A DNA stretch of 44,731 bases from a virus. Below, piece after piece: positions 1 through 44,731 of this stretch. The translations under genes and the position numbers were made by a program. Position 1 is the first letter of the stretch. The number at the start of each line of letters is the position of its first letter. The notes beneath the pieces were generated by a model. That model did not search any database. It saw only the letters and a list, made by a program, of their open reading frames with translations, and had not been told where the DNA came from. The DNA is taken from IMG/VR virus record IMGVR_UViG_3300035698_016751. One strand, 5' to 3'.

Positions 1-8222: not shown

Positions 8223-9098
8223 ATGTCGAAACTCTCACCTGTCCTAACAATAGCAGATGGGTTCCATATGACTAAGGAAGTACTTCCTTTATCTTCTAAT
8301 TCATTTTTATAAGCAACACCAGTATAACCTTGTTCAATAAGTTTTTGTTTATCTGGTCCATGTTTGAAAGAATTTAGTTCTCCTTCTGACATGGGGTTTT
8401 CCATTCGATATATTTTAGAAACGTCTACTACTATTTCAAATGCTCTGGGCCGTTTCAAATCTCCCCCCGCAAATCTACCAATACCAAATTCTCCTGACAC
8501 TCTATTTTTTGCTGCATTATAAGTTCCTACGTGGAACCCACCTTCTCCGAAGTCAGAAATTTTAGCTACATTTAATTCTTTGGGAGACTTCATGGTTGCA
8601 TGATAGGCTGTCATATAACGAGTTGGTTTAGAAAGTAAGATATGGGATTTGTGATTATTTAAATTATGAGGTCTTTCAGAATCTTGTCCCTTATCGCTTA
8701 CGGTAAATCCGCCTCTGGTCATTTGAATAGCAGGATTTCTTTTGAAATCGTTTAGCAATCTAGTTAATTCAACAAATTGACCATTCTCATCTTTGTACAT
8801 CATTTCCATATCTTCTGGTTCATAGGTCAAGTCAAGACCATGTTTTTTAGCAAATAAAGTTGTAGAATAAAGGAGTTTGGATATTTCTTCTGTTGTATGT
8901 CCCGAGATGTTTTTCATTTCCCATATTTCGGCGGCGTTTCCTTTTTCGTGACTGGCCATGATTTGCATATTATCTTTTTTCATTCTAAAGTGAGATAATT
9001 TGCCATCCTTCTTCAAGTAATATTCAACTTCATAGTCCCCGAATTTTTCGGTTTGTTTACCACTTTTTTCTTCGACATATTGCTTGAAAGTATTCATT
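8219..9098 (-). CDS. hypothetical protein (293 aa). True start taken as the internal MNTFKQY Met, not the track start at 9316
   Basis: The 5' extension to 9316 is low-complexity and runs through the AT-rich divergent promoter region. The Met at 9098 gives MNTFKQYVEEK, mirroring the divergent neighbour. No family assigned. Confidence 0.45.
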
Positions 9099-9160
9099 AC
9101 GTTATATAGACTAAAATATTGTTGATTTATTTTGATTTTTTTGATAATATATACATGTAT

Positions 9161-9359
9161 GAATAGTTTTAAACAATATTTAGAAGCAAAAGATAAGAAA
9201 TGGGCACAAGAAGTTTCTAAAGATATCGAAGAGCGGGGAACCGAAGGCGTATGTACAGGTGACAAATTTGGCGGTCCAACTTGTCCCCCCGATAGTAAAC
9301 GATATAATTTAGCCAAAACTTTTAAAAAAATGGCTAAGAAAAAAAAGAAACAGAAGTAA
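9161..9359 (+). CDS. small basic protein (66 aa) with a KKKKKQK tail
   Basis: Starts MNSFKQYLEAKDKK, near-identical to the start of the divergent gene. Confidence 0.3.
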
Positions 9360-9361
9360 TT

Positions 9362-9997
9362 ATGCCATTATATAAATCGACGGCTTTAGTTCAATGGGAA
9401 TTCCAATTTGAAGGTTCTCAGGAAAAAGCATTAAAATCAGCGTTAGCACATTTAGAAGGAGTCCTTCCTGAAGATGTGTCTTTTCGTATCAAAATCAAAG
9501 AATCTAAATCAAAGAGGCGAACCGTTTTAGGTGAATTCGCACCAGAAGATATCTTTCCATATATCTCTTCGGATAAAATTGTACGTGAATATGAAATAGA
9601 TAATAAAACATATAAGGTGAGAATGAATTCGCAAAGATATTGCGTATTTCAAAAAGAACCATCTTGTGTTGCTTGTGGTATTGAAGGAAAGAAATTCTTG
9701 TTGGAACAATACAACAGTGACCGAAATCCTCATTTCAATTTTTATGCCGAAGAAAATGGCAAGAATATTTTGATGACGAAAGACCACATTTTAGCTAAAT
9801 CAAATGGTGGTTCTAATAAATTAGAAAATTATCAAACGATGTGTTCTGTTTGTAATAATCTAAAGGGAAATCTCCCGCTTTCTATAGAAGATGTAAGCGT
9901 ATTGAAGAAGTTGTTTGATGAAAATAAACGAATTCTTAGTCGTAAAGAATTAAACATTCTCTTGGACGAAACAAGAGAAAAACTTCTTGATAAGTAG
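9362..9997 (+). CDS. HNH endonuclease
   Basis: C-terminal KDHILAKSNGGSNKLENYQTMCSVCNNLKGN is a canonical HNH motif (H..N..N..C..CN). Confidence 0.7.
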   Translation: MPLYKSTALVQWEFQFEGSQEKALKSALAHLEGVLPEDVSFRIKIKESKSKRRTVLGEFAPEDIFPYISSDKIVREYEIDNKTYKVRMNSQRYCVFQKEPSCVACGIEGKKFLLEQYNSDRNPHFNFYAEENGKNILMTKDHILAKSNGGSNKLENYQTMCSVCNNLKGNLPLSIEDVSVLKKLFDENKRILSRKELNILLDETREKLLDK

Positions 9998-10075
9998 TTT
10001 ACAAATCTTTCTATTTGTTCTATCATGTATGAATGGAAATAATAGTAAAAATTATAGGGGTAATTCTGTATTTTT

Positions 10076-10525
10076 GTGTTGTGGGATACATGGCGTATCA
10101 ACTTTTTATCAAAGATAGCAATAGGTTTGATGATGTTTAAATCAACAGGGACATTACGTTATACCCATCAACGCTATAATTTGGTCCTTGATTGTGACCA
10201 TGAATTAGGTAGGTATTATCGTTCTTTAATAGCAAAAAAATGGTTGCTCAGAAGACCATCATGGAAAGAACATATCACTCTCATAAGAGGTCCGGTTGAG
10301 TTTGCTAGTCCTCCTGATAAAGAACTATGGGGTAAGTATCACGACCATGTTATCACGTTTGAGTATGAACCATTTATAAATACAAGAGAGCCAGAAGAAG
10401 GATATCTGAGATACTTCTGGTTGAATGTTTTATGCCCTCAGTTATTGGACATAAGAGAAGAGCTTGGATTGCCTCGACCACCATTATTCCCATTACATTT
10501 AACCATAGGTAATTTGTGGAAATAG
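10076..10525 (+). CDS. 2H phosphoesterase superfamily protein (LigT / cyclic phosphodiesterase-like). Probable start at ATG 10130
   Basis: Two H-x-T-x motifs with flanking hydrophobics (HITLIRG and HLTIGN) about 75 aa apart. Both the spacing and the context are typical of the 2H fold. Confidence 0.55.
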   Translation: MLWDTWRINFLSKIAIGLMMFKSTGTLRYTHQRYNLVLDCDHELGRYYRSLIAKKWLLRRPSWKEHITLIRGPVEFASPPDKELWGKYHDHVITFEYEPFINTREPEEGYLRYFWLNVLCPQLLDIREELGLPRPPLFPLHLTIGNLWK

Positions 10526-10535
10526 GTTTTTTAGG

Positions 10536-10563
10536 TTTACAACCATGAAGATTAGTCTATAAT
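10536..10563 (+). promoter_or_regulatory. sigma70-like promoter GGTTTACAA-N-GTCTATAAT
   Basis: -35 TTTACA at 10536-10541 and -10 TATAAT at 10558-10563 with a 16-nt spacer. Almost identical in extended sequence to the promoter at 25924-25951. Confidence 0.45.
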
Positions 10564-10614
10564 TCTAACTGACCGTATACTATATCCGACTAACGCAAAA
10601 CAAGGAGACCAACA

Positions 10615-12444
10615 ATGCGTATGTTTAAGATGTTTACAATGATGTTTGTGCTGGCTGCTGTGGCTGTTCCGATGATGGGACAGGCGAAACCCGCTTCGAT
10701 GTTCGCCGAGTTGGATAAAGTCCAAGTCCAGCCCGTAAAAGATACGGCTCAGAAGAGATTCGGTTGTATTACGTGGGGTGCTGATGCTGCTACGTTTCTG
10801 GCCAACGGCGGCTTGGAAACAACTAAGGATTCAGTCTATGGGAAGATGGGTCTGAATATTAAGCTCGTTAAGAGTGATGACCCTGTGGCTCAGGTTCGTA
10901 GTTATTTGGAAGGCGATACTCCGGTACTTCGTATGACTTCGAGAATGCTTGGGATGGCTAGTGAAAAGATTGGTCGTGACCCACGCACGAAGCCACATGT
11001 ATTCCTTCACCTTTCTTTTTCTCTTGGCGACCATATCGTTTCACGGGCCAACTTTAAGACCTTGAATGATATGAAGAAAAATGGTAATAAAAAATTCAGG
11101 ATTGCATGTCAGCAGGGTGGACCCCACGTTGGACTTATTTATGATGCACTGTCTGCTGCTGGAATCCCCAAAGACGATGTTGAAATTGTTTGGGTAAAAG
11201 ATTTGACTGGCCCCAATGGTCCTGCCGAGGCATTTAGGAAAGATGAAACAATTGATGCGTGTTGCGTCATTACTCCTGATATGCTTGGGTTGGTTGGTGA
11301 CGGCATCGGTTCAGGCAAAGAAGGAACAATTAAAGGCGCACATGTCCTTGTTTCGACAGCACAGATGTCTCGTTCGATAGCAGACGTATATGTGGTACGG
11401 GATGATTGGTATCAGAAGAATCGTGCTGTTATTGAGAAGTTCGTAGCTGGTTATCTGAAAAGTTGTGTCGATGTAGTAAAAATGAGAAATGATTTCGAAA
11501 AGACGGGTAAGCTTACGCCGCAGTATAAAAAATTGCTTACTACATGTCAGACAGTATTTGGAAAAGAAGTTATTCCTACGCTAGAAGTTGATGGTCATGG
11601 ATTGCTTCTTGATTGTGCCTTCGTTGGATTGCCGGGACAGATTGCGTTCTTCGAGGACGCTGGTAATCTGAATGGATTCGAAAAGAAAATGGCTTCGGCA
11701 TTGGACTTGGCAACGACTTGGGGTTACGCCTCTAAACGTTATGGTTTCAATCCATCTGGGTTGGAGTATAAAGCTATTGCAACACTTGCTGGAATTAAAT
11801 ACGAAACACCGAAGCGTACCAATCGTATTAAGGCTGAGTCCATCGACGTATTCCCCGGCAGTGAAATGGATGAGATTGTTTCTTTCACTATTCAATTCCA
11901 ACCGAATCAGGATAAGTTTTCAGTTGACCAGTATGGTGATGAATTCCGCCGTGCAATGAAGTTCGCAAGTACGTTTGGTAATGCGGCTGTAGTAGTGGAA
12001 GGCCATTCAGACCCGACAAAGACACTTGTGACTTTGCTGAAATCTGGAATTAAGAAGGGACTGATTAAAAGAACGGGTACGAAAGCAAAGGGATATAGTT
12101 ACTTCCTTTCTGGAAAGCCTCTTGATTTGAAGCAAACAGGTAATATTGTCGAAATGATTAAGAGTGGAGCTTTCGGCGAGGATGCTGGTAACACGATGCA
12201 AGCTGCATTGAACCTGTCGGCTGTTCGTGCAAGTACAGTTAAGGCTTCCATTGTGAAAATGGCTGCTGCTGAAAAGATTACGTTTGATGCAAGTCAAATT
12301 AAGCATGTGGGTGCTGGCATCATGAAGCCTGTCGTATCTAAGCCAAGAAATATTGCAGAAGCAAAGCAAAATATGCGAGTCGAAATTCGAGTGATTAAAA
12401 TCCCCGCCGAAGCAATCAACAGCAGTGAAGATTTTGATTATTAA
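10615..12444 (+). CDS. secreted NMT1/SsuA-like substrate-binding-domain protein fused to a C-terminal OmpA-like peptidoglycan-binding domain (609 aa)
   Basis: Sec signal peptide MRMFKMFTMMFVLAAVAVPMMGQA. The central region has SBP-like periodicity of the NitT/TauT family type. The C-terminal VVVEGHSDPT...LSAVRASTVK...RVEIRVIK fits an OmpA_C-like domain. Strong AAGGAG SD. Confidence 0.55.
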   Translation: MRMFKMFTMMFVLAAVAVPMMGQAKPASMFAELDKVQVQPVKDTAQKRFGCITWGADAATFLANGGLETTKDSVYGKMGLNIKLVKSDDPVAQVRSYLEGDTPVLRMTSRMLGMASEKIGRDPRTKPHVFLHLSFSLGDHIVSRANFKTLNDMKKNGNKKFRIACQQGGPHVGLIYDALSAAGIPKDDVEIVWVKDLTGPNGPAEAFRKDETIDACCVITPDMLGLVGDGIGSGKEGTIKGAHVLVSTAQMSRSIADVYVVRDDWYQKNRAVIEKFVAGYLKSCVDVVKMRNDFEKTGKLTPQYKKLLTTCQTVFGKEVIPTLEVDGHGLLLDCAFVGLPGQIAFFEDAGNLNGFEKKMASALDLATTWGYASKRYGFNPSGLEYKAIATLAGIKYETPKRTNRIKAESIDVFPGSEMDEIVSFTIQFQPNQDKFSVDQYGDEFRRAMKFASTFGNAAVVVEGHSDPTKTLVTLLKSGIKKGLIKRTGTKAKGYSYFLSGKPLDLKQTGNIVEMIKSGAFGEDAGNTMQAALNLSAVRASTVKASIVKMAAAEKITFDASQIKHVGAGIMKPVVSKPRNIAEAKQNMRVEIRVIKIPAEAINSSEDFDY

Positions 12445-12493
12445 ACAACGACGATAACTGGTCACAATAAAACCTCGATGGAGATTTGAAATC

Positions 12494-13372
12494 ATGAAAA
12501 TGAAAAGTATTTTAGCTACGGCTCTTGTGTTTATCTTGAGTACGGTAGTAATGGCAGAACAAAACGTAGTAATAGTGTTGGATGATTCTGGGTCGATGAA
12601 TGACCCGATGCGAAAGAATGGCAAGGTTCTAAGAATCAATGCGGCGAAGACGGCACTCCATACAGTAGTCAACCAGATTTCCCCTGACACAAAAGTTGGC
12701 ATTGTTCTTTTGAACAAAGGTTGGATTGTTCCTCTTTCTAAAATTAACAAAGTAGACTTGAACAATAAAATCGACTCTATTGTTCCGGCTGGTGGAACTG
12801 AGCTTGGAAAAAGTATGAAAATCGGAGCGGATGCTCTTCTGACTGTAAGAGCGAAAGAAGGGGTCGGTGTTTATAAGCTCTTGATTGTAACAGATGGAGA
12901 AGAAAGTGATACGGCATTAGTAAACAAGTATCTGCCCGATATGATACGGAAACGAATAACCGTGGATGTGATTGGCGTAGATATGAAGGGCAATCATAGT
13001 TTGGCTACCAAAGTCAATCAGGGCCGATACAAAAGTGCTGATGATGTTAAGGCAATCACCGCTGCAATTTCAAATGTGTTTGCTGAAAGCACAGGCGGCG
13101 CAGATGATATCGGAGATTATGAAGTAATTGCAGCAATCCCAGATGAAATTGCTAAGTCCGCTATTATGGCATTGACACATACTGACAATACCCTTATCGG
13201 TGAAAAACCCAAAACTGCCAGTGCTAAAGCTAGAGCCAGAGCATCTGTTGTAACGGGTCAGGAAACGATTGAGGGAATGGGTGTTGGTTGGTGGGTTATT
13301 ATCATAATGGGTTCAATAATAGGCATGATTGCTATCGTTCTAATCGGCAAAGAAATTGGGCTAATATCATAA
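12494..13372 (+). CDS. von Willebrand factor A (vWA) domain membrane protein
   Basis: Signal/TM segment at the N-terminus. The vWA MIDAS motif is VVIVLDDSGSM, with later TDGEE. C-terminal TM anchor WWVIIIMGSIIGMIAIVLI. Confidence 0.65.
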   Translation: MKMKSILATALVFILSTVVMAEQNVVIVLDDSGSMNDPMRKNGKVLRINAAKTALHTVVNQISPDTKVGIVLLNKGWIVPLSKINKVDLNNKIDSIVPAGGTELGKSMKIGADALLTVRAKEGVGVYKLLIVTDGEESDTALVNKYLPDMIRKRITVDVIGVDMKGNHSLATKVNQGRYKSADDVKAITAAISNVFAESTGGADDIGDYEVIAAIPDEIAKSAIMALTHTDNTLIGEKPKTASAKARARASVVTGQETIEGMGVGWWVIIIMGSIIGMIAIVLIGKEIGLIS

Positions 13373-13383
13373 GGGGCTTAAAA

Positions 13384-14913
13384 ATGGCAAGAGGTAAATT
13401 TGTAGCAGCAGTAATTGTTTTTATGGTCTTCGTTGGTATCGCTTCAGGCGTGTATAAGTTGTGGCTTGTCCCTACTAAGGAACGAGCGGATGAAAAGATA
13501 CAGGCAAAGAAAGACGAAACCGAAGCCAAAGAAAAACAGGAACTTATGAACCTAACTAGTTCTGATTCTCGATACGATTACAACATTAACTTTGCTATTG
13601 ATTCATTCAGTGGTTATGCGGTGTGTCGTTCTGAAACATTCAAAAAGGAACTGACCAATCGAAGAATCAAATTGAATCTTGTCGATGATGGTGCAGATTA
13701 TGCGTCACGGCTACAGAAGTTAAAATCGGGCGATATTCAAATGGGCGTTTTCACTATTGATGCCCTTATTAAAGCCTGTGCTGATGATAAGTCTGTTCCA
13801 GCTAGTATCGTGTATATTGTTGATGAAACAAGAGGCGCAGATGCTATGGTGGCTTACAAAGATGCGTTCCCGAATTTGGATGCATTGAATGACCCAGATG
13901 TAAAATTTATTCTTCCAAAAGGCTCTCCTGCTGAAACACTTGCTAGGGTTGTAATGTCGAATTTCAATCTTAGGAATTTGAAAAACAATCCTTTTATCTT
14001 CGTAAAGGATGCCAAAGCTGTTTATGAGGCGTATAGAAAAGCGAAGCCCGGAGATAAGAATATCTTTGTTCTTTGGGAACCGTATGTGACAAAACTTCTT
14101 GAAAATCCGAATACGCATGTTCTTGTGGATAGCGGTAGATTTCGGGGTTACATTGTTGATGTAATTGTGGCCAATAGAGATTTCCTTGCAAAGAACAAGG
14201 AAGTAGTTCAGACATTTGTTGAGTCGTATTGTCGCTCATACTATAAGAAGAGCGGAATGATGCTGCCAGTTGTTATTGAAGATGCTAAAAAATCAGGACA
14301 ACCTCTTAGTCCAAAAGCGGGTAAACGTCTTGTAGATGGTGTTTGGTGGAAGACTACACCAGAAAATAATATTCACATGGGTCTTGTAGAAGGTGAACTT
14401 CAACATATAGAAGATATAATTTTGAATATTACCAAGGTGCTGAAAACAACAGGTGCCATTGACACAGACCCAACAGACGGAAATCCTAATATTCTTTATT
14501 TTAAAGGTATTCAGGAACAGATGATAAAAAATAATTTCCGTCCCGGCATGGCTGATGAATCAGTGCGAGAAGATAAAATTATTCTTTCTGCACTATCAGA
14601 TAAACAATGGGAAGACTTGATTCCTATTGGTCAGTTGGATGTTCAACCTGTAGTGTTTGGTCGTGGTACAAGTCGAATTTCCTCTATGGGAAAAAATGTA
14701 TTAAAAAATCTTATGGAAACACTAAAAACGTGTCCTAAGTTTTACGTTCTAATTCGTGGTAACGGCGGTGATGCTGAATTGGCAAACAGTCGTGCAACGG
14801 CAGTAAAAGAATTCCTGATTTCGAATGGGGTAGGCAAGAACAGGGTTCGTGCAATAGCTGGAAAACCGTCTAACTCTACTTCTGTGGACTTTGTATTAGG
14901 GCAACAGTTCTAA
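13384..14913 (+). CDS. membrane-anchored NMT1/SsuA-like substrate-binding-domain protein with a C-terminal OmpA-like domain (509 aa)
   Basis: Start reassigned to ATG 13384 (AAGGGG SD), because the track start at 13288 overlaps the vWA gene. N-terminal TM FVAAVIVFMVFVGIASG. SBP-like core. C-terminal YVLIRGNGGDAELANSRATAVKEFLISNGVGKNRVRAIAGKP is OmpA-like. Confidence 0.5.
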   Translation: MARGKFVAAVIVFMVFVGIASGVYKLWLVPTKERADEKIQAKKDETEAKEKQELMNLTSSDSRYDYNINFAIDSFSGYAVCRSETFKKELTNRRIKLNLVDDGADYASRLQKLKSGDIQMGVFTIDALIKACADDKSVPASIVYIVDETRGADAMVAYKDAFPNLDALNDPDVKFILPKGSPAETLARVVMSNFNLRNLKNNPFIFVKDAKAVYEAYRKAKPGDKNIFVLWEPYVTKLLENPNTHVLVDSGRFRGYIVDVIVANRDFLAKNKEVVQTFVESYCRSYYKKSGMMLPVVIEDAKKSGQPLSPKAGKRLVDGVWWKTTPENNIHMGLVEGELQHIEDIILNITKVLKTTGAIDTDPTDGNPNILYFKGIQEQMIKNNFRPGMADESVREDKIILSALSDKQWEDLIPIGQLDVQPVVFGRGTSRISSMGKNVLKNLMETLKTCPKFYVLIRGNGGDAELANSRATAVKEFLISNGVGKNRVRAIAGKPSNSTSVDFVLGQQF

Positions 14914-15656
14914 TGGATGATGTAAAGAAAAAAGTATTATTGGATTTGACTTCTTCTCCGGTATCCCTTGGACCTTTGACGATAGGTATATGCCTATTGA
15001 TGGGTGCGTGGGCATTGAGTAGTTCATTTATTGGGTTTCTTGGTGTTTGTGGGATTCTAGCTGGTGCAGCTATGTTCATTATTCGATTAATTTTTCAAAT
15101 GGACAAGTTGACAGCACAGGCCCAGAAGTGGCGGTTAAGTAGCGACTCAAAGAAAAGAGAAATAAAGCTTGACGAACTTGATAATAAACTTTGTAATGAT
15201 TTAGACCCTCGAACAGAAACAGCATTGAGAGACCTGCGTGAGTTACATGCTGATTTCAAAAAACACATTCGTAATGGCACAATAAAAGGACAAATTGGTT
15301 CAATAATTGGCGATAGCGTAGATACTTTGTTCCATGGTTGTGTAGCTCAATTAAGTCAGTCTTTTGAAATGTTCAAAGCGGCAAGAACGATGCATGGGAA
15401 ACAAAGAACCGAAATTAGTAAACAAAGAAAAGCAATTGTTGATGATGTAGTAAAAAGCATTGAAGAACTAGGAATGACAATTTCTAAGTGTTTCAAACTG
15501 GCGACTCATAAAATTTCTGACATGGCACAGGCACGAAAAGAATTACAACTGACCATGGAATCGGTAGCAAGAGCAGAACAACAAACAGAAGATATCATAA
15601 ACGGTAATCCCGATTATGATGAGGATGAATTCCTACAAGAAGTACCAGAAGAATAA
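14913..15656 (+). CDS. membrane protein with a cytoplasmic coiled coil (247 aa)
   Basis: Two TM helices near the N-terminus, then a coiled-coil region. ATG overlaps the upstream stop (TAATGG). Confidence 0.4.
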   Translation: MDDVKKKVLLDLTSSPVSLGPLTIGICLLMGAWALSSSFIGFLGVCGILAGAAMFIIRLIFQMDKLTAQAQKWRLSSDSKKREIKLDELDNKLCNDLDPRTETALRDLRELHADFKKHIRNGTIKGQIGSIIGDSVDTLFHGCVAQLSQSFEMFKAARTMHGKQRTEISKQRKAIVDDVVKSIEELGMTISKCFKLATHKISDMAQARKELQLTMESVARAEQQTEDIINGNPDYDEDEFLQEVPEE

Positions 15657-15659
15657 AAC

Positions 15660-16157
15660 ATGAACGAATCAATTGCACAATTTTTGGTCCAAAATGATGA
15701 AGATGACAACGATGTGTTAAATCGTCCGTTATTTGATGTCAACATGCGGCTTTATAAAAACAATGTACATTATCGTACTGTAATTAATGATGCAATACGA
15801 TATATGGTATTTGTCCTGAAACAAAAATTTAATGATTATGGTAAGTTAAAAGGTATTTCTGGGGCTAACTTAGGCATTCCTTGGAACATTATCGCTTATT
15901 ATAATAATTCAGTGATGGTAATGATTAATCCTAAAATCACTGAAGCATGGTCCCCCGTTAAAGTGCTGAGCAATTGTGGTTCTTTGCGGCTTCCAGAAAG
16001 CATTAAGGTAGAACGACATGCCTTTATCATTTGTGAATGGTATGATACCAGTGGACAGTTACATAAAAAGGAATATGATAGAGACCAAGGTAGTCTGACA
16101 ATACAACATGAAGTTGAACACAACCAAGGCGTTTTAATAACACAAAAAGGACTATAA
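15660..16157 (+). CDS. def: peptide deformylase
   Basis: All three PDF motifs are present: GISGANLGIPW (G.G.AA.Q), SNCGSLRLP (EGCLS with the Cys ligand) and QHEVEHNQG (QHE.DHL.G, the HExxH metal site). Confidence 0.7.
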   Translation: MNESIAQFLVQNDEDDNDVLNRPLFDVNMRLYKNNVHYRTVINDAIRYMVFVLKQKFNDYGKLKGISGANLGIPWNIIAYYNNSVMVMINPKITEAWSPVKVLSNCGSLRLPESIKVERHAFIICEWYDTSGQLHKKEYDRDQGSLTIQHEVEHNQGVLITQKGL

Positions 16158-16303
16158 ATGTTTCAAAGATGGGTTAAGAATCTTTTCGTTAGAAATAAGG
16201 CTTATAAGGCTGATAAGGCAAGAACTGTGTTCTTTCAAAAAGCTAGTAAAAGAATAGCACAAGAAGTAGAAATGCGGCAGGCAAAATTTTTATTAGATTA
16301 TCG

Positions 16304-16331
16304 TTTACAGGAATAAAAAAAGTCCTACAAT
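16304..16331 (+). promoter_or_regulatory. sigma70-like promoter TTTACA-N16-TACAAT
   Basis: -35 at 16304-16309 and -10 at 16326-16331, about 50 bp upstream of ATG 16381. Confidence 0.4.
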
Positions 16332-16380
16332 ATAAACAACCAAGACGTATCGTGTAACTTAAAAAGGAAAAGGAATCACA

Positions 16381-17193
16381 ATGTTTAAAGCACTTTTTAG
16401 ATGGATTAAGGGAATCAAGTATCTATGGACTGGCAAGATTGATAAGGCCCGTGAAGAACTTGATATGAACCCGCATGTCATGAATGCCACGTATGATGAA
16501 ATTCTTGAACAGAAAAAGAATAGAATTCATCATTACAAAGACGCCATTTCTGCGATGGTTCACAGCAACGAGAAAAAGAAACAAATTCTCACAAATCTGA
16601 CGGAAGATGTCCAAAGACTTGAGAAACTGAAAAAGGGCGCAGCCGCAAAAGCCAAGAAAGTTGCCGCTACTCATAATGGTGTAAAAGCCGCATGTATGGC
16701 TGACCCTGAGTACGTAAGATGCTCTTCAGCGTACACCGACTTCTCTTCTACGCTAGAAGAAAAGCTAAACAGAATCACTGAACTCGAAGCCGATATTGAA
16801 GAGAAACTCCAAAATATCGACGGACATAAAATTCAAATCAAGAATCTCATCCGTGACCGTAAAAAGATTCAGGAAGAGAAGCACGAAGCTGTTGCAGATG
16901 TCCAAGGCGCACAGCACGAAAAAGAAATTGCGGATATGCTTACGGGCATCGCCAACGATACAACTTCCGCAGACCTTCAGCGTATGCGTGATATGCGTGG
17001 GAAAGCAAAGGCTAATGCTAAAGTCAGCAGCGAACTCGCAGGTCTGGATACTGATAGAGAAGAGTCTGACTTCCTTGAAGAAATTGCTGCTTCCGAATCT
17101 AATAGCGAATTCGAAAGCCTGATGGATTTCCAAGAAGACGAAGCGGAAGAAGGGATTGCGGCTCCGATAGAAGAAACTCAAATACCTGAATAA
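16381..17193 (+). CDS. PspA/IM30 (Vipp1/ESCRT-III-like) family coiled-coil protein
   Basis: The N-terminal amphipathic MFKALFRWIKGIKYLW and the 250-aa heptad coiled coil with an acidic tail resemble PspA ([25 protein letters not shown]...). Confidence 0.4.
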   Translation: MFKALFRWIKGIKYLWTGKIDKAREELDMNPHVMNATYDEILEQKKNRIHHYKDAISAMVHSNEKKKQILTNLTEDVQRLEKLKKGAAAKAKKVAATHNGVKAACMADPEYVRCSSAYTDFSSTLEEKLNRITELEADIEEKLQNIDGHKIQIKNLIRDRKKIQEEKHEAVADVQGAQHEKEIADMLTGIANDTTSADLQRMRDMRGKAKANAKVSSELAGLDTDREESDFLEEIAASESNSEFESLMDFQEDEAEEGIAAPIEETQIPE

Positions 17194-17333
17194 TAAGGAA
17201 TAATAAAAATGGGTAAAGGAAGAGATACAAGACCGAAGAAGAGTAAGAAGAAAAAAGAGAAGAAAATAAAGCCGAAAAAGTAATCGTGCCAAATTAATTG
17301 GCTTCCAAAATGTTCTATTGAAAGGGACTAGTA

Positions 17334-18398
17334 ATGAAGAATGCAAAGATGATGATTATGGCGTTGATGGTGTCGGTCATGGCGGTCGTAGGTTGTGGTG
17401 CAAAGAAATCAGAAAATATTACGAAGGCACCGGAAGGCATGAAGGTCGTAAAGCTGGCATGGAGCGAATATCCTTCGTGGTCCGTTTTCGGCGTTGCTGA
17501 TTTGCGTGAAATCGTGGATGGCCGAGAAGGTTGGGTTAGTCCTCTTGAGAGGAAGTACGGGCGTGACATTGTACTGGTTCAGGCAGATTATGACACCTGT
17601 ATAACGCTGTACGGTAGCAATATGGTGGATGCTGTTTGTATCACGAATATGGACACGCTTGCCCCGGCATTGAGTCGTGATTCCGTTGCAATTCTTCCGA
17701 CTTCAACGAGTGATGGGGCAGATGCTTGTATCGTTACTAATATAAGTAATTTGGATGATTTGGAAGGCAGAAAAACGTATGGGCTTGAAAAGTCAGTAAG
17801 CCAGTATGCACACGAACGGAATATCGAAATCGCAGGTAGGTCTGTTGCTGACTTCCCGTTTGCTCAGATGGACCCTTCTGCTGCTGCACAGGCAATGCAA
17901 ACAAATCAGAAGGGCATTGATGCCATTATGGTTTGGAATCCTTTTGTGTTGCAGACACTTCGCACTCGTGATGGAGCCACTGTCTTGTTCGATTCAACAA
18001 CTATCAAAGAAGAAATCATTGATATGGTTGTTATGGGCAAAGATGCAGTAGACGAGAAATCTGCCTGTCTTATTATTGAAGCGTTTTACGAAGTTCAGAA
18101 ACTTCTGGCCGACCCGAAGGAAACCGATGCAACGCATGTAGCTTTGGGTGCCAAGTTCTCAAATCTTGGGCTGGCCGATATGAAGATTGTTTTGAAACAG
18201 ACGAAGTGCTATAAGACTCCCGCCGAAGCACTTGCCCTGTTTAACTCGCCGAAATTCCAGAATGAAATTATGCCTAGGGTTGTCAAATTCTGCTCTGAGC
18301 ATGGTATGCTGGACAAGAAGGTGACTGTTGGGTTTAATGACATGGACGCACAGGTAAACTTCTCATCTGATTATATTAACAAAGTCAAGAATCAGTAA
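17334..18398 (+). CDS. ABC transporter substrate-binding lipoprotein, NitT/TauT (SsuA/TauA/NMT1-like) family
   Basis: Lipoprotein signal with lipobox MAVVGCGAKK. SBP fold features. Immediately upstream of a permease and an ATPase of the same family. Confidence 0.6.
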   Translation: MKNAKMMIMALMVSVMAVVGCGAKKSENITKAPEGMKVVKLAWSEYPSWSVFGVADLREIVDGREGWVSPLERKYGRDIVLVQADYDTCITLYGSNMVDAVCITNMDTLAPALSRDSVAILPTSTSDGADACIVTNISNLDDLEGRKTYGLEKSVSQYAHERNIEIAGRSVADFPFAQMDPSAAAQAMQTNQKGIDAIMVWNPFVLQTLRTRDGATVLFDSTTIKEEIIDMVVMGKDAVDEKSACLIIEAFYEVQKLLADPKETDATHVALGAKFSNLGLADMKIVLKQTKCYKTPAEALALFNSPKFQNEIMPRVVKFCSEHGMLDKKVTVGFNDMDAQVNFSSDYINKVKNQ

Positions 18399-18420
18399 AC
18401 GAGTTTCCCAGACACACAGA

Positions 18421-18457
18421 GGCGGCTCTTCGGAAACGGAGAGCCGCCTTATTTTTT
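18421..18457 (+). terminator. rho-independent terminator
   Basis: Stem GGCGGCTCT / AGAGCCGCC around TCGGAAACGG, followed by TTATTTTTT. Confidence 0.75.
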
Positions 18458-18459
18458 GG

Positions 18460-18488
18460 TTTACAAGTGACTGTAAACTCCCTACAAT
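18460..18488 (+). promoter_or_regulatory. sigma70-like promoter GGTTTACAA-N-CTACAAT
   Basis: -35 at 18460-18465 and -10 TACAAT at 18483-18488, directly after the terminator and ahead of the permease gene. Confidence 0.4.
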
Positions 18489-18510
18489 GACCCTAGAAAG
18501 AAGGTGACAA

Positions 18511-19308
18511 ATGGTTGGCGATGCCATATCAAAAAAGAAACGTATCACTATTGGAATTTTGTCTTGTGTGATTTGTTTAAGTGGATATTTGTGGATGTCA
18601 CACAAACAGCATCAAATTAACAAGAAAGATACTACCCTCCCTACTTTATCTCAGTTCGGTGAAGGGATAGAAAAAATAACGACAAGAGATGCTGCCGGGG
18701 ATGTGTGGGTCATTGATGACTCAATAGCAACGGGTGGACGACTCATTTATGGATTTGCTGTTGGAGTTATTATATTTGCTACTCTAGGTGTGCTGATGGG
18801 GTGTTATCAACCCATGTCCGCATTCTTTTTGCCGCCGATTAATTTTCTTTCTAAAATACCACCTACAGCTATGCTTGCTGTGTATTTTGTTTTGTTTGGA
18901 ATTGAAACACAATTGTTTGTAGCAATGATTGCCTTGGGTATTGGACCGACATTAGCAATGTCTATCTACGATTCAGTAAACAAAGATGTAAAAGACCATG
19001 CTCTTTACAAAGCCTATACGTTGGGTGCTTCTCATATGGAAGTTGTGTACGAAGTAGTATTCAAACAGATTCTTCCTAGAATCATTCAAAATATCCAATT
19101 GCAAATTGGGCCAGCTATGGTGTTTCTTATTGCGGCTGAATGGATGATAGCAGATATGGGATTCGGATATAGATTGCGAATACAATCTCGATTGCTTAAT
19201 ATGAACGTGGTATATTTGTATCTGTGTTTACTTGGTCTTGCGGGATTTGGCTTTACTTGGGCATGTACTTTTTCTCGTAGAAAACTGTGTGGATGGTTTG
19301 GAGAATAA
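18511..19308 (+). CDS. ABC transporter permease (SsuC/TauC-type, binding-protein-dependent inner-membrane component)
   Basis: Six predicted TM helices. Gene order SBP-permease-ATPase. Confidence 0.65.
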   Translation: MVGDAISKKKRITIGILSCVICLSGYLWMSHKQHQINKKDTTLPTLSQFGEGIEKITTRDAAGDVWVIDDSIATGGRLIYGFAVGVIIFATLGVLMGCYQPMSAFFLPPINFLSKIPPTAMLAVYFVLFGIETQLFVAMIALGIGPTLAMSIYDSVNKDVKDHALYKAYTLGASHMEVVYEVVFKQILPRIIQNIQLQIGPAMVFLIAAEWMIADMGFGYRLRIQSRLLNMNVVYLYLCLLGLAGFGFTWACTFSRRKLCGWFGE

Positions 19309-19310
19309 AA

Positions 19311-20216
19311 ATGACAGATACAAATAATGTATTGGAAATAACTGGTGTGACGCACGGCTTTGGTCCCAAAAGAGTTCTGAATAATATTAATTTTGGAATT
19401 AAAGCAGGTCAAATTACTGCTATTGTGGGACCAAGTGGTTGCGGCAAATCCACATTGTTTAGAGCCATTCTCGGAACACATCCCCCTCAAGAGGGAACAA
19501 TATGTGTAGACGGTAAAGAAATGAATGGTCCGTCCGAAAAAATAGGAATTGTGTATCAGCATTATTCACTATATGATTTCCTTACTATTGGGGAGAATGT
19601 GATGTTTGGTCTTAAACTAGACCAGACATCTATCCCAGATAGAATCTTTAAGTATTTCTCATGGAGAAAATTGAGAAATAAACATAGAGCTAAAGCGGCT
19701 GAAATGTTGGAAGTAGTTGGGCTTCCTAATACTATGAGTTCATATCCAAGTGAACTTAGTGGTGGTATGAGACAAAGAGTAGCAATCGCACAAGCTCTAG
19801 TTATGAGGCCAAGTATTCTTCTTCTTGATGAGCCATTTGGTGCTTTGGATGCAGTGACGAGAATGAGTTTGCAAAGATTGTTGCTTCGTTTTTATCAAGA
19901 AAACTTGGAAGCTAAAAAAAGAGGCGAACGTCCCCCTCATACCGTCATTATTGTTACTCACGAATTGGACGAAGCTATTTATGTGAGTGATAGAATACTT
20001 GGTCTATCACAATATTATGAGGGTGCTGATGGGTCAAAGATTGTGTATGACAAACCTTCTCCTGTGTTTAGACCGGATGAGCCAGCAGATACAGATTCCT
20101 TTATGGAACAAAAGACGGAAATTACACATACAGTTATGGATGCTGATTACTGTCAATCGTATCAAGAATGTTTGACAGATTGGAGTAAACGAGCCTCCGA
20201 AGAAGGCCGAATATAA
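19311..20216 (+). CDS. ABC transporter ATP-binding protein (SsuB/TauB/NrtD-type)
   Basis: Walker A GPSGCGKST, ABC signature LSGGMRQRV, Walker B ILLLDEPF, H-loop VTHE. Start reassigned to ATG 19311 (GGAGAATAAAA SD). Confidence 0.8.
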   Translation: MTDTNNVLEITGVTHGFGPKRVLNNINFGIKAGQITAIVGPSGCGKSTLFRAILGTHPPQEGTICVDGKEMNGPSEKIGIVYQHYSLYDFLTIGENVMFGLKLDQTSIPDRIFKYFSWRKLRNKHRAKAAEMLEVVGLPNTMSSYPSELSGGMRQRVAIAQALVMRPSILLLDEPFGALDAVTRMSLQRLLLRFYQENLEAKKRGERPPHTVIIVTHELDEAIYVSDRILGLSQYYEGADGSKIVYDKPSPVFRPDEPADTDSFMEQKTEITHTVMDADYCQSYQECLTDWSKRASEEGRI

Positions 20217-20217
20217 C

Positions 20218-20412
20218 ATGAAAGATATTCTAACAAATATTCTAATTTATTTCGACTTGATAGTTACTATCGGTTTTGTCATCGCTAAGTTAAATGGCGG
20301 CATTACATGGAATTGGTGGTGGATTTATGTTGGGTTGTGGGGACCAGCTATACTGACAATCATAGCCGCCATGATAGCCAATGTTATAGACGAAGTGAGA
20401 TATTGTGCGTAA
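20218..20412 (+). CDS. small membrane protein (64 aa, 2 TM)
   Basis: Hydrophobic Trp-rich ORF, translationally coupled to the ATPase gene. Confidence 0.35.
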   Translation: MKDILTNILIYFDLIVTIGFVIAKLNGGITWNWWWIYVGLWGPAILTIIAAMIANVIDEVRYCA

Positions 20413-20601
20413 ACAAGAATTTATCGACAATTACGTGGCTACTTTCCTTGCAACATTTTCGGCTATACATTATGATGATTACTGTAGCAGAGGATTACAT
20501 GAAGAATTCCACAATCAACCAGTTGAAGATGCTGAGCATCTGGCTGAGTTGGCGTGGAAAAGTTTAGAAGAACACAAGGCTTGAATCTGGAGAAAATAAA
20601 A

Positions 20602-21546
20602 ATGTCAAAAGTAGTAATGATATTGGGCTACCCTGCTTCATCGAAGGGGACACATGCCGAAGCATACATCGCTGATGGATATGTCCATCTGAATAGAGAT
20701 AAAGAGGGTGGTAAGGTTGTCTCATTATTGCCTAAGATGGAAGAAGCAATCAATGCCGGGAAAGATGTTGTTTTAGATAACCTGTTTCCTAATATTGAAT
20801 CGAGAAAACCATTTGTTGAATTGGCACATGCAATGGGTGTTGAGATTAGTTGTGATTGGATGTCAACTAGTCTGGAAGATTCACAAATAAATGCTCTTCA
20901 CAGAATGTGGAAAAGGTATGGTCAACTTTTCCTTGACCCAGCTTCTTTGAAAGCTGCGTCCGCTGATGTGAAAAAAGACTCTAATATGTTTCCGATTGTT
21001 GTTTTGTTTAAGTATAGAAAAGAGTTTGAAAAACCCACTACAGCCGAAGGGTTTTCTGTAGTAAACAAAATTCCGTTTAATCGTAACTACGATGAAAACT
21101 ATACGAATAAGGCTATCTTTTTTGATTATGATAACACACTAAGAACCAATACTGGAAATGGTAAATATCCAGTTCATCCAGATGAAGTTGTTTTGATGCC
21201 GGGAAGAAAAGAGAAAATAAAACAACTGCTGGATGAAGGGTGGTTACTTCTAGGTGTGTCGAATCAAGCTCCTATTGCAAGGAAACAATTGACAGAGGAA
21301 AATGCGATAGCTTGTTTTGATAGAACTAACGAATTGCTTGAGGCTGATATCGAAGTTGTGTATTGTCCTCATAGTGTTCCCCCATCATGTTATTGTCGCA
21401 AGCCACAAAGCGCACTTGGTGTATATTTTATCGAAAAACATAAACTGGACCCAAGAGAATGTATATTCGTGGGTGATATGACAACTGACCGCACATTCGC
21501 CTCAAGACTAAATATACCTTTTGAATATGCGAAAGATTTTTTTTAA
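20602..21546 (+). CDS. polynucleotide 5'-kinase/3'-phosphatase (T4 Pnk-like)
   Basis: N-terminal P-loop kinase MILGYPASSKGT. C-terminal HAD phosphatase motif I FFDYDNTLR, later LLGVSNQ and VGDMTTD. Start at ATG 20602 with a GGAGAAAATAAAA SD. Confidence 0.7.
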   Translation: MSKVVMILGYPASSKGTHAEAYIADGYVHLNRDKEGGKVVSLLPKMEEAINAGKDVVLDNLFPNIESRKPFVELAHAMGVEISCDWMSTSLEDSQINALHRMWKRYGQLFLDPASLKAASADVKKDSNMFPIVVLFKYRKEFEKPTTAEGFSVVNKIPFNRNYDENYTNKAIFFDYDNTLRTNTGNGKYPVHPDEVVLMPGRKEKIKQLLDEGWLLLGVSNQAPIARKQLTEENAIACFDRTNELLEADIEVVYCPHSVPPSCYCRKPQSALGVYFIEKHKLDPRECIFVGDMTTDRTFASRLNIPFEYAKDFF

Positions 21547-21617
21547 ATCATTTTCTTCTTAAATAGACATATATATGTTTGTAATACAAATATGTATTTA
21601 TCTATAAGGAGAAGGAA

Positions 21618-22409
21618 ATGCGGAAAATGAGAAATATATCCAAACAAAGATTTGGGAGACTTGTGGCAATAAAAAGAGTAGCCAACAATGATAAACATAA
21701 TAAGACTCAATGGTTGTGTAAATGCGATTGTGGAAAAGAAACAGTAGTAATTACTTCATCGTTGACAGGAGGGTTAACAAAAAGTTGTGGTTGTTTACAT
21801 AAAGAATCTATGTCCATAACAGGTAAAAAAAAAGTTAAAAAGTTGGACGGACAAAGGTTTGGAAGACTTCTTGTTTTGGAAAGAGATTATGAATATCAAA
21901 AAAAGAAAAATAGTTGTTCTGCTTATTGGAAATGTAAATGTGATTGTGGTCAAGAAAAGACTATTTGCGGTTCTAATTTAATAAGAAAAAGAGGAACCAA
22001 AAGTTGTGGTTGTTTGGCAAGAGAAATGACCACTGAACGTAACATAATACTTTTTTCTAAAAAAGATGGTGTGGCGGCTCAGAATGCCATATACTATCGT
22101 TACAAACGTGGTGCGAAGTTAAGAAATTTAAGTTTTGATTTATCTGTGGAAGAGCTTAATAGTTTTTTACAACAAAATTGTTTTTATTGTGATAGTGAAC
22201 CTAGCAATAGACATAGAAACAAACGAAAAAACTTAATACATGATTATAGCTATAATGGGATAGATAGAAAAAATAATAAAAAAGGTTATTCTTTAGATAA
22301 TTGTGTCCCCTGTTGTAGGATTTGTAATAAAGCGAAAGATGTTATGTCTTTGAAAGAATTTGCAGAATGGATACAATCTGTTCAAACGTCGTCTTGGATA
22401 ATTAATTAA
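21618..22409 (+). CDS. HNH homing-endonuclease-like protein with a duplicated N-terminal module
   Basis: Two tandem copies of QRFGRL(V/L)..(K/E)R....W(L/K)CKCDCG(K/Q)E..(V/I)....L..G.TKSCGCL. The C-terminal HNH core is CFYCD...GIDRKNNKKGYSLDNCVPCCRICNKAK. Confidence 0.7.
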   Translation: MRKMRNISKQRFGRLVAIKRVANNDKHNKTQWLCKCDCGKETVVITSSLTGGLTKSCGCLHKESMSITGKKKVKKLDGQRFGRLLVLERDYEYQKKKNSCSAYWKCKCDCGQEKTICGSNLIRKRGTKSCGCLAREMTTERNIILFSKKDGVAAQNAIYYRYKRGAKLRNLSFDLSVEELNSFLQQNCFYCDSEPSNRHRNKRKNLIHDYSYNGIDRKNNKKGYSLDNCVPCCRICNKAKDVMSLKEFAEWIQSVQTSSWIIN

Positions 22410-22420
22410 GATGTACATGG
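22403..22420 (+). promoter_or_regulatory. phage-type promoter box AATTAAGATGTACATGG
   Basis: Member of the TGTACAT family, 20 bp upstream of ATG 22440. Confidence 0.5.
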
Positions 22421-22439
22421 TGTGATAAGGACTTCTTTA

Positions 22440-24293
22440 ATGGCTAATAAGTATAAATTCTTTTCTAAATTTGGTAAGATTATAAATTCTGGGCAATCAC
22501 GTAGTATTGTTTTATATGGCAATGTGAGTGACTTGTTTTGGGATGGTGAAAAATATAGTCCAATCATTCCGTTTATGTTAAAAAAGACGGAACCAGCCAA
22601 TCGAATACAGATTGTGTATGAACTGAATGGTCCCATTAGGATTTCAGAAGAAGACAAAGCGTTACTTAAAGCTAGTTGGATTCAATGGAAAGCTGGAGTT
22701 GATATAAACGATTTGATTCTTAAGAATCTTCGTATTGATATCGCAAATATAAAAAAGGGAATTGTCAAAGATAGTCCCGATGAAAAATGGGGAAGAGAAT
22801 TTGACAATTATATGAATCGTGCGATTGGCAGTCCGGGTCAAGCATTAGAATTCATGAGGCAAATGTGTATTGCCTCCAGAACATGTCCTATCAAAATATT
22901 GGACGCAAATGGGAAAGAAGTTAGCCGAAGAAGTCTTTTGTTTTTCATTGAGGGAGCAGACATGTTGCTCCCTACCGGGAAGGGTGATATTTCTAGTCTT
23001 AAAGATGCACAATTAAGAAGAATATTTATTGTGCAGGATTGGTTTAGTGATGCCGATTTTGTGAATGGGCGTGATACGGTCTGTTTTATCGCCGAATCCC
23101 CCAGTTTAATTCATGAACGAATTTCTAAGATGCCGCAAGTTATCAGTGTCGAAGCTCCATCACCGGACACAAAGCAACGAGCGCATTACATAGAAAAATT
23201 TTGTGAATTTACTAAATGGGACAATCCGTGGAAAGATAGAGGTAGTTTGTCTGTAGCTACTGCTGGACTTTCTATTCATGCTTTGAGACAACTTCTTATT
23301 GGTGCGAAACATGAAGGAAATTCTTTAAACTATTCTGTTGTCATTGACAAAGTTGAAGAATTTATCAAATCACAACTCGGAGAAGATGTTATAGAGTTTA
23401 AGAAACCGGAGCACAAATTAAAAGATGTTGTAGGTGCTACTACGGTAAAGAACTTCATTAAAAATTATCTGATTAAGAAATTCACAACGGATGATAAAAA
23501 GAAATCTATATCTGGATGTGCGGTTGCTGGTTCTATAGGTTCAGGAAAGACCTTTATATTTGAAGCAATGGCTGCTGAGTTGGGAATGGTTGTTTTAGTG
23601 TTGAAAAACCTCCGTAGTCAATGGTTTGGGGGAACTGATGTAATTTTTGAGAGATTGAAACGTGTATTGCTGGTTCTTGAAAAAGTGTGTATCTTCGTTG
23701 ATGAAGCCGATACACAATTTGGTGGAGTAGGTGCAGGGGAACATTCTACAGAACGTAGATTGACGGGCAAAATACAAGCAATGATGAGTGATACCAAATT
23801 AAGAGGAAAAATAATTTGGTTGCTTATGACTGCTCGTATTAATTTGTTGTCGGCTGATATCCGCAGACCGGGACGTGCTGGTGATTTAATCATTCCTATA
23901 TTTGACCCTGAAGGGGATGACAGAAAAGAATTTGTTGCGTGGGCATTGAAATCTTCAGTAAAAGGAAGGCAAGAAGAGGAAAAAGCGAATATTTATGATG
24001 CAATAGATAAGATACTTCCTTCAACATATTCTGCGGCATCATTTGCTTCTTTGGTATCATACTTAGCAGATTATGAAGATGAGGAACTGACTCAGCAAAG
24101 AATTGTTGAGTTAGTGCAAGATTTAATTCCTGCTGATATTGGTGAAACAAGAGAGTATCAGAAACTACAGGCGTTGATAAATTGCACACGCAAATCTTTG
24201 TTGCCACCTGAGTATCAAGATAAAGATATAACGGAATTAAAAGACGCTTGGCGACATGAAATTCAAAAGCTTGAATCAGAAGGTATAAAATAG
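22440..24293 (+). CDS. AAA-family ATPase with a degenerate N-terminal AAA-like half
   Basis: C-terminal half has Walker A GSIGSGKT, Walker B IFVDEAD and the classic AAA second region of homology with RRPGRAGDLIIPIFDP. The N-terminal half has degenerate P-loop-like and DE-like segments (IVLYGNVSD, LFFIEGAD). Confidence 0.7.
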   Translation: MANKYKFFSKFGKIINSGQSRSIVLYGNVSDLFWDGEKYSPIIPFMLKKTEPANRIQIVYELNGPIRISEEDKALLKASWIQWKAGVDINDLILKNLRIDIANIKKGIVKDSPDEKWGREFDNYMNRAIGSPGQALEFMRQMCIASRTCPIKILDANGKEVSRRSLLFFIEGADMLLPTGKGDISSLKDAQLRRIFIVQDWFSDADFVNGRDTVCFIAESPSLIHERISKMPQVISVEAPSPDTKQRAHYIEKFCEFTKWDNPWKDRGSLSVATAGLSIHALRQLLIGAKHEGNSLNYSVVIDKVEEFIKSQLGEDVIEFKKPEHKLKDVVGATTVKNFIKNYLIKKFTTDDKKKSISGCAVAGSIGSGKTFIFEAMAAELGMVVLVLKNLRSQWFGGTDVIFERLKRVLLVLEKVCIFVDEADTQFGGVGAGEHSTERRLTGKIQAMMSDTKLRGKIIWLLMTARINLLSADIRRPGRAGDLIIPIFDPEGDDRKEFVAWALKSSVKGRQEEEKANIYDAIDKILPSTYSAASFASLVSYLADYEDEELTQQRIVELVQDLIPADIGETREYQKLQALINCTRKSLLPPEYQDKDITELKDAWRHEIQKLESEGIK

Positions 24294-24297
24294 TTTC

Positions 24298-24326
24298 TTG
24301 AAAATGCTTGTTTGCTGTCCCATAAT
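24298..24326 (+). promoter_or_regulatory. sigma70-like promoter TTGAAA-N17-CATAAT
   Basis: -35 at 24298-24303 and -10 at 24321-24326, upstream of ATG 24345. Confidence 0.3.
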
Positions 24327-24344
24327 AGATAGGAAGGAAGAAAA

Positions 24345-24602
24345 ATGTTATCCATGATAATTGCATCAAACGCACACGCACAACTAATATGGGAATTTTG
24401 TATAATATTTTTTGGTAGCTTGGCGTCAATCGGAATAATATGGTTCATATGTGCGGCCTCCGTTGAATGGTGGCAAGACCACCAAGCACAGAAAGAATAT
24501 AAACGGTATAGGGCACAACAAAAGAACAGACAAATTAAAAGGCAGAAATTGCCAAGTAATAAAAATGCACATGCCATTAATGCTTGGAGAAAAAAGACCT
24601 AA
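24345..24602 (+). CDS. small membrane protein with a basic tail (85 aa)
   Basis: Two hydrophobic helices, then a K/R/Q-rich C-terminus. Confidence 0.35.
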   Translation: MLSMIIASNAHAQLIWEFCIIFFGSLASIGIIWFICAASVEWWQDHQAQKEYKRYRAQQKNRQIKRQKLPSNKNAHAINAWRKKT

Positions 24603-24787
24603 TGAAACCTAAACCTAAACCTAAACCTAAACCTAAACCTAAACCTAAACCTAAACCTAAACCTAAACCTAAAGATATATTTACATTACGTCATAAATCA
24701 GAACAGGAGTTGCAGCAAGATATGTTTACACTCCTGTTGAATAGGGGAATGCTCCCCGGTTATGTTGTATTGCCTAGAAAAAAATAG
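24602..24787 (+). CDS. small protein with an N-terminal (Lys-Pro)11 repeat
   Basis: ATG 24602 overlaps the upstream stop (TAATG). The repeat is encoded by (AAACCT)11. Confidence 0.4.
   Translation: MKPKPKPKPKPKPKPKPKPKPKPKDIFTLRHKSEQELQQDMFTLLLNRGMLPGYVVLPRKK
24605..24670. repeat. perfect hexanucleotide microsatellite (AAACCT)x11
   Basis: 66 bp of exact AAACCT tandem copies, in frame within the CDS. Confidence 0.95.
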
Positions 24788-24953
24788 GAGAATGTGATGG
24801 AAGTATTTAAATCAATAATATGGTCTAAAGAGGACAGCCATTATCTAAAACAATTAGATAAGTGGATGACCCTTTGTGAGCGTGAAGAACTTGAACTGAC
24901 CTGAAAAAGAGATTAAGGCTGCGGCTCGTTTTGCTAGAGGTTGGGGTGAAAGA

Positions 24954-25208
24954 ATGAGTGCAGATAATATCTCTGAATCTCATAAGGTGTGGCAAAAAAT
25001 ACGTAAATTAATGAAGCAACAAAAAGCTGATGCTGTTAAGCTTGAAGCAAATCTCCCAGATACAGCAGATGGACTGATAGCACGTCCTAAACAGGCTATG
25101 ATTTGTTTACAAGAATCTGCTGTTGAGGCAATGGGAGATATAGATGAAGTAACCGCTTTGGTTTATGGGGCCATGGAGCTTATGAACGGCTATGGAGCTT
25201 TTCCATAA
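24954..25208 (+). CDS. hypothetical protein (84 aa)
   Basis: ORF only. Confidence 0.3.
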   Translation: MSADNISESHKVWQKIRKLMKQQKADAVKLEANLPDTADGLIARPKQAMICLQESAVEAMGDIDEVTALVYGAMELMNGYGAFP

Positions 25209-25216
25209 GAATCTGC

Positions 25217-25244
25217 TTTACAAACACGTAAGTCGCCCTATAAT
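25217..25244 (+). promoter_or_regulatory. sigma70-like promoter TTTACA-N16-TATAAT upstream of pncA
   Basis: -35 at 25217-25222 and -10 at 25239-25244. The pncA ATG lies 27 bp downstream, with a GAAAGGAAA SD. Confidence 0.45.
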
Positions 25245-25270
25245 AATAAAGACGAGAAAGGAAATATATT

Positions 25271-25909
25271 ATGAATGCACTAGTATTAGTAGACATCCAG
25301 CCTACCTTCATGCCCGGAGGTGGCTTGCCAGTTCCGAAAGGTGACGAAGTAGTTCCGGTGGCCAACGAAATGATTAAAAAGTTTGAGGCTGCTGGGGATA
25401 TTGTAGTCGTAACACAGGATTGGCACCCTGAAGACCACTGTAGTTTTGCAGAATGCTACAAAGGGCCAGATGCCCCATACGCAATTTTTGATAAAGTGGT
25501 TACACAAGGAGTCGAACGTACATTGTGGCCCAAACATGGTGTACAAGACACCGCAGAAGCAGAACCCCATCCCGATTTGAAATTAAGTGAATCGACCATA
25601 TTTATTAAAAAAGGTATGGACCCAAATGTTGATAGCCATAGTGCATTCTGGGGCCACGCACGACAAACCAATACTGGCCTCGCTGCCAAGCTTCGTGAAG
25701 CTGGGGTTTTGCCGGGAAGCAAGGTATTTTTCTTGGGTCTTGCAACAGGTGTTTGTCTAATTCTTTCAGCACTCGATTCAGTTGAAGAAGGCTATGAAAC
25801 AATAGTAATCATTGATGGATGCCGTGCGATTTCGTCCGAAAGTCACCGTAAAGCTGTAGCCGACATGGTTGATGCAGGAATATCAGTTGTGTTTTCCCGT
25901 CACGTATAA
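25271..25909 (+). CDS. pncA: nicotinamidase / pyrazinamidase (isochorismatase fold)
   Basis: Aligns along its length with E. coli PncA. LVLVDIQPTF matches LLLVDLQNDF (catalytic Asp), VTQDWHPEDH matches ASQDWHPANH (metal-binding His), K at the FIKKG position, and the catalytic Cys in FLGLATGVC matches MGLATDYC. Confidence 0.8.
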   Translation: MNALVLVDIQPTFMPGGGLPVPKGDEVVPVANEMIKKFEAAGDIVVVTQDWHPEDHCSFAECYKGPDAPYAIFDKVVTQGVERTLWPKHGVQDTAEAEPHPDLKLSESTIFIKKGMDPNVDSHSAFWGHARQTNTGLAAKLREAGVLPGSKVFFLGLATGVCLILSALDSVEEGYETIVIIDGCRAISSESHRKAVADMVDAGISVVFSRHV

Positions 25910-25928
25910 ATACAACTTCTAGGTTTAC

Positions 25929-25970
25929 AAAACGCCTTACTGGTCTATAATCAGGTCAGTAAGGCGTTTT
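25929..25970 (+). terminator. hairpin terminator after pncA that also carries a promoter
   Basis: 14-bp stem AAAACGCCTTACTG / CAGTAAGGCGTTTT followed by T-rich sequence. A sigma70-like TTTACA (25924-25929) -N16- TATAAT (25946-25951) lies inside it. Confidence 0.7.
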
Positions 25971-26013
25971 CTATTAGTTACCTTGTACATGAGAGTACAG
26001 AAAGGAACACACT

Positions 26014-27225
26014 ATGTTACTACTTCCAGCCCAATCTGTTCTCGATACAGATTTATACAAATTATCCCAACAGGCAGCTATACTTGCTAAATATCCTAAC
26101 GTCGATATGGAGTGGCGATGGGCCAATCGTAATGGGACACCATTTAGTAATAAGGCGGTAGACGCCATTCGTGAAAATATTGAAAGGATGGCAGAGCTTA
26201 AAGTCAATGATGAACAGATGGCAGCTTTTGCAAAAGCCTGTTCGTTCTTCAATCCTTCTTACTTTGCATATCTGAAAAATTACAGATTCAATCCTAAAGA
26301 AGTGAAAATCACTCAGGATAATGATGAAAACTTTGCAATGTCTTTTCGTGGAAAATGGCATAGCAATATTTTGTGGGAAATTCCGGGGTTGTTCATCCCC
26401 AGTGATGCATACTACAAGTTTGACGATACAGACTGGTCAGATGAAGGACAAGAAGCTTTGCTGCGTGAAAAAGGGAAATTCCTTTGGAACTGTACCTTTG
26501 CTGATTTCGGAACAAGGCGAAGAAGAAATTTTGAATCTCAAGACCGTGCTGTAAGAATTCTGAAAGATAACCCCGGCTTTGTTGGGACCAGCAATGTTCA
26601 CTTGGCTTTGAAGTATGGTGTAAAGCCAATTGGCACTTTAGCACATGAATGGATTATGGCACATCAGGTTTTGTCTGGTATTCGTCATTGTAATAGAGCA
26701 GCGATGCAGGCATGGAATGATGTTTACAAAGGCAATTTGGGTATCGCCCTTCCTGATACCATTGGTTCTGATTCATTCTTTGCTGATTTTGATGGTGTTC
26801 TTAGCAGGTTGTTTGATGGCACCAGACACGACAGTGGTTGTCCTTATGAATATGGTGAAAAGACAATTGCTCACTATGAGAGTTTGGGAATTAATCCATG
26901 TTCAAAGGTTATCATCTTTAGTGATGGATTGCGTGCCAATGCCGATGCGAGTCCTGAAAGAAATCCTGAAAAAATCAGAAAATATTTTGAAGGACGTATT
27001 AAGACATCATTTGGTATTGGAACAGATTTCACAAATGATTTCCCCGGTAGTCCTGCGTTGAATATCGTAGTCAAACCTTATACAGTCAATAATATTCATG
27101 TTGTTAAATATCCCGATAGTGCGGGAAAAGCGATGGGCGACCCTGATGCACAGAGAGTTGTACGATATATTTCCCGTGGAATCTCGCTGGATACTCCGTT
27201 GGCTTCATTAAAAAAGGGAAAATAA
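26014..27225 (+). CDS. pncB: nicotinate phosphoribosyltransferase
   Basis: Collinear with E. coli PncB. Shared motifs are LDTDLYKL (LDTDAYKL), DFGTRRR, GTSNVHLA (GTSNYDLA), TLAHEWIMAHQ (TQAHEWFQAHQ), GIALPDT, RHDSGCPYEYGEKTIAHYESLGINPCSKVIIFSDGL, SFGIGT and LNIVVK. Confidence 0.85.
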   Translation: MLLLPAQSVLDTDLYKLSQQAAILAKYPNVDMEWRWANRNGTPFSNKAVDAIRENIERMAELKVNDEQMAAFAKACSFFNPSYFAYLKNYRFNPKEVKITQDNDENFAMSFRGKWHSNILWEIPGLFIPSDAYYKFDDTDWSDEGQEALLREKGKFLWNCTFADFGTRRRRNFESQDRAVRILKDNPGFVGTSNVHLALKYGVKPIGTLAHEWIMAHQVLSGIRHCNRAAMQAWNDVYKGNLGIALPDTIGSDSFFADFDGVLSRLFDGTRHDSGCPYEYGEKTIAHYESLGINPCSKVIIFSDGLRANADASPERNPEKIRKYFEGRIKTSFGIGTDFTNDFPGSPALNIVVKPYTVNNIHVVKYPDSAGKAMGDPDAQRVVRYISRGISLDTPLASLKKGK

Positions 27226-27367
27226 TGATTGATAAAATTATCACATTAACGGAAGAAGAATCAAAAAGATTGACGGAAAGACCGTTAAAAGTTGCGGGAA
27301 AAGATTTTGAAGAATTAGAAGATTGGAGAAATCGTTCTCGCAGGTCAAATATTAGGGTAAATTAAAA

Positions 27368-29134
27368 ATGAAAATACTTATTGCACAAACCAATACTACT
27401 CCGAATGATTTTGAAGGTAACTTTCAACAAATCAAAGATGCTATTGATGCGGGATTGAATAAGGTAGACCTTATCATCACCCCAGAATTATCAATTCCGG
27501 GGTATCTCGTAAAAGACATGATGTATGATGATTCTTTCATTGAAGGAAATCTTAAAACTCTACAACAAGTAGTAAAAGCAACTAATTGGTCAGTTCGTAA
27601 GACTGAAGACACTGCAACAACCTATGTGGTAGTAGGCTACATTGATAAAAACCGAACTGGCAAAGGTAAGCCATTCAAAAACATGCTTGCTGTTATCTGT
27701 GATGGGGCTATTGTTGCAACATATCAGAAAAGACTTCTTCCTTTTTATGATGTATTTGATGAAGGACGATATTTTGAGCCGGGAACCGAAGGAACTGTCA
27801 TTGAGATAGCAGGAGAAAAATGGGGTCTAGCTATCTGTGAAGACATCTTTAATGATAAAGGCATGGATGATTATAACTATGCCACGAATCCTCTTGCTGA
27901 GTATCGTAAAATAGGTGTCAATAATATCATCAGTATAAATAGTTCTCCTTTCGTTATGGGGAAACCCAAAGAACGAGCCGATATGGTGCGAGAGAGTTTC
28001 AAAAATGGAACTATAATTTATTGTAATCAAACAGGTGGTCAGGATGATTTGGTGTTTGATGGTCACAGTATGATTGTTCAAAATGATAAGGTGTTGTTGT
28101 TTGCGGATGCAGAAACACCATTGATAGATTTTGATTTTGAAAATTGTTCACAAAATGATGTTATCAAGATGTCACAAATTGTTGGAAACCAAGCGGATGA
28201 CCGAATAGCTTCTCTTTATCAAATGGGCGTTATCGGCTTGAGAGATTATATCCAAAAAAATGGATTTAAAACAGCCGTATTCGGAAGTAGTGGAGGAATT
28301 GATAGTGCATTAGTTGCTGCAATGCTTTGTGATGCCATAGGACCGGAAAACGTGTACGGCATAAGAATGCCTAGTGTGATAAGTAGTTCACACTCCGTTG
28401 ATGATGCTGGTGCGCTTCAAAAGAATTTCGGGTTTAATGATTTTCTTGTTCCCATTGAACACAAAGACAATCTGAAGAAATATAATGAGATATTTCTTCC
28501 GCTCGACAGTCCGCCCCTTGCTAATGGACAATATAATGCTGTTGCTGACGAAAATATACAAGCTAGAATTCGTGGCATGATTGTCATGCACTTCTCAAAT
28601 GCATTCGGAGCAATTCCGATAGCAACGGGCAATAAATCTGAACTTTCAGTTGGATACTGTACTCTTTATGGTGATATGTGCGGTGGATTTGCTCCACTCA
28701 GTGATGTATACAAGATGGATGTATACGCATTGGCTGAATATCGTAATAAAAATGGAGTCATGATTCCTGTTTCCATTATAGAAAAAGCACCGAGTGCAGA
28801 GTTGTCGGAAGGGCAAGAAGATTCAGATTCTCTTCTTCCTTATCCTATTCTGGATATGATTCTGTTTGGTCTGGTTGAACATCACATTAGTAGTTTCGAA
28901 AAATTCTGTGCTGTTTATAAAGATATGGTTTCAGAAGCCTATGGGTCTTCTTCAAATAAATCAATCGGTATTATAAAAGATTGGATTAAAAACGAAGGTG
29001 CGGAACAAGCATATAATAAAACAATCCAAATGGTTAACAGAAACGAATTCAAGCGAAGACAAGCCGCACCGGGAATTAAGTTCAGTAAAGTAGCCTTTGG
29101 GTCTGGTCGGCGTATGCCAATCACGAAAAAGTAA
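27368..29134 (+). CDS. nadE: glutamine-dependent NAD+ synthetase (N-terminal nitrilase/CN-hydrolase domain plus C-terminal NAD synthetase domain)
   Basis: N-terminus MKILIAQTN...ITPELSIPGY with the catalytic Cys in GLAICEDIF (CN hydrolase E-K-C triad). C-terminal ATP pyrophosphatase P-loop FGSSGGIDSALVAAM. At 588 aa it matches two-domain NadE. Confidence 0.85.
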   Translation: MKILIAQTNTTPNDFEGNFQQIKDAIDAGLNKVDLIITPELSIPGYLVKDMMYDDSFIEGNLKTLQQVVKATNWSVRKTEDTATTYVVVGYIDKNRTGKGKPFKNMLAVICDGAIVATYQKRLLPFYDVFDEGRYFEPGTEGTVIEIAGEKWGLAICEDIFNDKGMDDYNYATNPLAEYRKIGVNNIISINSSPFVMGKPKERADMVRESFKNGTIIYCNQTGGQDDLVFDGHSMIVQNDKVLLFADAETPLIDFDFENCSQNDVIKMSQIVGNQADDRIASLYQMGVIGLRDYIQKNGFKTAVFGSSGGIDSALVAAMLCDAIGPENVYGIRMPSVISSSHSVDDAGALQKNFGFNDFLVPIEHKDNLKKYNEIFLPLDSPPLANGQYNAVADENIQARIRGMIVMHFSNAFGAIPIATGNKSELSVGYCTLYGDMCGGFAPLSDVYKMDVYALAEYRNKNGVMIPVSIIEKAPSAELSEGQEDSDSLLPYPILDMILFGLVEHHISSFEKFCAVYKDMVSEAYGSSSNKSIGIIKDWIKNEGAEQAYNKTIQMVNRNEFKRRQAAPGIKFSKVAFGSGRRMPITKK

Positions 29135-29145
29135 GGAATAGAACA

Positions 29146-29511
29146 ATGTTAAAAAAAATATGTATTTTTTTCATGTGGCTATGTATATTCTTTGTAATGA
29201 TATTAGCTGTACTAGTCGTTGACCACATATGGCAAACGAGCAAATCTAATACGCCATCACGAAAAGAATGCATCAGCCTAGGCTTCCGGGGGGATATGAG
29301 TTGGTGGTCGCATAATAACCGAGTGATTATCAATTCCCCAGATAATAAGTATCATGGGCTAGTTGGCGAGTTGAAGGAATGGAAAGAGAATGCCAAGTTG
29401 TGGCTTGTATACTTATATGATAGAAATGGTAATATTCAATGTGTTAATTTTAAGCCGAGCCAAATTTGCAATATTTCCTGTGGTGAAAAGATGCCTGTGG
29501 TGAAAAAATGA
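29146..29511 (+). CDS. small signal-anchored hypothetical protein (121 aa)
   Basis: N-terminal hydrophobic segment ICIFFMWLCIFFVMILAVLVV. Sits between nadE and nadD. Confidence 0.35.
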   Translation: MLKKICIFFMWLCIFFVMILAVLVVDHIWQTSKSNTPSRKECISLGFRGDMSWWSHNNRVIINSPDNKYHGLVGELKEWKENAKLWLVYLYDRNGNIQCVNFKPSQICNISCGEKMPVVKK

Positions 29512-30380
29512 ATGAAACACAAAAAAAAGTAAATGCGGTGTTCACTGAAAGCTTTGGTAGGACTCCACTCAAACTAAGGCAAAAAGATATTTTTGGTGAA
29601 GCTTTAGAATTGCTACGTGCCACCGACCTGAGAAACCTAAAGGAAGAGACAGGAGATTGTTTGGCATCTTTACACCAACTCTGCAATGAGTGTGGTTGGG
29701 ATGCAAATGAACTTATTAATGATACTTTGATAAAAATAGGTCTAAGGGCAGAGCAATATAAATCTCTTGGACGTAAAATAAAAGTAGCAATCTTAGGTGG
29801 TGCGTTCAATCCCATTCACAAGGGACACATCGAATGTGCTAAATTGGTTCTTGATACTTGTAAGACATTCGATGAAGTTTGGCTTATGCCATGCTACGGA
29901 CACATGTATGGAAAACAAATGGTTTCTCCCGAACACAGAATAGCTATGGCAAAATTGGCTTGTAAAACTGATGGAAGAATCAAAGTATGCGAATATGAAA
30001 TTGACAATCAATTAAAGGGAGAAGCATATTTTCTCCTGTCTAAATTGATGGATGAAGATTTTGCTAAGGATAAATTTGACTTTTCCTTCATTATAGGAAT
30101 GGACAATGCTAATACTTTTGACCAGTGGGTAAACTACGAACACTTGGAAAGACTTATAAGGTTCGTTATAGTGCCTAGGACGGGCGTAGAAAGAGATGAA
30201 TCCATTAATTGGTATCTCAACCCCCCGCACATTTATATTAGCGGAGAGAAGCCCCTGCTTGATATTTCTTCCTCAGAAATAAGAGATATGGTTACAGCTA
30301 AGAATTGGCAAGCAGTTGAACAGGTACTAGACCCTGCGGTTATAGAATATATAATTAAAAATGGATTGTACGGAGACTAA
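29508..30380 (+). CDS. nadD: nicotinate-nucleotide adenylyltransferase with an N-terminal MazG-like all-alpha NTP-pyrophosphatase-like extension
   Basis: Residues about 100-290 carry VAILGGAFNPIHKGHIECAK (NadD G-G-x-F-x-P-x-H-x-x-H) and ISSSEIR. Residues about 20-95 (FGEALELLRATDLRNLKEETGDCLASLHQLCNECGWDANELINDTLIK) fit the MazG/HisE EE-xx-E/D helix pattern. Confidence 0.75.
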   Translation: MNETQKKVNAVFTESFGRTPLKLRQKDIFGEALELLRATDLRNLKEETGDCLASLHQLCNECGWDANELINDTLIKIGLRAEQYKSLGRKIKVAILGGAFNPIHKGHIECAKLVLDTCKTFDEVWLMPCYGHMYGKQMVSPEHRIAMAKLACKTDGRIKVCEYEIDNQLKGEAYFLLSKLMDEDFAKDKFDFSFIIGMDNANTFDQWVNYEHLERLIRFVIVPRTGVERDESINWYLNPPHIYISGEKPLLDISSSEIRDMVTAKNWQAVEQVLDPAVIEYIIKNGLYGD

Positions 30381-30851
30381 TAATTTTAATAATTTACGGG
30401 CAAGAGGAGAAAGTTCCTTCTTGTAAACTTCCTTCTTACGGCCTTGTGCCCATCCTGCGTCAAGGGCTTTCTCACACTGTTCAATTGCCCAATTAATATC
30501 ATATTCAGACACCATTTTCAAGAATAGTTTTCGTTGCGGTTCGCAGCATTTATCAAGCAATTGTTCCAGTATTTTCCTGCGGTAATTATTAACTTTTTTC
30601 AACGCTTGACTATGAGCAACAACTCTTCGCTTCTCGTTCTGACACTTCTCGGCGTTAGCTAAATAAAAGTAACTATTTTTTATGTGATATCTCGTACTCT
30701 CGCCTGCCCAACCATGTAATTGTACCGTTTCAGAATGAATGTGATAATGATTTTTATATGGAACAATATAGACAATATCAACACCCGGAACAACATGCAC
30801 ACCGTCTTTTGTTTTGTGAAGTTTCGATAGAATTTCGTCTTTTGAAATCAT
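30327..30851 (-). CDS. hypothetical protein (174 aa)
   Basis: ORF. Its 3' end overlaps the 3' end of nadD convergently by 54 bp. Confidence 0.35.
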   Translation of the reverse strand: MISKDEILSKLHKTKDGVHVVPGVDIVYIVPYKNHYHIHSETVQLHGWAGESTRYHIKNSYFYLANAEKCQNEKRRVVAHSQALKKVNNYRRKILEQLLDKCCEPQRKLFLKMVSEYDINWAIEQCEKALDAGWAQGRKKEVYKKELSPLARKLLKLLVSVQSIFNYIFYNRRV

Positions 30852-31060
30852 TATTCCATTCCTTTGGGGTAGTCCCGGCGTAATTGAGCAATTGCTTCAG
30901 CTATCTGTTCTGGTGTAGCTTCTTTGTAAAATTTATGAATAGCACGTATTTTACGTTTAGTTAAGTATATGGTGACTATACAAGCAACCAACATACTCGT
31001 AATATATGATGCTATAAAAAATAGAAATAATTTCCAATCTACCATTATAAATTCTCCCAC
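30851..31060 (-). CDS. small single-TM membrane protein (69 aa)
   Basis: Hydrophobic helix LFFIASYITSMLVACIVTIYL. Coupled to the downstream gene. Confidence 0.3.
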   Translation of the reverse strand: MGEFIMVDWKLFLFFIASYITSMLVACIVTIYLTKRKIRAIHKFYKEATPEQIAEAIAQLRRDYPKGME

Positions 31061-31392
31061 ATGTCGTAAGGTATTATGTCTTTCACATCAACATCCCAGT
31101 TCTTATTCTGTAGCCTTCTGATAGCTACAACTTTACTATCATCTATTAAAATTCTAGGAGATTGTACATTAAACAATATCGGAGCATCGAAATCAAGTTC
31201 TTTTATTAATTTATATGTATTTTCAACGCTCCAGACTGTTCCAGCATCTCTATCTTCATCTCGCATTGTTATAAATATAACATTATGACCTTCTTTATGA
31301 AGGCGGTTTAACATCTCTTTAGCTCCATCTAGCCATTGGCTTGTGTGGTAATTAACAATTGTCCCATCAATATCAAATAAATATGCTGCCAT
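31045..31392 (-). CDS. small HAD-superfamily phosphatase-like protein
   Basis: Motif I YLFDIDGTIV (DxDGT), then VIFITMRDED. A minimal HAD core. Confidence 0.5.
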   Translation of the reverse strand: MAAYLFDIDGTIVNYHTSQWLDGAKEMLNRLHKEGHNVIFITMRDEDRDAGTVWSVENTYKLIKELDFDAPILFNVQSPRILIDDSKVVAIRRLQNKNWDVDVKDIIPYDMWENL

Positions 31393-31404
31393 TTTTTGTT
31401 TCTC

Positions 31405-32100
31405 CTAGGAAAAGGAATTGGAACCGTGCTTAGATAAGAATAATGGTCTCTTGGGCTTGATACCCTGCGTATGGTTATTTTCATTGAATAATGAACTGAT
31501 TAATTCTTTTTCTTTCCTCTGTTTTTGTTGTTCGTTTGCCTTATTAGGATTCCAATTCTTCATTAGGTATTCATAAGCTTTTCTACTATTTTCCCCACCG
31601 TCAGGTAATTTGTCTAATTCTTTGGCTCGTGCTAAGGATAACGCTTCGGCTTGTACTGCGGTGTCTGGTGCATTAGATAAGGATGCTGCTTCGTCATGAA
31701 AACCCTTTAAACAAAGAATTTTCCGTGCTTTTTTGAGTAATTTATCTTGTTCTTTTCTAATTGCAATTGATTCAATCTGGTCTTTACGTAAGTTTTGTTC
31801 TATTAATCTTTGTTGACATTTCCTACAAAATACAACTCCCTTCATAAAATTATGTCCCGCACGAAACGGCGGTCCTATTAAATCTTCACAATTTGGAAAG
31901 GCGTGCCAAGGATGACCAAAATCACCAACAAAGCATTTAATACCCATCTTTATGAGTCTTTCATGATATTGGTCTTCGTTTTCGTACCATTTTTTCCAAT
32001 AAGACTCGCTCATTTCCCCTTTAGCGAGTTCTTTGGCTTTGAGTTGTAAATAGTCTTTTTTTTGCTTTGGTTTCCAATTTAAGTTTATTTTTCTTGTCAT
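31405..32100 (-). CDS. Cys/His-rich hypothetical protein, paralog of the upstream gene
   Basis: Starts MTRKINLNWK, identical at the nucleotide level over about 30 nt with the neighbouring gene. Contains one HPWHAFPNCEDL...FCRKCQ module. Confidence 0.4.
   Translation of the reverse strand: MTRKINLNWKPKQKKDYLQLKAKELAKGEMSESYWKKWYENEDQYHERLIKMGIKCFVGDFGHPWHAFPNCEDLIGPPFRAGHNFMKGVVFCRKCQQRLIEQNLRKDQIESIAIRKEQDKLLKKARKILCLKGFHDEAASLSNAPDTAVQAEALSLARAKELDKLPDGGENSRKAYEYLMKNWNPNKANEQQKQRKEKELISSLFNENNHTQGIKPKRPLFLSKHGSNSFS
32072..32100. repeat. direct repeat copy 1 (TTCCAATTTAAGTTTATTTTTCTTGTCAT)
   Basis: Copy 2 lies at 33027-33055. Both encode MTRKINLNW at the 5' ends of the adjacent paralogs. 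Confidence 0.85.
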
Positions 32101-32104
32101 TATT

Positions 32105-33091
32105 TTATCTCGTGGAAGGATATAGTTGTTTGTGTTGTGTAATTAACCAATTTTCATCACATTGTTCAAGCATAGCTTCTGGTTCCTCGCATTCCCCTTC
32201 CAGATAAACATGACAATCTAAACCACATCTTCCAGACATTCCAACATTAAAGCATCCGTTGTGGTTTATGACTCTTTTTTTTGGAACATTTGTTACTTCG
32301 GAAACCCAATCTTTTAGGGCCGATACCGCAGGTGGAGATGAATATAAGGTTGATACTGTATGTGGTGGTTTTGGAGGAACAACACATTCCGCTCTTGGTC
32401 CTGTGGGTTGATAACCTGATGATAATGGTTTATCTTCTGGTTTTGGATTATACCCTTTAAGTCTTATTTTGGGTTTGGGTTGTACTTCTTGTGTTTCAGT
32501 ACAATTTTTACAAATTGGTATGTTCTGTTTTTGATGTTTACACCATCGTTGTAAGCCTGCATGTGAGATTTTAATTGCTGCACCTTTTATTGCATTACAA
32601 TTGTTGGAAGTGTGCCAACAACTCAACCTACTAAGGGCAGACTCTTGGGTGCTGATAAAAATATTTGCGTAACAATTAGGGGTTTCAAAAGCAACCGTAT
32701 TTTTTTCACTATCGGGAATTCCATTGAGTGAATCCCATACTATCATTGGTTGTGGTTTTGGTTGTGCTTCTAAAATTGCTTGGTCCATATTTTCTTGGCA
32801 TTTTTTACAGAATGGTATTTTGGTTGTATGCTGCCAGCGAGATGCCATTTGATGTACTTTACCTGTTATCATTTCACAATCTGAGAAAGCGTGCCAAACT
32901 TGTTGATTAGCCAATTCTAAAAAGCATTCGCACGGGGCTGCTGGGTCAATTTCCATCTTACTGTCATGCTCTGATATCATCTTCATAGCATAGGACATAT
33001 CAATTATTTTGGGGCGGTGCTGCTTCTTCCAATTTAAGTTTATTTTTCTTGTCATTTTATTCTCAAAATGTGTAAGCGTATTAAAAAACAA
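32105..33091 (-). CDS. Cys/His-rich hypothetical protein with three WHxxxxC...CxxC modules. Probable start at the internal Met, position 33055
   Basis: The internal MTRKINLNWK at 33055 is identical to the start of the downstream paralog. Modules are VWHAFSDCE...FCKKCQ, CWHTSNNCN...ICKNCTE and a C-terminal CGLDCHVYLEGECEEPE. Confidence 0.4.
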   Translation of the reverse strand: MFFNTLTHFENKMTRKINLNWKKQHRPKIIDMSYAMKMISEHDSKMEIDPAAPCECFLELANQQVWHAFSDCEMITGKVHQMASRWQHTTKIPFCKKCQENMDQAILEAQPKPQPMIVWDSLNGIPDSEKNTVAFETPNCYANIFISTQESALSRLSCWHTSNNCNAIKGAAIKISHAGLQRWCKHQKQNIPICKNCTETQEVQPKPKIRLKGYNPKPEDKPLSSGYQPTGPRAECVVPPKPPHTVSTLYSSPPAVSALKDWVSEVTNVPKKRVINHNGCFNVGMSGRCGLDCHVYLEGECEEPEAMLEQCDENWLITQHKQLYPSTR

Positions 33092-33117
33092 CTAAAGTAA
33101 AAATGTGTAAGAGAAAT

Positions 33118-33840
33118 TTATACTTCTTGAACGTTTCGAGCAACATCCTGCCAATTAGATTTAAATTCTTTTGGAATATCGGCTGATGTTATGAAATCTA
33201 CGTATTCGATTATAGCCTGAGCAAACATATCGGAAGCCATATGTGTAGTGGCATCATCAGAACGTAATGCTCGTACAACTTCTATTTGCAAACTGTGTAC
33301 CTGTTTATCCTTGTACCATTTTCTGTATAATTGATTCAAGTTTTTTCTTCTTCGTGCAGCGTATGGTCCCCCAGCACGCCCTTGTCCAACTTCCATAATT
33401 TGATTTAGTATATAAACAAATGCATCTTTTCTTAATGTCCCACATGTGTAAGAAGGTTTAGCCCCTTCTCCGAATCCAACAATGGCATCTATTTCAGGGT
33501 CTCTATTGAAATTTACCGCATTGCTTACACCGTGCATAATCAAAATTGTAACATCAGCAGAACAGTCAAATATCGTATTGACATACTCCATAATCGGGTC
33601 TAAAAATTCTTGTTTAACTACGTCTTCATGGCAGTGTTCAATATTGTTACAATTGGCTTTATCTTCATCGTAGTCATAATCTCTTGCTCTTTCCCATCCG
33701 TTGTTTATGACAGCATAAGCACCAGTTTTTTCAGCAATTAATCTTGTCAATAATCCGGTGCGTGGGTCATCTGCTCCGTGGGGAGCAACTAATAGTATAG
33801 GTGTCGTGTCATCGCCATCTATTAAGCTAATACGTTCCAT
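33118..33840 (-). CDS. PghP-like poly-gamma-glutamate hydrolase family protein (phage replication-related protein YjqB-like, zinc peptidase fold)
   Basis: N-terminal ILLVAPHGADDPRTGLLTRLIAEKTGAYAVINNG matches the family signature APHGG.IE.GT.E.A. Later MHGVSNA. Confidence 0.45.
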   Translation of the reverse strand: MERISLIDGDDTTPILLVAPHGADDPRTGLLTRLIAEKTGAYAVINNGWERARDYDYDEDKANCNNIEHCHEDVVKQEFLDPIMEYVNTIFDCSADVTILIMHGVSNAVNFNRDPEIDAIVGFGEGAKPSYTCGTLRKDAFVYILNQIMEVGQGRAGGPYAARRRKNLNQLYRKWYKDKQVHSLQIEVVRALRSDDATTHMASDMFAQAIIEYVDFITSADIPKEFKSNWQDVARNVQEV

Positions 33841-33974
33841 ATAAAGTAAGTCCTTTCTAATGTCTATAGTAGTTTACTCTTTTTTAAAGTTAATGCAACA
33901 TTATTTATCGTGACAAACTGTATTTTACACCTTAATCGTTTTGTTTATCAATGAGTTACATGAAATTCCTCCTT

Positions 33975-33996
33975 TAGTTAAGATGTACATGGAGGG
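33975..33996 (+). promoter_or_regulatory. phage-type promoter box TAGTTAAGATGTACATGGAGGG
   Basis: TGTACAT family, 3 bp upstream of ATG 33999. The GGAGGG also serves as the SD. Confidence 0.55.
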
Positions 33997-33998
33997 CC

Positions 33999-35069
33999 AT
34001 GAATGTTAATGCTACAATCTGCGGTGTGAAATTGCGTGACCTGAAGGTTATGAATAGCAAGTTTGATGGTTATGATATCCATACTGGTAAACGATTCAAA
34101 GCTGGGAAACAAATTGCATATCTACATGGTAGCAATCTTACACCTAAAGAGTCAAAAGCACTATTTCCCAACGGGAAAGTGAGTGCCATTTCTGTTCGTT
34201 GGCCTCTTAGAGAGAACAAGACCAAACCGAATGAGTACAAACCCGTACCACCACAGAAGAAACGTCCTTTTGTCACACCTTTCACGCCTAGTGAAAGTCA
34301 GGAAGAAATTCTTGCTGCATTGCTTGGAAGTGAAGACCATCTTCTTATCAAGGCTTTTGCTGGAACAGGTAAAACTTCTACACTCGTTTGGTTGGTTCAA
34401 GAATTGTCCAAAAGGGGTCTGACTAAAAACAAAAAAATCATTTACTTGGCATTCAACAAAAGCATACAAGAGGAACTTGCAGAGCGATTGTCTGGAACAG
34501 GTGTCCCTGCTCTTACTACTCATGCGTTTGGATTTCAAGCAATTAAGACAGTATTTGGTGGGGAAATCAAACCTACTAGCGGCAAATGTGCTTCCACTAC
34601 ATTTCTCAAATTAGTTTGTCATGAAAATGGATTACCTATCACGGCATTAGGTTTTAGTGTCGCACGTCATGCGAAAGAATATTTGCTTCGGTCTGCTGTT
34701 CTGGAATTGGTCGGTTATATTAAATCTTGGGCAATCTGTCCCTCGTTTTTTGGCCGAAACATTGATTCACCATGGAATTTCAGTGACAAACAAAAAGAAG
34801 CTATATTTGAATTGATAGAGATGTATGAAATTGAGTTGCCAAGTGCGAATTGGACCCCAGAAGATTTGGTGAAATATGCTTGCAGCATTGTAACAAATAA
34901 TTTACCAGTTAATCATGATTTATTGGTAGAAATTGATTATGATGATATGCTTTATTTTCCACTTGTTTTCAATTTGAACCTTCCGAAATACGATTTAGTT
35001 CTGACTGATGAAAGTCAGGATTTTAATAGATGTCAGATTTTACTTCTCGAAAAAATGATTGCTGCTTAA
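33999..35069 (+). CDS. UvrD/PcrA-like SF1 helicase, N-terminal fragment (motifs I, Ia, II)
   Basis: Motif I LLIKAFAGTGKTSTLV, motif Ia LAFNKSIQEELAERL, motif II LVLTDESQDFN. The ORF stops 7 codons after motif II. Confidence 0.65.
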   Translation: MNVNATICGVKLRDLKVMNSKFDGYDIHTGKRFKAGKQIAYLHGSNLTPKESKALFPNGKVSAISVRWPLRENKTKPNEYKPVPPQKKRPFVTPFTPSESQEEILAALLGSEDHLLIKAFAGTGKTSTLVWLVQELSKRGLTKNKKIIYLAFNKSIQEELAERLSGTGVPALTTHAFGFQAIKTVFGGEIKPTSGKCASTTFLKLVCHENGLPITALGFSVARHAKEYLLRSAVLELVGYIKSWAICPSFFGRNIDSPWNFSDKQKEAIFELIEMYEIELPSANWTPEDLVKYACSIVTNNLPVNHDLLVEIDYDDMLYFPLVFNLNLPKYDLVLTDESQDFNRCQILLLEKMIAA

Positions 35070-35081
35070 AAGGAAAACAAA

Positions 35082-35474
35082 ATGCTTAACATGACACTTG
35101 CATTGACGGGAAAACGTAGAGAAACCATTTCTGGATTTTTGCGAGAAATTGCAGATGCCATAGACAGTGGCTATAGTTGGAATATACAATCTGAAGATGG
35201 GTCGGCTATAGGTGCCCTTTCCGGTGATGCTATTTCATACGCAATAGTTGGAATTACGGATAAAGGCGAAAGGGTTGTTTTCACTGACCACTATCAATCT
35301 AGGTCACATTGTTTTTCGTCTTGTACGGGTGCCGCTATTGCAGTTGCCAACAATAAAGGAATTGGGGTAGCACCTGATGGAAAAGAACATAAAATCGTTA
35401 GGTTCGTAGTCGAAGATAACGAAGGAAATACCATCTTTCATAGAAGTTCTGAGTTGCTTGTTACGATTAGTTAA
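35082..35474 (+). CDS. hypothetical protein (130 aa)
   Basis: ORF with an AAGGAAAA SD. First gene inside the helicase-splitting insertion. Confidence 0.35.
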   Translation: MLNMTLALTGKRRETISGFLREIADAIDSGYSWNIQSEDGSAIGALSGDAISYAIVGITDKGERVVFTDHYQSRSHCFSSCTGAAIAVANNKGIGVAPDGKEHKIVRFVVEDNEGNTIFHRSSELLVTIS

Positions 35475-35489
35475 GATGTACATGGAGGG
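35468..35489 (+). promoter_or_regulatory. phage-type promoter box TAGTTAAGATGTACATGGAGGG
   Basis: Identical 22-mer to the box at 33975. Overlaps the stop codon of the upstream ORF. Confidence 0.55.
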
Positions 35490-35504
35490 TAAAGGAATAA
35501 AAAC

Positions 35505-35927
35505 ATGAACAGAAATACTTATTGGCGAAAAAGCGGAACGCATCAAAAAATACATAATAGATTGGAAGCATTAATCCCTTCAGAGGGAAGAGCAGATTTC
35601 ACGCACATAGAATTACTGCGATGTGCATCTAATATTTATTATGATTTTTATAATAATGGTGCTGGTAATCTTCATGTCTATAAAGACCAGCTTTTCCTTA
35701 TAAAAAGTTGGGAAGACGAAATCAAAGCGAAAATGCAACAGGGTGTTGACTTTGACAAAATTATTGGGGAATGCATGGAGGATGCAGAGGATGAAAACAG
35801 ACGTTATATTAGTGCCATGCTTGATAACGAAGTATCATCAGTCTATGATGGTTTGGAAAAAGTAATGGATGCTATCATTCTTGTTGTAGAAGAAAAACAG
35901 CAGGAAATTTCAAGGACGACCAATTAA
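35505..35927 (+). CDS. hypothetical protein (140 aa)
   Basis: ORF only. Confidence 0.35.
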   Translation: MNRNTYWRKSGTHQKIHNRLEALIPSEGRADFTHIELLRCASNIYYDFYNNGAGNLHVYKDQLFLIKSWEDEIKAKMQQGVDFDKIIGECMEDAEDENRRYISAMLDNEVSSVYDGLEKVMDAIILVVEEKQQEISRTTN

Positions 35928-35937
35928 GGAAAACTAA

Positions 35938-36186
35938 ATGCCAGTACAAAGAATTGTAAAATACGAAACTTCTGACGGCGAAGAATTCACTGACAAGACC
36001 GAAGCAAATGCGCACGAAGTGGTCATCGAAACCGAAGAGGCTTTGAGGAAGATTTTAATCACTGGTCTTAGCACTGGCCGACTTGATGCTGTTACGAGTG
36101 TCATGGTTCTTAATGCTCCCCTAGTCAGAGATGAATTGAACAGATTCCTCCGAAGGCAACCTACAGCCAAGAAGAAAAGTACATAA
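35938..36186 (+). CDS. hypothetical protein (82 aa)
   Basis: ORF whose stop overlaps the next start (ATAATG). Confidence 0.3.
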   Translation: MPVQRIVKYETSDGEEFTDKTEANAHEVVIETEEALRKILITGLSTGRLDAVTSVMVLNAPLVRDELNRFLRRQPTAKKKST

Positions 36187-37097
36187 TGAGATTACAAGAT
36201 ATAGCAGAAGCAATCAAAAGTGGCGACATGCAGTTTGATTATTGCGGTCATAAAATTCATAATTACCTTTTAGATAATTATGAACGTAATGTTGCTGGTG
36301 CTGCTGGTAAGCTTGATAGTAAATGGGGAAGTGATGCTGCGAATATGCGAAAATTTTTCCAACGTTTCCTAGATGTCGAAATTGAAGAGGGGGAGAGTCT
36401 TGTTGGACTTGTAGATGGAACCGTGTGTTGTGGATGTGGTAAAACTCTATATTGGGTTTTTGAAGGCAAAGCACTTAAACTACAAGAATATTATGCTGAA
36501 GAAACCCCTAACTTGCGTCCTGTTTATCTAAGGGAAAGTTCTTGTCCTTTTGAAATTCCACAACCAACTAAAGGTAAAATAACTATTGCGAGTAGATTAA
36601 TCTTCGCTAATTTTTTCCCATCTATCAAAGATAAAGAAGATTGGGGAGAAGAATGGTCTATAAATAATGATATTGGTCTTGTCAATGTTACCAAATATAA
36701 AGCAGAACGAAATGTTGCTATGGGGCAACTAGGGAATATGCCCTTTGGCGTATTTGTTAGCGAAGATAAAAAATCAATCATCATTGGTAATGGCTCTTTA
36801 GAATCAGAACTTTTAGATGCTATGAGTCCAGAAGAATATAAAGAATATTCTAAAATTGATAAACATGAACCAATGATGATAGAAGGTCATAAACAGATAG
36901 GTGAGTTATGGGCAGCAGTGTGGCGATGGGAGGCAACTGATTTTGATACAATTAAGAATGACTATGATGCGTTGGTAAAACGTATGCCCACGATAGAATT
37001 AGATGTTCCACATGGTGTTTGGGAATTCACCCACTACTACGCCACACGAACCAGTGATAATGAAGATGTCTTCGCTAGGCTAGTCCTCGTTAGTTAA
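36186..37097 (+). CDS. hypothetical protein (303 aa) with a CCGCG motif
   Basis: ORF only. Last gene of the insertion. Confidence 0.4.
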   Translation: MRLQDIAEAIKSGDMQFDYCGHKIHNYLLDNYERNVAGAAGKLDSKWGSDAANMRKFFQRFLDVEIEEGESLVGLVDGTVCCGCGKTLYWVFEGKALKLQEYYAEETPNLRPVYLRESSCPFEIPQPTKGKITIASRLIFANFFPSIKDKEDWGEEWSINNDIGLVNVTKYKAERNVAMGQLGNMPFGVFVSEDKKSIIIGNGSLESELLDAMSPEEYKEYSKIDKHEPMMIEGHKQIGELWAAVWRWEATDFDTIKNDYDALVKRMPTIELDVPHGVWEFTHYYATRTSDNEDVFARLVLVS

Positions 37098-37113
37098 GTT
37101 GTACATGAGAAGG
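37091..37113 (+). promoter_or_regulatory. phage-type promoter box TAGTTAAGTTGTACATGAGAAGG
   Basis: TGTACAT family. Overlaps the upstream stop codon. ATG 37115 follows immediately. Confidence 0.55.
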
Positions 37114-37114
37114 C

Positions 37115-38233
37115 ATGGAGAAATCAACAGGTAGAGCAATAGTAGTGGGCGACCCAAATCAAAGCCTGTATAGGTTTAGGGGTGCTGACGCACAAGCGTT
37201 TCCTCGTATCGCAGAAATGTTGTCCCAATCGAGAGACGTTGTGGAATTGACCTTGCCGACAAATTATCGTTGTGACATCAATGTTATTGACAATGCACAA
37301 AGATGGGTTCCTGACATTAGAGGCAATTCAAAAGCAACTGGCACTGTTGATGAAATCACATTTGGGAAATCCATGACCCGTGCCAATAATAATGGAAAGG
37401 ATATTTCGCTTCCTGATGGAGAAAATAATCAAGAGCGAACGCTTCCTATTCCCGGTAAAGATGAAGTTTCATTCGCATTTCTTTGTCGTGTTAATCTTCC
37501 ATTAATTATCACAGCATATCAGTTAATTGCACAGGGTAAAAGAGTCTGCATTATTGGGCGAACTCAGCTTGGCGGTCCTCTCAAAAGAATCATCACAGAC
37601 CTTTGTGGTTCCAATCCCGCCGTAGCAGGATACACAAATCGAATTAGTGATAGAAGAAAGAAAAATGGCAAAGTGAAAAAAGGTTTGATGTCTCGTCTAG
37701 CACATTACCTTGAAATGCAAAGTCACAAATTATCGGATGAAAAATACGAAAATAAATTAGAAGCATTGCAGCAAAACTGTGAATGCATTGAGGTTATTGC
37801 GACTCGTATCCAAGACGATAAAGTTTCTAGTATCATCGAAGAAATTGACAAGTTATTTACTGAAGAACCAACTCCCGGTGTAATTTCTTTGAGTACAATT
37901 CATAGGTCAAAAGGTCTGGAGTGGGATGTTGTTTTTATTCTTCGCCCTGACCTTCTCCCTCATCCTCGTGCCGAAGGCAAGCCAGAAGAAGAGCAACAAG
38001 AAAATAATTGTTGCTACGTTGCGGCAACACGGGCGAGACATCGTTTGTATTATGTTTCTAATTGGCCATTTGGTTCAGGAAAATCTACCAAAAAATTTGC
38101 CGAGAAGGGAATTAAATCTGATAGTGTTGTTATTTTTGATGAGCCATTTGTACAACCGCCAGTGACAAATATCCAAGACATATTGGGAATAAGTAATATT
38201 ACGGTTTGTGATGATGATAATCGACCTTTCTGA
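37115..38233 (+). CDS. UvrD/PcrA-like SF1 helicase, C-terminal fragment (motifs III to VI)
   Basis: Motif III AIVVGDPNQSLYRFRGAD at the N-terminus, motif V/VI region STIHRSKGLEWDVVFIL and NCCYVAATRARHRLYYV. Confidence 0.65.
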   Translation: MEKSTGRAIVVGDPNQSLYRFRGADAQAFPRIAEMLSQSRDVVELTLPTNYRCDINVIDNAQRWVPDIRGNSKATGTVDEITFGKSMTRANNNGKDISLPDGENNQERTLPIPGKDEVSFAFLCRVNLPLIITAYQLIAQGKRVCIIGRTQLGGPLKRIITDLCGSNPAVAGYTNRISDRRKKNGKVKKGLMSRLAHYLEMQSHKLSDEKYENKLEALQQNCECIEVIATRIQDDKVSSIIEEIDKLFTEEPTPGVISLSTIHRSKGLEWDVVFILRPDLLPHPRAEGKPEEEQQENNCCYVAATRARHRLYYVSNWPFGSGKSTKKFAEKGIKSDSVVIFDEPFVQPPVTNIQDILGISNITVCDDDNRPF

Positions 38234-38245
38234 ATATAAGCTGCG

Positions 38246-38268
38246 TTAGTTAGGTTGTACATGGCAGG
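38246..38268 (+). promoter_or_regulatory. phage-type promoter box GTTAGTTAGGTTGTACATGGCAGGG
   Basis: TGTACAT family, upstream of the sigma-like gene. Confidence 0.5.
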
Positions 38269-38325
38269 GGGCAAGAAGAGTGACTTCTTGAGGCAGTAAG
38301 AGAATTTAAGTAAGGAGTATCGCCT

Positions 38326-39318
38326 TTGTCTAAAAATGCTAAAAATGAATGCCTTCCCTATGTCGAGATGCCGAAGGCACGTAAAGAAGAGTGCGCACGG
38401 ATTATAACTGAGGGCAATCTTCTTTTGAAGAAACTTCATAAGCAGGCAACATCGAGTATGTCAAGGGCAAAGTTCTTGATTGCACTGTTAGCAAAATTAG
38501 AAGATGGGTTTTGTGATGCTAATGGTAATATCCCTAAGATTCCTGTTGCCGTGAAGATTCATGGCGTTAGAATCAATAAAGGGGATGTTGTTAAAATTCT
38601 GACTGTTAAGAATTTGGAGTGGGATATCCTTTGCAGCATGAGTAATTTCTTGAAGCAATTGGTCAACAAGACGTATCTTAATCCTTATAACATCGTTGAG
38701 TGGAATGACCTTTATAACGAAGCAATGACTGCGGCTGTTGAGGCTATCCATTATTATACTAAACCCGATACAAAGGTTATTACTTATGTCGGAGAAGCGG
38801 TTCGGAGACATCTGTTTAATGTAGTTCAAAAAGATGCTCCGATGGCTGGTGTTAGTCGCCAATCAAGAGATTTGATGTCTAAATTCGCCAAAGCAAAACG
38901 TGAAGCAGAACAGAAAGTAGGACATCCTGTTGGCTTTGACGAATTGGTGAAAAAGTTGGAATTGAATCCTCGTCAATGCAAAACACTAACAAATATGCTG
39001 GTGCGTGTAGTTGAGGAACAGGCGTTGAATATGTCAGATGACAAAACTGCCAATGATTATACATCTACGGCGAAAAACAATAACAGACCTGTTCTTGAGC
39101 TTGACCAGCAAGAAGCAATTGCCAAAGCAAACTTGAATCCGTGGGAAACGGATGTACTGGTTGCCTTTTTGGAATCGTCACCGGGAACAACTGGGTGGCA
39201 GACCGAAGTAGCAAAACGCCACATCAATCCCGCAACAGGAAAATGTTTCAGCCGAGCCGCACCTGCGATAGCTTTGAAAAGAATTAAAAAGAAAATCAAA
39301 CAGAACTATGCGGCGTAA
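38326..39318 (+). CDS. sigma-70-family-like transcription factor (TTG start)
   Basis: TTG start with AAGGAG at -8. Region-2-like DLYNEAMTAAVEAIHYYTKPDTKVITYVGEAVRRHLFNVV (compare DLIQEG.IGLM.AV.KFD...FSTYA.WWIRQAI). Region-4-like LNPWETDVLVAFLES...ALKRIKKKIK. Confidence 0.5.
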   Translation: MSKNAKNECLPYVEMPKARKEECARIITEGNLLLKKLHKQATSSMSRAKFLIALLAKLEDGFCDANGNIPKIPVAVKIHGVRINKGDVVKILTVKNLEWDILCSMSNFLKQLVNKTYLNPYNIVEWNDLYNEAMTAAVEAIHYYTKPDTKVITYVGEAVRRHLFNVVQKDAPMAGVSRQSRDLMSKFAKAKREAEQKVGHPVGFDELVKKLELNPRQCKTLTNMLVRVVEEQALNMSDDKTANDYTSTAKNNNRPVLELDQQEAIAKANLNPWETDVLVAFLESSPGTTGWQTEVAKRHINPATGKCFSRAAPAIALKRIKKKIKQNYAA

Positions 39319-39525
39319 AGGTAAAGAAAATGTATAAAATTAAAACAATAGACAAGGCGAATGACATTTACTGTATTCAGAAACGAGTATGTTTCATATG
39401 GTGGACATGTCCTTCATTTGGAGTAGGTAGTTGGAAAAAAATGACTCATGCGATAAGTAAAGTCGTATGTATTGGATGTTAGCCACCATCGTCGCATTAA
39501 TTCAGTGAAAGCCGATATAAAATCT

Positions 39526-39550
39526 GATTAGTTAAGGTGTACATCAAAAC
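39526..39550 (+). promoter_or_regulatory. phage-type promoter box GATTAGTTAAGGTGTACATCAAAAC
   Basis: TGTACAT family, 3 bp upstream of ATG 39553. Confidence 0.5.
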
Positions 39551-39552
39551 CC

Positions 39553-40701
39553 ATGAACCAACCTACAGAAATACAAAAGAGCAGGGATAAGGATAACAGA
39601 GAAATCCAAACTCAGTTTACTTTCTTTCCGAAGGATAGTATTCCTCCATCTGCCGCAGACCGAACTTGGCGAGTAAGCCGGGAGAATCCTTCCTGCCCTC
39701 TGGGTCAATTTATCGGAAATGATTCTGCAATACAGAGATTGGGAAGAGCAGCATTTTCCGCAATGGGTAGATATAATCATTGTTGTAGCGATATGTCGTT
39801 TGCCCTGTTAGGTCCAGCATCTACAGGTAAAACAACTCTCGCACGATTGTTTGCGAAAACAATAGATATTCCTTTTGTGGAAATTAGTCCGAAATCCGTT
39901 TCTAAGCCGCAGGATGTTTTGATAAAAATTTCGGAAGTATGTGATACTTCATTAGTCGAAACTCCCAATGGGACATATTCTTTGGAATTGGTCAGAGTGG
40001 CACCAGCCGATGGTTCACCACCCTCTCCAAAACAAAATTATTTTTGGTTGCCGCCCATGGTGGTATTTCTTGATGAAGTCCATGCATTGAATAGTTCTAT
40101 AATTCAGTCGTTGTTGAAAGCTACCGAGAAATCAGATTCTATTTTTGATACAGGCGATTGGATTGTCAATACAAGCAATGTTTGCTGGATGATTGCGACG
40201 ACCGACAGAGGGAAATTGTTCGATGCGTTTGACACTCGTTTTTCAAAGATTTTCCTTGATTTGTATTCCACTGAAGAGATGGCTCAAATTATTCAGGTGG
40301 CAAATAAGGATTTAGATTTTAAGGTATGTGAGTTGGTTGCTCATTATGGTGGTAGAGTGCCGAGAGAAGCGTTGGCGTTCGCTACTGAAATGAAACTTGA
40401 ACGTGAAATGAGTCCTAATGATTCATGGGAAGATATCGCTAGTCGAATTGCAGAAGAAAGTGGTATCGACCAATTTGGAATGACTTATCAGCGAGTGAAT
40501 ATTTTGAGGTCGCTGGTAGATGGACCAGTTTCAAAATCGAATCTGGCATTGAAAGTAGGTTGCAAGGAAGAAGAGTTGATTAAATATACTATCCCTCCGT
40601 TGCTTACAGTGTCAAAAAACCAACCGCCGCTGATTCAGGTTAACAGTCGTGGATATGCGATTACGGACGCTGGAATAACTGAACTGCAAAAGAGACAGTA
40701 A
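39553..40701 (+). CDS. RuvB-like AAA+ ATPase (Holliday-junction branch-migration helicase-like)
   Basis: Walker A LLGPASTGKTTLA, Walker B VVFLDEVHAL, sensor 1 IATTDRG, RGTPRIA-like GRVPREA. A C-terminal winged-helix segment is collinear with the RuvB domain III. Confidence 0.6.
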   Translation: MNQPTEIQKSRDKDNREIQTQFTFFPKDSIPPSAADRTWRVSRENPSCPLGQFIGNDSAIQRLGRAAFSAMGRYNHCCSDMSFALLGPASTGKTTLARLFAKTIDIPFVEISPKSVSKPQDVLIKISEVCDTSLVETPNGTYSLELVRVAPADGSPPSPKQNYFWLPPMVVFLDEVHALNSSIIQSLLKATEKSDSIFDTGDWIVNTSNVCWMIATTDRGKLFDAFDTRFSKIFLDLYSTEEMAQIIQVANKDLDFKVCELVAHYGGRVPREALAFATEMKLEREMSPNDSWEDIASRIAEESGIDQFGMTYQRVNILRSLVDGPVSKSNLALKVGCKEEELIKYTIPPLLTVSKNQPPLIQVNSRGYAITDAGITELQKRQ

Positions 40702-40727
40702 GGTTAGTTAGCATGTACATAAGAGGT
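40702..40727 (+). promoter_or_regulatory. phage-type promoter box GGTTAGTTAGCATGTACATAAGAGG
   Basis: TGTACAT family. Drives the GC-rich unit that follows. Confidence 0.5.
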
Positions 40728-40920
40728 TCCGAGGACGAAAGCACGCTAAGCCAAGTGCGAGGCCGTGCAGTACGGTGGCCGCTGCTTGAAATGCGACCTA
40801 ACCAACGGACCCACCCCTCCCGGCGAATGCCGGGAGTCGTTGAGGTAGAGTTAGCCGCCAGATATAAACAAAAAAGGTTTGTCGCCAACGAGGAATCAAT
40901 TGTGGTTCCTCGTTGCCTTT
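40728..40920 (+). ncRNA. candidate structured non-coding RNA (GC-rich, about 190 nt, promoter-to-terminator unit)
   Basis: A sharply GC-rich island between two promoter boxes, with internal hairpins such as CCCGGCGAATGCCGGG. It ends in a 10-bp stem CAACGAGGAA/TTCCTCGTTG plus a T-rich tail at 40891-40920. Confidence 0.35.
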
Positions 40921-40928
40921 AAGTTTGC

Positions 40929-40950
40929 TTTAGTTAGTATGTACATCCCA
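40929..40950 (+). promoter_or_regulatory. phage-type promoter box TTTAGTTAGTATGTACATCCCA
   Basis: TGTACAT family, 24 bp upstream of ATG 40974. Confidence 0.5.
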
Positions 40951-40973
40951 GTTACAGTTAGGAGACAAAAAAC

Positions 40974-41885
40974 ATGGCTGGATTTAAACAACAAGCAATT
41001 AGAGAAGATATTACGAATCGAATCATTACTTCTCTAAAAGATGGAAAAGTGCCTTGGCGTAAGCCTTGGTCCGCAGACCCAAACTGTGGAGCATCCCGAA
41101 ACATTATCAGTAAAAATGCATACCGTGGAATCAATCCTTTCCTTTTGGAAATCGCTGACCACAGATGCCAGTGGTGGGGAACATACAAGCAATTCAAGGG
41201 ATTGGGTGGTCAGGTTAAGAAGGGTGAAAAGGGAACTAAAATTGTTTATTGGAAGAGTTTTGATAAAGAACCAGATGCCAATGGAAAGGTAAAAAAGGCT
41301 TTCTTTATCCGGTTCTACACCGTCTTCAATTTGGACCAAGTAGAAGGTGGAGAAAAGCTTGAAAAATTCCGTCCTAAAGAAGAAGACCTTGATAACGTTA
41401 ACTTTGGAAGTGATGATGCGTTTAAATCTTTTGATGAAATAATTGATGCTACTAAAGCGGACATTCGCTTTGGCGGGAACAAGGCTTATTATAAAAGAGC
41501 CAGTGGACCTACGTGGCCGAAGCATACAGATGGAGATTATATTACTTGTCCTCATCGTAGACAATTCCCTGATATGAGGGAATGGTACGATACGATATTC
41601 CATGAATTAGCTCACTGGTCAGAAATTCGTTTGAAATGGGATGGTTCGTATGCGATGGGAGAATTGATTGCTGAAATTTCGGCATGTTTCATTCCTCCGT
41701 CAGTGGGACTCCCGGTTAGTGATAACATGGAGAATCACAATCGTTATCTGGCAAGTTGGCTTGAGAAAATGAAGGATGACCCAAAGTTTATCTTTAGGGC
41801 AGCGTCACAAGCACAGAAAGTGTCAGATTATGTTCTTCATTTCAGTCATCCTGAAATTGAATGGAAAGAAGAAGAGGACGAATAA
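40974..41885 (+). CDS. ArdC-like anti-restriction protein (ssDNA-binding N-domain plus zincin metalloprotease domain)
   Basis: ArdC-N signature VPWRKPWSADPNCGASRNIISKNAYRGINPFLL. C-terminal HExxH in IFHELAHWSE. Confidence 0.6.
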   Translation: MAGFKQQAIREDITNRIITSLKDGKVPWRKPWSADPNCGASRNIISKNAYRGINPFLLEIADHRCQWWGTYKQFKGLGGQVKKGEKGTKIVYWKSFDKEPDANGKVKKAFFIRFYTVFNLDQVEGGEKLEKFRPKEEDLDNVNFGSDDAFKSFDEIIDATKADIRFGGNKAYYKRASGPTWPKHTDGDYITCPHRRQFPDMREWYDTIFHELAHWSEIRLKWDGSYAMGELIAEISACFIPPSVGLPVSDNMENHNRYLASWLEKMKDDPKFIFRAASQAQKVSDYVLHFSHPEIEWKEEEDE

Positions 41886-42226
41886 TGTGGCCAACCAAAA
41901 GTATATCGTATCTTGCTAAAAAACTGTTTGGATGGACATGGGTTGAAAATGACCGAGAACCGGGAGACCCATTTCATTATTATTGGGAAGATAGCAAAGG
42001 ACAACCACAAGCTCCTTGGGATGTTCTTAATGTCCGTGATATGAAGTTAGTTAAAGCAATGCATAAGAGGGGATGGAATTTAACTGTCACATGGGATTCA
42101 AATGAATGGCCTATTGTTGAATGGCAAAATGAATCAAGTAAATTTACAGTTTGCCTTGAGGATTTTGCCCGATGCATTTACGCTTGTACCATTAAGGCAT
42201 TGAGGTCAACAAAGGCGTTTAGTTAG
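41885..42226 (+). CDS. hypothetical protein (Trp-rich, 113 aa from ATG 41885)
   Basis: ATG overlaps the ArdC stop (TAATG). Ends in TAG inside the next promoter box. Confidence 0.35.
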   Translation: MWPTKSISYLAKKLFGWTWVENDREPGDPFHYYWEDSKGQPQAPWDVLNVRDMKLVKAMHKRGWNLTVTWDSNEWPIVEWQNESSKFTVCLEDFARCIYACTIKALRSTKAFS

Positions 42227-42240
42227 TATGTACAAGGAAT
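42218..42240 (+). promoter_or_regulatory. phage-type promoter box GTTTAGTTAGTATGTACAAGGAA
   Basis: TGTACAT family, 4 bp upstream of ATG 42244. Confidence 0.5.
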
Positions 42241-42243
42241 AAT

Positions 42244-42438
42244 ATGGCAACAGCAGAAGAAAAATCAGTCAGGCGGTTCACAGGCAATGGAGATGTGCTG
42301 TGCGATTTCAACTGTGCCTTTAATAAGATAGTTGATGACACAACCGGATTCTGCCTTTTGTATCGCAAGCGGTTGGCTTACGTGGACACAGGCAATAATG
42401 AAATTTGCAAAAGATGCCTACAATGCAGGGGAGAATAA
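42244..42438 (+). CDS. small Cys-rich protein (64 aa)
   Basis: CDFNC...CKRCLQC, possibly a zinc-binding protein. Confidence 0.3.
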   Translation: MATAEEKSVRRFTGNGDVLCDFNCAFNKIVDDTTGFCLLYRKRLAYVDTGNNEICKRCLQCRGE

Positions 42439-42488
42439 GAAATGGAATTACTAATAATACCTTTGATGATTTTGTTGTATGAGGCGGG

Positions 42489-42731
42489 TTGTTGGACAGC
42501 GAGGATAAAATGGAAGACCTAATAAGAGCATTTCAAATATTTTTAAAGTATGGTAATCCCGAATTACCTACTCATTGCGAACACCATGTGATGCTGGTTA
42601 GTATCTGTCCAGATATTGTATCCAAGGAAGACAAAGATAAACTTAAAGAATTGGGATTTGACCCATTAAACTTTGAGTTTCAATCTTTTAAATTCGGAGA
42701 AAGCGACCACGAGACAGATTGCGCTTTGTAG
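42489..42731 (+). CDS. hypothetical protein (80 aa)
   Basis: ORF only. Confidence 0.3.
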   Translation: MLDSEDKMEDLIRAFQIFLKYGNPELPTHCEHHVMLVSICPDIVSKEDKDKLKELGFDPLNFEFQSFKFGESDHETDCAL

Positions 42732-43186
42732 GAAAACAAATGAATAAAAACGACTTTAGACAATCCACTATCGAATTCTGTTGTGATGCTTCTCATGTCA
42801 TGAAAGAAGGGCAAGAAAAACATTTTATTCGATGTGAAGATGCGGACCACCCAGCAAATCAGGTTGACTGTTCAGGTGCAAAAGTATATATTGGGCAATT
42901 GAAGAATGCTAATTGCAGTGAATTCAAAAAGTTCGTTGTATTTATTGACATTGGCAGAGAAGATGGAGAAGTTGCCGGAATATGTTCTGATAAAACAAAA
43001 AAAGAATGTACAAAAGCATTTTCTTTTGGTATGCTTTATAGTCAAAATACTCCTTCTGTTTGGTACAGGTCTTTTCGTGACCTTCGTGGATATGACAAGT
43101 CTCGTCCTCTTCTAACTGAAGCACAGAAGGAAGAATCGCAAAAGCGTGGTCTTATGATGATTGCGGCGATGGCTGGTGTTGCTTAA
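42719..43186 (+). CDS. hypothetical Cys-containing protein (155 aa)
   Basis: ORF only. Confidence 0.35.
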   Translation: MRFVGKQMNKNDFRQSTIEFCCDASHVMKEGQEKHFIRCEDADHPANQVDCSGAKVYIGQLKNANCSEFKKFVVFIDIGREDGEVAGICSDKTKKECTKAFSFGMLYSQNTPSVWYRSFRDLRGYDKSRPLLTEAQKEESQKRGLMMIAAMAGVA

Positions 43187-43448
43187 AATGAAAATGATTG
43201 AAAAAACCGTTGTGAGGCATCAGGGAACATCAGACAAGTACCCTCGTTATCGTATTGTCCGTGAATATTATTGGGTAAATGATGAGATAATAGTGGGCGA
43301 TGATGAACTGGCAGATATGGAATTGCTTGATGAAGTATATTGGACGGGAGACAGTGAAAACCAATGGTCCGACAATATAGGAAAAGCAATCCTGTATACG
43401 AAACTTGCAGAAGCAGTAGAAGATAGAAACAACATTGTAAACTTATGA
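43161..43448 (+). CDS. hypothetical protein (95 aa)
   Basis: ORF only. The start may be ATG 43188. Confidence 0.3.
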   Translation: MRRWLVLLKMKMIEKTVVRHQGTSDKYPRYRIVREYYWVNDEIIVGDDELADMELLDEVYWTGDSENQWSDNIGKAILYTKLAEAVEDRNNIVNL

Positions 43449-43457
43449 AATAATGTT

Positions 43458-44731: not shown

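Follow-up and report, generated by a model that had tools for sequence, protein, structure and literature searches.

The window analysed here is a 44,731-nucleotide stretch of viral DNA (IMG/VR record IMGVR_UViG_3300035698_016751). It contains an operon encoding, in order, an SBP-OmpA protein, a vWA protein, a second SBP-OmpA protein, a 2-TM helical protein, a divergent PspA/Vipp1 protein, a lipoprotein SBP, an ABC permease, an ABC ATPase and a tandem AAA+ ATPase (g1 to g9, Table 1). Genes for a deformylase, a PNK and an HNH endonuclease are found as insertions among them. All of the ORFs are on the + strand, in agreement with an earlier note on this DNA, which had described a co-directional block. 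The top sigma70-like match within 9900-24600 has its first base at 10536, where the block singled out in that note also begins. A strong terminator-like hairpin is located directly 3′ of the lipoprotein SBP gene.

Table 1. Genes and other features at the locus.
Feature	Coordinates	Strand	Description
sigma70-like promoter match	10536..10563	+	TTTACA-16-TATAAT, 11/12; upstream of g1; consensus match only
g1, secreted 609-aa SBP-OmpA protein	10615..12444	+	signal peptide, TauA/SsuA-type SBP domain, OmpA-like domain
g2, periplasmic vWA protein, 292 aa	12494..13372	+	signal peptide, intact MIDAS, C-terminal TM anchor
g3, 509-aa SBP-OmpA-like protein	13384..14913	+	N-terminal TM helix, TauA-type SBP domain, degenerate OmpA-like domain
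g4, 247-aa 2-TM hairpin and ~180-aa helical domain	14913..15656	+	conserved operon member
Peptide deformylase	15660..16157	+	PF01327, E 1.3e-10; lineage-specific insertion
g5, 270-aa divergent PspA/Vipp1 (ESCRT-III superfamily)	16381..17193	+	hydrophobic/basic N-terminal segment
g6, lipoprotein SBP, NitT/TauT class	17334..18398	+	lipobox VVGC; TIGR03427, E 1.3e-41, below equivalog cutoff
terminator-like hairpin, strong	18419..18450	+	14-bp stem, 9 GC pairs, then T-run; consensus match only
g7, ABC permease, TauC/SsuC-like	18511..19308	+	domain matches
g8, ABC ATPase	19287..20216	+	domain matches
Polynucleotide kinase/phosphatase (PNK)	20554-21546	+	insertion between g8 and g9
HNH endonuclease	21618-22409	+	insertion between g8 and g9
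g9, 623-aa classical-clade tandem AAA+ ATPase	22422..24293	+	PF00004; C-terminal GSGKT and DEAD

The N-terminal regions of g1 and g3 adopt a TauA/SsuA-like SBP fold, alpha/beta and bilobed around a hinge, TauA being the top match for both. The C-terminal domain of each has the beta-alpha-beta-alpha-beta-beta fold of OmpA_C/Pal/MotB_C (PF00691 type). Both architectures proposed in the earlier note are therefore confirmed, and the non-SBP fold that it named as counter-evidence did not appear. The signal peptide of g1 and the N-terminal anchor of g3 are likewise present. In g3 a TM helix and a long stalk helix occupy residues 3-58, and the homologue consensus opens at the same Met as the ATG start. 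The g1 protein retains the motifs GHSD(466)...NLSxxR(538)A...NMRVE; across 41 sequences G463, H464, D466, R538 and N586-M587-R588 are invariant and E590 nearly so, and a ~55-aa insertion separates the peptidoglycan-binding Asp from the Arg. Judging by these motifs, g1 is probably competent for peptidoglycan binding. In g3 R470 is invariant, the family has GNAS opposite the GHTD of 5wtp so that the Asp is replaced by Ser, and the binding loop carries an 8-residue deletion in the window, P0002 and P0003. Hence the Asp/Arg pair, which binds the DAP moiety in OmpA-like domains and whose loss had been named as counter-evidence in the note, is complete in the 609-aa protein, while the 509-aa protein keeps the Arg and lacks the Asp. 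Each of the two families has many invariant residues.

Searches with g1 and g3 returned at least 801 and at least 1362 homologues respectively (E <= 0.001). The best 120 homologues of each were near full-length and came mostly from bacterial contigs of up to 12 Mb; at NCBI, the product name of some homologues is given as ‘phosphate ABC transporter substrate-binding/OmpA family protein’. The view that an SBP tethered to the cell wall is an unusual architecture does not hold, as hundreds of ~50-60% identical homologues of each protein occur in Planctomycetota and Lentisphaerota. The SBP domains of g1, g3 and g6 are mutually remote (short BLASTP stretches at 26-32% identity; hhalign probability of 62%), so that a common ligand is not implied. 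Moreover, the presence of g6 as a separate SBP, presumed to be the cognate receptor of the ABC importer, would make g1 and g3 more likely to be sensors or tethers than delivery receptors.

Between the two fusions, g2 matches PF00092 (E 1e-10, 42.5 bits against a gathering cutoff of 23.8). Its MIDAS residues DxSxS (DxSGS), GGT and TDGE are kept in 11/11 aligned orthologues and its C-terminal TM segment spans residues 267-285, bearing out the vWA (MIDAS) protein with a C-terminal anchor anticipated here. The TM protein predicted to follow g3 is g4, whose anchors had also been called correctly; they form a 2-TM hairpin joined to a helical domain that is presumably cytoplasmic. Homology of g4 to Snf7 (ESCRT-III) is proposed by analogy. 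No Snf7/PspA similarity was found for g4 by Pfam (19 members) or by PDB profile search (E <= 10), and comparison with the g5 family by hhalign gave a probability of 14%. Single-sequence PDB searches with g2, g4 and g5 returned nothing meaningful.

As a single sequence, g5 has no Pfam hit. However, a profile of its family (57 sequences) matches Vipp1/PspA 6zvr with an E value of 1.4e-8 in two colinear segments (residues 39-98 against 30-89 and 133-251 against 99-214), and 12/57 family members match PF04012. The earlier suggestion that this protein is PspA-like is thus borne out by the family profile and not by the single window protein. The N-terminus of g5, MFKALFRWIKGIKYLW, looks amphipathic and may form a helix, and hence support polymerisation on the membrane. 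Translation of g8 is likely to begin at the ATG at 19311, which would make the protein 301 aa long, the length of its bacterial orthologues. The C-terminal module of g9 is a classical AAA module (PF00004; best PDB matches VCP/Cdc48/Vps4) and is predicted to be active from its GSGKT and DEAD motifs. The N-terminal half has no Walker A motif and aligns with the C-terminal half in a colinear but weak hhalign match (E 0.001, 21% probability). Over its full length, g9 shares 47% identity with the gene directly after the ABC ATPase in a Planctomycetaceae locus (L007).

The same gene order was found on a 1.1-Mb contig (L001), in Planctomycetaceae and Roseimaritima (L004-L007), in Blastopirellula sp. 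JC732 (L015) and in Lentisphaeraceae (L016), with 36-59% identity between the proteins of these syntenic bacterial loci and those of the window. In the bacterial loci the AAA+ gene either immediately precedes g1 or immediately follows g8, and in most of the loci the PspA-like gene separates g4 from g6. The vWA gene and that for the 2-TM helical protein are co-conserved in every locus compared. A closer inspection revealed that g5 and g9 are missing within 10 kb on L001 and that g9 is missing from a 595-kb phage record (LR756511.1, below), showing that the periplasmic/ABC part can exist without the PspA/AAA+ part. Many free-living PVC bacteria carry the operon on the chromosome, with ordinary metabolic neighbours. 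Therefore, the primary function of the system is cellular.

The earlier note was correct in regarding the genes as one envelope module. What the note had taken for a phage assemblage is instead a planctomycete operon copied gene for gene. The module also reaches past the block singled out in the note, as far as the tandem AAA+ ATPase. The deformylase, counted as part of the module, is rejected as a member: the only other locus that has it is the identical contig L002, and even relatives at 76-83% identity lack it. The PNK insertion is common to the window and to viral contigs L008, L010, L011 and L014; L008 also has the 2H-phosphoesterase and HNH genes found upstream in the window. The conserved planctomycete envelope system spans eight to nine genes, including the PspA-like protein, the AAA+ ATPase and the ABC importer. 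Very probably, the SBP-OmpA pair and the vWA protein are the periplasmic arm of this Planctomycetota/Lentisphaerota system, with g2 and g3 anchored in the inner membrane, and the system has been captured whole and kept by a set of very large phages.

The window has phage-type content: it encodes HNH endonucleases, a clamp loader and a UvrD helicase that is split, and it gave phage-family NAD synthetase and ArdC hits. No virion structural genes were found within the window. The module was found on 8 IMG/VR contigs of 65-488 kb and in the GenBank ‘uncultured phage’ LR756511.1. On one T4-like contig (L017) many small ORFs have been inserted and the ABC ATPase contains an intein. In neighbour-joining trees of seven module proteins, which are too crude for counting acquisitions, viral and bacterial sequences interleave, the viral ones falling into at least three groups. 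A megablast search of 10000-20300 against the INPHARED phages gave no match. Literature searches on the product name given above, on phage-encoded PspA, and on huge phages and Planctomycetes returned no description of phage carriage, and transporters, OmpA and phage shock are absent from the main text of the huge-phage paper (PMC7162821). Apparently new are a PVC variant that combines a vWA protein with two SBP-OmpA proteins, and its carriage by several large phages, including that of LR756511.1. The module points to Planctomycetota as the hosts of these phages.

Ravi et al. 2024 (mSystems, PMC11237479) reported an operon type combining PspA, PBPB+OmpA, ABC, TM-Snf7 and AAA+ genes, with OGG56892.1 from Candidatus Handelsmanbacteria as an example, and proposed that membrane remodelling, peptidoglycan binding and solute transport are linked. 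The window operon resembles this type in uniting a PspA homologue, a signal-peptide SBP+OmpA fusion, an ABC permease with its ATPase, a helical protein anchored in the membrane, and an AAA+ protein whose N-terminal module may be inactive. It differs in that two paralogous SBP-OmpA proteins, one secreted and one TM-anchored, flank a vWA/MIDAS protein, and in that the lipoprotein SBP is a protein of its own. The genes are also ordered differently, the operon is carried by phages, and its membrane protein has no detected Snf7 homology.

Peptidoglycan anchors on inner-membrane stalks are known from MotB/PomB and TssL/TagL, and YfiB is an envelope-stress sensor lipoprotein. In the window proteins, by contrast, a whole inserted TauA-type SBP domain separates the anchor from the OmpA-like domain, g3 is without the canonical Asp, and stator, T6SS and YfiR partners are absent. 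With TauA/SsuA/NrtA (NitT/TauT), g1 and g3 share the fold and an operon that also encodes a TauC-like permease and an ABC ATPase. However, they have only ~20% identity to these proteins, are fused to wall-binding domains and have a separate lipoprotein SBP alongside. As in the classical Psp/Lia systems (PspA-PspBC-PspF; LiaH-LiaI), a PspA-family effector is accompanied by a small membrane protein, its possible recruiter. Proteobacterial Psp systems also have an AAA+ partner (reviewed in PMC7619361). In contrast to Psp/Lia, PspB, PspC, PspF and LiaI homologues are absent here, the AAA+ protein is of the classical Cdc48/Vps4 clade and not a bEBP, and there is a large periplasmic arm together with an importer.

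The most likely function of the module is envelope-anchored membrane maintenance and solute uptake, supplied by the phage during infection. We suggest that g1 and g3 would bind the inner membrane to the cell wall, their TauA-like clefts holding a small periplasmic ligand, and that the vWA MIDAS site would join them into one complex. The state of this complex could be relayed through the membrane by g4 to a PspA-like polymer that coats, stabilises or reshapes the inner membrane and that would be recycled by the AAA+ ATPase, as Vps4 does for ESCRT-III. The adjacent ABC importer may import a related solute. Expressed from the phage, such a copy would keep the host inner membrane sealed, energised and supplied through a long infection. 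The mechanism is tentative; for the explanation as a whole, we estimate a probability of about 0.5. Against it are the lack of detectable Snf7/PspA similarity in g4, the separability of the periplasmic/ABC part, the remoteness of the three SBP domains from one another, which implies no common ligand, and the missing Asp of g3 with, in the window's clade, its shortened binding loop.

The same separability could indicate pure nutrient acquisition, with the phage boosting uptake of a solute that supplies N, S or C (taurine, sulfonate, nitrate or urea class). In that case g1 and g3 would use their wall-tethered SBP domains as a ligand-concentrating relay to g6 and the permease, the PspA and AAA+ genes being separate neighbours, as the versions without AAA+ (L001 and LR756511.1) or also without PspA (L001) would allow. 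Phage-borne single SBP genes, for example the cyanophage PstS, offer a precedent. A complete importer (g6-g8) is present, three proteins of the module have the SBP fold, and the hairpin after g6 is as expected if the receptor is made in excess. However, the three SBP domains are strongly divergent from each other, the ever co-conserved vWA and 2-TM helical proteins have no role in canonical ABC import, and in most loci the PspA-like gene is inside the operon, making this explanation rather unlikely.

A more speculative proposal, to which we give still less weight, goes beyond protection or import: huge Planctomycetota phages might remodel the host inner membrane with their own ESCRT-III-like PspA polymer, Vps4-like AAA+ protein and wall-anchored receptor complex. 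This could serve, for example, a membrane-bound replication or assembly compartment, or the resealing of the envelope at sites of entry or exit, with the SBP-OmpA/vWA complex marking the site and sensing a periplasmic cue.

Phages frequently carry envelope proteins for exclusion, and three of the proteins (g1, g2 and g3) are exported and envelope-anchored; wall-bound and vWA proteins that alter the periplasm or wall might stop competing phages from injecting, or mask a receptor. Superinfection exclusion is nevertheless very improbable for a system that is chromosomal in so many free-living bacteria, since it leaves the ABC importer, PspA and AAA+ proteins unexplained, and the PADLOC anti-phage defence models gave only generic P-loop or coiled-coil matches, none of them meaningful. 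That the block is host DNA, from a chimeric assembly or a prophage flank, would fit the 50-60% protein identity to planctomycete genes and the missing virion genes but is scarcely credible, as the GC of the module (0.41) equals that of the surrounding window (0.38 in the rest of it) and is 0.1-0.2 off the planctomycete loci (0.52-0.64), genes of phage type (deformylase, PNK, HNH) lie scattered among the module genes both here and in independent viral contigs and the 595-kb phage record, and the identical sequence was assembled independently in two further samples.

The module unites PspA/Vipp1 (bacterial ESCRT-III) membrane repair, a classical AAA+ ATPase, and a wall-anchored ligand-binding complex with an ABC importer. 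Membrane repair, AAA+ proteins and wall-anchored uptake are usually studied as separate fields. Several very large phage lineages keep the whole set, with ameliorated base composition and in spite of repeated mobile insertions, which argues for a strong benefit during infection; carriage of the whole set amounts to a phage-encoded ‘phage shock’ system. AAA+ proteins of the g9 type are candidates for the PspA-polymer remodeller that has long been sought, and the module offers compact, co-evolving gene sets in which the recruitment and recycling of PspA-type polymers can be tested.

The nine module genes (g1-g9) lie on the + strand, in a tight co-directional series that runs from 10.5 to 24.3 kb of the window. 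What is shown here is the identity of their domains, together with which genes the module contains, how they are conserved and how modular the set is. Bacterial contexts show the block to be copied, gene for gene, from an operon of bacteria. The bacterial locus L001 encodes, in order, a 612-aa protein, a vWA protein, a 500-aa OmpA protein, a 242-aa protein, an SBP, a permease and an ABC ATPase. In the Planctomycetaceae locus L007 a 276-aa protein with 43% identity to g5 lies between g4 and g6, and a 600-aa AAA+ protein, 47% identical to g9 over its full length, directly follows the ABC ATPase. The same AAA+ gene lies directly upstream of g1 in L004, L006 and L015 (Blastopirellula sp. JC732). 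From these contexts with g5 and the AAA+ gene it follows that the system comprises eight to nine genes, extending past the block originally described, whose start (10536) coincides with the first base of the region's best sigma70-like promoter match.

Features of the window, with coordinates and strand
Feature	Position	Strand	Remarks
Vault-like protein	1447-4071	+	874 aa
2H-phosphoesterase-like gene	10076-10525	+	just upstream of module
g1, SBP-OmpA fusion	10615-12444	+	609 aa
g2, vWA protein	12494-13372	+	292 aa
g3, SBP-OmpA fusion	13384-14913	+	509 aa; ATG start matches homologue consensus
g4, 2-TM helical protein	14913-15656	+	247 aa
Peptide deformylase	15660-16157	+	between g4 and g5
g5, PspA-like	16381-17193	+	270 aa
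g6, lipoprotein SBP	17334-18398	+	354 aa
Terminator-like hairpin	18419-18450	+	strong, 14-bp stem, directly 3′ of g6
Promoter-like site	18460-18488		follows hairpin
g7, permease	18511-19308	+
g8, ABC ATPase	19287-20216	+	start probably 19311
Polynucleotide kinase/phosphatase (PNK) and HNH endonuclease		+	between g8 and g9
g9, AAA+	22422-24293	+	623 aa
NAD salvage genes	26014-29134	+
UvrD-type helicase, first ORF	33999-35069	+
Intervening ORFs	35082-37097		~2 kb
UvrD-type helicase, second ORF	37115-38233	+

The SBP-OmpA fusions are not rare, with at least 1362 homologues of g1 and at least 801 of g3 at E ≤ 0.001. In each case the 120 best match over nearly their full length (~45-60% identity) and come mostly from bacterial contigs, the size of some being 0.5-12 Mb; the named sources are Blastopirellula, Bremerella, Pirellulales, Thermoguttaceae, Planctomycetaceae and Lentisphaeraceae. 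NCBI labels a few of the homologues 'phosphate ABC transporter substrate-binding/OmpA family protein'. The observation in the earlier note is thus confirmed and its interpretation partly borne out: the domain architecture proposed there holds, but its description as unusual was overstated, the module boundaries were wrong, and both g9 and the bacterial origin of the operon were overlooked. Nor does the deformylase belong to the module as claimed. It was found only in the window phage and the identical contig L002, and had no counterpart in any other locus, including L018 and L019 (76-83% identical to the window), where a 49-66-aa ORF alone occupies its position. It is a lineage-specific insertion. 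The position of the 2H-phosphoesterase-like gene (PF22547, E 3e-4) is conserved on both L008 and L019.

Both proposed fusions proved genuine. They were confidently modelled by AF2 (pLDDT 89.8 for g1 and 86.0 for g3, 41-sequence alignments) and, as proposed, both C-terminal domains are OmpA-like; that of g3 exceeds the Pfam gathering score, and its family profile matches OmpA/Pal/YiaD/YfiB/MotB chains (best E 6e-11). The vWA assignment of g2 was confirmed (PF00092, E 1e-10), with MIDAS residues kept in 11/11 aligned orthologues. Membrane topology, predicted from hydropathy and signal motifs, likewise agrees with the g1 signal peptide and the TM anchors suggested earlier: g1 has a signal peptide, g2 a signal peptide and C-terminal TM, and g3 a single N-terminal TM, after which the AF2 model shows a helix that ends at residue 58; g6 has a lipobox. 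The Asp/Arg peptidoglycan-binding pair, set beforehand as a refutation test, is complete in g1, but g3 has only the Arg. In g1, GHSD466, NLSxxR538A and NMR586-588 are invariant and E590 of the NMRVE motif nearly so; a ~55-aa insertion between Asp and Arg is modelled as a beta-hairpin and helix. In g3, R470 is kept and the family has GNAS at the position of GHTD in OmpA domains (aligned to 5wtp). Moreover, window g3 and its two closest relatives (P0002, P0003) share an 8-residue deletion (~14755-14800, residues ~459-471) in what is the peptidoglycan-binding loop of canonical OmpA-like domains; bacterial orthologues are full-length there. Therefore g1 is plausibly a true peptidoglycan binder, whereas g3 has an OmpA-fold domain whose affinity for the wall is uncertain.

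Of the cytoplasmic partners, g5 alone has no Pfam match. However, its 57-member family profile is colinear with Vipp1/PspA structures (6zvr, E 1.4e-8) and PF04012 is matched by 12/57 members, bearing out the earlier PspA-like call and identifying g5 as a divergent PspA/Vipp1, i.e. an ESCRT-III-superfamily protein. The conserved operon member g4 is a predicted 2-TM hairpin (hydropathy); Snf7 likeness was not detected by Pfam, PDB profile search or hhalign against the g5 family. By sequence, g9 is assigned to the classical-clade AAA+ proteins: residues ~324-528 best match VCP/Cdc48, AFG2, Vps4 and katanin in the PDB, and no Walker A motif is present in the N-terminal half, which bears only a weak resemblance to the C-terminal half. 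An acidic E-x-[DE]-F-L motif is common to the tails of g4 (15560-15656, DEDEFLQE) and g5 (17080-17193, EESDFLEE), and a looser form, [DE]x[DE][FY][LIMVDE], is present within the final 70 residues in 9/19 members of the g4 family and 32/57 of the g5 family. Both proteins may use the motif for docking, for instance of the AAA+ ATPase.

In the mechanism proposed as most likely, wall-bound g1, inner-membrane g3 with its stalk and the MIDAS protein g2 would form a periplasmic complex tying membrane to wall and binding a small ligand. This complex would be linked by g4 to a PspA-like polymer on the cytoplasmic face, which g9 would recycle as Vps4 does ESCRT-III, and the NitT/TauT-type importer g6-g8 would take up a related solute; TIGR03427, the model that fits the importer best, falls well short of its cutoff. 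The hairpin and promoter-like site after g6 could set the receptor:transporter ratio. Points that count against the mechanism are that no Snf7 likeness was detected in g4, that the SBP domains, three in all, have only a remote relationship to one another, that the wall-binding motif of g3 is degenerate, and that g5 and g9 are absent from L001 and g9 from the phage sequence LR756511.1, so the two halves of the system are separable. A module purely auxiliary to nutrient uptake is an unlikely alternative. Superinfection exclusion is considerably less probable still.

That the module is a host-DNA artefact is scarcely credible. The content of the window is phage-like: it has several HNH endonucleases, a UvrD-type helicase split by inserted ORFs, a clamp loader, and NAD synthetase and ArdC genes that match phage families. 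No virion gene lies inside it, and GC content is 0.41 in the module and 0.38 elsewhere, counted as equal, against 0.52-0.64 in planctomycete loci. The same module occurs on 8 contigs in IMG/VR, 65-488 kb long, and 4/8 (L008, L010, L011, L014) share the window's PNK insertion between g8 and g9. L008 also has the upstream 2H-phosphoesterase and HNH genes, and the flanks of L008 and L012 give phage-family matches. On L008 (436 kb) the module AAA+ gene is apparently shortened or frameshifted and is followed by a second ATPase (19665-21206; phrog_10440, E 1e-130). The T4-like contig L017 has many small ORFs between module genes, yet keeps all of g1-g8 within the locus; its ABC ATPase orthologue (18284-20200, 638 aa) contains an intein (Hom_end_hint, LAGLIDADG). 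In LR756511.1 (GenBank 'uncultured phage', 595,163 bp, unannotated) g1-g8 are contiguous without insertions (11225-19784 within L023, 300947-330395), with no g9/AAA+ homologue at E ≤ 1e-10. In neighbour-joining trees, viral sequences are interleaved with bacterial ones and fall into at least three groups, but these trees are too crude for counting acquisitions.

Elsewhere in the window, the vault-like protein matches no PHROG but combines a Vault_3 repeat with the shoulder domain of major vault protein (PF11978, E 1.3e-23); such a protein is unusual in a phage-like genome. The helicase ORFs match consecutive parts of phrog_1967 (residues 149-387 and 390-668), a split that looks like a mobile-element interruption. 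Of the NAD salvage genes, one encodes NAPRTase (PF04095, E 1e-58) and another an NAD synthetase that is glutamine-dependent (phrog_36784, E 3e-108).

The operon type, with PspA, PBPB+OmpA, ABC, TM-Snf7 and AAA+, has already been described computationally (Ravi et al. 2024, PMC11237479). The window system is of the same kind but a distinct variant, in that its SBP-OmpA proteins are two paralogues, of which one is secreted and the other anchored in the membrane; a vWA/MIDAS protein is encoded between the two, and the lipoprotein SBP is separate. The system is not mentioned in Popp et al. 2022 or a 2025 review of bacterial ESCRT-III systems, and no description of its carriage by phages was found in the literature searched. 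This is apparently the first record of huge phages carrying the operon whole, from which the phage would gain a host membrane kept sealed, energised and supplied through a long infection.

Follow-up and report, generated by a model that had tools for sequence, protein, structure and literature searches.

Lone binding proteins such as PstS exemplify the transporter components that phages carry; what would a virus do with a full ABC importer? The question is raised by the IMG/VR virus record IMGVR_UViG_3300035698_016751, a stretch of 44,731 nucleotides that was analysed in full and is hereafter called the window. In it, a sequence-only reading had placed a complete NitT/TauT-type importer and taken it for a self-contained nutrient-uptake operon. 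The answer that we favor, with a probability of about 0.6, is that the importer serves solute transport or sensing within a conserved envelope (membrane-stress) module kept by huge phages, and thus differs from a lone PstS both in being complete and in belonging to a larger, non-metabolic gene set.

A three-component importer on phage-type DNA

The three ORFs assigned to the importer were found at the positions claimed for them, together with two transcription-signal candidates and a small downstream ORF (locus counts here and below refer to the 56 related loci with enough flanking sequence, termed full loci):

17334–18398, + strand: lipoprotein substrate-binding protein (SBP), 354 aa, sister family of TIGR03427
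18419–18450, + strand: intrinsic-terminator-like hairpin, 14 bp (9 G-C) and followed by a T run; separates the SBP gene from the permease gene
18460–18488, + strand: promoter-like site TTTACA-17-TACAAT, preceding the permease gene
18511–19308, + strand: ABC importer permease (BPD_transp_1, TauC-like), 265 aa; in 55 of 56 full loci
19311–20216, + strand: ABC ATPase, 301 aa; in 52 of 56 full loci
20218–20412, + strand: 64-aa ORF with two transmembrane (TM) helices, beginning 1 nt past the ATPase stop; specific to this genome

VVGC closes the SBP signal peptide and Cys21 is shared by all of 54 homologues, which bears out the proposed lipobox. Structural modeling, suggested by the sequence-only reading, yielded an AF2 model (pLDDT 94.5) with a class II periplasmic-binding fold of the TauA/SsuA/NMT1 type, the best PDB fold matches being TauA, SsuA, Thi5, ThiY, and NrtA (E 1.9e-18 to 1e-10); the BFVD viral structure library held no close structural relative. 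The SBP has no Pfam match and falls below the curated model TIGR01728 (41.5 bits, cut-off 163.5), and its homologues are annotated by JGI as NitT/TauT SBPs. The permease matched PF00528 (BPD_transp_1; 2.8e-9, 37.4 bits, above the cut-off of 26.4), and its best NCBIfam matches were TauC (3.9e-20), SaoP, SsuC, and NtrB, all under their equivalog cut-offs; of the six TM helices claimed for it, a hydropathy scan gave five clear peaks and a sixth that is only probable. The ATPase (ABC_tran, PF00005, 1.9e-36) has intact Walker A (GPSGCGKS), signature (LSGGM), and Walker B (ILLLDE) motifs, as had been stated. Its real start is ATG 19311, which has a GGAG ribosome-binding site and lies 2 nt past the permease stop; the listed start, GTG 19287, was rejected in favor of this codon. 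All three genes are under purifying selection (dN/dS 0.11–0.17), and no pseudogenisation was found in related phages. With all parts identified and intact, SBP, permease, and ATPase are predicted from their genes to form a working type-I ABC importer of the NitT/TauT family (TC 3.A.1.16/17).

This importer resembles TauABC and SsuABC of E. coli in its SBP model, which matches TauA (6ssy; E 1.9e-18, TM 0.64–0.77) and SsuA (2x26), and in its permease, for which TauC is the top NCBIfam match. However, identity does not exceed 19%, scores lie far under the equivalog cut-offs, and the conserved SBP pocket positions, judged from sequence, do not suggest a sulfonate site.

That the importer lies on phage DNA also found indirect support, in that the genome looks like that of a huge phage in its similarities and composition. 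For the clamp loader of the window, the sole match is the 595-kb phage LR756511.1; for its MVP-like protein, the sole matches are huge phages of 462 kb and 735 kb. GC content is 0.39 over the whole window (0.41 in the gene cluster around the importer, described below, and 0.38 in the rest), compared with 0.56–0.63 in cellular carriers of that cluster. We weighed the alternative that the window is cellular, either an island from a bacterium or a contig assembled or binned wrongly, and the cluster a host one. The 44.7 kb contain no capsid, portal, or terminase gene, the cluster belongs natively to Planctomycetota, and for one relative, L029, the database entry is a bacterial metagenome-assembled genome, all of which would fit a cellular source. 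Besides the composition and the huge-phage matches, the phage-type genes of the window (helicase phrog_1967, clamp loader, anti-restriction protein, polynucleotide kinase, HNH) speak against it, as do six IMG/VR contigs that also bear the cluster and L029 itself, which has a GC content of 0.39 and a phage-type kinase insertion. We therefore consider a cellular origin of the window highly improbable.

The surrounding nine-gene module

The limits originally drawn around the operon (17334–20412) proved too narrow. The importer genes belong to a module of nine genes that spans 10615–24293 in the window, where a few further genes have been inserted:

10536–10563, + strand: promoter-like site TTTACA-16-TATAAT, 11/12 consensus, immediately before the first module gene
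10615–12444, + strand: secreted SBP-like + OmpA-like protein, 609 aa; in 53 of 56 full loci
12494–13372, + strand: VWA-domain protein, 292 aa (Pfam VWA 1e-10); in 54 of 56
13384–14913, + strand: membrane-anchored SBP-like + OmpA-like protein, ~509 aa; in 54 of 56
14913–15656, + strand: 2-TM coiled-coil protein, 247 aa; position conserved in 44 of 56
15660–16157, + strand: peptide deformylase (Pfam Pep_deformylase 1.3e-10); inserted, outside the conserved set
16158–16316, + strand: basic protein, 52 aa; conservation confined to the nearest relatives of low GC
16381–17193, + strand: PspA/Vipp1-like (ESCRT-III superfamily) protein, 270 aa
20602–21546, + strand: polynucleotide kinase/3'-phosphatase (PNK; Pfam PNK3P, AAA_33), between the ABC ATPase and AAA+ genes
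21618–22409, + strand: Cys-rich protein, 263 aa, no Pfam match; window-specific insertion
22422–24293, + strand: classical AAA+ ATPase protein, 623 aa (Pfam AAA 8.3e-11)

The gene order around the SBP is fixed in 50 of the 56 full loci: secreted SBP-like + OmpA-like protein, VWA protein, anchored SBP-like + OmpA-like protein, 2-TM coiled-coil protein, PspA/Vipp1-like protein, SBP, permease, and ATPase, with the classical AAA+ ATPase at either end. The permease, VWA, ~509-aa OmpA, 609-aa, and ATPase genes are all present in 50 of 56, a PspA-like or 2-TM protein occurs in 54, and the AAA+ gene adjoins the module, upstream or downstream, in 38. No PspA-like gene was detectable within the cluster in 11 full loci, where it may be dispensable or encoded elsewhere. 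This order is common to chromosomes of 0.3–12.7 Mb and extends across 91 loci, the majority of which are Planctomycetota chromosomes (GC 0.56–0.63), with others in some Verrucomicrobiota and Myxococcota. Bremerella cremea and Aeoliella straminimaris, two cultured Pirellulales, are among the carriers. Viral carriers besides the window comprise the huge phage LR756511.1, which is alone in bearing the module among 50,697 phage records, and the six IMG/VR contigs (42–436 kb). All module genes are under purifying selection (dN/dS 0.08–0.28). In unbootstrapped neighbor-joining trees, the viral copies do not all form one clade.

The 609-aa protein combines a signal peptide-like N-terminal helix, an SsuA/NrtA-like solute-binding domain, and a C-terminal OmpA-like peptidoglycan-binding domain (profile vs. 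PDB: SsuA/NrtA 3e-5 to 2e-4; OmpA-like domains 1.7e-5). Its ~509-aa counterpart has a predicted N-terminal TM anchor, a middle region co-linear with the SBP (BLASTP E 7e-5), and a C-terminal OmpA-like domain (Pfam OmpA 1.1e-6); its ORF is listed from TTG 13288, and Met 13384 is the likely start. The VWA protein has, by sequence and hydropathy, a signal peptide, a DxSxS MIDAS motif, and a C-terminal TM anchor. Hydropathy gives the 247-aa protein two N-terminal TM helices followed by a helical cytoplasmic part; it gave no PDB sequence match and only a 9% probability against the PspA-like profile (hhalign), and it holds the place of the "TM+Snf7" protein in a published operon type (see below). 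For the PspA-like protein, the top four profile matches in the PDB were Vipp1/PspA (E 0.004–0.005), 14 of 32 family members gave a weak match to PF04012, and Foldseek placed nothing but Vipp1/PspA among the first nine PDB matches of the AF2 model (pLDDT 78.7); NCBI names its homologues PspA/IM30. The C-terminal domain of the AAA+ protein is of the VCP/Cdc48/Vps4 type (profile vs. PDB: VCP-like 9.5e-29), and its conserved N-terminal half shows, by eye, motif-level resemblance only (IVLYGNVSD, FFIEGAD), with no significant PDB match. Searching the module proteins with PADLOC-DB models returned generic ABC-ATPase and coiled-coil matches and no specific defence system.

The inserted genes are of narrower distribution. 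PNK stands at the same position in six relatives (L006, L008, L009, L011, L029, and L092), and this insertion is found only in phage-type copies. No peptide deformylase occurs at the corresponding position in the 91 loci or in the close relatives L092–L094, and the Cys-rich protein is absent from L092, with weak similarity elsewhere in L008 and L009. Where the window encodes the 52-aa protein, L092 and L093 have small ORFs (46–49 aa) that share, by eye, a VFFxKA..IA motif. The small 2-TM protein placed at the operon end does exist as an ORF, but it is not a conserved partner, as no counterpart was found in any of the 91 loci or in L092.

Transcription signals and gene neighborhood bear on the interpretation of the importer as a stand-alone auxiliary metabolic operon, which would need none of its neighbors to import a nutrient or cofactor precursor (nicotinamide, nicotinate, sulfonates, taurine, or a nitrogen source). 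The importer is complete and intact, and the hairpin at 18419–18450 and the promoter-like site at 18460–18488 would give the ABC genes some transcriptional autonomy. The hairpin, with a folding energy of −32.4 kcal/mol (z −5.6), is the sole strong terminator-like site and has equivalents in L092 and L094 (z −5.5 and −4.4); the hexamers of the promoter-like site are identical in L092. Because this hairpin lies inside the ABC gene set, however, differential expression of the SBP fits it better than an operon end. Neither signal attributed to the operon was recovered, there being no promoter-like site on the + strand at 17193–17334 and no terminator-like site after 20412. Promoter-like sites are not enriched in the region (52 vs. 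43.1 in shuffles, sd 6.4), so that the site at 10536–10563, the top consensus match in 10000–25000, is to be read as a consensus match only. Moreover, the SBP orthogroup almost never occurs outside the fixed nine-gene module, and the ABC genes are thus not a free-standing uptake operon. Together with the substrate evidence below, this makes a stand-alone operon quite improbable.

Putative substrate positions of the SBP and NAD salvage genes

The nearest named family of the SBP is TIGR03427 ("urea carboxylase-associated"), at 1.3e-41 and 142.9 bits, far below the cut-off of 333.9; true members scored 332–537 bits in a representative search. Remote relatives of the SBP at 26–31% identity are such true members, 9 of 10 of them above the cut-off. 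GimA, a member of this family that binds guanidine with a KD of ~97 nM, has W59, W62, D135, F205, and D233 as proposed contacts in a docked model (PMC12704784). The spacings of these residues (3, 76, 70, and 28), mapped in TIGR03427 members by spacing rather than by direct alignment to the GimA sequence, fit SBP columns W49, F52, D130, W201, and D230; within the SBP orthogroup, conservation of F52 reaches at least 90% and the other four do not vary. Since these two or three aromatic and two Asp positions match GimA, a small cation, and not an anion or a pyridine, is our best guess for the substrate. The sulfonates, nitrate, and nicotinamide proposed earlier find no support in such a pocket, and its aromatic and Asp positions, unlike those of sulfonate or nitrate binders, also count against the stand-alone operon.

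Four genes for NAD salvage lie downstream of the module:

25271–25909: PncA
26014–27225: PncB
27368–29134: NadE
29508–30380: NadD-like gene

The sequence-only reading had connected the importer to such a pathway. The full Preiss-Handler pathway is indeed present 5–10 kb downstream, which would suit import of a pyridine precursor by a stand-alone operon; its link to the importer, however, is peculiar to this window, the NAD genes being unlinked in the 91 loci (no significant match to PncA, PncB, or NadE at E ≤ 1e-5 in any of them) and in close relatives.

A further possibility is that the importer scavenges guanidine or a related cation and works independently of the PspA, AAA+, VWA, and OmpA genes that it adjoins. 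The match of the pocket positions to GimA and the proximity to TIGR03427 are what this would predict. GimABC of Synechocystis (Sll1080-1082) is likewise a NitT/TauT-type three-component importer, and residues of like kind occupy all five positions proposed to contact guanidinium. It differs in that the SBP here is a lipoprotein of low identity and sub-cut-off score, in a PspA-module context, and without the link to GdmH, guanidine or urea carboxylase, or a riboswitch. We detected no guanidine riboswitch in the window or in seven cellular loci, and no guanidine/urea carboxylase or GdmH linked to the module, whose conserved neighbors are module genes only. With gene order fixed across phyla and in phages, and with the cluster encoding two more SBP-like paralogous domains, independent scavenging appears unlikely.

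Proposed working of the module and related systems

The domain content suggests how an importer that serves the envelope module might work. In the periplasm, three NitT/TauT-type binding domains would operate alongside the membrane-anchored VWA protein; the free lipoprotein SBP would dock on the permease, and the other two, fused to OmpA-like domains, would be held to peptidoglycan. The permease and the 2-TM coiled-coil protein would occupy the inner membrane. On the cytoplasmic side we place the ABC ATPase, the PspA/Vipp1-like ESCRT-III protein, predicted to form polymers, and the classical AAA+ ATPase, which plausibly remodels or disassembles them. The importer's part would be to provide a small cationic solute or to signal its presence, and during infection the host inner membrane may be kept intact or reshaped, to the presumed benefit of the phage. 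The module, native to Planctomycetota, was probably captured by a huge-phage lineage from planctomycete-like bacteria, after which it would have been adjusted to low GC and acquired the PNK gene, with all of its genes kept under purifying selection.

A bacterial operon type described by Ravi et al. (2024; mSystems, PMC11237479) from comparative-genomics predictions combines PspA, TM-Snf7, and double AAA+ genes and adds to them ABC ATPase and permease genes along with one for a SIG+PBPB+OmpA protein (e.g., OGG56892.1 of Candidatus Handelsmanbacteria), and those authors proposed a link between membrane remodeling and solute transport. In that type the Snf7 protein is divergent and membrane-anchored, and the double AAA+ protein pairs an inactive N-terminal domain with an active C-terminal one. 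The window module likewise has PspA-like and classical AAA+ proteins, a helical protein anchored in the membrane, the ABC permease with its ATPase, and a secreted protein that joins a solute-binding (PBPB) domain to an OmpA-like one. It differs in gene order, in adding the VWA protein, a second, TM-anchored SBP-like + OmpA-like protein, and a separate lipoprotein SBP, and in occurring in huge phages as well as cells. We found no literature report of such a PspA/ABC operon type in phages.

A bolder reading, which we regard as doubtful, goes beyond stress buffering: huge phages with a complete ESCRT-III-like machine would actively reshape the host inner membrane during infection. Its parts would be the PspA/Vipp1-type polymer, a Vps4-like AAA+ protein, and a nucleator in the membrane, all coupled to sensors fixed to peptidoglycan and to a cation importer of their own. 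Such a machine might help to set up or sustain a compartment for replication, or govern when the envelope fails. Vps4-like regulators seem to be absent from bacteria according to a 2025 review (PMC7619361). If the bolder reading is correct, this would be the first bacterial virus shown to supply an ESCRT-like system of its own, and would provide a handle on the disassembly of bacterial PspA polymers.

The better-known PspFABC, LiaIH, and Vipp1 systems resemble the module in setting a PspA/Vipp1-fold protein beside membrane-anchored partners. In contrast to them, the module lacks PspF, PspB/C, and LiaI, has a Cdc48/Vps4-type classical AAA+ protein as the partner, and also includes a transporter and peptidoglycan-binding proteins.

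A NitT/TauT-type importer within a conserved nine-gene set

The sequence-only reading described a complete NitT/TauT-type ABC importer, and this description stands because the assignments of its lipoprotein substrate-binding protein (SBP), permease and ATPase all hold, with the three ORFs present as described. Its boundaries and interpretation need correction: the genes are of more interest as part of a phage-borne PspA/AAA+ envelope module, a conserved nine-gene set at 10615-24293, than as a nutrient importer.

Importer genes and insertions in the module
17334-18398, +, SBP, 354 aa, lipoprotein signal peptide with VVGC at its end
18511-19308, +, permease, above the BPD_transp_1 cut-off, closest to TauC, SaoP, SsuC and NtrB
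19311-20216, +, ABC ATPase, intact motifs, start ATG at 19311 with a GGAG site ahead, 2 nt past the permease stop
15660-16157, +, insertion, peptide deformylase, between the 2-TM and PspA-like genes
20218-20584, +, insertion, 64-aa and 59-aa ORFs
20602-21546, +, insertion, T4-Pnk-like polynucleotide kinase/3'-phosphatase (PNK)
21618-22409, +, insertion, Cys-rich protein

The lipobox cysteine of the SBP did not vary among 54 homologues. The protein had no match in Pfam, and its top match in NCBIfam was TIGR03427 (1.3e-41; 142.9 bits against a cut-off of 333.9), followed by SsuA_fam. Neither sequence nor profile searches with the SBP matched anything in the PDB, even at E ≤ 1, so a fold search was needed. 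The AlphaFold2 model, built from the 54-sequence alignment, was confident (pLDDT 94.5) and of NitT/TauT type, with TauA, SsuA, Thi5, ThiY and NrtA as the closest solved structures at no more than 19% identity; in BFVD the fold search returned generic binding-protein folds and nothing else.

About 1,755 SBP homologues were detectable, and the best 120 (53-79% identity to the SBP) included many on megabase-sized contigs. Three of these contigs had in common AAA, ~610-aa, VWA, OmpA-family, ~245-aa and ~268-aa proteins, then SBP, permease and ATPase. We fetched 80 genome loci and six viral contigs encoding an SBP relative and mapped the window's proteins onto 91 loci, across which the order 609-aa, VWA, OmpA, two-transmembrane-helix (2-TM), PspA-like, SBP, permease, ATPase was constant, with the AAA+ gene lying either ahead of the first gene or behind the last.

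Module genes in the 56 loci whose flanks reach at least 7 kb upstream and at least 2.5 kb downstream
Permease, 55/56
VWA protein, 54/56
OmpA protein, 54/56
609-aa protein, 53/56
ATPase, 52/56
Permease, VWA, OmpA, 609-aa and ATPase together, 50/56
PspA-like or 2-TM protein, 54/56
PspA-like protein, 45/56
AAA+ protein, 38/56

The window keeps the conserved order and adds the four insertions. Of these, PNK alone occurs in its close low-GC relative L092, whose module proteins are mostly 82-89% identical to those of the window, the 2-TM protein being at 72%. A peptide deformylase between the 2-TM and PspA-like genes was found in no relative examined, and in no other locus among the 91 mapped were the deformylase, the 64-aa ORF or the NAD-salvage genes downstream linked to the module. 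The 64-aa ORF, a small 2-TM protein that had been taken for an operon partner, is thus not conserved and is rejected as a transporter subunit.

A variant of the module in which the SBP gene directly follows the 2-TM gene, with no PspA-like gene detected in the cluster, occurs in eight loci of Pirellulaceae/Planctomycetales (L005, L021, L022, L035, L050, L052, L053, L063) and in L010, L082 and L085. RNA-repair-type genes both occupy and flank the window's module, with PNK inside it and a 2H phosphoesterase (10076-10525, +) and an HNH endonuclease (9362-9997, +) just upstream; the latter two are found ahead of the module in L011 as well, an IMG/VR contig of 436 kb. Just 3' of the AAA+ gene, a 67-aa ORF (24584-24787, +) has eleven consecutive KP dipeptides. 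No tRNAs were found in the window, and a PADLOC search for defence systems gave nothing specific.

The 270-aa protein is, as judged from profiles and a model, PspA/Vipp1-like. The four top matches of its profile in the PDB were Vipp1/PspA, in two co-linear stretches; 14 of 32 family members matched PF04012 weakly; some homologues carry the NCBI name PspA/IM30; and when its model (pLDDT 78.7) was searched by fold, the nine closest matches were all Vipp1/PspA. In the 609-aa protein, a signal peptide is followed by a region matching SsuA/NrtA and, at the C-terminus, by a split OmpA-like domain, and its family aligned with the SBP family co-linearly, at a score that was not significant, in profile-profile comparison. 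The OmpA-family protein has a TM helix at its N-terminus, aligns co-linearly with the SBP in its middle part (BLASTP E 7e-5) and ends in an OmpA domain; in the VWA protein, a signal peptide precedes an intact DxSxS motif and a TM helix at the C-terminus. The 623-aa protein ends in a classical AAA+ domain of VCP/Cdc48/Vps4 type, and its conserved N-terminal half had no significant match in the PDB. The 2-TM protein (247 aa) has a pair of TM helices followed by a helical tail; its profile gave only noise against the PDB and a probability of 9% in profile-profile comparison with the PspA-like family, and neither comparison tied it to PspA or Snf7. Because of these topologies and domain assignments, the module is predicted to span the envelope, with its periplasmic proteins bound to peptidoglycan, others in the inner membrane, and an ESCRT-III-type protein and its AAA+ ATPase in the cytoplasm.

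Phage carriage and selection

Most cellular carriers of the module belonged to Pirellulales or other Planctomycetota, among them the cultured Aeoliella straminimaris and Bremerella cremea; some were Verrucomicrobiota and Myxococcota. Their loci have a GC content of 0.56-0.63, vs. 0.41 for the window's module and 0.38 for the remainder of the window. The window also encodes helicase, clamp-loader, anti-restriction, PNK and HNH genes, and its clamp loader matched solely the 595-kb huge phage LR756511.1, which carries the whole module in unchanged order; the module is also present on six IMG/VR contigs of 42-436 kb. A megablast search of the 12 kb around the importer against the phage collection gave no match. 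The earlier claim that the importer is phage-carried is well supported by the phage-type genes, the huge-phage matches and the low GC content, and it is not proven because the window is without virion genes.

A PNK gene between the ABC ATPase and AAA+ genes was found only in phage-type copies (the window, L092, L006, L008/9, L011 and L029) and is a derived feature that they share. In unbootstrapped neighbor-joining trees, the window clustered with L001, L011 and L029 inside Pirellulales and the other viral copies fell elsewhere; since the viral copies do not all group together, both one and several captures by phages are compatible with the trees. Between the window and its low-GC relatives, dN/dS was 0.08-0.28 for every module gene, with no sign of the pseudogenisation in related phages that would have spoken against a functional transporter. 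All nine genes are retained under purifying selection in phages, down to ~43% protein identity, which argues that the module's components function jointly and are of importance to infection.

L029 (CALFYV010000090.1), a 546-kb contig filed as a Bacteriovoracaceae MAG, has a GC content of 0.39 and the phage-type PNK insertion and trees with the window; it probably comes from a huge phage and ended up in a bacterial MAG through binning. In the window, an ORF at 40974-41885 (+) gave a strong match to an anti-restriction family (phrog_7245, 4.4e-64). The DNA helicase family phrog_1967 is split over ORFs 33999-35069 and 37115-38233 (+), covering profile positions 149-387 and 390-668, and in the ~2 kb between them lie three ORFs that matched no family (35082-35474, 35505-35927 and 36186-37097); the gene looks as if an inserted element had interrupted it.

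An 874-aa protein (1447-4071, +) contains a Major Vault Protein (MVP) shoulder domain (1.3e-23) together with a vault repeat. In the phage collection it matched only LR756500.1 (462 kb) and LR756501.1/LR756503.1 (735 kb), close to the record starts; these are huge phages from the same study as LR756511.1. The MVP shoulder domain is SPFH/band-7-like. Since a link between band-7 and PspA has been noted (Ravi et al., 2024; PMC11237479), the protein may belong to the same membrane theme as the module.

Ligand and proposed working of the module

An exhaustive search yielded 787 cluster representatives related to the SBP, and its full-length relatives at 26-31% identity were true TIGR03427 members, 9 of 10 scoring above the cut-off. 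The Synechocystis SBP GimA (Sll1080), a NitT/TauT-family protein encoded beside a guanidine hydrolase, binds guanidine with a KD of ~97 nM, and a docking model places the ligand among W59, W62 and F205 (cation-pi) and D135 and D233 (PMC12704784). Across the TIGR03427 members that we aligned, the corresponding residues are W, W/Y, D, W and D, spaced by 3, 76-77, 69-71 and 28, in agreement with GimA's 3, 76, 70 and 28, a mapping made by residue spacing with GimA itself outside the alignment. The SBP has W49, F52, D130, W201 and D230 in those columns; four of the five are invariant in its orthogroup and F52 is at least 90% conserved. Because these GimA-like columns are conserved, our best guess at the ligand is a small guanidinium-, amidinium- or ammonium-type cation. 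No guanidine riboswitch or other riboswitch was found by Rfam searches of the whole window (gathering threshold), of 10-25 kb (permissive) and of seven cellular loci, nor did a guanidine catabolic gene accompany the module in the 91 loci.

The sulfonate, nitrate or nicotinamide-type ligands proposed earlier sit poorly with these aromatic and Asp columns, which argue against all three. Nicotinamide or nicotinate uptake had been suggested by the NAD genes downstream, which do encode a full Preiss-Handler route (25271-30380, +):

25271-25909, +, nicotinamidase-like isochorismatase
26014-27225, +, NAPRTase
27368-29134, +, glutamine-dependent NAD synthetase
29508-30380, +, NadD candidate, cytidylyltransferase-like with a MazG-like N-terminus

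With no conserved linkage of these genes to the module, the nicotinamide-uptake reading is rejected.

Comparative genomics has predicted bacterial operons that combine PspA and a membrane-anchored divergent Snf7 with an inactive-plus-active classical AAA+ protein and that can additionally encode an ABC ATPase, a permease and a SIG+PBPB+OmpA protein, for example OGG56892.1; membrane remodelling was suggested to be tied to solute transport in them (Ravi et al., 2024; PMC11237479). The module is a variant of this predicted and still uncharacterised operon type; it is related but differs in gene order, adds a VWA protein and has three binding-protein domains instead of one. We found no description in the literature of the module in phages or of complete phage ABC importers; in the Jug-phage paper, the mention is limited to a pspA-like gene adjoining terD. 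The AAA+ partner is of interest because Vps4-like regulators of ESCRT-III are said to appear absent in bacteria (2025 review; PMC7619361), and its pairing with a PspA/Vipp1-type protein bears on how bacterial PspA polymer dynamics are regulated.

We infer that the SBP lipoprotein would hand a small cation to the permease and ATPase, and that the VWA protein and both binding domains fused to OmpA-like domains would anchor the whole to the cell wall. On the cytoplasmic side, the 2-TM protein may recruit the PspA-like polymer, which the AAA+ ATPase would turn over. The transporter could provide a solute needed under membrane stress, or its transport cycle could inform the remodelling half about conditions in the periplasm. 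A huge phage whose infection cycle is long might, with a module copy of its own, keep up the host inner membrane and proton-motive force, or reshape the membrane, once host expression fades. The transporter should accordingly be counted within a membrane-remodelling/envelope-stress module, which gene-by-gene catalogues of auxiliary genes in huge phages would mislabel as nutrient uptake. Carriage by cultured Pirellulales makes the module genetically testable, and the GimA-like pocket offers a concrete, cheap handle for ligand testing.

Transcription signals and intergenic spacers

The importer was not delimited by signals of its own as had been claimed: no promoter-like site was found on the + strand just upstream of 17334 (17193-17334), such sites were no more frequent in the region than in shuffles, and nothing terminator-like follows 20412. 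The single strong hairpin (18419-18450) separates the SBP gene from the permease gene and is followed by TTTACA-17-TACAAT; both recur in close relatives (hairpin fold z -5.6 in the window, -5.5 in L092 and -4.4 in L094). As an operon end the hairpin is ruled out, the permease and ATPase genes coming after it. In ABC importer operons, such an arrangement is the usual means of making the binding protein in excess over the membrane complex, and by analogy we read the hairpin and promoter-like site as serving excess SBP expression.

In the phage-type copies L006, L011 and L029, the gap between the SBP and permease genes is 500-800 bp, vs. a few bases in cellular copies, and in L011 it contains a 148-aa ORF. 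The spacer between the window's PspA-like and SBP genes holds a lysine-rich 24-codon ORF (17209-17283, +; MGKGRDTRPKKSKKKKEKKIKPKK), and the same spacer in L092 holds an unrelated ORF of 37 codons.

What the first reader, a model, noticed from the sequence alone, without database searches (positions are those of the whole stretch)
25217..30380. Phage-borne four-enzyme nicotinamide-to-NAD+ (Preiss-Handler) pathway: PncA, PncB, MazG-NadD, NadE
Four adjacent genes encode every step from nicotinamide to NAD+. The route runs Nam to NA (PncA), to NaMN (PncB), to NaAD (NadD), to NAD+ (glutamine-dependent two-domain NadE). All four show the expected catalytic motifs, and pncA and pncB each carry their own sigma70-like promoter. 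Nicotinamide is exactly what TIR/SIR2/SEFIR-type defence NADases release. A phage encoding the complete deamidated salvage route would therefore be a NAD+-reconstitution counter-defence. Its enzymatic logic differs from the two published phage pathways, which are ADPR-pyrophosphate synthetase plus Namat, and Nampt plus Nmnat. The pathway needs PRPP, two ATP and glutamine, a cost that suggests strong selection.
Basis: partly seen in the sequence, partly recalled or inferred. Interest (0 to 1): 0.85.

Follow-up and report, generated by a model that had tools for sequence, protein, structure and literature searches.

The report
Phage island rebuilding NAD+ from nicotinamide
A probable giant marine phage carries intact genes for all four enzymes that turn nicotinamide back into NAD+, but such gene sets were already reported in giant phages in 2024, and nobody has yet tested whether they counter bacterial immunity.

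Summary
Window 25217-30380 (+ strand) encodes PncA, PncB, a two-domain glutamine-dependent NadE and a MazG-NadD fusion. All catalytic motifs are intact, and the genes are under purifying selection (dN/dS 0.10-0.14 against a close relative). The gene order is pncA, pncB, nadE, nadD, not the order in the title. Two small unassigned ORFs sit inside the block. pncA and pncB each follow a TTTACA-N16-TATAAT promoter-like site. That motif occurs 5 times in the window against 0.6 expected.

Phage origin is well supported but indirect. The window holds no capsid or terminase gene. It is mostly genes with no database match, plus homing-endonuclease, helicase and clamp-loader genes. Its closest relatives are published huge phages. 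No cellular genome has a NadE more than about 40% identical.

The novelty claim is overstated. Li et al. 2024 described "NAD-jumbo phages" with Preiss-Handler clusters. The published 735-kb phage LR756501 holds all four genes. Five of the 80 PncB-bearing viral loci I examined have all four within 10 kb of pncB.

A counter-defence role is plausible but untested, and general NAD+ supply is an equal rival. Verdict: a new member of a known kind, of moderate interest.

The parts
25217..25244 (+). Sigma-70-like promoter (TTTACA-16-TATAAT), ending 27 nt before the pncA ATG
   Evidence: 11 of 12 consensus positions. The motif is enriched in the window: 5 hits against 0.63 expected.
25271..25909 (+). 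pncA, nicotinamidase (212 aa). It converts nicotinamide to nicotinate plus NH3.
   Evidence: Pfam Isochorismatase 76.9 bits; NF008623 167.6 bits against a 174-bit cut-off. Best PDB match is A. baumannii nicotinamidase 2wt9, E=1.6e-39. D8, K114, C162 and the metal ligands D50, H52, H89 are conserved. dN/dS is 0.10 against L006.
25929..25970 (+). Hairpin between pncA and pncB. It is probably the pncA terminator and possibly an operator. The -10 box of the pncB promoter lies in its loop.
   Evidence: Terminator-like site with an 18-pair stem (7 G-C pairs), of which 14 pairs are perfect Watson-Crick by my reading of the sequence. It is followed by a weak T-tract. Function is inferred.
25924..25951 (+). 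Second sigma-70-like promoter (TTTACA-16-TATAAT), ending 63 nt before the pncB ATG
   Evidence: 11 of 12 consensus positions.
26014..27225 (+). pncB, nicotinate phosphoribosyltransferase (403 aa). It converts nicotinate plus PRPP (ATP-stimulated) to NaMN.
   Evidence: NF003704 401 bits (cut-off 379); TIGR01514 371 bits (cut-off 270); Pfam NAPRTase plus NAPRTase_N. PDB 1yir (a chain named nicotinate phosphoribosyltransferase 2) matches at E=4e-83, with H211 conserved in GTLAHEW. dN/dS is 0.14.
27225..27365 (+). 46-codon ORF filling the pncB-nadE gap. It may be a remnant of an insertion rather than a gene.
   Evidence: Read directly from the sequence. Its ATG overlaps the pncB stop (TAATG), and its own stop lies 2 nt before the nadE ATG. 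In relative L006 this gap holds HNH-like and HTH-like ORFs instead.
27368..29134 (+). nadE, glutamine-dependent two-domain NAD+ synthetase (588 aa). It converts NaAD plus ATP plus Gln to NAD+.
   Evidence: CN_hydrolase plus NAD_synthase domains; NF010588 514 bits (cut-off 479). PDB 5kha matches at E=1e-92. E40, K121, C157 and SGGIDS 308-313 are conserved. phrog_36784 'NAD synthetase' scores 364 bits. dN/dS is 0.14.
29146..29511 (+). orf121, a small protein of unknown function with a hydrophobic N-terminal segment. Its stop overlaps the nadD start by 4 nt.
   Evidence: No hit in Pfam, NCBIfam or PHROGs. An identical copy is on the independent contig L005. Relatives carry unrelated ORFs in this slot.
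29508..29771 (+). MazG-like domain (all-alpha nucleotide pyrophosphohydrolase fold) fused to NadD (aa 1-88)
   Evidence: Pfam MazG scores 20.4 bits, below the 22-bit cut-off. E31, E34, E46, E47, D50, K76 and R80 are invariant in 31 homologues. A profile of this domain hits E. coli MazG 3cra at E=5.8e-6. The AlphaFold model shows a helical N-terminal domain, pLDDT about 90.
29772..30380 (+). NadD domain, nicotinate-mononucleotide adenylyltransferase (aa 89-290). It converts NaMN plus ATP to NaAD.
   Evidence: TIGR00482 126 bits (cut-off 112). The GGAFNPIHKGH and ISSSEIR motifs are present. The model superposes on solved NadD structures with TM 0.83-0.88 normalised to the target.

Best explanation
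This is an NAD+ salvage island in the accessory region of a large, probably huge, marine phage genome. It encodes a complete deamidating route from nicotinamide to NAD+.

- PncA deamidates nicotinamide to nicotinate.
- PncB makes NaMN from nicotinate and PRPP.
- The NadD domain of the MazG-NadD fusion adenylates NaMN to NaAD.
- The two-domain NadE amidates NaAD to NAD+ using glutamine.

pncA appears to be its own transcription unit, with a promoter in front and a hairpin behind. pncB, nadE, orf121 and mazG-nadD are packed with gaps of 11 nt or less, or with overlaps. They are therefore probably co-transcribed from the second host-type promoter.

The island lets the infected cell regenerate NAD+ from the nicotinamide that any NAD+-consuming reaction releases. 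It probably benefits the phage in two ways. It sustains NAD+ for replication, and it offsets NAD+ depletion by host NADase defences.

Shown here: gene content, catalytic residues, purifying selection, promoter motifs, and recurrence of the cluster in viral contigs. Inferred: operon structure, in vivo activity, substrate preferences, and any counter-defence effect.
For: - Family assignments clear curated cut-offs for PncB, NadE and NadD.
- Catalytic and metal-binding residues are intact in all four enzymes.
- The NadD fold is confirmed by a confident model: pLDDT 91.6, TM 0.83-0.88 normalised to solved NadD chains.
- dN/dS is 0.10-0.14 for pncA, pncB and nadE against the co-linear relative L006.
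- The promoter motif is enriched, and four of its five copies lie 27-63 nt upstream of the start of a long ORF.
- The nadE-to-mazG-nadD linkage recurs on four independent contigs at 77-100% NadD identity.
- Among the 80 best PncB-bearing IMG/VR loci, 39 have PncA, 44 NadE and 17 NadD within 10 kb. Five have all four on one strand.

Phage context:

- 17 of the 35 window ORFs outside the cassette that I scanned hit PHROG families. These include helicase, clamp loader, several HNH endonucleases and ArdC.
- Most ORFs have no Pfam hit.
- The 609-aa ORF at 10615-12444 is 56.5% identical over its full length to the 595-kb phage LR756511.
- NadE is 53.5% identical to that same phage but at most about 40% identical over its full length to any of 185,579 species-representative genomes.

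Literature:

- Defence NADases release nicotinamide plus ADPR, and NAD+ resynthesis rescues phages (abstract of 10.1101/2024.02.11.579819).
- Preiss-Handler clusters are recurrent in jumbo phages (PMC11662467).
Against: - No enzyme activity or infection phenotype is known for this cassette or for any phage Preiss-Handler cluster. Li et al. state that their results are bioinformatic only.
- PncA falls just below the NCBIfam equivalog cut-off.
- The window contains no phage structural or packaging gene and no tRNA. Close relatives are absent from IMG/VR. Phage origin is therefore indirect.
- The closest relative (L006-L009) lacks nadD at this locus. The four genes are thus not an obligate unit.
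- The cassette does not recycle the ADPR half of cleaved NAD+ and needs PRPP, 2-3 ATP and glutamine per NAD+. That makes it a slower answer to acute NADase attack than the two-step routes.
- The role of the conserved MazG domain is unexplained.
Confidence: 0.7

Rival explanations
1. The island is a purely metabolic auxiliary module. It boosts or secures NAD+ supply for a large phage with a long infection cycle, for example for NAD+-dependent phage enzymes or after host shut-off. It may also add a salvage route the host lacks. It has no specific relation to NADase-based immunity.
For: - Li et al. found complete NAD+ pathways in 174 of 668 gut jumbo phages. These came together with many NAD+-consuming enzymes and were often complementary to the host's own pathway.
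- The window carries other metabolic or uptake genes, including a complete ABC importer and a peptide-deformylase-like gene.
- The four-step route is ATP-expensive and does not reuse ADPR.
- nadD is dispensable at this locus in the closest relative.
Against: - PncA is only needed if nicotinamide, the product of NAD+ cleavage, is the input.
- PncA sits within 10 kb of PncB in 39 of 80 viral loci.
- A more distant relative places Macro and NUDIX genes (ADP-ribose processing families) beside pncB and nadE.
- NARP2 and NARP3, which are ordinary salvage enzymes, have been shown to act as counter-defences.
- The two readings are not mutually exclusive.
Confidence: 0.4
2. The window is not phage DNA. 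It comes instead from a cellular genome, such as a reduced symbiont or CPR bacterium, or from a plasmid or other mobile element. The cassette would then be that element's ordinary NAD+ salvage operon.
For: - There is no capsid, portal, terminase or tail gene in the 44.7 kb.
- ArdC-like proteins are, to my knowledge, typical of conjugative plasmids.
- The MazG-NadD fusion also occurs in a Candidatus Falkowbacteria chromosome, next to aminoacyl-tRNA synthetase and RNA polymerase genes.
- The close relative contigs are not in IMG/VR.
Against: - The window has no housekeeping, rRNA or tRNA genes.
- Most ORFs have no family match, and several HNH homing endonucleases are present.
- A helicase gene is split by an insertion.
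- Many ORFs hit phage-only PHROG families of unknown function.
- The best DNA and protein matches are to published huge phages.
- No species-representative genome has a close NadE, and plasmid matches are trivial.
Confidence: 0.1
3. The genes are real but do not work as one pathway. They are a mosaic accumulation of separately acquired enzymes with other in vivo roles. PncA might act on another amide, NadD might act as an NMN adenylyltransferase, and the MazG domain might be the selected activity.
For: - dS against L006 is 0.27 for nadE but 0.9-1.0 for pncA and pncB, which indicates different histories.
- The slots between the genes are hot spots for insertions.
- nadD is absent from this locus in L006.
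- PncA is below the equivalog cut-off.
- The MazG acidic residues are invariant, so that domain is itself under selection.
Against: - The same four families co-localise repeatedly on one strand in unrelated viral contigs with different gene orders (L027, L040, L052, L054, L081). That is the signature of functional linkage.
- The nicotinamidase-specific metal site is intact.
- NadE has no known role other than amidating NaAD, and NaAD requires NadD acting on NaMN.
Confidence: 0.1

Closest known systems
"NAD-jumbo phages" with Preiss-Handler clusters (Li et al., Microbiome 2024, PMC11662467), for example the pncB-nadD-nadE cluster of Kuafu_71
   Same: - Phage-encoded PncB, NadD and NadE are clustered as a complete deamidated route to NAD+.
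- Li et al. also propose that the pathway supports phage propagation and possibly counter-defence.
- The cluster recurs in huge-phage genomes.
   Different: - This cassette also includes PncA, so the route starts from nicotinamide rather than nicotinate. Li et al. mention phage pncA only in passing.
- NadD here is fused to a MazG-like domain.
- The source appears to be marine from the sample series, which is not verified, rather than gut.
- Genome size is unknown.
Uncultured huge phage LR756501 (735 kb) and LR756511 (595 kb). To my knowledge these are from Al-Shayeb et al. 2020.
   Same: - LR756501 encodes PncA, PncB and NadE within about 8.3 kb, plus a MazG-NadD 48.8% identical to this one.
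- LR756511 has the closest phage NadE (53.5% identity) and a 56.5% identical homologue of window ORF 10615-12444.
   Different: - In LR756501, NadE is the short type and matches only the synthetase domain of the window protein. Its NadD lies about 400 kb away from the other three genes.
- LR756511 gave no PncA or NadD hit.
- Neither record is annotated.
NARP2 (Nampt + Nmnat; Osterman et al. 2024) and the KVP40 NadV/NatV salvage pathway
   Same: - Both rebuild NAD+ from nicotinamide and PRPP with ordinary salvage enzymes carried by a phage.
- NARP2 is experimentally shown to counter NAD+-depleting defences.
   Different: - NARP2 is a two-step amidated route through NMN. The route here has four steps through nicotinate, NaMN and NaAD, with a final glutamine-dependent amidation.
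- PncB is a NAPRTase, not a Nampt: 401 bits to the PncB model against 30.6 bits to the phage Nampt PHROG.
NARP1 (Adps + Namat) and NARP3 (PnuC + NadR; PMC13464706)
   Same: These are phage-borne NAD+ reconstitution modules and would be functional analogues if the counter-defence role holds.
   Different: - NARP1 reuses ADPR through ADPR-pyrophosphate.
- NARP3 imports nicotinamide riboside.
- None of their protein families is present in this cassette.
Bacterial pncA-pncB-nadE operons, for example P. aeruginosa pncA-pncB1-nadE (PMC7318152)
   Same: The enzymes and the pncA-pncB-nadE order are the same. One PDB chain from A. baumannii (PncA, 2wt9) is among the best matches. The NadE (5kha) and PncB (1yir) matches are named only by enzyme in the output.
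   Different: Sequence identity to any cellular NadE is about 40% or less. The cassette sits in a phage-like context and is joined to a MazG-NadD fusion.

Membership tests
Nicotinamidase (PncA, isochorismatase-like hydrolase superfamily) | Asp-Lys-Cys catalytic triad | tested here: met
   D8, K114 and C162 align with the catalytic positions of A. baumannii nicotinamidase 2wt9.
Nicotinamidase (PncA, isochorismatase-like hydrolase superfamily) | Metal-binding D-x-H ... H site that sets nicotinamidases apart from other isochorismatase-like hydrolases | tested here: met
   QDWHPEDH supplies D50 and H52, and WPKHGV supplies H89. All three align to 2wt9 and 1ilw.
Nicotinamidase (PncA, isochorismatase-like hydrolase superfamily) | Score above the curated NCBIfam equivalog cut-off (NF008623) | tested here: not met
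   167.6 bits against a 174-bit cut-off, so a narrow miss. Pfam Isochorismatase is well above its own cut-off (76.9 against 27).
Nicotinate phosphoribosyltransferase (PncB) | Both NAPRTase domains present, score above curated cut-offs, and the conserved His of the GT(M/L)AHEW motif | tested here: met
   NF003704 401 bits (cut-off 379); TIGR01514 371 bits (cut-off 270); Pfam NAPRTase_N plus NAPRTase. H211 aligns with 1yir. That this His is the phosphorylation site rests on my own knowledge.
Glutamine-dependent NAD+ synthetase (two-domain NadE) | N-terminal nitrilase-type glutaminase domain with the Glu-Lys-Cys triad, fused to an ATP-pyrophosphatase synthetase domain with the SGGxDS loop | tested here: met
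   CN_hydrolase covers aa 5-240 and NAD_synthase aa 289-509. NF010588 scores 514 bits (cut-off 479). E40, K121, C157 and SGGIDS 308-313 align with 5kha.
NaMN adenylyltransferase (NadD) | Nucleotidyltransferase (H/T)xGH motif, ISSTxxR motif, NadD fold, and score above the curated cut-off | tested here: met
   TIGR00482 126 bits (cut-off 112). GGAFNPIHKGH and ISSSEIR are present. The model superposes on B. anthracis and E. faecium NadD with TMt 0.83-0.88. Preference for NaMN over NMN was not tested.
MazG-like nucleotide pyrophosphohydrolase | All-alpha domain with the acidic E-x2-E ... E-E-x2-D metal-binding motif | tested here: inconclusive
   For: E31, E34, E46, E47 and D50 are invariant in 31 homologues. 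A profile of the domain hits E. coli MazG at E=5.8e-6. The model gives a confident helical N-terminal domain. Against: the window protein alone is below the Pfam cut-off (20.4 against 22), and no fold comparison of the domain on its own was made.
NAD-jumbo phage (Li et al. 2024) | Encodes every gene of at least one complete NAD+ synthesis pathway | tested here: met
   The Preiss-Handler enzymes PncB, NadD and NadE are present, plus PncA.
NAD-jumbo phage (Li et al. 2024) | A phage with a genome larger than 200 kb | not testable with these tools
   Only 44.7 kb is available, and the longest relative contig is 55.6 kb. Affinity to 595-735-kb phages is suggestive only.
NAD+ reconstitution pathways used as counter-defence (NARP1/2/3) | Restores NAD+ and phage replication in cells expressing an NAD+-depleting defence system | not testable with these tools
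   This needs infection and metabolite assays. No published test of a phage Preiss-Handler cluster turned up in the literature searches.
NAD+ reconstitution pathways used as counter-defence (NARP1/2/3) | Component families: Adps+Namat, Nampt+Nmnat, or PnuC+NadR | tested here: not met
   The cassette proteins belong to the PncA, PncB, NadE and NadD families instead. The only Nampt-PHROG hit is weak, at 30.6 bits.

The most novel reading that the evidence does not exclude
The deamidating four-enzyme route is a genuine fourth phage NAD+ reconstitution pathway. It would rescue infection from TIR, SIR2 or SEFIR NADases by recycling the released nicotinamide. The invariant MazG active site fused to NadD would add a new activity. 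Candidates are hydrolysis of an immune signalling or toxic nucleotide, or coupling of nucleotide turnover to NaAD synthesis. Routing flux through NaMN and NaAD might also keep intermediates out of reach of NADases until the last step.
Probability: 0.3. Interest if true: 0.6.

Novelty: new member of a known kind. Interest (0 to 1): 0.35.

Why it matters
NAD+ depletion is one of the most common outputs of bacterial immunity. Three phage NAD+ rebuilding routes have been demonstrated experimentally so far.

The deamidating route is the main nicotinamide salvage pathway of many bacteria. It recurs in huge phages, yet it has only been catalogued, never tested. This cassette is compact at 5.2 kb, intact, carries its own promoters and is under purifying selection. 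That makes it a convenient construct for asking whether the Preiss-Handler route can also defeat NADase defences.

The widespread MazG-NadD fusion has invariant catalytic residues in both phages and CPR bacteria. It is an unexplained enzyme architecture worth characterising in its own right.

If the cassette only tops up NAD+, it is one more auxiliary metabolic module of giant phages.

Tried and rejected
- An exact-sequence look-up of NadE found no contig.
- Exact matches exist only on 2-kb contigs (P0001, P0121), so the source genome could not be recovered.
- Close-relative scans of IMG/VR with PncB, NadE and the MVP-like protein found nothing close.
- A megablast of window 1-24000 against phage records gave no match.
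- A tblastn of the 623-aa AAA protein against phages gave no match.
- No tRNA and no Rfam family, including NAD+ riboswitches, so there is no RNA-level regulation lead.
- Plasmid matches were limited to an 89-bp conserved nadE stretch, so a plasmid origin has no support there.
- Supplementary tables of Li et al. are not held. I could not count how many of their phages carry pncA.
- I considered whether orf121 is a conserved pathway component and rejected it. Relatives carry unrelated ORFs in that slot, including one whose sequence looks like an HNH homing endonuclease.
- I considered whether the PA5oct paper reports phage pncA-pncB-nadE. It does not; that operon is a host operon induced during infection.
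- The Foldseek search of the whole MazG-NadD model was dominated by NadD chains. It therefore gave no independent fold evidence for the MazG domain.

Full report
**1. What is in the sequence**

On the + strand between 25217 and 30380 there are six ORFs. They are pncA (25271-25909, 212 aa), pncB (26014-27225, 403 aa), a 46-codon ORF (27225-27365), nadE (27368-29134, 588 aa), orf121 (29146-29511) and mazG-nadD (29508-30380, 290 aa).

Profile searches give the following.

| Gene | Family evidence |
|---|---|
| pncA | Pfam Isochorismatase 76.9 bits; NCBIfam nicotinamidase NF008623 167.6 bits (cut-off 174, a narrow miss) |
| pncB | NF003704 401 bits (cut-off 379); TIGR01514 371 bits (cut-off 270) |
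| nadE | CN_hydrolase plus NAD_synthase domains; NF010588 514 bits (cut-off 479) |
| nadD | TIGR00482 126 bits (cut-off 112); weak N-terminal MazG hit, 20.4 bits (cut-off 22) |

The gene order is pncA, pncB, nadE, nadD, not the order in the finding's title. The four genes are not strictly adjacent.

**2. Catalytic residues**

- PncA against A. baumannii nicotinamidase 2wt9 (E=1.6e-39): D8, K114 and C162, plus the metal ligands D50, H52 and H89.
- PncB against 1yir (E=4e-83): H211 in GTLAHEW.
- NadE against 5kha (E=1e-92): E40, K121 and C157 in the glutaminase domain, and SGGIDS 308-313 in the synthetase domain.
- NadD: GGAFNPIHKGH and ISSSEIR.

An AlphaFold model of the fusion is confident (pLDDT 91.6). 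Its C-terminal domain superposes on solved NadD structures with TM 0.83-0.88 normalised to the target.

The N-terminal 88 residues form a helical domain. E31, E34, E46, E47, D50, K76 and R80 are invariant across 31 homologues. A profile of this domain finds E. coli MazG at E=5.8e-6. The "MazG-NadD" label therefore holds at profile level.

**3. Expression signals**

Two 11-of-12 sigma-70-type sites, both TTTACA-16-TATAAT, end 27 nt before the pncA start and 63 nt before the pncB start. With one mismatch allowed, the motif occurs 5 times in the window. All five are on the + strand, against 0.63 expected, and none of 100 shuffles reached 5. Four of the five lie 27-63 nt upstream of long ORFs.

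A hairpin with an 18-pair stem (25929-25970) follows pncA and carries the -10 box of the pncB promoter in its loop. I read it as the pncA terminator overlapping the next promoter. A role as an operator is possible but untested.

From pncB onward the ORFs are separated by 11 nt or less, or they overlap. This suggests one transcript. No Rfam family, including NAD+ riboswitches, was found.

**4. Is it a phage?**

The window has no capsid, portal, terminase or tail gene and no tRNA. The evidence for phage origin is therefore indirect, but it is consistent.

- Most ORFs have no Pfam family.
- Several ORFs hit phage-only PHROGs of unknown function.
- There are HNH endonucleases, a helicase split into two ORFs by about 2 kb of unmatched genes, a clamp-loader-like AAA+ protein, a polynucleotide kinase-phosphatase and an ArdC-like protein.
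- The helicase resembles those of many cultivated phages.
- The only DNA-level matches of the cassette outside a short conserved nadE stretch are to huge uncultured phages LR756500/501/503/511.
- The 609-aa ORF at 10615-12444 is 56.5% identical over its full length to LR756511 (595 kb), and weakly similar to Lak megaphages.
- NadE is 53.5% identical to LR756511. It is at most about 40% identical over its full length to anything in 185,579 species-representative bacterial and archaeal genomes, where the best hits are Bacteroidota MAGs.
- Plasmid matches are trivial.

I put phage origin at about 0.85-0.9.

**5. Relatives and selection**

Contigs L006-L009 come from JGI 3300025141, JGI 3300025122 and ENA assemblies, and reach 55.6 kb. 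They are co-linear with the window at 74-92% nucleotide identity. They carry pncA (82% aa identity), pncB (81%) and nadE (93%).

Nei-Gojobori estimates give dN/dS of 0.10, 0.14 and 0.14 for these three genes, so they are maintained by purifying selection. dS is 0.27 for nadE but 0.9-1.0 for pncA and pncB, which indicates a mosaic history.

Two blocks present in the window are missing from L006. One is 29100-33023, which includes orf121 and mazG-nadD. The other is the helicase block, 33991-38401. L006 in turn has HNH-like and HTH-like ORFs inserted between pncA, pncB and nadE.

The nadE-to-mazG-nadD junction is confirmed on independent contigs: L005 at 97-100%, L154 and L155 at 84%, and L156 at 77%. 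Each carries a different small ORF in the spacer. The cassette thus sits in a recombination-prone accessory region, and orf121 is not a conserved pathway component.

**6. How common is this?**

The MazG-NadD fusion family has more than 843 members at E<=1e-5. It occurs both in a phage-like 415-kb contig (L004) and in a Candidatus Falkowbacteria chromosome next to aminoacyl-tRNA synthetase and RNA polymerase genes (L001-L003).

In IMG/VR, 279 viral contigs encode PncB relatives. I examined the 80 best loci, each with 10 kb either side.

| Feature within 10 kb of PncB | Loci (of 80) |
|---|---|
| PncA | 39 |
| NadE | 44 (15 two-domain) |
| NadD | 17 (4 with the MazG domain) |
| All four on one strand | 5 (L027, L040, L052, L054, L081) |

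The most compact of the five is L054, where all four genes span 3.3 kb. The neighbours of L040 and L054 include Thg1, Ro60/TROVE, RNA ligase and dCMP deaminase. To my knowledge these are typical of huge phages.

The published 735-kb phage LR756501 has PncA, a short NadE and PncB within 8.3 kb, and a MazG-NadD elsewhere in the genome. The cultivated jumbo phage Atu_ph07 carries annotated NAPRTase and NAD synthetase genes.

**7. Literature**

- Li et al. 2024 (PMC11662467) named "NAD-jumbo phages". They report complete Preiss-Handler clusters (pncB-nadD-nadE in Kuafu_71), mention phage pncA, and suggest a role in propagation or counter-defence. They stress that everything is bioinformatic.
- Earlier surveys of jumbo phages and viral NAD+ systems covered only the amidated NadV plus NadM/NadR route (PMC7824862, PMC9503650).
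- The experimentally shown pathways are NARP1 and NARP2 (10.1101/2024.02.11.579819) and NARP3, which is PnuC plus NadR (PMC13464706).
- I found no paper testing a phage deamidating route.

**8. Interpretation**

The best-supported reading is a functional NAD+ salvage island of a huge phage. It converts nicotinamide to NAD+ by the deamidating route (confidence about 0.7).

Whether the selected benefit is counter-defence or general NAD+ supply cannot be decided from sequence.

For a nicotinamide-recycling, defence-related role:

- PncA is frequently linked to PncB in viral loci.
- Macro and NUDIX genes flank pncB and nadE in a more distant relative.
- There is the precedent of NARP2 and NARP3.

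Against it:

- The route is costly and slow.
- ADPR is not recycled.
- nadD is dispensable at this locus in the closest relative.
- The module is broadly associated with the general metabolic autonomy of giant phages.

The function of the conserved MazG active site on NadD remains unexplained.

**9. Verdict**

The cassette is a new member of a known kind. Interest is moderate (0.35). It is a clean, testable candidate for a fourth NAD+ reconstitution route, but it would not surprise a specialist.

Noticed in passing
window 1447-4071 (+): An 874-aa ORF is a homologue of the eukaryotic major vault protein. Pfam MVP_shoulder scores 83.7 bits. PDB MVP chains match at E about 1e-11 over aa 488-830, and the overall length is nearly the same as theirs. 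Viral MVPs were first reported in a 2023 preprint (10.1101/2023.11.10.566534). VWA-domain ORFs lie nearby at 12494-13372.
   Followed up: partly
window 17334-20216 (+): A complete ABC importer of the nitrate/sulfonate/taurine type lies 5 kb upstream of the NAD+ cassette. It consists of a substrate-binding protein (17334-18398), a permease (18511-19308) and an ATPase (19287-20216). The substrate is unknown. The ATPase is truncated or split in relatives L006-L009.
   Followed up: partly
window 33999-38233 (+): A helicase gene is split into two ORFs, 33999-35069 and 37115-38233. They match consecutive halves of phrog_1967 (profile positions 149-387 and 390-668). About 2 kb holding three ORFs with no family match separates them. 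No intron family was detected by Rfam, and the whole block is absent from relative L006.
   Followed up: partly
window 4373, 10536, 16304, 25217, 25924 (+): A shared promoter-like motif, TTTACA-N16-TATAAT, occurs five times. All copies are on the + strand and most lie 27-63 nt upstream of long ORFs, against 0.63 expected. It is probably the class of host-RNA-polymerase promoters this element uses.
   Followed up: partly
L001-L003 (Candidatus Falkowbacteria) and L004 (415-kb phage-like contig): The MazG-NadD fusion is a large family, with more than 843 proteins about 55-60% identical to the window's copy. It is shared between CPR bacterial chromosomes and huge phages, and the MazG acidic residues are invariant. 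The reason for fusing a nucleotide pyrophosphohydrolase to NadD is unknown.
   Followed up: partly
137-kb JGI contig carrying P0126 (no DNA held) and L010: A more distant relative places a sigma-70-like factor, a Macro domain protein, pncB, a GIY-YIG endonuclease, nadE and a NUDIX hydrolase side by side. A ribonucleotide reductase containing inteins lies next to them. This looks like an NAD+/ADP-ribose metabolism island.
   Followed up: no
window 40974-41885 (+); 20554-22409 (+); 9362-10525 (+); 15660-16157 (+): Other accessory genes are present: an ArdC-like antirestriction and zincin protein; a polynucleotide kinase-phosphatase next to an HNH endonuclease; a second HNH endonuclease and a weak 2H-phosphoesterase match; and a peptide-deformylase-like ORF.
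   Followed up: no
window 24584-24787 (+); 31405-33091 (-): A small ORF contains a long (Lys-Pro)n repeat. Two neighbouring Cys-rich ORFs on the minus strand are paralogues that share the peptide MTRKINLNWK. None of them has a family match.
   Followed up: no
L040 and L054 (IMG/VR huge-phage contigs): In other viral contigs the four-gene NAD+ clusters sit next to RNA-repair and vault-related families: Ro60/TROVE with a vWA domain, Thg1 and RNA ligase. They also sit next to dCMP deaminase and a radical SAM protein.
   Followed up: no

Follow-up and report, generated by a model that had tools for sequence, protein, structure and literature searches.

In an uncultured large phage, two separate genes encode a UvrD/PcrA-type DNA helicase, with the break in one surface loop. 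Four plus-strand ORFs stand between the N half (33999-35069) and the C half (37115-38233) in the window, which is the whole 44,731-nucleotide stretch analysed (IMG/VR record IMGVR_UViG_3300035698_016751). Judged by sequence, these are the halves of a UvrD/PcrA helicase, and what sets it apart from the known UvrD/PcrA/Rep enzymes is its division into two genes, with the break between motifs II and III; comparison among lineages indicates that the cut is far older than the four genes that now lie between the halves. Because the cut is conserved, under selection and older than its cargo, the locus points to a working two-subunit enzyme and not to a gene broken by an insertion. The explanation we regard as probable is that the helicase is a two-subunit enzyme made from two cistrons, the spacer being a slot whose accessory genes vary. 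That the halves assemble physically, and that they then act as a helicase, is inferred.

The positions of the reading frames and motifs bear out a first-pass annotation that had placed the break between motifs II and III, with four genes in between. The N-subunit (356 aa, plus strand) matches PF00580 (E 1.4e-10) and phrog_1967 (E 1.5e-32). Its beta-rich N-terminal domain (aa 1-67) is followed by a disordered linker, the Q motif (34287-34310, aa 97-104), Walker A or motif I, AGTGKTS (34359-34379, aa 121-127), motif Ia (34443-34478), a region predicted to be the inserted, 1B-like one, and lastly motif II, DESQD (35001-35021, LTDESQD at aa 335-341). Motifs I, Ia and II are present as had been annotated, but the frame continues for 15 codons past DESQD rather than the "few" reported. 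The C-subunit (372 aa, plus strand; PF13361 E 4.4e-16, phrog_1967 E 9.6e-51) starts 11 residues ahead of motif III (VVGDPNQSLYRFRGA, aa 10-24, 37142-37186) and runs, again as annotated, through motif IV NYRC (37259-37273), motif V (37889-37939) and motif VI (38015-38053) to an acidic C-terminal tip, CDDDNRPF (38207-38230). The motif set of a superfamily 1A (SF1A) helicase is therefore shared out: the N half carries Q, I, Ia and II, the C half III, IV, V and VI, and the PF00580 and PF13361 scores lie above the Pfam cutoffs. Downstream of the C-subunit is a sigma-factor-like gene (38326-39318) with a FliA/WhiG-type match (E 2.4e-7) under the curated cutoff; the syntenic gene in relatives gives weak or faint Sigma70_r2 matches.

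Profile searches place the halves side by side. The N half matches positions 5-236 of the 271 in PF00580 and the C half 240-265, while in phrog_1967 the matches cover 149-387 and 390-668. Residues 9-362 of the intact 763-aa ortholog P0397 correspond to the N half (42% identity) and 367-684 to the C half (47% identity), which leaves 4 residues unaccounted for and no extra residues at the cut in either half. These adjoining profile coordinates identify one gene in two pieces, and they rule out the alternative of two independent, unrelated helicase genes. An assembly artefact is also ruled out, since the split recurs in independent JGI, ENA, NCBI and Logan assemblies.

The genes in between, all on the plus strand, were originally described as four ORFans. 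Four ORFs are indeed there, but the label does not hold for the 130-aa, 140-aa and 303-aa ORFs. The first (130 aa, 35082-35474) belongs to no Pfam, PHROG or NCBIfam family; a degenerate copy, with in-frame stops and a 52-bp inverted piece, is found in a related contig, L013. The second (140 aa, 35505-35927) belongs to a large uncharacterised family of small proteins, with 785 cluster representatives at E<=1e-3, the consensus TYWN..GKHQ...GELLRC.SN.YYD.YNNG and invariant residues W7, R39, N50, N51 and N55; no Pfam family was found among the 40 members searched. The third (82 aa, 35938-36186) has only a sub-threshold YebG match (E 0.0068), and shares the ribosome-site/start box AAGGAAAACNAAATGC with the first. 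The fourth (303 aa, 36186-37097) is a conserved hypothetical protein with 7 homologs, in which neither a fold relative nor a nuclease is recognisable.

Comparison with related phages and intact orthologs shows the same loop cut in nine lineages (the window, L013, L001, L016, L002, L012, L004, L007 and L010). In all nine the N half ends 15-20 residues past DExQD, and the C half begins with Met and 1-7 residues, followed by R-x-[IV]-x-VGD. N-only and C-only proteins form about 30-39 sequence clusters (32 N-only and about 35 C-only), and most of the C-only clusters have the start of motif III at residue 8-17. On every contig long enough to show both halves, the two co-occur, adjacent or nearly so, in the order N then C. 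What lies between them differs. The spacer holds no genes in L007 (4 nt), L010 (5 nt) and L002/L003 (53 nt), one ORF in the contig carrying P0029, two in L013, three in L012 and L016, four in the window and L001, and five in L004. All-against-all BLASTP of the spacer proteins of the window, L001, L004, L012 and L013 (L016 and the P0029 contig lay outside this set) returned the 130-aa ORF, in the window and L013, as the only match between lineages.

Both halves are under purifying constraint: dN/dS between the window and L013 is 0.177 for the N half and 0.145 for the C half, at dS 0.7-0.8. Catalytic motifs are kept on both sides across clusters, about 30-39 of which hold full-length halves with all motifs at 41-100% identity, and pairwise identities among N halves closely track those among C halves (r = 0.98). 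An AF2 model of the joined N and C sequences, computed as a single chain and not as a complex, has pLDDT 91.2 and pTM 0.82, and predicts the SF1A fold, two RecA-like domains with inserted domains. In this single-chain model the cut (356|357) follows helix 344-354 and precedes strand 363-368, at a local dip in pLDDT to 76. Foldseek gives PcrA, UvrD and Rep as the best matches of the model, at E 1e-24 to 1e-18 across some 690 alignment columns. The enzyme departs from a canonical SF1A helicase in that the nine lineages have two ORFs, with their own stop and start, in place of a single polypeptide. Together, the common cut in nine lineages, the kept motifs, the dN/dS values and the correlated divergence favour the two-subunit enzyme that the annotation had listed among its readings.

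How might such an enzyme be built? The two polypeptides would assemble non-covalently into an active UvrD/PcrA/Rep-like (SF1A) helicase. From the N-subunit would come the additional beta domain at the N-terminus, the inserted domain (called 1B in PcrA/UvrD) and the greater part of RecA-like domain 1A, including the Q motif, Walker A, motif Ia and Walker B. The C-subunit would complete 1A with the motif III strand and add the acidic tip and domains 2A and 2B, which hold motifs IV to VI; the cut falls in the short predicted loop that joins the helix following motif II to the strand of motif III. In PcrA/UvrD, arginines of motifs IV and VI contact the ATP gamma-phosphate. Since 1A and 2A flank the ATP site, each half is expected to be inactive by itself. 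The split probably predates the divergence of a whole clade of uncultured large phages and is maintained by selection; once there were two cistrons, the space between them would behave as an ordinary intergenic junction in plastic genomes, and the four cargo genes of the window would be passengers, secondary arrivals in an existing gap.

A repeated promoter-like box suggests how such passengers come and go. The 23-mer TTAGTTAAGATGTACATGGAGGG at 33974-33996 (plus strand) ends 2 nt ahead of the N-subunit start codon and recurs exactly at 35467-35489 (plus strand), where it overlaps the stop codon of the first cargo ORF ahead of the ORF at 35505. A 78% variant, TTAGTTAAGTTGTACATGAGAAG, at 37090-37112 (plus strand) overlaps the stop codon of the fourth cargo ORF ahead of the C-subunit, and an 83% variant at 38246-38268 (plus strand) lies downstream of the C-subunit and upstream of the sigma-factor-like gene. 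A 22-mer had been reported before the N fragment and two of the middle genes; the first position stands, but only one of the four middle ORFs has the exact 23-mer, and the C fragment's own promoter box is present only as the 78% variant. Ahead of both subunits (boxes at 33974 and 37090), 8 nt separate a TGTACAT core from the ATG. The C half has a box of its own in the window, L002 and L013, and in L013 the box also precedes the N-subunit and stands in two tandem copies upstream of the C-subunit. The pattern, TTAGTTA-N3-TGTACAT, is not particular to the helicase locus: the window has 11 copies of TTAGTTANNNTGTACA, all of them on the plus strand, where chance would give 0.05. The box is unlike a two-hexamer sigma-70 promoter; sigma-70-type sites in the region are no commoner than chance, and terminator-like sites no commoner than in shuffles. 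That the box acts as a promoter, and so gives the C-subunit an expression signal of its own, is our conjecture.

The box copies also mark where genomes differ. In the one sufficiently close genome pair, window and L013, on which the breakpoint mapping rests, homology ends at 35456 and resumes at 37128, and the box copies at 35467 and 37090 adjoin these points as the left and right edges of the differing segment. A spacer gene of L004 has a homolog elsewhere in the window (21618-22409) that adjoins another box copy. A repeated promoter-like motif thus borders variable gene modules, and accessory genes apparently enter and leave the spacer by recombination at box copies. The next junction downstream also carries insertions in several relatives, and as it is not clearly less variable than the spacer, "hot spot" would be too strong a term.

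Could the loop between motifs II and III be uniquely permissive, so that the gene was cut and re-joined there several times and the split kept as useful? This possibility is a tentative one, which we think unlikely. In neighbour-joining (NJ) analyses the split taxa are not monophyletic, a point against our main explanation: L010 falls outside a group with intact-junction relatives in 481/500 bootstraps, and in 173/200 bootstraps P0023, whose reading frame continues across the junction, groups within the split forms. These are distance trees with fast-evolving taxa, which can mislead; taken at face value, the topology requires either that halves were fused again or that this loop was cut a second time. 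The split would then have arisen at or before the L010 branch, with re-fusion in the P0397/L008 lineage and again in P0023. L008 has a 1-nt frameshift elsewhere in the helicase gene. If this history is true, a box for each subunit would let the expression of one half set the timing of helicase activity, and the spacer would be a promoter-flanked landing pad whose changing accessory genes are co-expressed with the replication module.

It is improbable, by our reckoning, that mobile DNA such as a homing-endonuclease-type cassette cut an intact gene in the window's own lineage, the halves merely tolerating it. The cut is indeed occupied by four unrelated genes, there are well-known cases of phage genes interrupted by free-standing endonuclease genes (PMC2988022; PMC2677866), HNH genes are present elsewhere in related contigs, and an ancient insertion, now lost, may have made the first cut. 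However, L007, L010 and L002 have the same cut with only 4-53 nt between the halves, and lineages with adjacent halves rule out the present insertion as the origin of the split in the clade. The cargo differs in every lineage compared, even in L013, at 75-82% protein identity. No homing endonuclease gene (GIY-YIG, HNH, Vsr-like or LAGLIDADG) lies between the halves, and no such family was found in any gene of the eight occupied spacers checked; the 303-aa ORF is without a fold match. A search of the insert boundaries for target-site repeats, proposed with the annotation, found neither target-site duplications nor terminal inverted repeats flanking the insert. On these grounds, together with the lack of an intein or intron, the annotation's suggestion of interruption by mobile cargo finds no support as the cause of the split.

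Nor do the data leave much room for halves that no longer cooperate and have separate roles or other partners, which we consider quite improbable. The N half could for instance bind ATP or DNA as a factor in its own right, both halves are preceded by start signals of their own, and the extra N-terminal domain of the one and the conserved acidic tip of the other could bind partners. Yet the halves stay together in order on all spanning contigs with tightly correlated divergence, the residues of the joint ATP site are conserved on both sides of the cut (Walker A and B; motifs III, IV and VI), and the extra domains are also found in the intact ortholog P0397. Highly implausible is a decaying pseudogene, a broken helicase heading for loss: split frames commonly signal decay, one cargo gene is decaying in L013 and the L008 gene is frameshifted, but dN/dS of 0.15-0.18, intact motifs across the clusters and the conserved gene order lead us to reject this earlier reading. 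The chance that the halves are rejoined through an intron, split intein or ribosomal bypassing is negligible, even though split-intein "fractured" helicase genes are known in phage metagenomes (PMC2677866) and L015/P0008 has an intein tail inside motif III (after GDPNQ, a different position from the cut), because the halves lie in different reading frames with their own stop and start codons and 2 kb of translated genes between them, the halves abut within 4 residues on P0397, with tails of 15-20 residues and heads of 2-8 residues, and leave no room for intein halves, and Rfam found no group I or group II intron or other RNA family in 33800-38400, with one chance snoRNA match at E<=1.

The two-subunit helicase is best placed by comparison with known systems. 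It resembles UvrD/PcrA/Rep (PDB 3PJR, 1PJR, 2IS6, 1UAA) in having all seven or eight motifs in canonical order and the same predicted fold, although identity to solved structures is only 14-19%. It differs in that the phage halves are in two genes, and in what they have at the ends: some 70 additional beta-rich residues that form a domain at the N-terminus, and at the C-terminus a conserved acidic tip, ..DDGEPF.

Among T4-like phages, split genes include the topoisomerase genes 39/60, with mobA, and nrdA of Aeromonas phage Aeh1, split by mobE. As in such T4-type genes-in-pieces (PMC2988022), an essential DNA-metabolism enzyme is found in two neighbouring cistrons in the original order, with foreign genes between and subunits presumed to reassemble. 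Unlike them, the helicase has no homing endonuclease in eight occupied spacers, keeps its split with an empty spacer, carries cargo unrelated between lineages, and is split deeply and clade-wide rather than in a single-phage event. Dassa et al. 2009 (PMC2677866) described fractured genes, including the gp41 helicase, with split inteins and an intervening endonuclease. There too a phage replication helicase is in two genes at the same locus and in the same orientation, with regulatory elements and ORFs between, but the present enzyme is SF1A rather than DnaB/gp41-like, has no endonuclease and, without intein halves at the junction, yields a product that cannot be ligated.

PeSLs are mobile regulatory cassettes that mediate modular shuffling in T4-type phages (PMC2839356, PMC4122927). 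The box is like them a short conserved signal before many one-strand genes, with breakpoints that coincide with its copies, but its sequence is unrelated and no stem-loop or terminator component was detected. Lastly, Iyer et al. 2021 (PMC7824862) reported jumbo phages with split RNA polymerase beta/beta' and a split minimal Pol III alpha; a split UvrD-like helicase was not found in the text of that survey, which mentions UvrD-type SF1 as an ordinary gene. The common ground is that core nucleic-acid enzymes are made as several polypeptides thought to reconstitute one catalytic unit, and the setting of the window, with a phage-encoded sigma-like factor and contigs of up to 436 kb, is similar.

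The first-pass annotation read this locus as one SF1 helicase gene divided in two, with four genes lying between the parts, and that observation is correct: each of the shared profiles is covered by the two outer ORFs in adjoining stretches, and the middle ORFs match no library family. The N half (33999-35069, + strand, 356 aa) carries the Q motif, Walker A (AGTGKTS), motif Ia and motif II (LTDESQD), and terminates 15 residues past the last of these. The C half (37115-38233, + strand, 372 aa) starts MEKSTGRAIVVGDPNQSLYRFRGA and continues through motifs IV (NYRC), V (LSTIHRSKGLEWDVVFI) and VI (YVAATRARHRLYY). The 271 positions of PF00580 are covered from 5 to 236 by the N half and from 240 to 265 by the C half, where UvrD_C then follows; PHROG 1967 (“DNA helicase”) is likewise covered from 149 to 387 and from 390 to 668. 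Four cargo ORFs, all on the + strand, occupy the spacer: ORF 1 (35082-35474, 130 aa), ORF 2 (35505-35927, 140 aa), ORF 3 (35938-36186, 82 aa) and ORF 4 (36186-37097, 303 aa), none of which matches a family in Pfam, PHROG or NCBIfam.

The N and C sequences were joined and modelled as a single chain, using an 89-row alignment that comprised halves as well as intact relatives, and the resulting model (mean pLDDT 91.2, pTM 0.82) says nothing on the assembly of two chains. It places the junction (356/357) in a loop between helix 344-354 and strand 363-368, where pLDDT falls to 76 over a 10-residue block. Foldseek matches the model to PcrA (3PJR, 1PJR), UvrD (2IS6, 3LFU, 4C2U) and Rep (1UAA) over ~690 alignment columns with E values of 1e-24 to 1e-18, and by sequence C-half residue 4 corresponds to residue 239 of E. 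coli UvrD. The cut thus assigns the motif III strand, a part of RecA-like domain 1A, to the C subunit. In PcrA and UvrD, ATP is held between domains 1A and 2A and requires Walker A and B together with motifs III, IV and VI. As these elements are distributed over the two products, both subunits should be required for activity, by analogy with the PcrA/UvrD ATP site.

Unlike PcrA, UvrD and Rep, this helicase family has a small beta-rich domain at the start of the N half (aa 1-67; window 33999-34200). It is confidently modelled, is followed by a disordered linker (aa 76-86 are also noted), and is kept in split and intact members alike (ICGV..KVM.S.YDGFD..IAYK..LT...LFPNG). At the other end, an acidic C-terminal tip, (F)(V/I)DDGEPF, is nearly invariant and occupies the same position in the homologous proteins P0002-P0041 and P0397; the window version, CDDDNRPF, closes the C half at 38207-38230. 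We take this tip to resemble the DDDIPF tip of bacterial SSB and the tails of T7 replication proteins, which are acidic and end in Phe, and by that analogy it may be a candidate docking peptide for SSB, polymerase or another partner.

The split is of long standing and conserved in related phages, a point the first-pass annotation had left to alignment. Searches with the C half return ~35-39 clusters of 340-460 aa proteins (47-100% identity), nearly all of which have no N-terminal helicase domain, and most of which have motif III beginning at residue 8-17; the N half returns 32 N-only clusters (334-407 aa, 41-100% identity). In the nine lineages for which DNA is available, the window included, both halves are present on the same strand in the order N to C, and all nine are cut in the same loop. 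The N tail consists of DExQD plus 15-20 residues, and the C head of Met and 1-7 residues followed by R-x-[IV]-x-VGD.

Could the cargo have split the gene, as one of the three readings in the first-pass annotation had it? The length and content of the spacer in different relatives do not support this. The halves are 4 nt apart in L007, 5 nt in L010 and 53 nt in L002 and L003, with nothing between them. Elsewhere the spacer measures ~370 nt with one ORF (the contig carrying P0029), 746 nt with three (L012), 1075 nt with four (L001), 1481 nt with a 50-aa remnant and a minus-strand TauE-like gene (L013), 2008 nt with three (L016), 2045 nt with four (the window) and 2065 nt with five, one of them NADAR-like (L004). 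When the spacer ORFs of the window and of L001, L004, L012 and L013 alone were compared all against all by BLASTP, no cross-lineage homology emerged except for a 130-aa ORF common to the window and L013. The gap is present with or without cargo, and the cargo is almost unshared, so the window's four genes are not the cause of the split. The window insert is flanked by neither a target-site duplication nor a terminal inverted repeat, although repeats at its boundaries had been suggested as a trace of insertion, and no spacer gene in any lineage matches a homing-endonuclease family.

Cargo comes and goes in this spacer. DNA homology between the window and L013, its closest relative with DNA, covers 33803-35456 and picks up again at 37128; the replaced segment, bordered by copies of a repeated promoter-like box, holds three ORFs in the window versus the minus-strand TauE-like gene in L013. 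The L013 homolog of cargo ORF 1 (9970-10347, against window 35082-35456) is a pseudogene with in-frame stop codons and a 52-bp inverted segment (window 35230-35281 = L013 10146-10095), and is thus decaying while the flanking helicase halves stay intact. A gene in the L004 spacer (8003-8896, 297 aa) has a homolog in the window (E 1e-15, with an internal repeat) at 21618-22409 (263 aa), which lies 12 kb upstream of the helicase locus and ends at the box copy at 22402. This homology indicates that the box-flanked slot taken by one accessory gene family differs from phage to phage. In the window's spacer, cargo ORF 2 is a member of a very widespread small-protein family (785 cluster representatives at E<=1e-3, 50% clustering) with invariant W7, R39, N50, N51 and N55 and the N-terminal signature TYWN..GKHQ...GELLRC.SN.YYD.YNNG; none of the 40 members scanned matches a Pfam family.

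Nor is the locus itself decaying, a third reading that had been offered. Compared with L013 (78% amino-acid identity in the N half, 82% in the C half), Nei-Gojobori dN/dS is 0.177 for the N half (dS 0.71) and 0.145 for the C half (dS 0.82), and across eight lineages the pairwise identities of the N and C halves are correlated (r = 0.98). These low ratios and the correlated divergence of the halves lead us to reject decay. The reading of the locus as a putative two-subunit enzyme is, on evolutionary and structural grounds, well supported.

Intact relatives show what the undivided gene looks like. P0397, a 763-aa ortholog on a 35-kb JGI contig, has the N-terminal domain and the C-terminal tip (..FTDDGEPF) of the split forms; the window N half aligns with its residues 9-362 (42% identity, E 3e-81) and the C half with residues 367-684 (47% identity, E 4e-101). 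P0040 on contig L008, P0041, P0043 on contig L009, and P0023 are also uninterrupted across the junction. Neither window half has extra residues at the cut, which excludes intein halves there, and a search of 33800-38400 against Rfam gave no intron and no other RNA family. Inteins typically end in ..HN, followed by Ser. On L015, an ORF at the contig edge (1-75; P0008, 69% identical to the C half) reads SGTVVDLNIERYHNFIANDVVTHN and then SLYRFRGAD, an intein tail that interrupts motif III after GDPNQ, within a few residues of the split site; its upstream part lies beyond the contig end. The syntenic L008 has an intact motif II/III junction but carries a 1-base frameshift at ~8700-8780, within ~40 nt after HPEGG, in a region with several short G runs that corresponds to window N-half residues ~250-265. 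Overlapping ORFs of 320 and 516 aa result. Since the same frameshifted product is found on five contigs, this may be a real second kind of break and not an error.

In a neighbour-joining tree of the concatenated halves (626 columns, Kimura-corrected p-distances, 500 bootstraps), eight “crown” split lineages are monophyletic in 497 replicates, and their sister group is the intact-junction pair P0397 and L008. L010, cut at the same loop, falls outside both groups in 481/500, and all split taxa group together in only one replicate of 500. P0023, which lies on a JGI contig of only 1.5 kb (1497 nt), is 59% identical to the C half and continuous across the split point (..DESQDFNTCQHMMLDRIIKACGGRAIVVGD..), and 173 of 200 bootstraps of the C-half tree nest it inside a subclade of split forms, so that it may be a re-fused gene. 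Provisionally, given distance trees and unequal rates, two histories would fit: one early cut with at least two re-fusions, or two cuts at the same loop. Where only 4-5 nt part the halves, re-fusion would seem mechanically simple.

The box itself (TTAGTTANNNTGTACA, of the form TTAGTTA-N3-TGTACA(T)) occurs 11 times in the window at <=1 mismatch, against 0.05 copies expected by chance. All 11 copies (4876, 22402, 25974, 33974, 35467, 37090, 38246, 39528, 40704, 40930 and 42219) are on the + strand a short distance upstream of + strand ORF starts, and eight lie between 33.9 and 42.3 kb. Exact 23-mers precede the N half (33974) and cargo ORF 2 (35467), and variants precede the C half (37090) and a sigma-like gene (38246). 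At the N half (33999), the C half (37115) and an AAA+ gene (39553), exactly 8 nt separate the TGTACAT core from the ATG, a spacing that hints at a promoter with very short leaders or none. Related boxes are found in L013 (one before the N half, two before the C half, one before the sigma-like gene), in L001 and in the 53-nt spacer of L002. Searches for sigma-70-type promoter sites and terminators gave no signal above shuffles. We conjecture that the box is a promoter. The sigma-like gene (38326-39318), directly downstream of the C half, is divergent, syntenic in relatives and preceded by a box copy; it matches a FliA/WhiG model at E 2.4e-7, below the curated cutoff, has no PHROG match, and its product is a candidate for the factor that recognises the box. 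Besides the 23-nt box there is another, different repeated signal for expression, a 16-nt ribosome-site and start box (AAGGAAAACNAAATGC, 35070-35085 and 35926-35941) found at both cargo ORF 1 and cargo ORF 3.

A syntenic module of replication and early genes surrounds the halves; downstream it comprises the sigma-like gene, an AAA+ clamp-loader/RuvB-like gene and an ArdC-N/MPTase gene. NAD-salvage genes lie upstream in the window and in L013, directly so in the latter. The window's NAD-salvage genes, a nicotinamide phosphoribosyltransferase-like gene and an NAD synthetase (phrog_36784, E 3e-108), and its ArdC-N/anti-restriction-like gene (phrog_7245, E 4e-64) lie at 26014-29134 and 40974-41885. 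Contigs carrying family members reach 175-436 kb, so the window probably derives from an uncultured large or jumbo phage. No near-identical DNA was found in cultured phages, and the best cultured protein matches, Flavobacterium phage FpV4-type helicases, reach 31% identity, which leaves no cultured relative in the searched collection. IMG/VR scans with either half gave no matches. A metagenome scan with the family alignment returned mostly distant UvrD-like genes, the chosen patterns being generic, and one new close locus, L016. The GTDB genome scan found only distant cellular UvrD-like genes and no host clue, and the window contains no detected tRNA genes.

Natural breaks inside a RecA-like motor domain are, to our knowledge, rare. 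By parting Walker A and B from motif III and the second motor domain, this cut would offer a ready-made two-piece SF1A helicase, which could serve studies of cross-subunit ATP-site assembly coupled to translocation, or split-helicase tools. An apparently insertion-interrupted gene can be an old, selected two-gene arrangement with a passenger-collecting spacer, and pipelines for annotation, like tools for pangenomes, should match up such halves instead of labelling them fragments or pseudogenes. Three features open ways into how this group of uncultured large phages replicates and is transcribed: the possible re-fusions, the promoter-like box and the SSB-like acidic tail. Promoter-flanked modular shuffling is known from T4-type phages (PMC2839356, PMC4122927), and the variable segment between the window and L013, bounded by box copies, is similar to it. 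Core enzymes that are split are already familiar from jumbo phages (PMC7824862). Our literature searches on split helicases in phages, UvrD among them, brought up nothing relevant, and we met with no account of a split UvrD-like helicase.

Follow-up and report, generated by a model that had tools for sequence, protein, structure and literature searches.

The DNA analysed here, referred to below as the window, is a 44,731-nt stretch of viral sequence (IMG/VR record IMGVR_UViG_3300035698_016751). Within it, an interval of 272 nt separates the gene of an AAA+ ATPase (39553-40701) from ardC (40974-41885). This interval holds a discrete 226-bp unit (40704-40929, plus strand) made up of a promoter-like box, a GC-rich segment of 120 nt, an A-rich linker and a terminator-like hairpin, and the next box and ardC follow directly 3' of that hairpin. 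The ATPase has weak RuvB-like similarity, with a RuvB/Orc-like C-terminal part, and the ArdC protein combines an ArdcN domain with a zincin peptidase domain. Farther upstream lie a UvrD-type helicase encoded in two halves and a 330-aa protein (38326-39318) with weak, divergent similarity to FliA/WhiG-like sigma factors (E = 2.4e-7, under the curated cut-off).

The ATPase belongs to a family with more than 400 members in metagenomes. Its sole match in a GenBank phage, at 47% identity, is to a 595-kb 'uncultured phage' (LR756511.1), and the seven contigs that carry its IMG/VR relatives measure 22-572 kb, four being longer than 200 kb. The window appears to derive from a large, 'huge-phage-like' uncultured phage.

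A promoter-like box and a terminator-like stem bound the unit

The box that heads the unit, P1 (TTAGTTAGCATGTACAT, 40704-40720), is one of 11 copies in the window of a phage-specific consensus, TTAGTTA-N3-TGTACAT. Counted with up to three mismatches, all 11 copies fall on the plus strand, against 0.37 expected, and none of 100 shuffles reaches this number. The box that serves ardC, P2 (TTAGTTAGTATGTACAT, 40930-40946), is a 17-nt direct repeat of P1 with 94% identity, and the two are spaced 226 nt from start to start (repeat family D1). After nine of the ten other copies a start codon follows at a distance of 8-63 nt (exactly 8 nt in four cases); the exception is a copy at 4876 with about 170 nt of ORF-free sequence downstream. 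Downstream of the other boxes come GGAGGG or GAGAAGG and an ATG. After P1, direct reading of the segment 40721-40740 (plus strand) reveals an SD-like AAGAGG with no ATG, GTG or TTG in reach.

The box is also kept on the coding strand in the related loci L001-L014, whose ATPases are 78-83% identical to that of the window, and it is therefore a clade-wide regulatory signal. It is most naturally read as a putative promoter for a phage-directed RNA polymerase holoenzyme. We further note that a second promoter class, sigma70-like (TTTACA-N16/17-TATAAT), serves the left half of the window; no sigma70-like site was found on the plus strand between 40000 and 41200.

The 3' end of the unit is formed by an intrinsic-terminator-like stem-loop on the plus strand, with 13 pairs and a 4-nt loop (40886-40915, inverted-repeat pair I2). 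The tail directly after this stem reads CCTTTAAGTT, and the T-rich tail spanning 40916-40929 (CCTTTAAGTTTGCT) is interrupted. Terminator-like stems of at least 12 pairs occur only five times on the plus strand of the window (at 1345, 6420, 18419, 25929 and 40886). The 40886 stem has the least regular T-tract of the five and is likely to be a weaker terminator than the other four because this tract is interrupted. A strong stem-loop adjoins only two of the 11 boxes, and in both cases (25929/25974 and 40886/40930) the putative terminator lies directly upstream of the box.

Base composition and predicted fold

The segment 40742-40861 has a G+C content of 63.3%, against 38.6% for the window as a whole (z = 4.6; the runner-up segment has z = 2.9), which is the top value for any 120 nt across all 44.7 kb. 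In both the MFE and the centroid structures of the plus strand, this part of the unit folds into a predicted hairpin, H1 (GCACG...CGUGC, 40741-40768), and a predicted branched domain (40774-40859) that is closed by GGUGGC/GCCGCC and bears an apical hairpin. This apical hairpin, CTCCCGGC-GAAT-GCCGGGAG (40817-40836, plus strand, inverted-repeat pair I7, 100% complementary), is a perfect 8-bp stem; a stem as good appears in 1.05% of dinucleotide shuffles of the region (p ~0.01). Beside it lies an 8-nt C-rich internal loop, CCCACCCC (40809-40816), which is predicted to be accessible, positions 40810-40816 having unpaired probabilities of 0.77-0.95 in the partition function. The A-rich linker that follows (AGATATAAACAAAAAAGGTTTGTCGC, 40860-40885) is likewise predicted to be mostly unpaired in the ensemble.

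These observations uphold the anatomy described in the original prediction, made from the letters of the window: a TGTACAT promoter box ahead of the unit, a G+C content far above the surroundings, an internal GC hairpin with a GAAT loop, a terminal stem with a T-rich tail right before the next box (the tail being interrupted), and a setting among replication and anti-restriction genes, which we find to be those for the helicase, the sigma-like protein, the AAA+ ATPase and ArdC. Its further proposal of a structured ncRNA fared less evenly. The unit is discrete and non-coding, as described below, and the case for structure comes from the G+C content and a few hairpins. Folded over 40718-40930 (213 nt), the plus strand has an MFE of -73.6 kcal/mol (z = -2.6 against shuffled controls) and the minus strand an MFE of -76.9 kcal/mol (z = -3.3). 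With the terminator excluded (40721-40883), the corresponding values are -51.3 kcal/mol (z = -1.08) and -57.1 kcal/mol (z = -2.04), and the minus strand thus folds at least as well as the plus strand. The 124-nt core (40741-40864) gives -48.5 kcal/mol on the plus strand (z = -2.44). By these models, thermodynamic support for a structured RNA is marginal and shows no strand preference. Assignment of the unit to the plus strand follows from the shared orientation of box, terminator and every neighbouring gene.

The motif GAGG occurs five times in the unit (1.2 expected, p ~0.005) and CGAGG three times. We give this excess little weight because the pattern was picked post hoc and most copies are predicted to be paired.

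The unit is non-coding

An ORF of 69 aa runs along the plus strand at 40713-40922. Its ATG falls within P1, as had been described, and the terminator hairpin lies inside its 3' end. The earlier description of this frame as the only ORF was wrong, since a frame of 75 aa on the minus strand (40661-40888) is also open; it has no homologue and no words common to any protein. Two frames are open end to end across the unit and a third is broken by a single stop, which is unsurprising because such open frames are the chance expectation at 60% G+C.

We judge the 69-aa ORF to be spurious, given the lack of any homologue and its non-genic codon usage. Among 5.8e9 protein clusters searched at E <= 10 it matches itself alone, an exhaustive phmmer search of 1.84e9 representatives found no relative but itself, and a Pfam search gave no match. 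With 22 long genes from the window as the training set for codon usage, its log-odds score is -0.06 per codon, as compared with 0.40 +/- 0.10 (minimum 0.02) for genic windows of 69 codons, and its GC3 is 0.52 as against 0.34 +/- 0.07 in genic sequence.

An orphan small protein could in principle be made from this ORF, from an internal start within it, or from a 27-aa Cys-containing ORF at 40765-40848. The frame that stays open over the entire unit and the SD-like AAGAGG after the box would fit such a product, and low codon-usage scores are likewise seen for some of the small putative genes in the window. Against it stand the ATG inside the box, the lack of any start codon at a workable distance from the SD-like motifs (no internal start in the unit has a usable SD), a coding score under that of all genic windows, the terminator hairpin within the 3' end of the ORF, the empty searches of clusters and representatives, and the open frames expected by chance. 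We consider a small protein very improbable and conclude that the unit is non-coding, in agreement with the original claim of no credible coding capacity; the chance that it is a foreign orphan micro-ORF is remote.

The unit is an insertion absent from the closest relatives

Four independent metagenome contigs, L015-L018, carry the unit with 100% identity and match the window perfectly over 1.4-4.3 kb. This recurrence indicates that the sequence of the unit is real, and the identity means that there is no variation among the copies. Look-ups of microdiversity, through cluster members and exact proteins, likewise yielded either copies with 100% identity or contigs interrupted at the unit. The source sites are represented by the samples JGI 3300005918 and 3300025697 and ENA ERZ27316532 and ERZ27315476. 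All copies are clonal, so that even neutral junk would look 'conserved'.

The closest relatives, with ATPases 78-83% identical, are without the unit. In L001-L007, where the ATPase is 80% identical, its stop codon leads straight into one box and then ardC, the gap being 34 nt. In L008-L011 (78%) and L012-L014 (83%), unrelated small ORFs come after the ATPase gene, and because these ORFs differ the site is a variable one. The absence of the unit from these relatives identifies it as an insertion specific to this lineage, with a duplicated box at its borders, and the earlier view of a discrete unit is thus strengthened by the comparison as well as by its box and terminator. Judged from the sequences compared, the unit is a recent, independent moron-like insertion. 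Tandem boxes with no cargo between them also occur in the relatives (at 2496 and 2523 in L001, and at 1697 and 1724 in L008).

Searches for RNA families, homologues and targets

The original prediction had named an Rfam scan as a check. At gathering thresholds, Rfam 15 gave no match in the whole window, and a search of 40600-41050 at E <= 10 with permissive filters gave none either. ARAGORN found no tRNA or tmRNA genes in the whole window. No copy of the unit was found elsewhere in the window, whether as a DGR-like template/variable pair or as iterons.

No homologue of the GC-rich part was found among GenBank phages or PLSDB plasmids with blastn in distant mode. Larger collections were scanned by exact-seed searches, which diverged relatives can escape. 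In IMG/VR, scans with six segments or structure-aware patterns returned chance matches only, which fall in coding regions or lack stem complementarity, and no IMG/VR contig contains an exact match to the 21-mer of the hairpin. One 18-mer returned the phage's own contig and six chance matches from JGI metagenome contigs, and four chance matches only from 185,579 GTDB species genomes. Searches of the fetched loci with nhmmer, and of related and candidate loci totalling about 420 kb with a covariance model (R1, the core 40741-40864 with 36 pairs), recovered the query itself only. The failure to find a homologue means that there is no covariation and no sign of selection, and this counts against reading the unit as an RNA cassette.

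Several candidates were rejected along the way. The 19-nt identity in L026 lies within the ORF of a 602-aa repeat protein, and the GC islands of the relatives L024 and L025 lie within long ORFs. Hammerhead and other small ribozymes, a 6S-like rod and a tRNA anticodon-loop decoy were discarded on sequence inspection, an R-loop origin for want of GC skew, and a riboswitch-style antiterminator because the alternative pairing spans only 6 bp.

The unit RNA was also paired with the 94 translation-initiation regions of the window. The best duplex has an energy of -40.2 kcal/mol, as compared with a mean of -41.0 kcal/mol for shuffled RNAs, and none of these phage mRNA start regions pairs better with the unit RNA than shuffled controls do.

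Discussion

We favour the interpretation of the unit as a transcribed non-coding RNA cassette with a product of about 200 nt, and put its probability at roughly 0.45, somewhat short of even. It would be a moron-like accessory cassette in which an extra phage box heads some 165 nt of GC-rich, foreign-looking sequence without coding capacity, followed by a terminator, and which most likely would have arrived by recombination at the repeated promoter box. Transcription from P1 to the terminator may yield a discrete, presumably stable, non-coding RNA of about 200 nt, expressed along with the nearby genes for the helicase, the sigma-like protein, the ATPase and ArdC. The marginal fold, the interrupted T-tract, the negative Rfam result and the clonal copies weigh this interpretation down.

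Two known kinds of mobile phage cassette bear a likeness to the unit. Morons, in the concept of Juhala and Hendrix, are self-contained units of promoter, gene and terminator that have been inserted between neighbours in the gene order of related phages (PMC3594210). Judged from sequence signals, the unit has its own promoter-like box and its own terminator-like stem-loop; its G+C content of 63% stands out from surroundings of 38.6%; and it sits between ATPase and ardC genes that are contiguous in related genomes. It differs in that its cargo includes no credible ORF, the cargo of classical morons being protein genes, and in the genome around it, which resembles that of a large phage of lytic type having a promoter class of its own and not a repressed lambdoid prophage. 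The PeSLs of T4-type phages (PMC2839356, PMC4122927) are mobile regulatory cassettes that mediate modular shuffling via recombination between motif copies (PMC2839356). Here too, a repeated promoter-like motif is found with putative stem-loop terminators in variable regions, and the 226-bp indel relative to the related loci is bounded by 17-nt box copies, consistent with inter-motif recombination. Unlike the PeSL motif, however, the TTAGTTA-N3-TGTACAT box is not a sigma70 -35/-10 promoter, a strong stem-loop adjoins it at only 2 of 11 places, and the cargo is non-coding where that of PeSLs consists of small ORFs.

The serious rival is that the unit is functionless captured DNA, a GC-rich foreign fragment trapped between two boxes by illegitimate or box-mediated recombination. 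It might be transcribed, but idly, with the terminator merely ending a wasted transcript. The absence of the unit from all close relatives, the lack of any family or homologue and the marginal fold z-scores without strand preference all suit this explanation, and the cargo-free tandem boxes suggest that box duplication is common and does not imply a gene. It accounts less well for a 13-bp terminator placed exactly before the next box, along with a perfect 8-bp GC hairpin, or for a composition that has not been ameliorated to the phage's 39% G+C, and no donor gene fragment is detectable in either fully open frame. We regard captured DNA as unlikely on balance, with a chance of about one in four.

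If the favoured RNA cassette is real, its product would most plausibly act in trans as a small RNA. Phages and prophages encode trans-acting sRNAs with Rho-independent terminators, among them DicF, IpeX, AgvB/AsxR and the PAK_P3 sRNAs. The unit resembles them in its size of about 200 nt, in forming a stand-alone promoter-to-terminator unit without an ORF, and in its place in an accessory or early region. It differs from them in having no sequence or structural similarity to known members, as the Rfam result indicates, in yielding no target among the 94 start regions of the window, and in lacking the poly-U tail typical of Hfq-dependent sRNAs.

The mechanism that we prefer for such an RNA invokes the C-rich loop. 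The Firmicutes sRNAs RsaE/RoxS and RNAIII use C-rich loops to mask Shine-Dalgarno sequences. In the predicted fold of the unit, the unpaired CCCACCCC is likewise looped beside a stable helix, and the leaders that follow the boxes of this phage are G-rich (e.g., GGAGGG or GGCAGGGGG). The loop, beside the rigid GC hairpin, might therefore pair with G-rich, SD-like sequences in host or phage mRNAs. The unit has a single C-rich loop, has no homology to either of these RNAs, and pairs with the window start regions no better than shuffled RNA does. Because the target search found none, we assign this mechanism a low weight and consider it improbable, if preferred.

More doubtful still is a role in cis, as an insulator or attenuator for ardC. 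The terminator-promoter junction would block read-through into ardC, and the GC-rich stretch would be a spacer or an attenuator leader. The two places at which a terminator adjoins a box (40886/40930 and 25929/25974) would suit such a role, and PeSL stem-loops act as terminators or attenuators beside promoters in variable regions (PMC2839356). However, in the relatives ardC appears to be served by a single box with no insulator. Insulation would need neither a second upstream promoter nor 165 nt of GC-rich sequence, and a convincing antiterminator is lacking, since no more than 6 bp can form between the 5' GGUUCC and the terminator's left arm.

A role at the level of DNA, for instance as an origin of replication, a site of recombination or a packaging signal, would suit the position in the replication module beside an AAA+ ATPase with a RuvB/Orc-like C-terminal part, the A-rich tract adjoining GC-rich DNA, and an inverted partial copy of the box inside the unit (40791-40803 versus 40702-40714, 85% complementary); but the unit cannot be an essential origin, since close relatives with the same replication genes are without it, and it shows no iterons, no repeated protein-binding sites and no marked GC skew, so that we hold out very little hope for this explanation.

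The RNA could also act with ArdC as an anti-defence decoy, mimicking a host CRISPR repeat or the RNA ligand of another defence system. The rigid CUCCCGGC-GAAU-GCCGGGAG hairpin and the sequences flanking it would form the heart of such a decoy, which a huge-phage lineage would have picked up as an RNA-only moron, mobile and promoter-bounded. We note that this idea draws solely on the gene neighbourhood and the hairpin, and we think it scarcely likely. More generally, the roles of regulatory sRNA, protein sponge and anti-defence decoy that had been offered for the unit are speculation.

The unit is so far a single, clonal candidate for which no homologue was found, which opens no new question by itself, and it is best filed as an orphan case of a phage moron or a candidate phage sRNA. 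If it is transcribed and functional, it would represent an RNA-only moron in an uncultured large phage, an orphan sRNA beside an anti-restriction gene, and the phage-specific promoter box would then be a recombination handle for moving small RNA genes.

Promoter-like motifs and a candidate sigma factor

Two classes of promoter-like motif are present in the whole window, TTTACA-N16/17-TATAAT and TTAGTTA-N3-TGTACAT (the TGTACAT box). Copies of the first class all fall at or before 26 kb, with 11 of 12 positions matched at 5859, 10536, 25217 and 25924. The TGTACAT box, found only on the + strand, is concentrated in the right part of the window, with nine of its eleven copies at or beyond 25974. 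Four of these boxes (33974, 37090, 39528 and 42219, +) lie exactly 8 nt ahead of an ATG, a distance which suggests that the mRNAs arising from them are leaderless or near-leaderless. Tandem boxes, 27 nt apart and without cargo between them, are also seen in two relatives, L001 (2496-2539) and L008 (1697-1740). These cargo-free pairs indicate that duplication of the promoter box is recurrent within this clade.

The 330-aa protein encoded at 38326-39318 (+) displays weak but consistent similarity to sigma factors of the FliA/WhiG type. Its match to TIGR02479 has an E-value of 2.4e-7 and falls short of the cut-off, and it has no match in Pfam or among PDB sequences. We propose this protein as a candidate phage sigma factor acting on the TGTACAT-box promoters.

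A split helicase and a possible frameshifted gene

A UvrD-type helicase is encoded in two separate ORFs, the N-terminal half at 33999-35069 (+) and the C-terminal half at 37115-38233 (+). The halves are about 2 kb apart, with other ORFs in the interval, and each has a TGTACAT box upstream. The same split into N- and C-terminal parts is found in L008.

Downstream of the box at 4876 (+), about 170 nt are free of ORFs before an ATG at 5063 opens a 32-aa ORF. By visual inspection, a neighboring frame runs without a stop for about 175 codons (approximately 5077-5606) and contains no in-frame ATG, GTG or TTG. The layout of 4876-5606 suggests a single gene interrupted by a frameshift close to the T-run at about 5083-5090; the shift could be programmed or could be an error of the assembly.

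An inverted box copy and contig breaks at the GC-rich element

The GC-rich promoter-to-terminator element between the AAA+ ATPase gene and ardC contains, at 40791-40803, an imperfect inverted copy of the promoter box that heads it, corresponding to the left half of that box (40702-40714). In a repeat search of the window, ATGCGACCTAACC (40791-40803) and GGTTAGTTAGCAT (40702-40714) were 85% complementary across 13 nt. In one sample the assembly is interrupted at the element, between the end of contig L015 (40889) and the start of contig L041 (40934). Three independent contigs also share an end point at window position 42031. Possible causes of the breaks at 40889-40934 and 42031 are heterogeneity among strains, or hairpins or repeats that disturb the assembly at these points.

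Possible RNA repair, NAD metabolism and other cargo

An 874-aa ORF at 1447-4071 (+) matches PF11978 (Major Vault Protein shoulder, 1.3e-23), Vault_3 and SPFH/Band_7, and its predicted product is an MVP-like or SPFH protein encoded by a phage-like genome. The genes at 12494-20216 (+), which encode VWA-domain and OmpA-domain proteins, a peptide deformylase, and an ABC transporter permease and ATPase, are an unusual cargo set in a phage.

A polynucleotide kinase/3'-phosphatase (20554-21546, +; AAA_33 and PNK3P) and a weak match to 2H-phosphoesterases (10076-10525, +) suggest functions in RNA repair. No RNA ligase was recognized in the window, which also contains no tRNA genes.

A gene cluster for NAD metabolism occupies 25271-30380 (+). 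Its members encode an isochorismatase/nicotinamidase-like protein (25271-25909, +), a nicotinamide phosphoribosyltransferase-like protein (26014-27225, +), an NAD synthetase (27368-29134, +) and a MazG plus cytidylyltransferase-like (NMNAT-type) protein (29508-30380, +). This cluster may constitute a counter-defence pathway that replenishes NAD.
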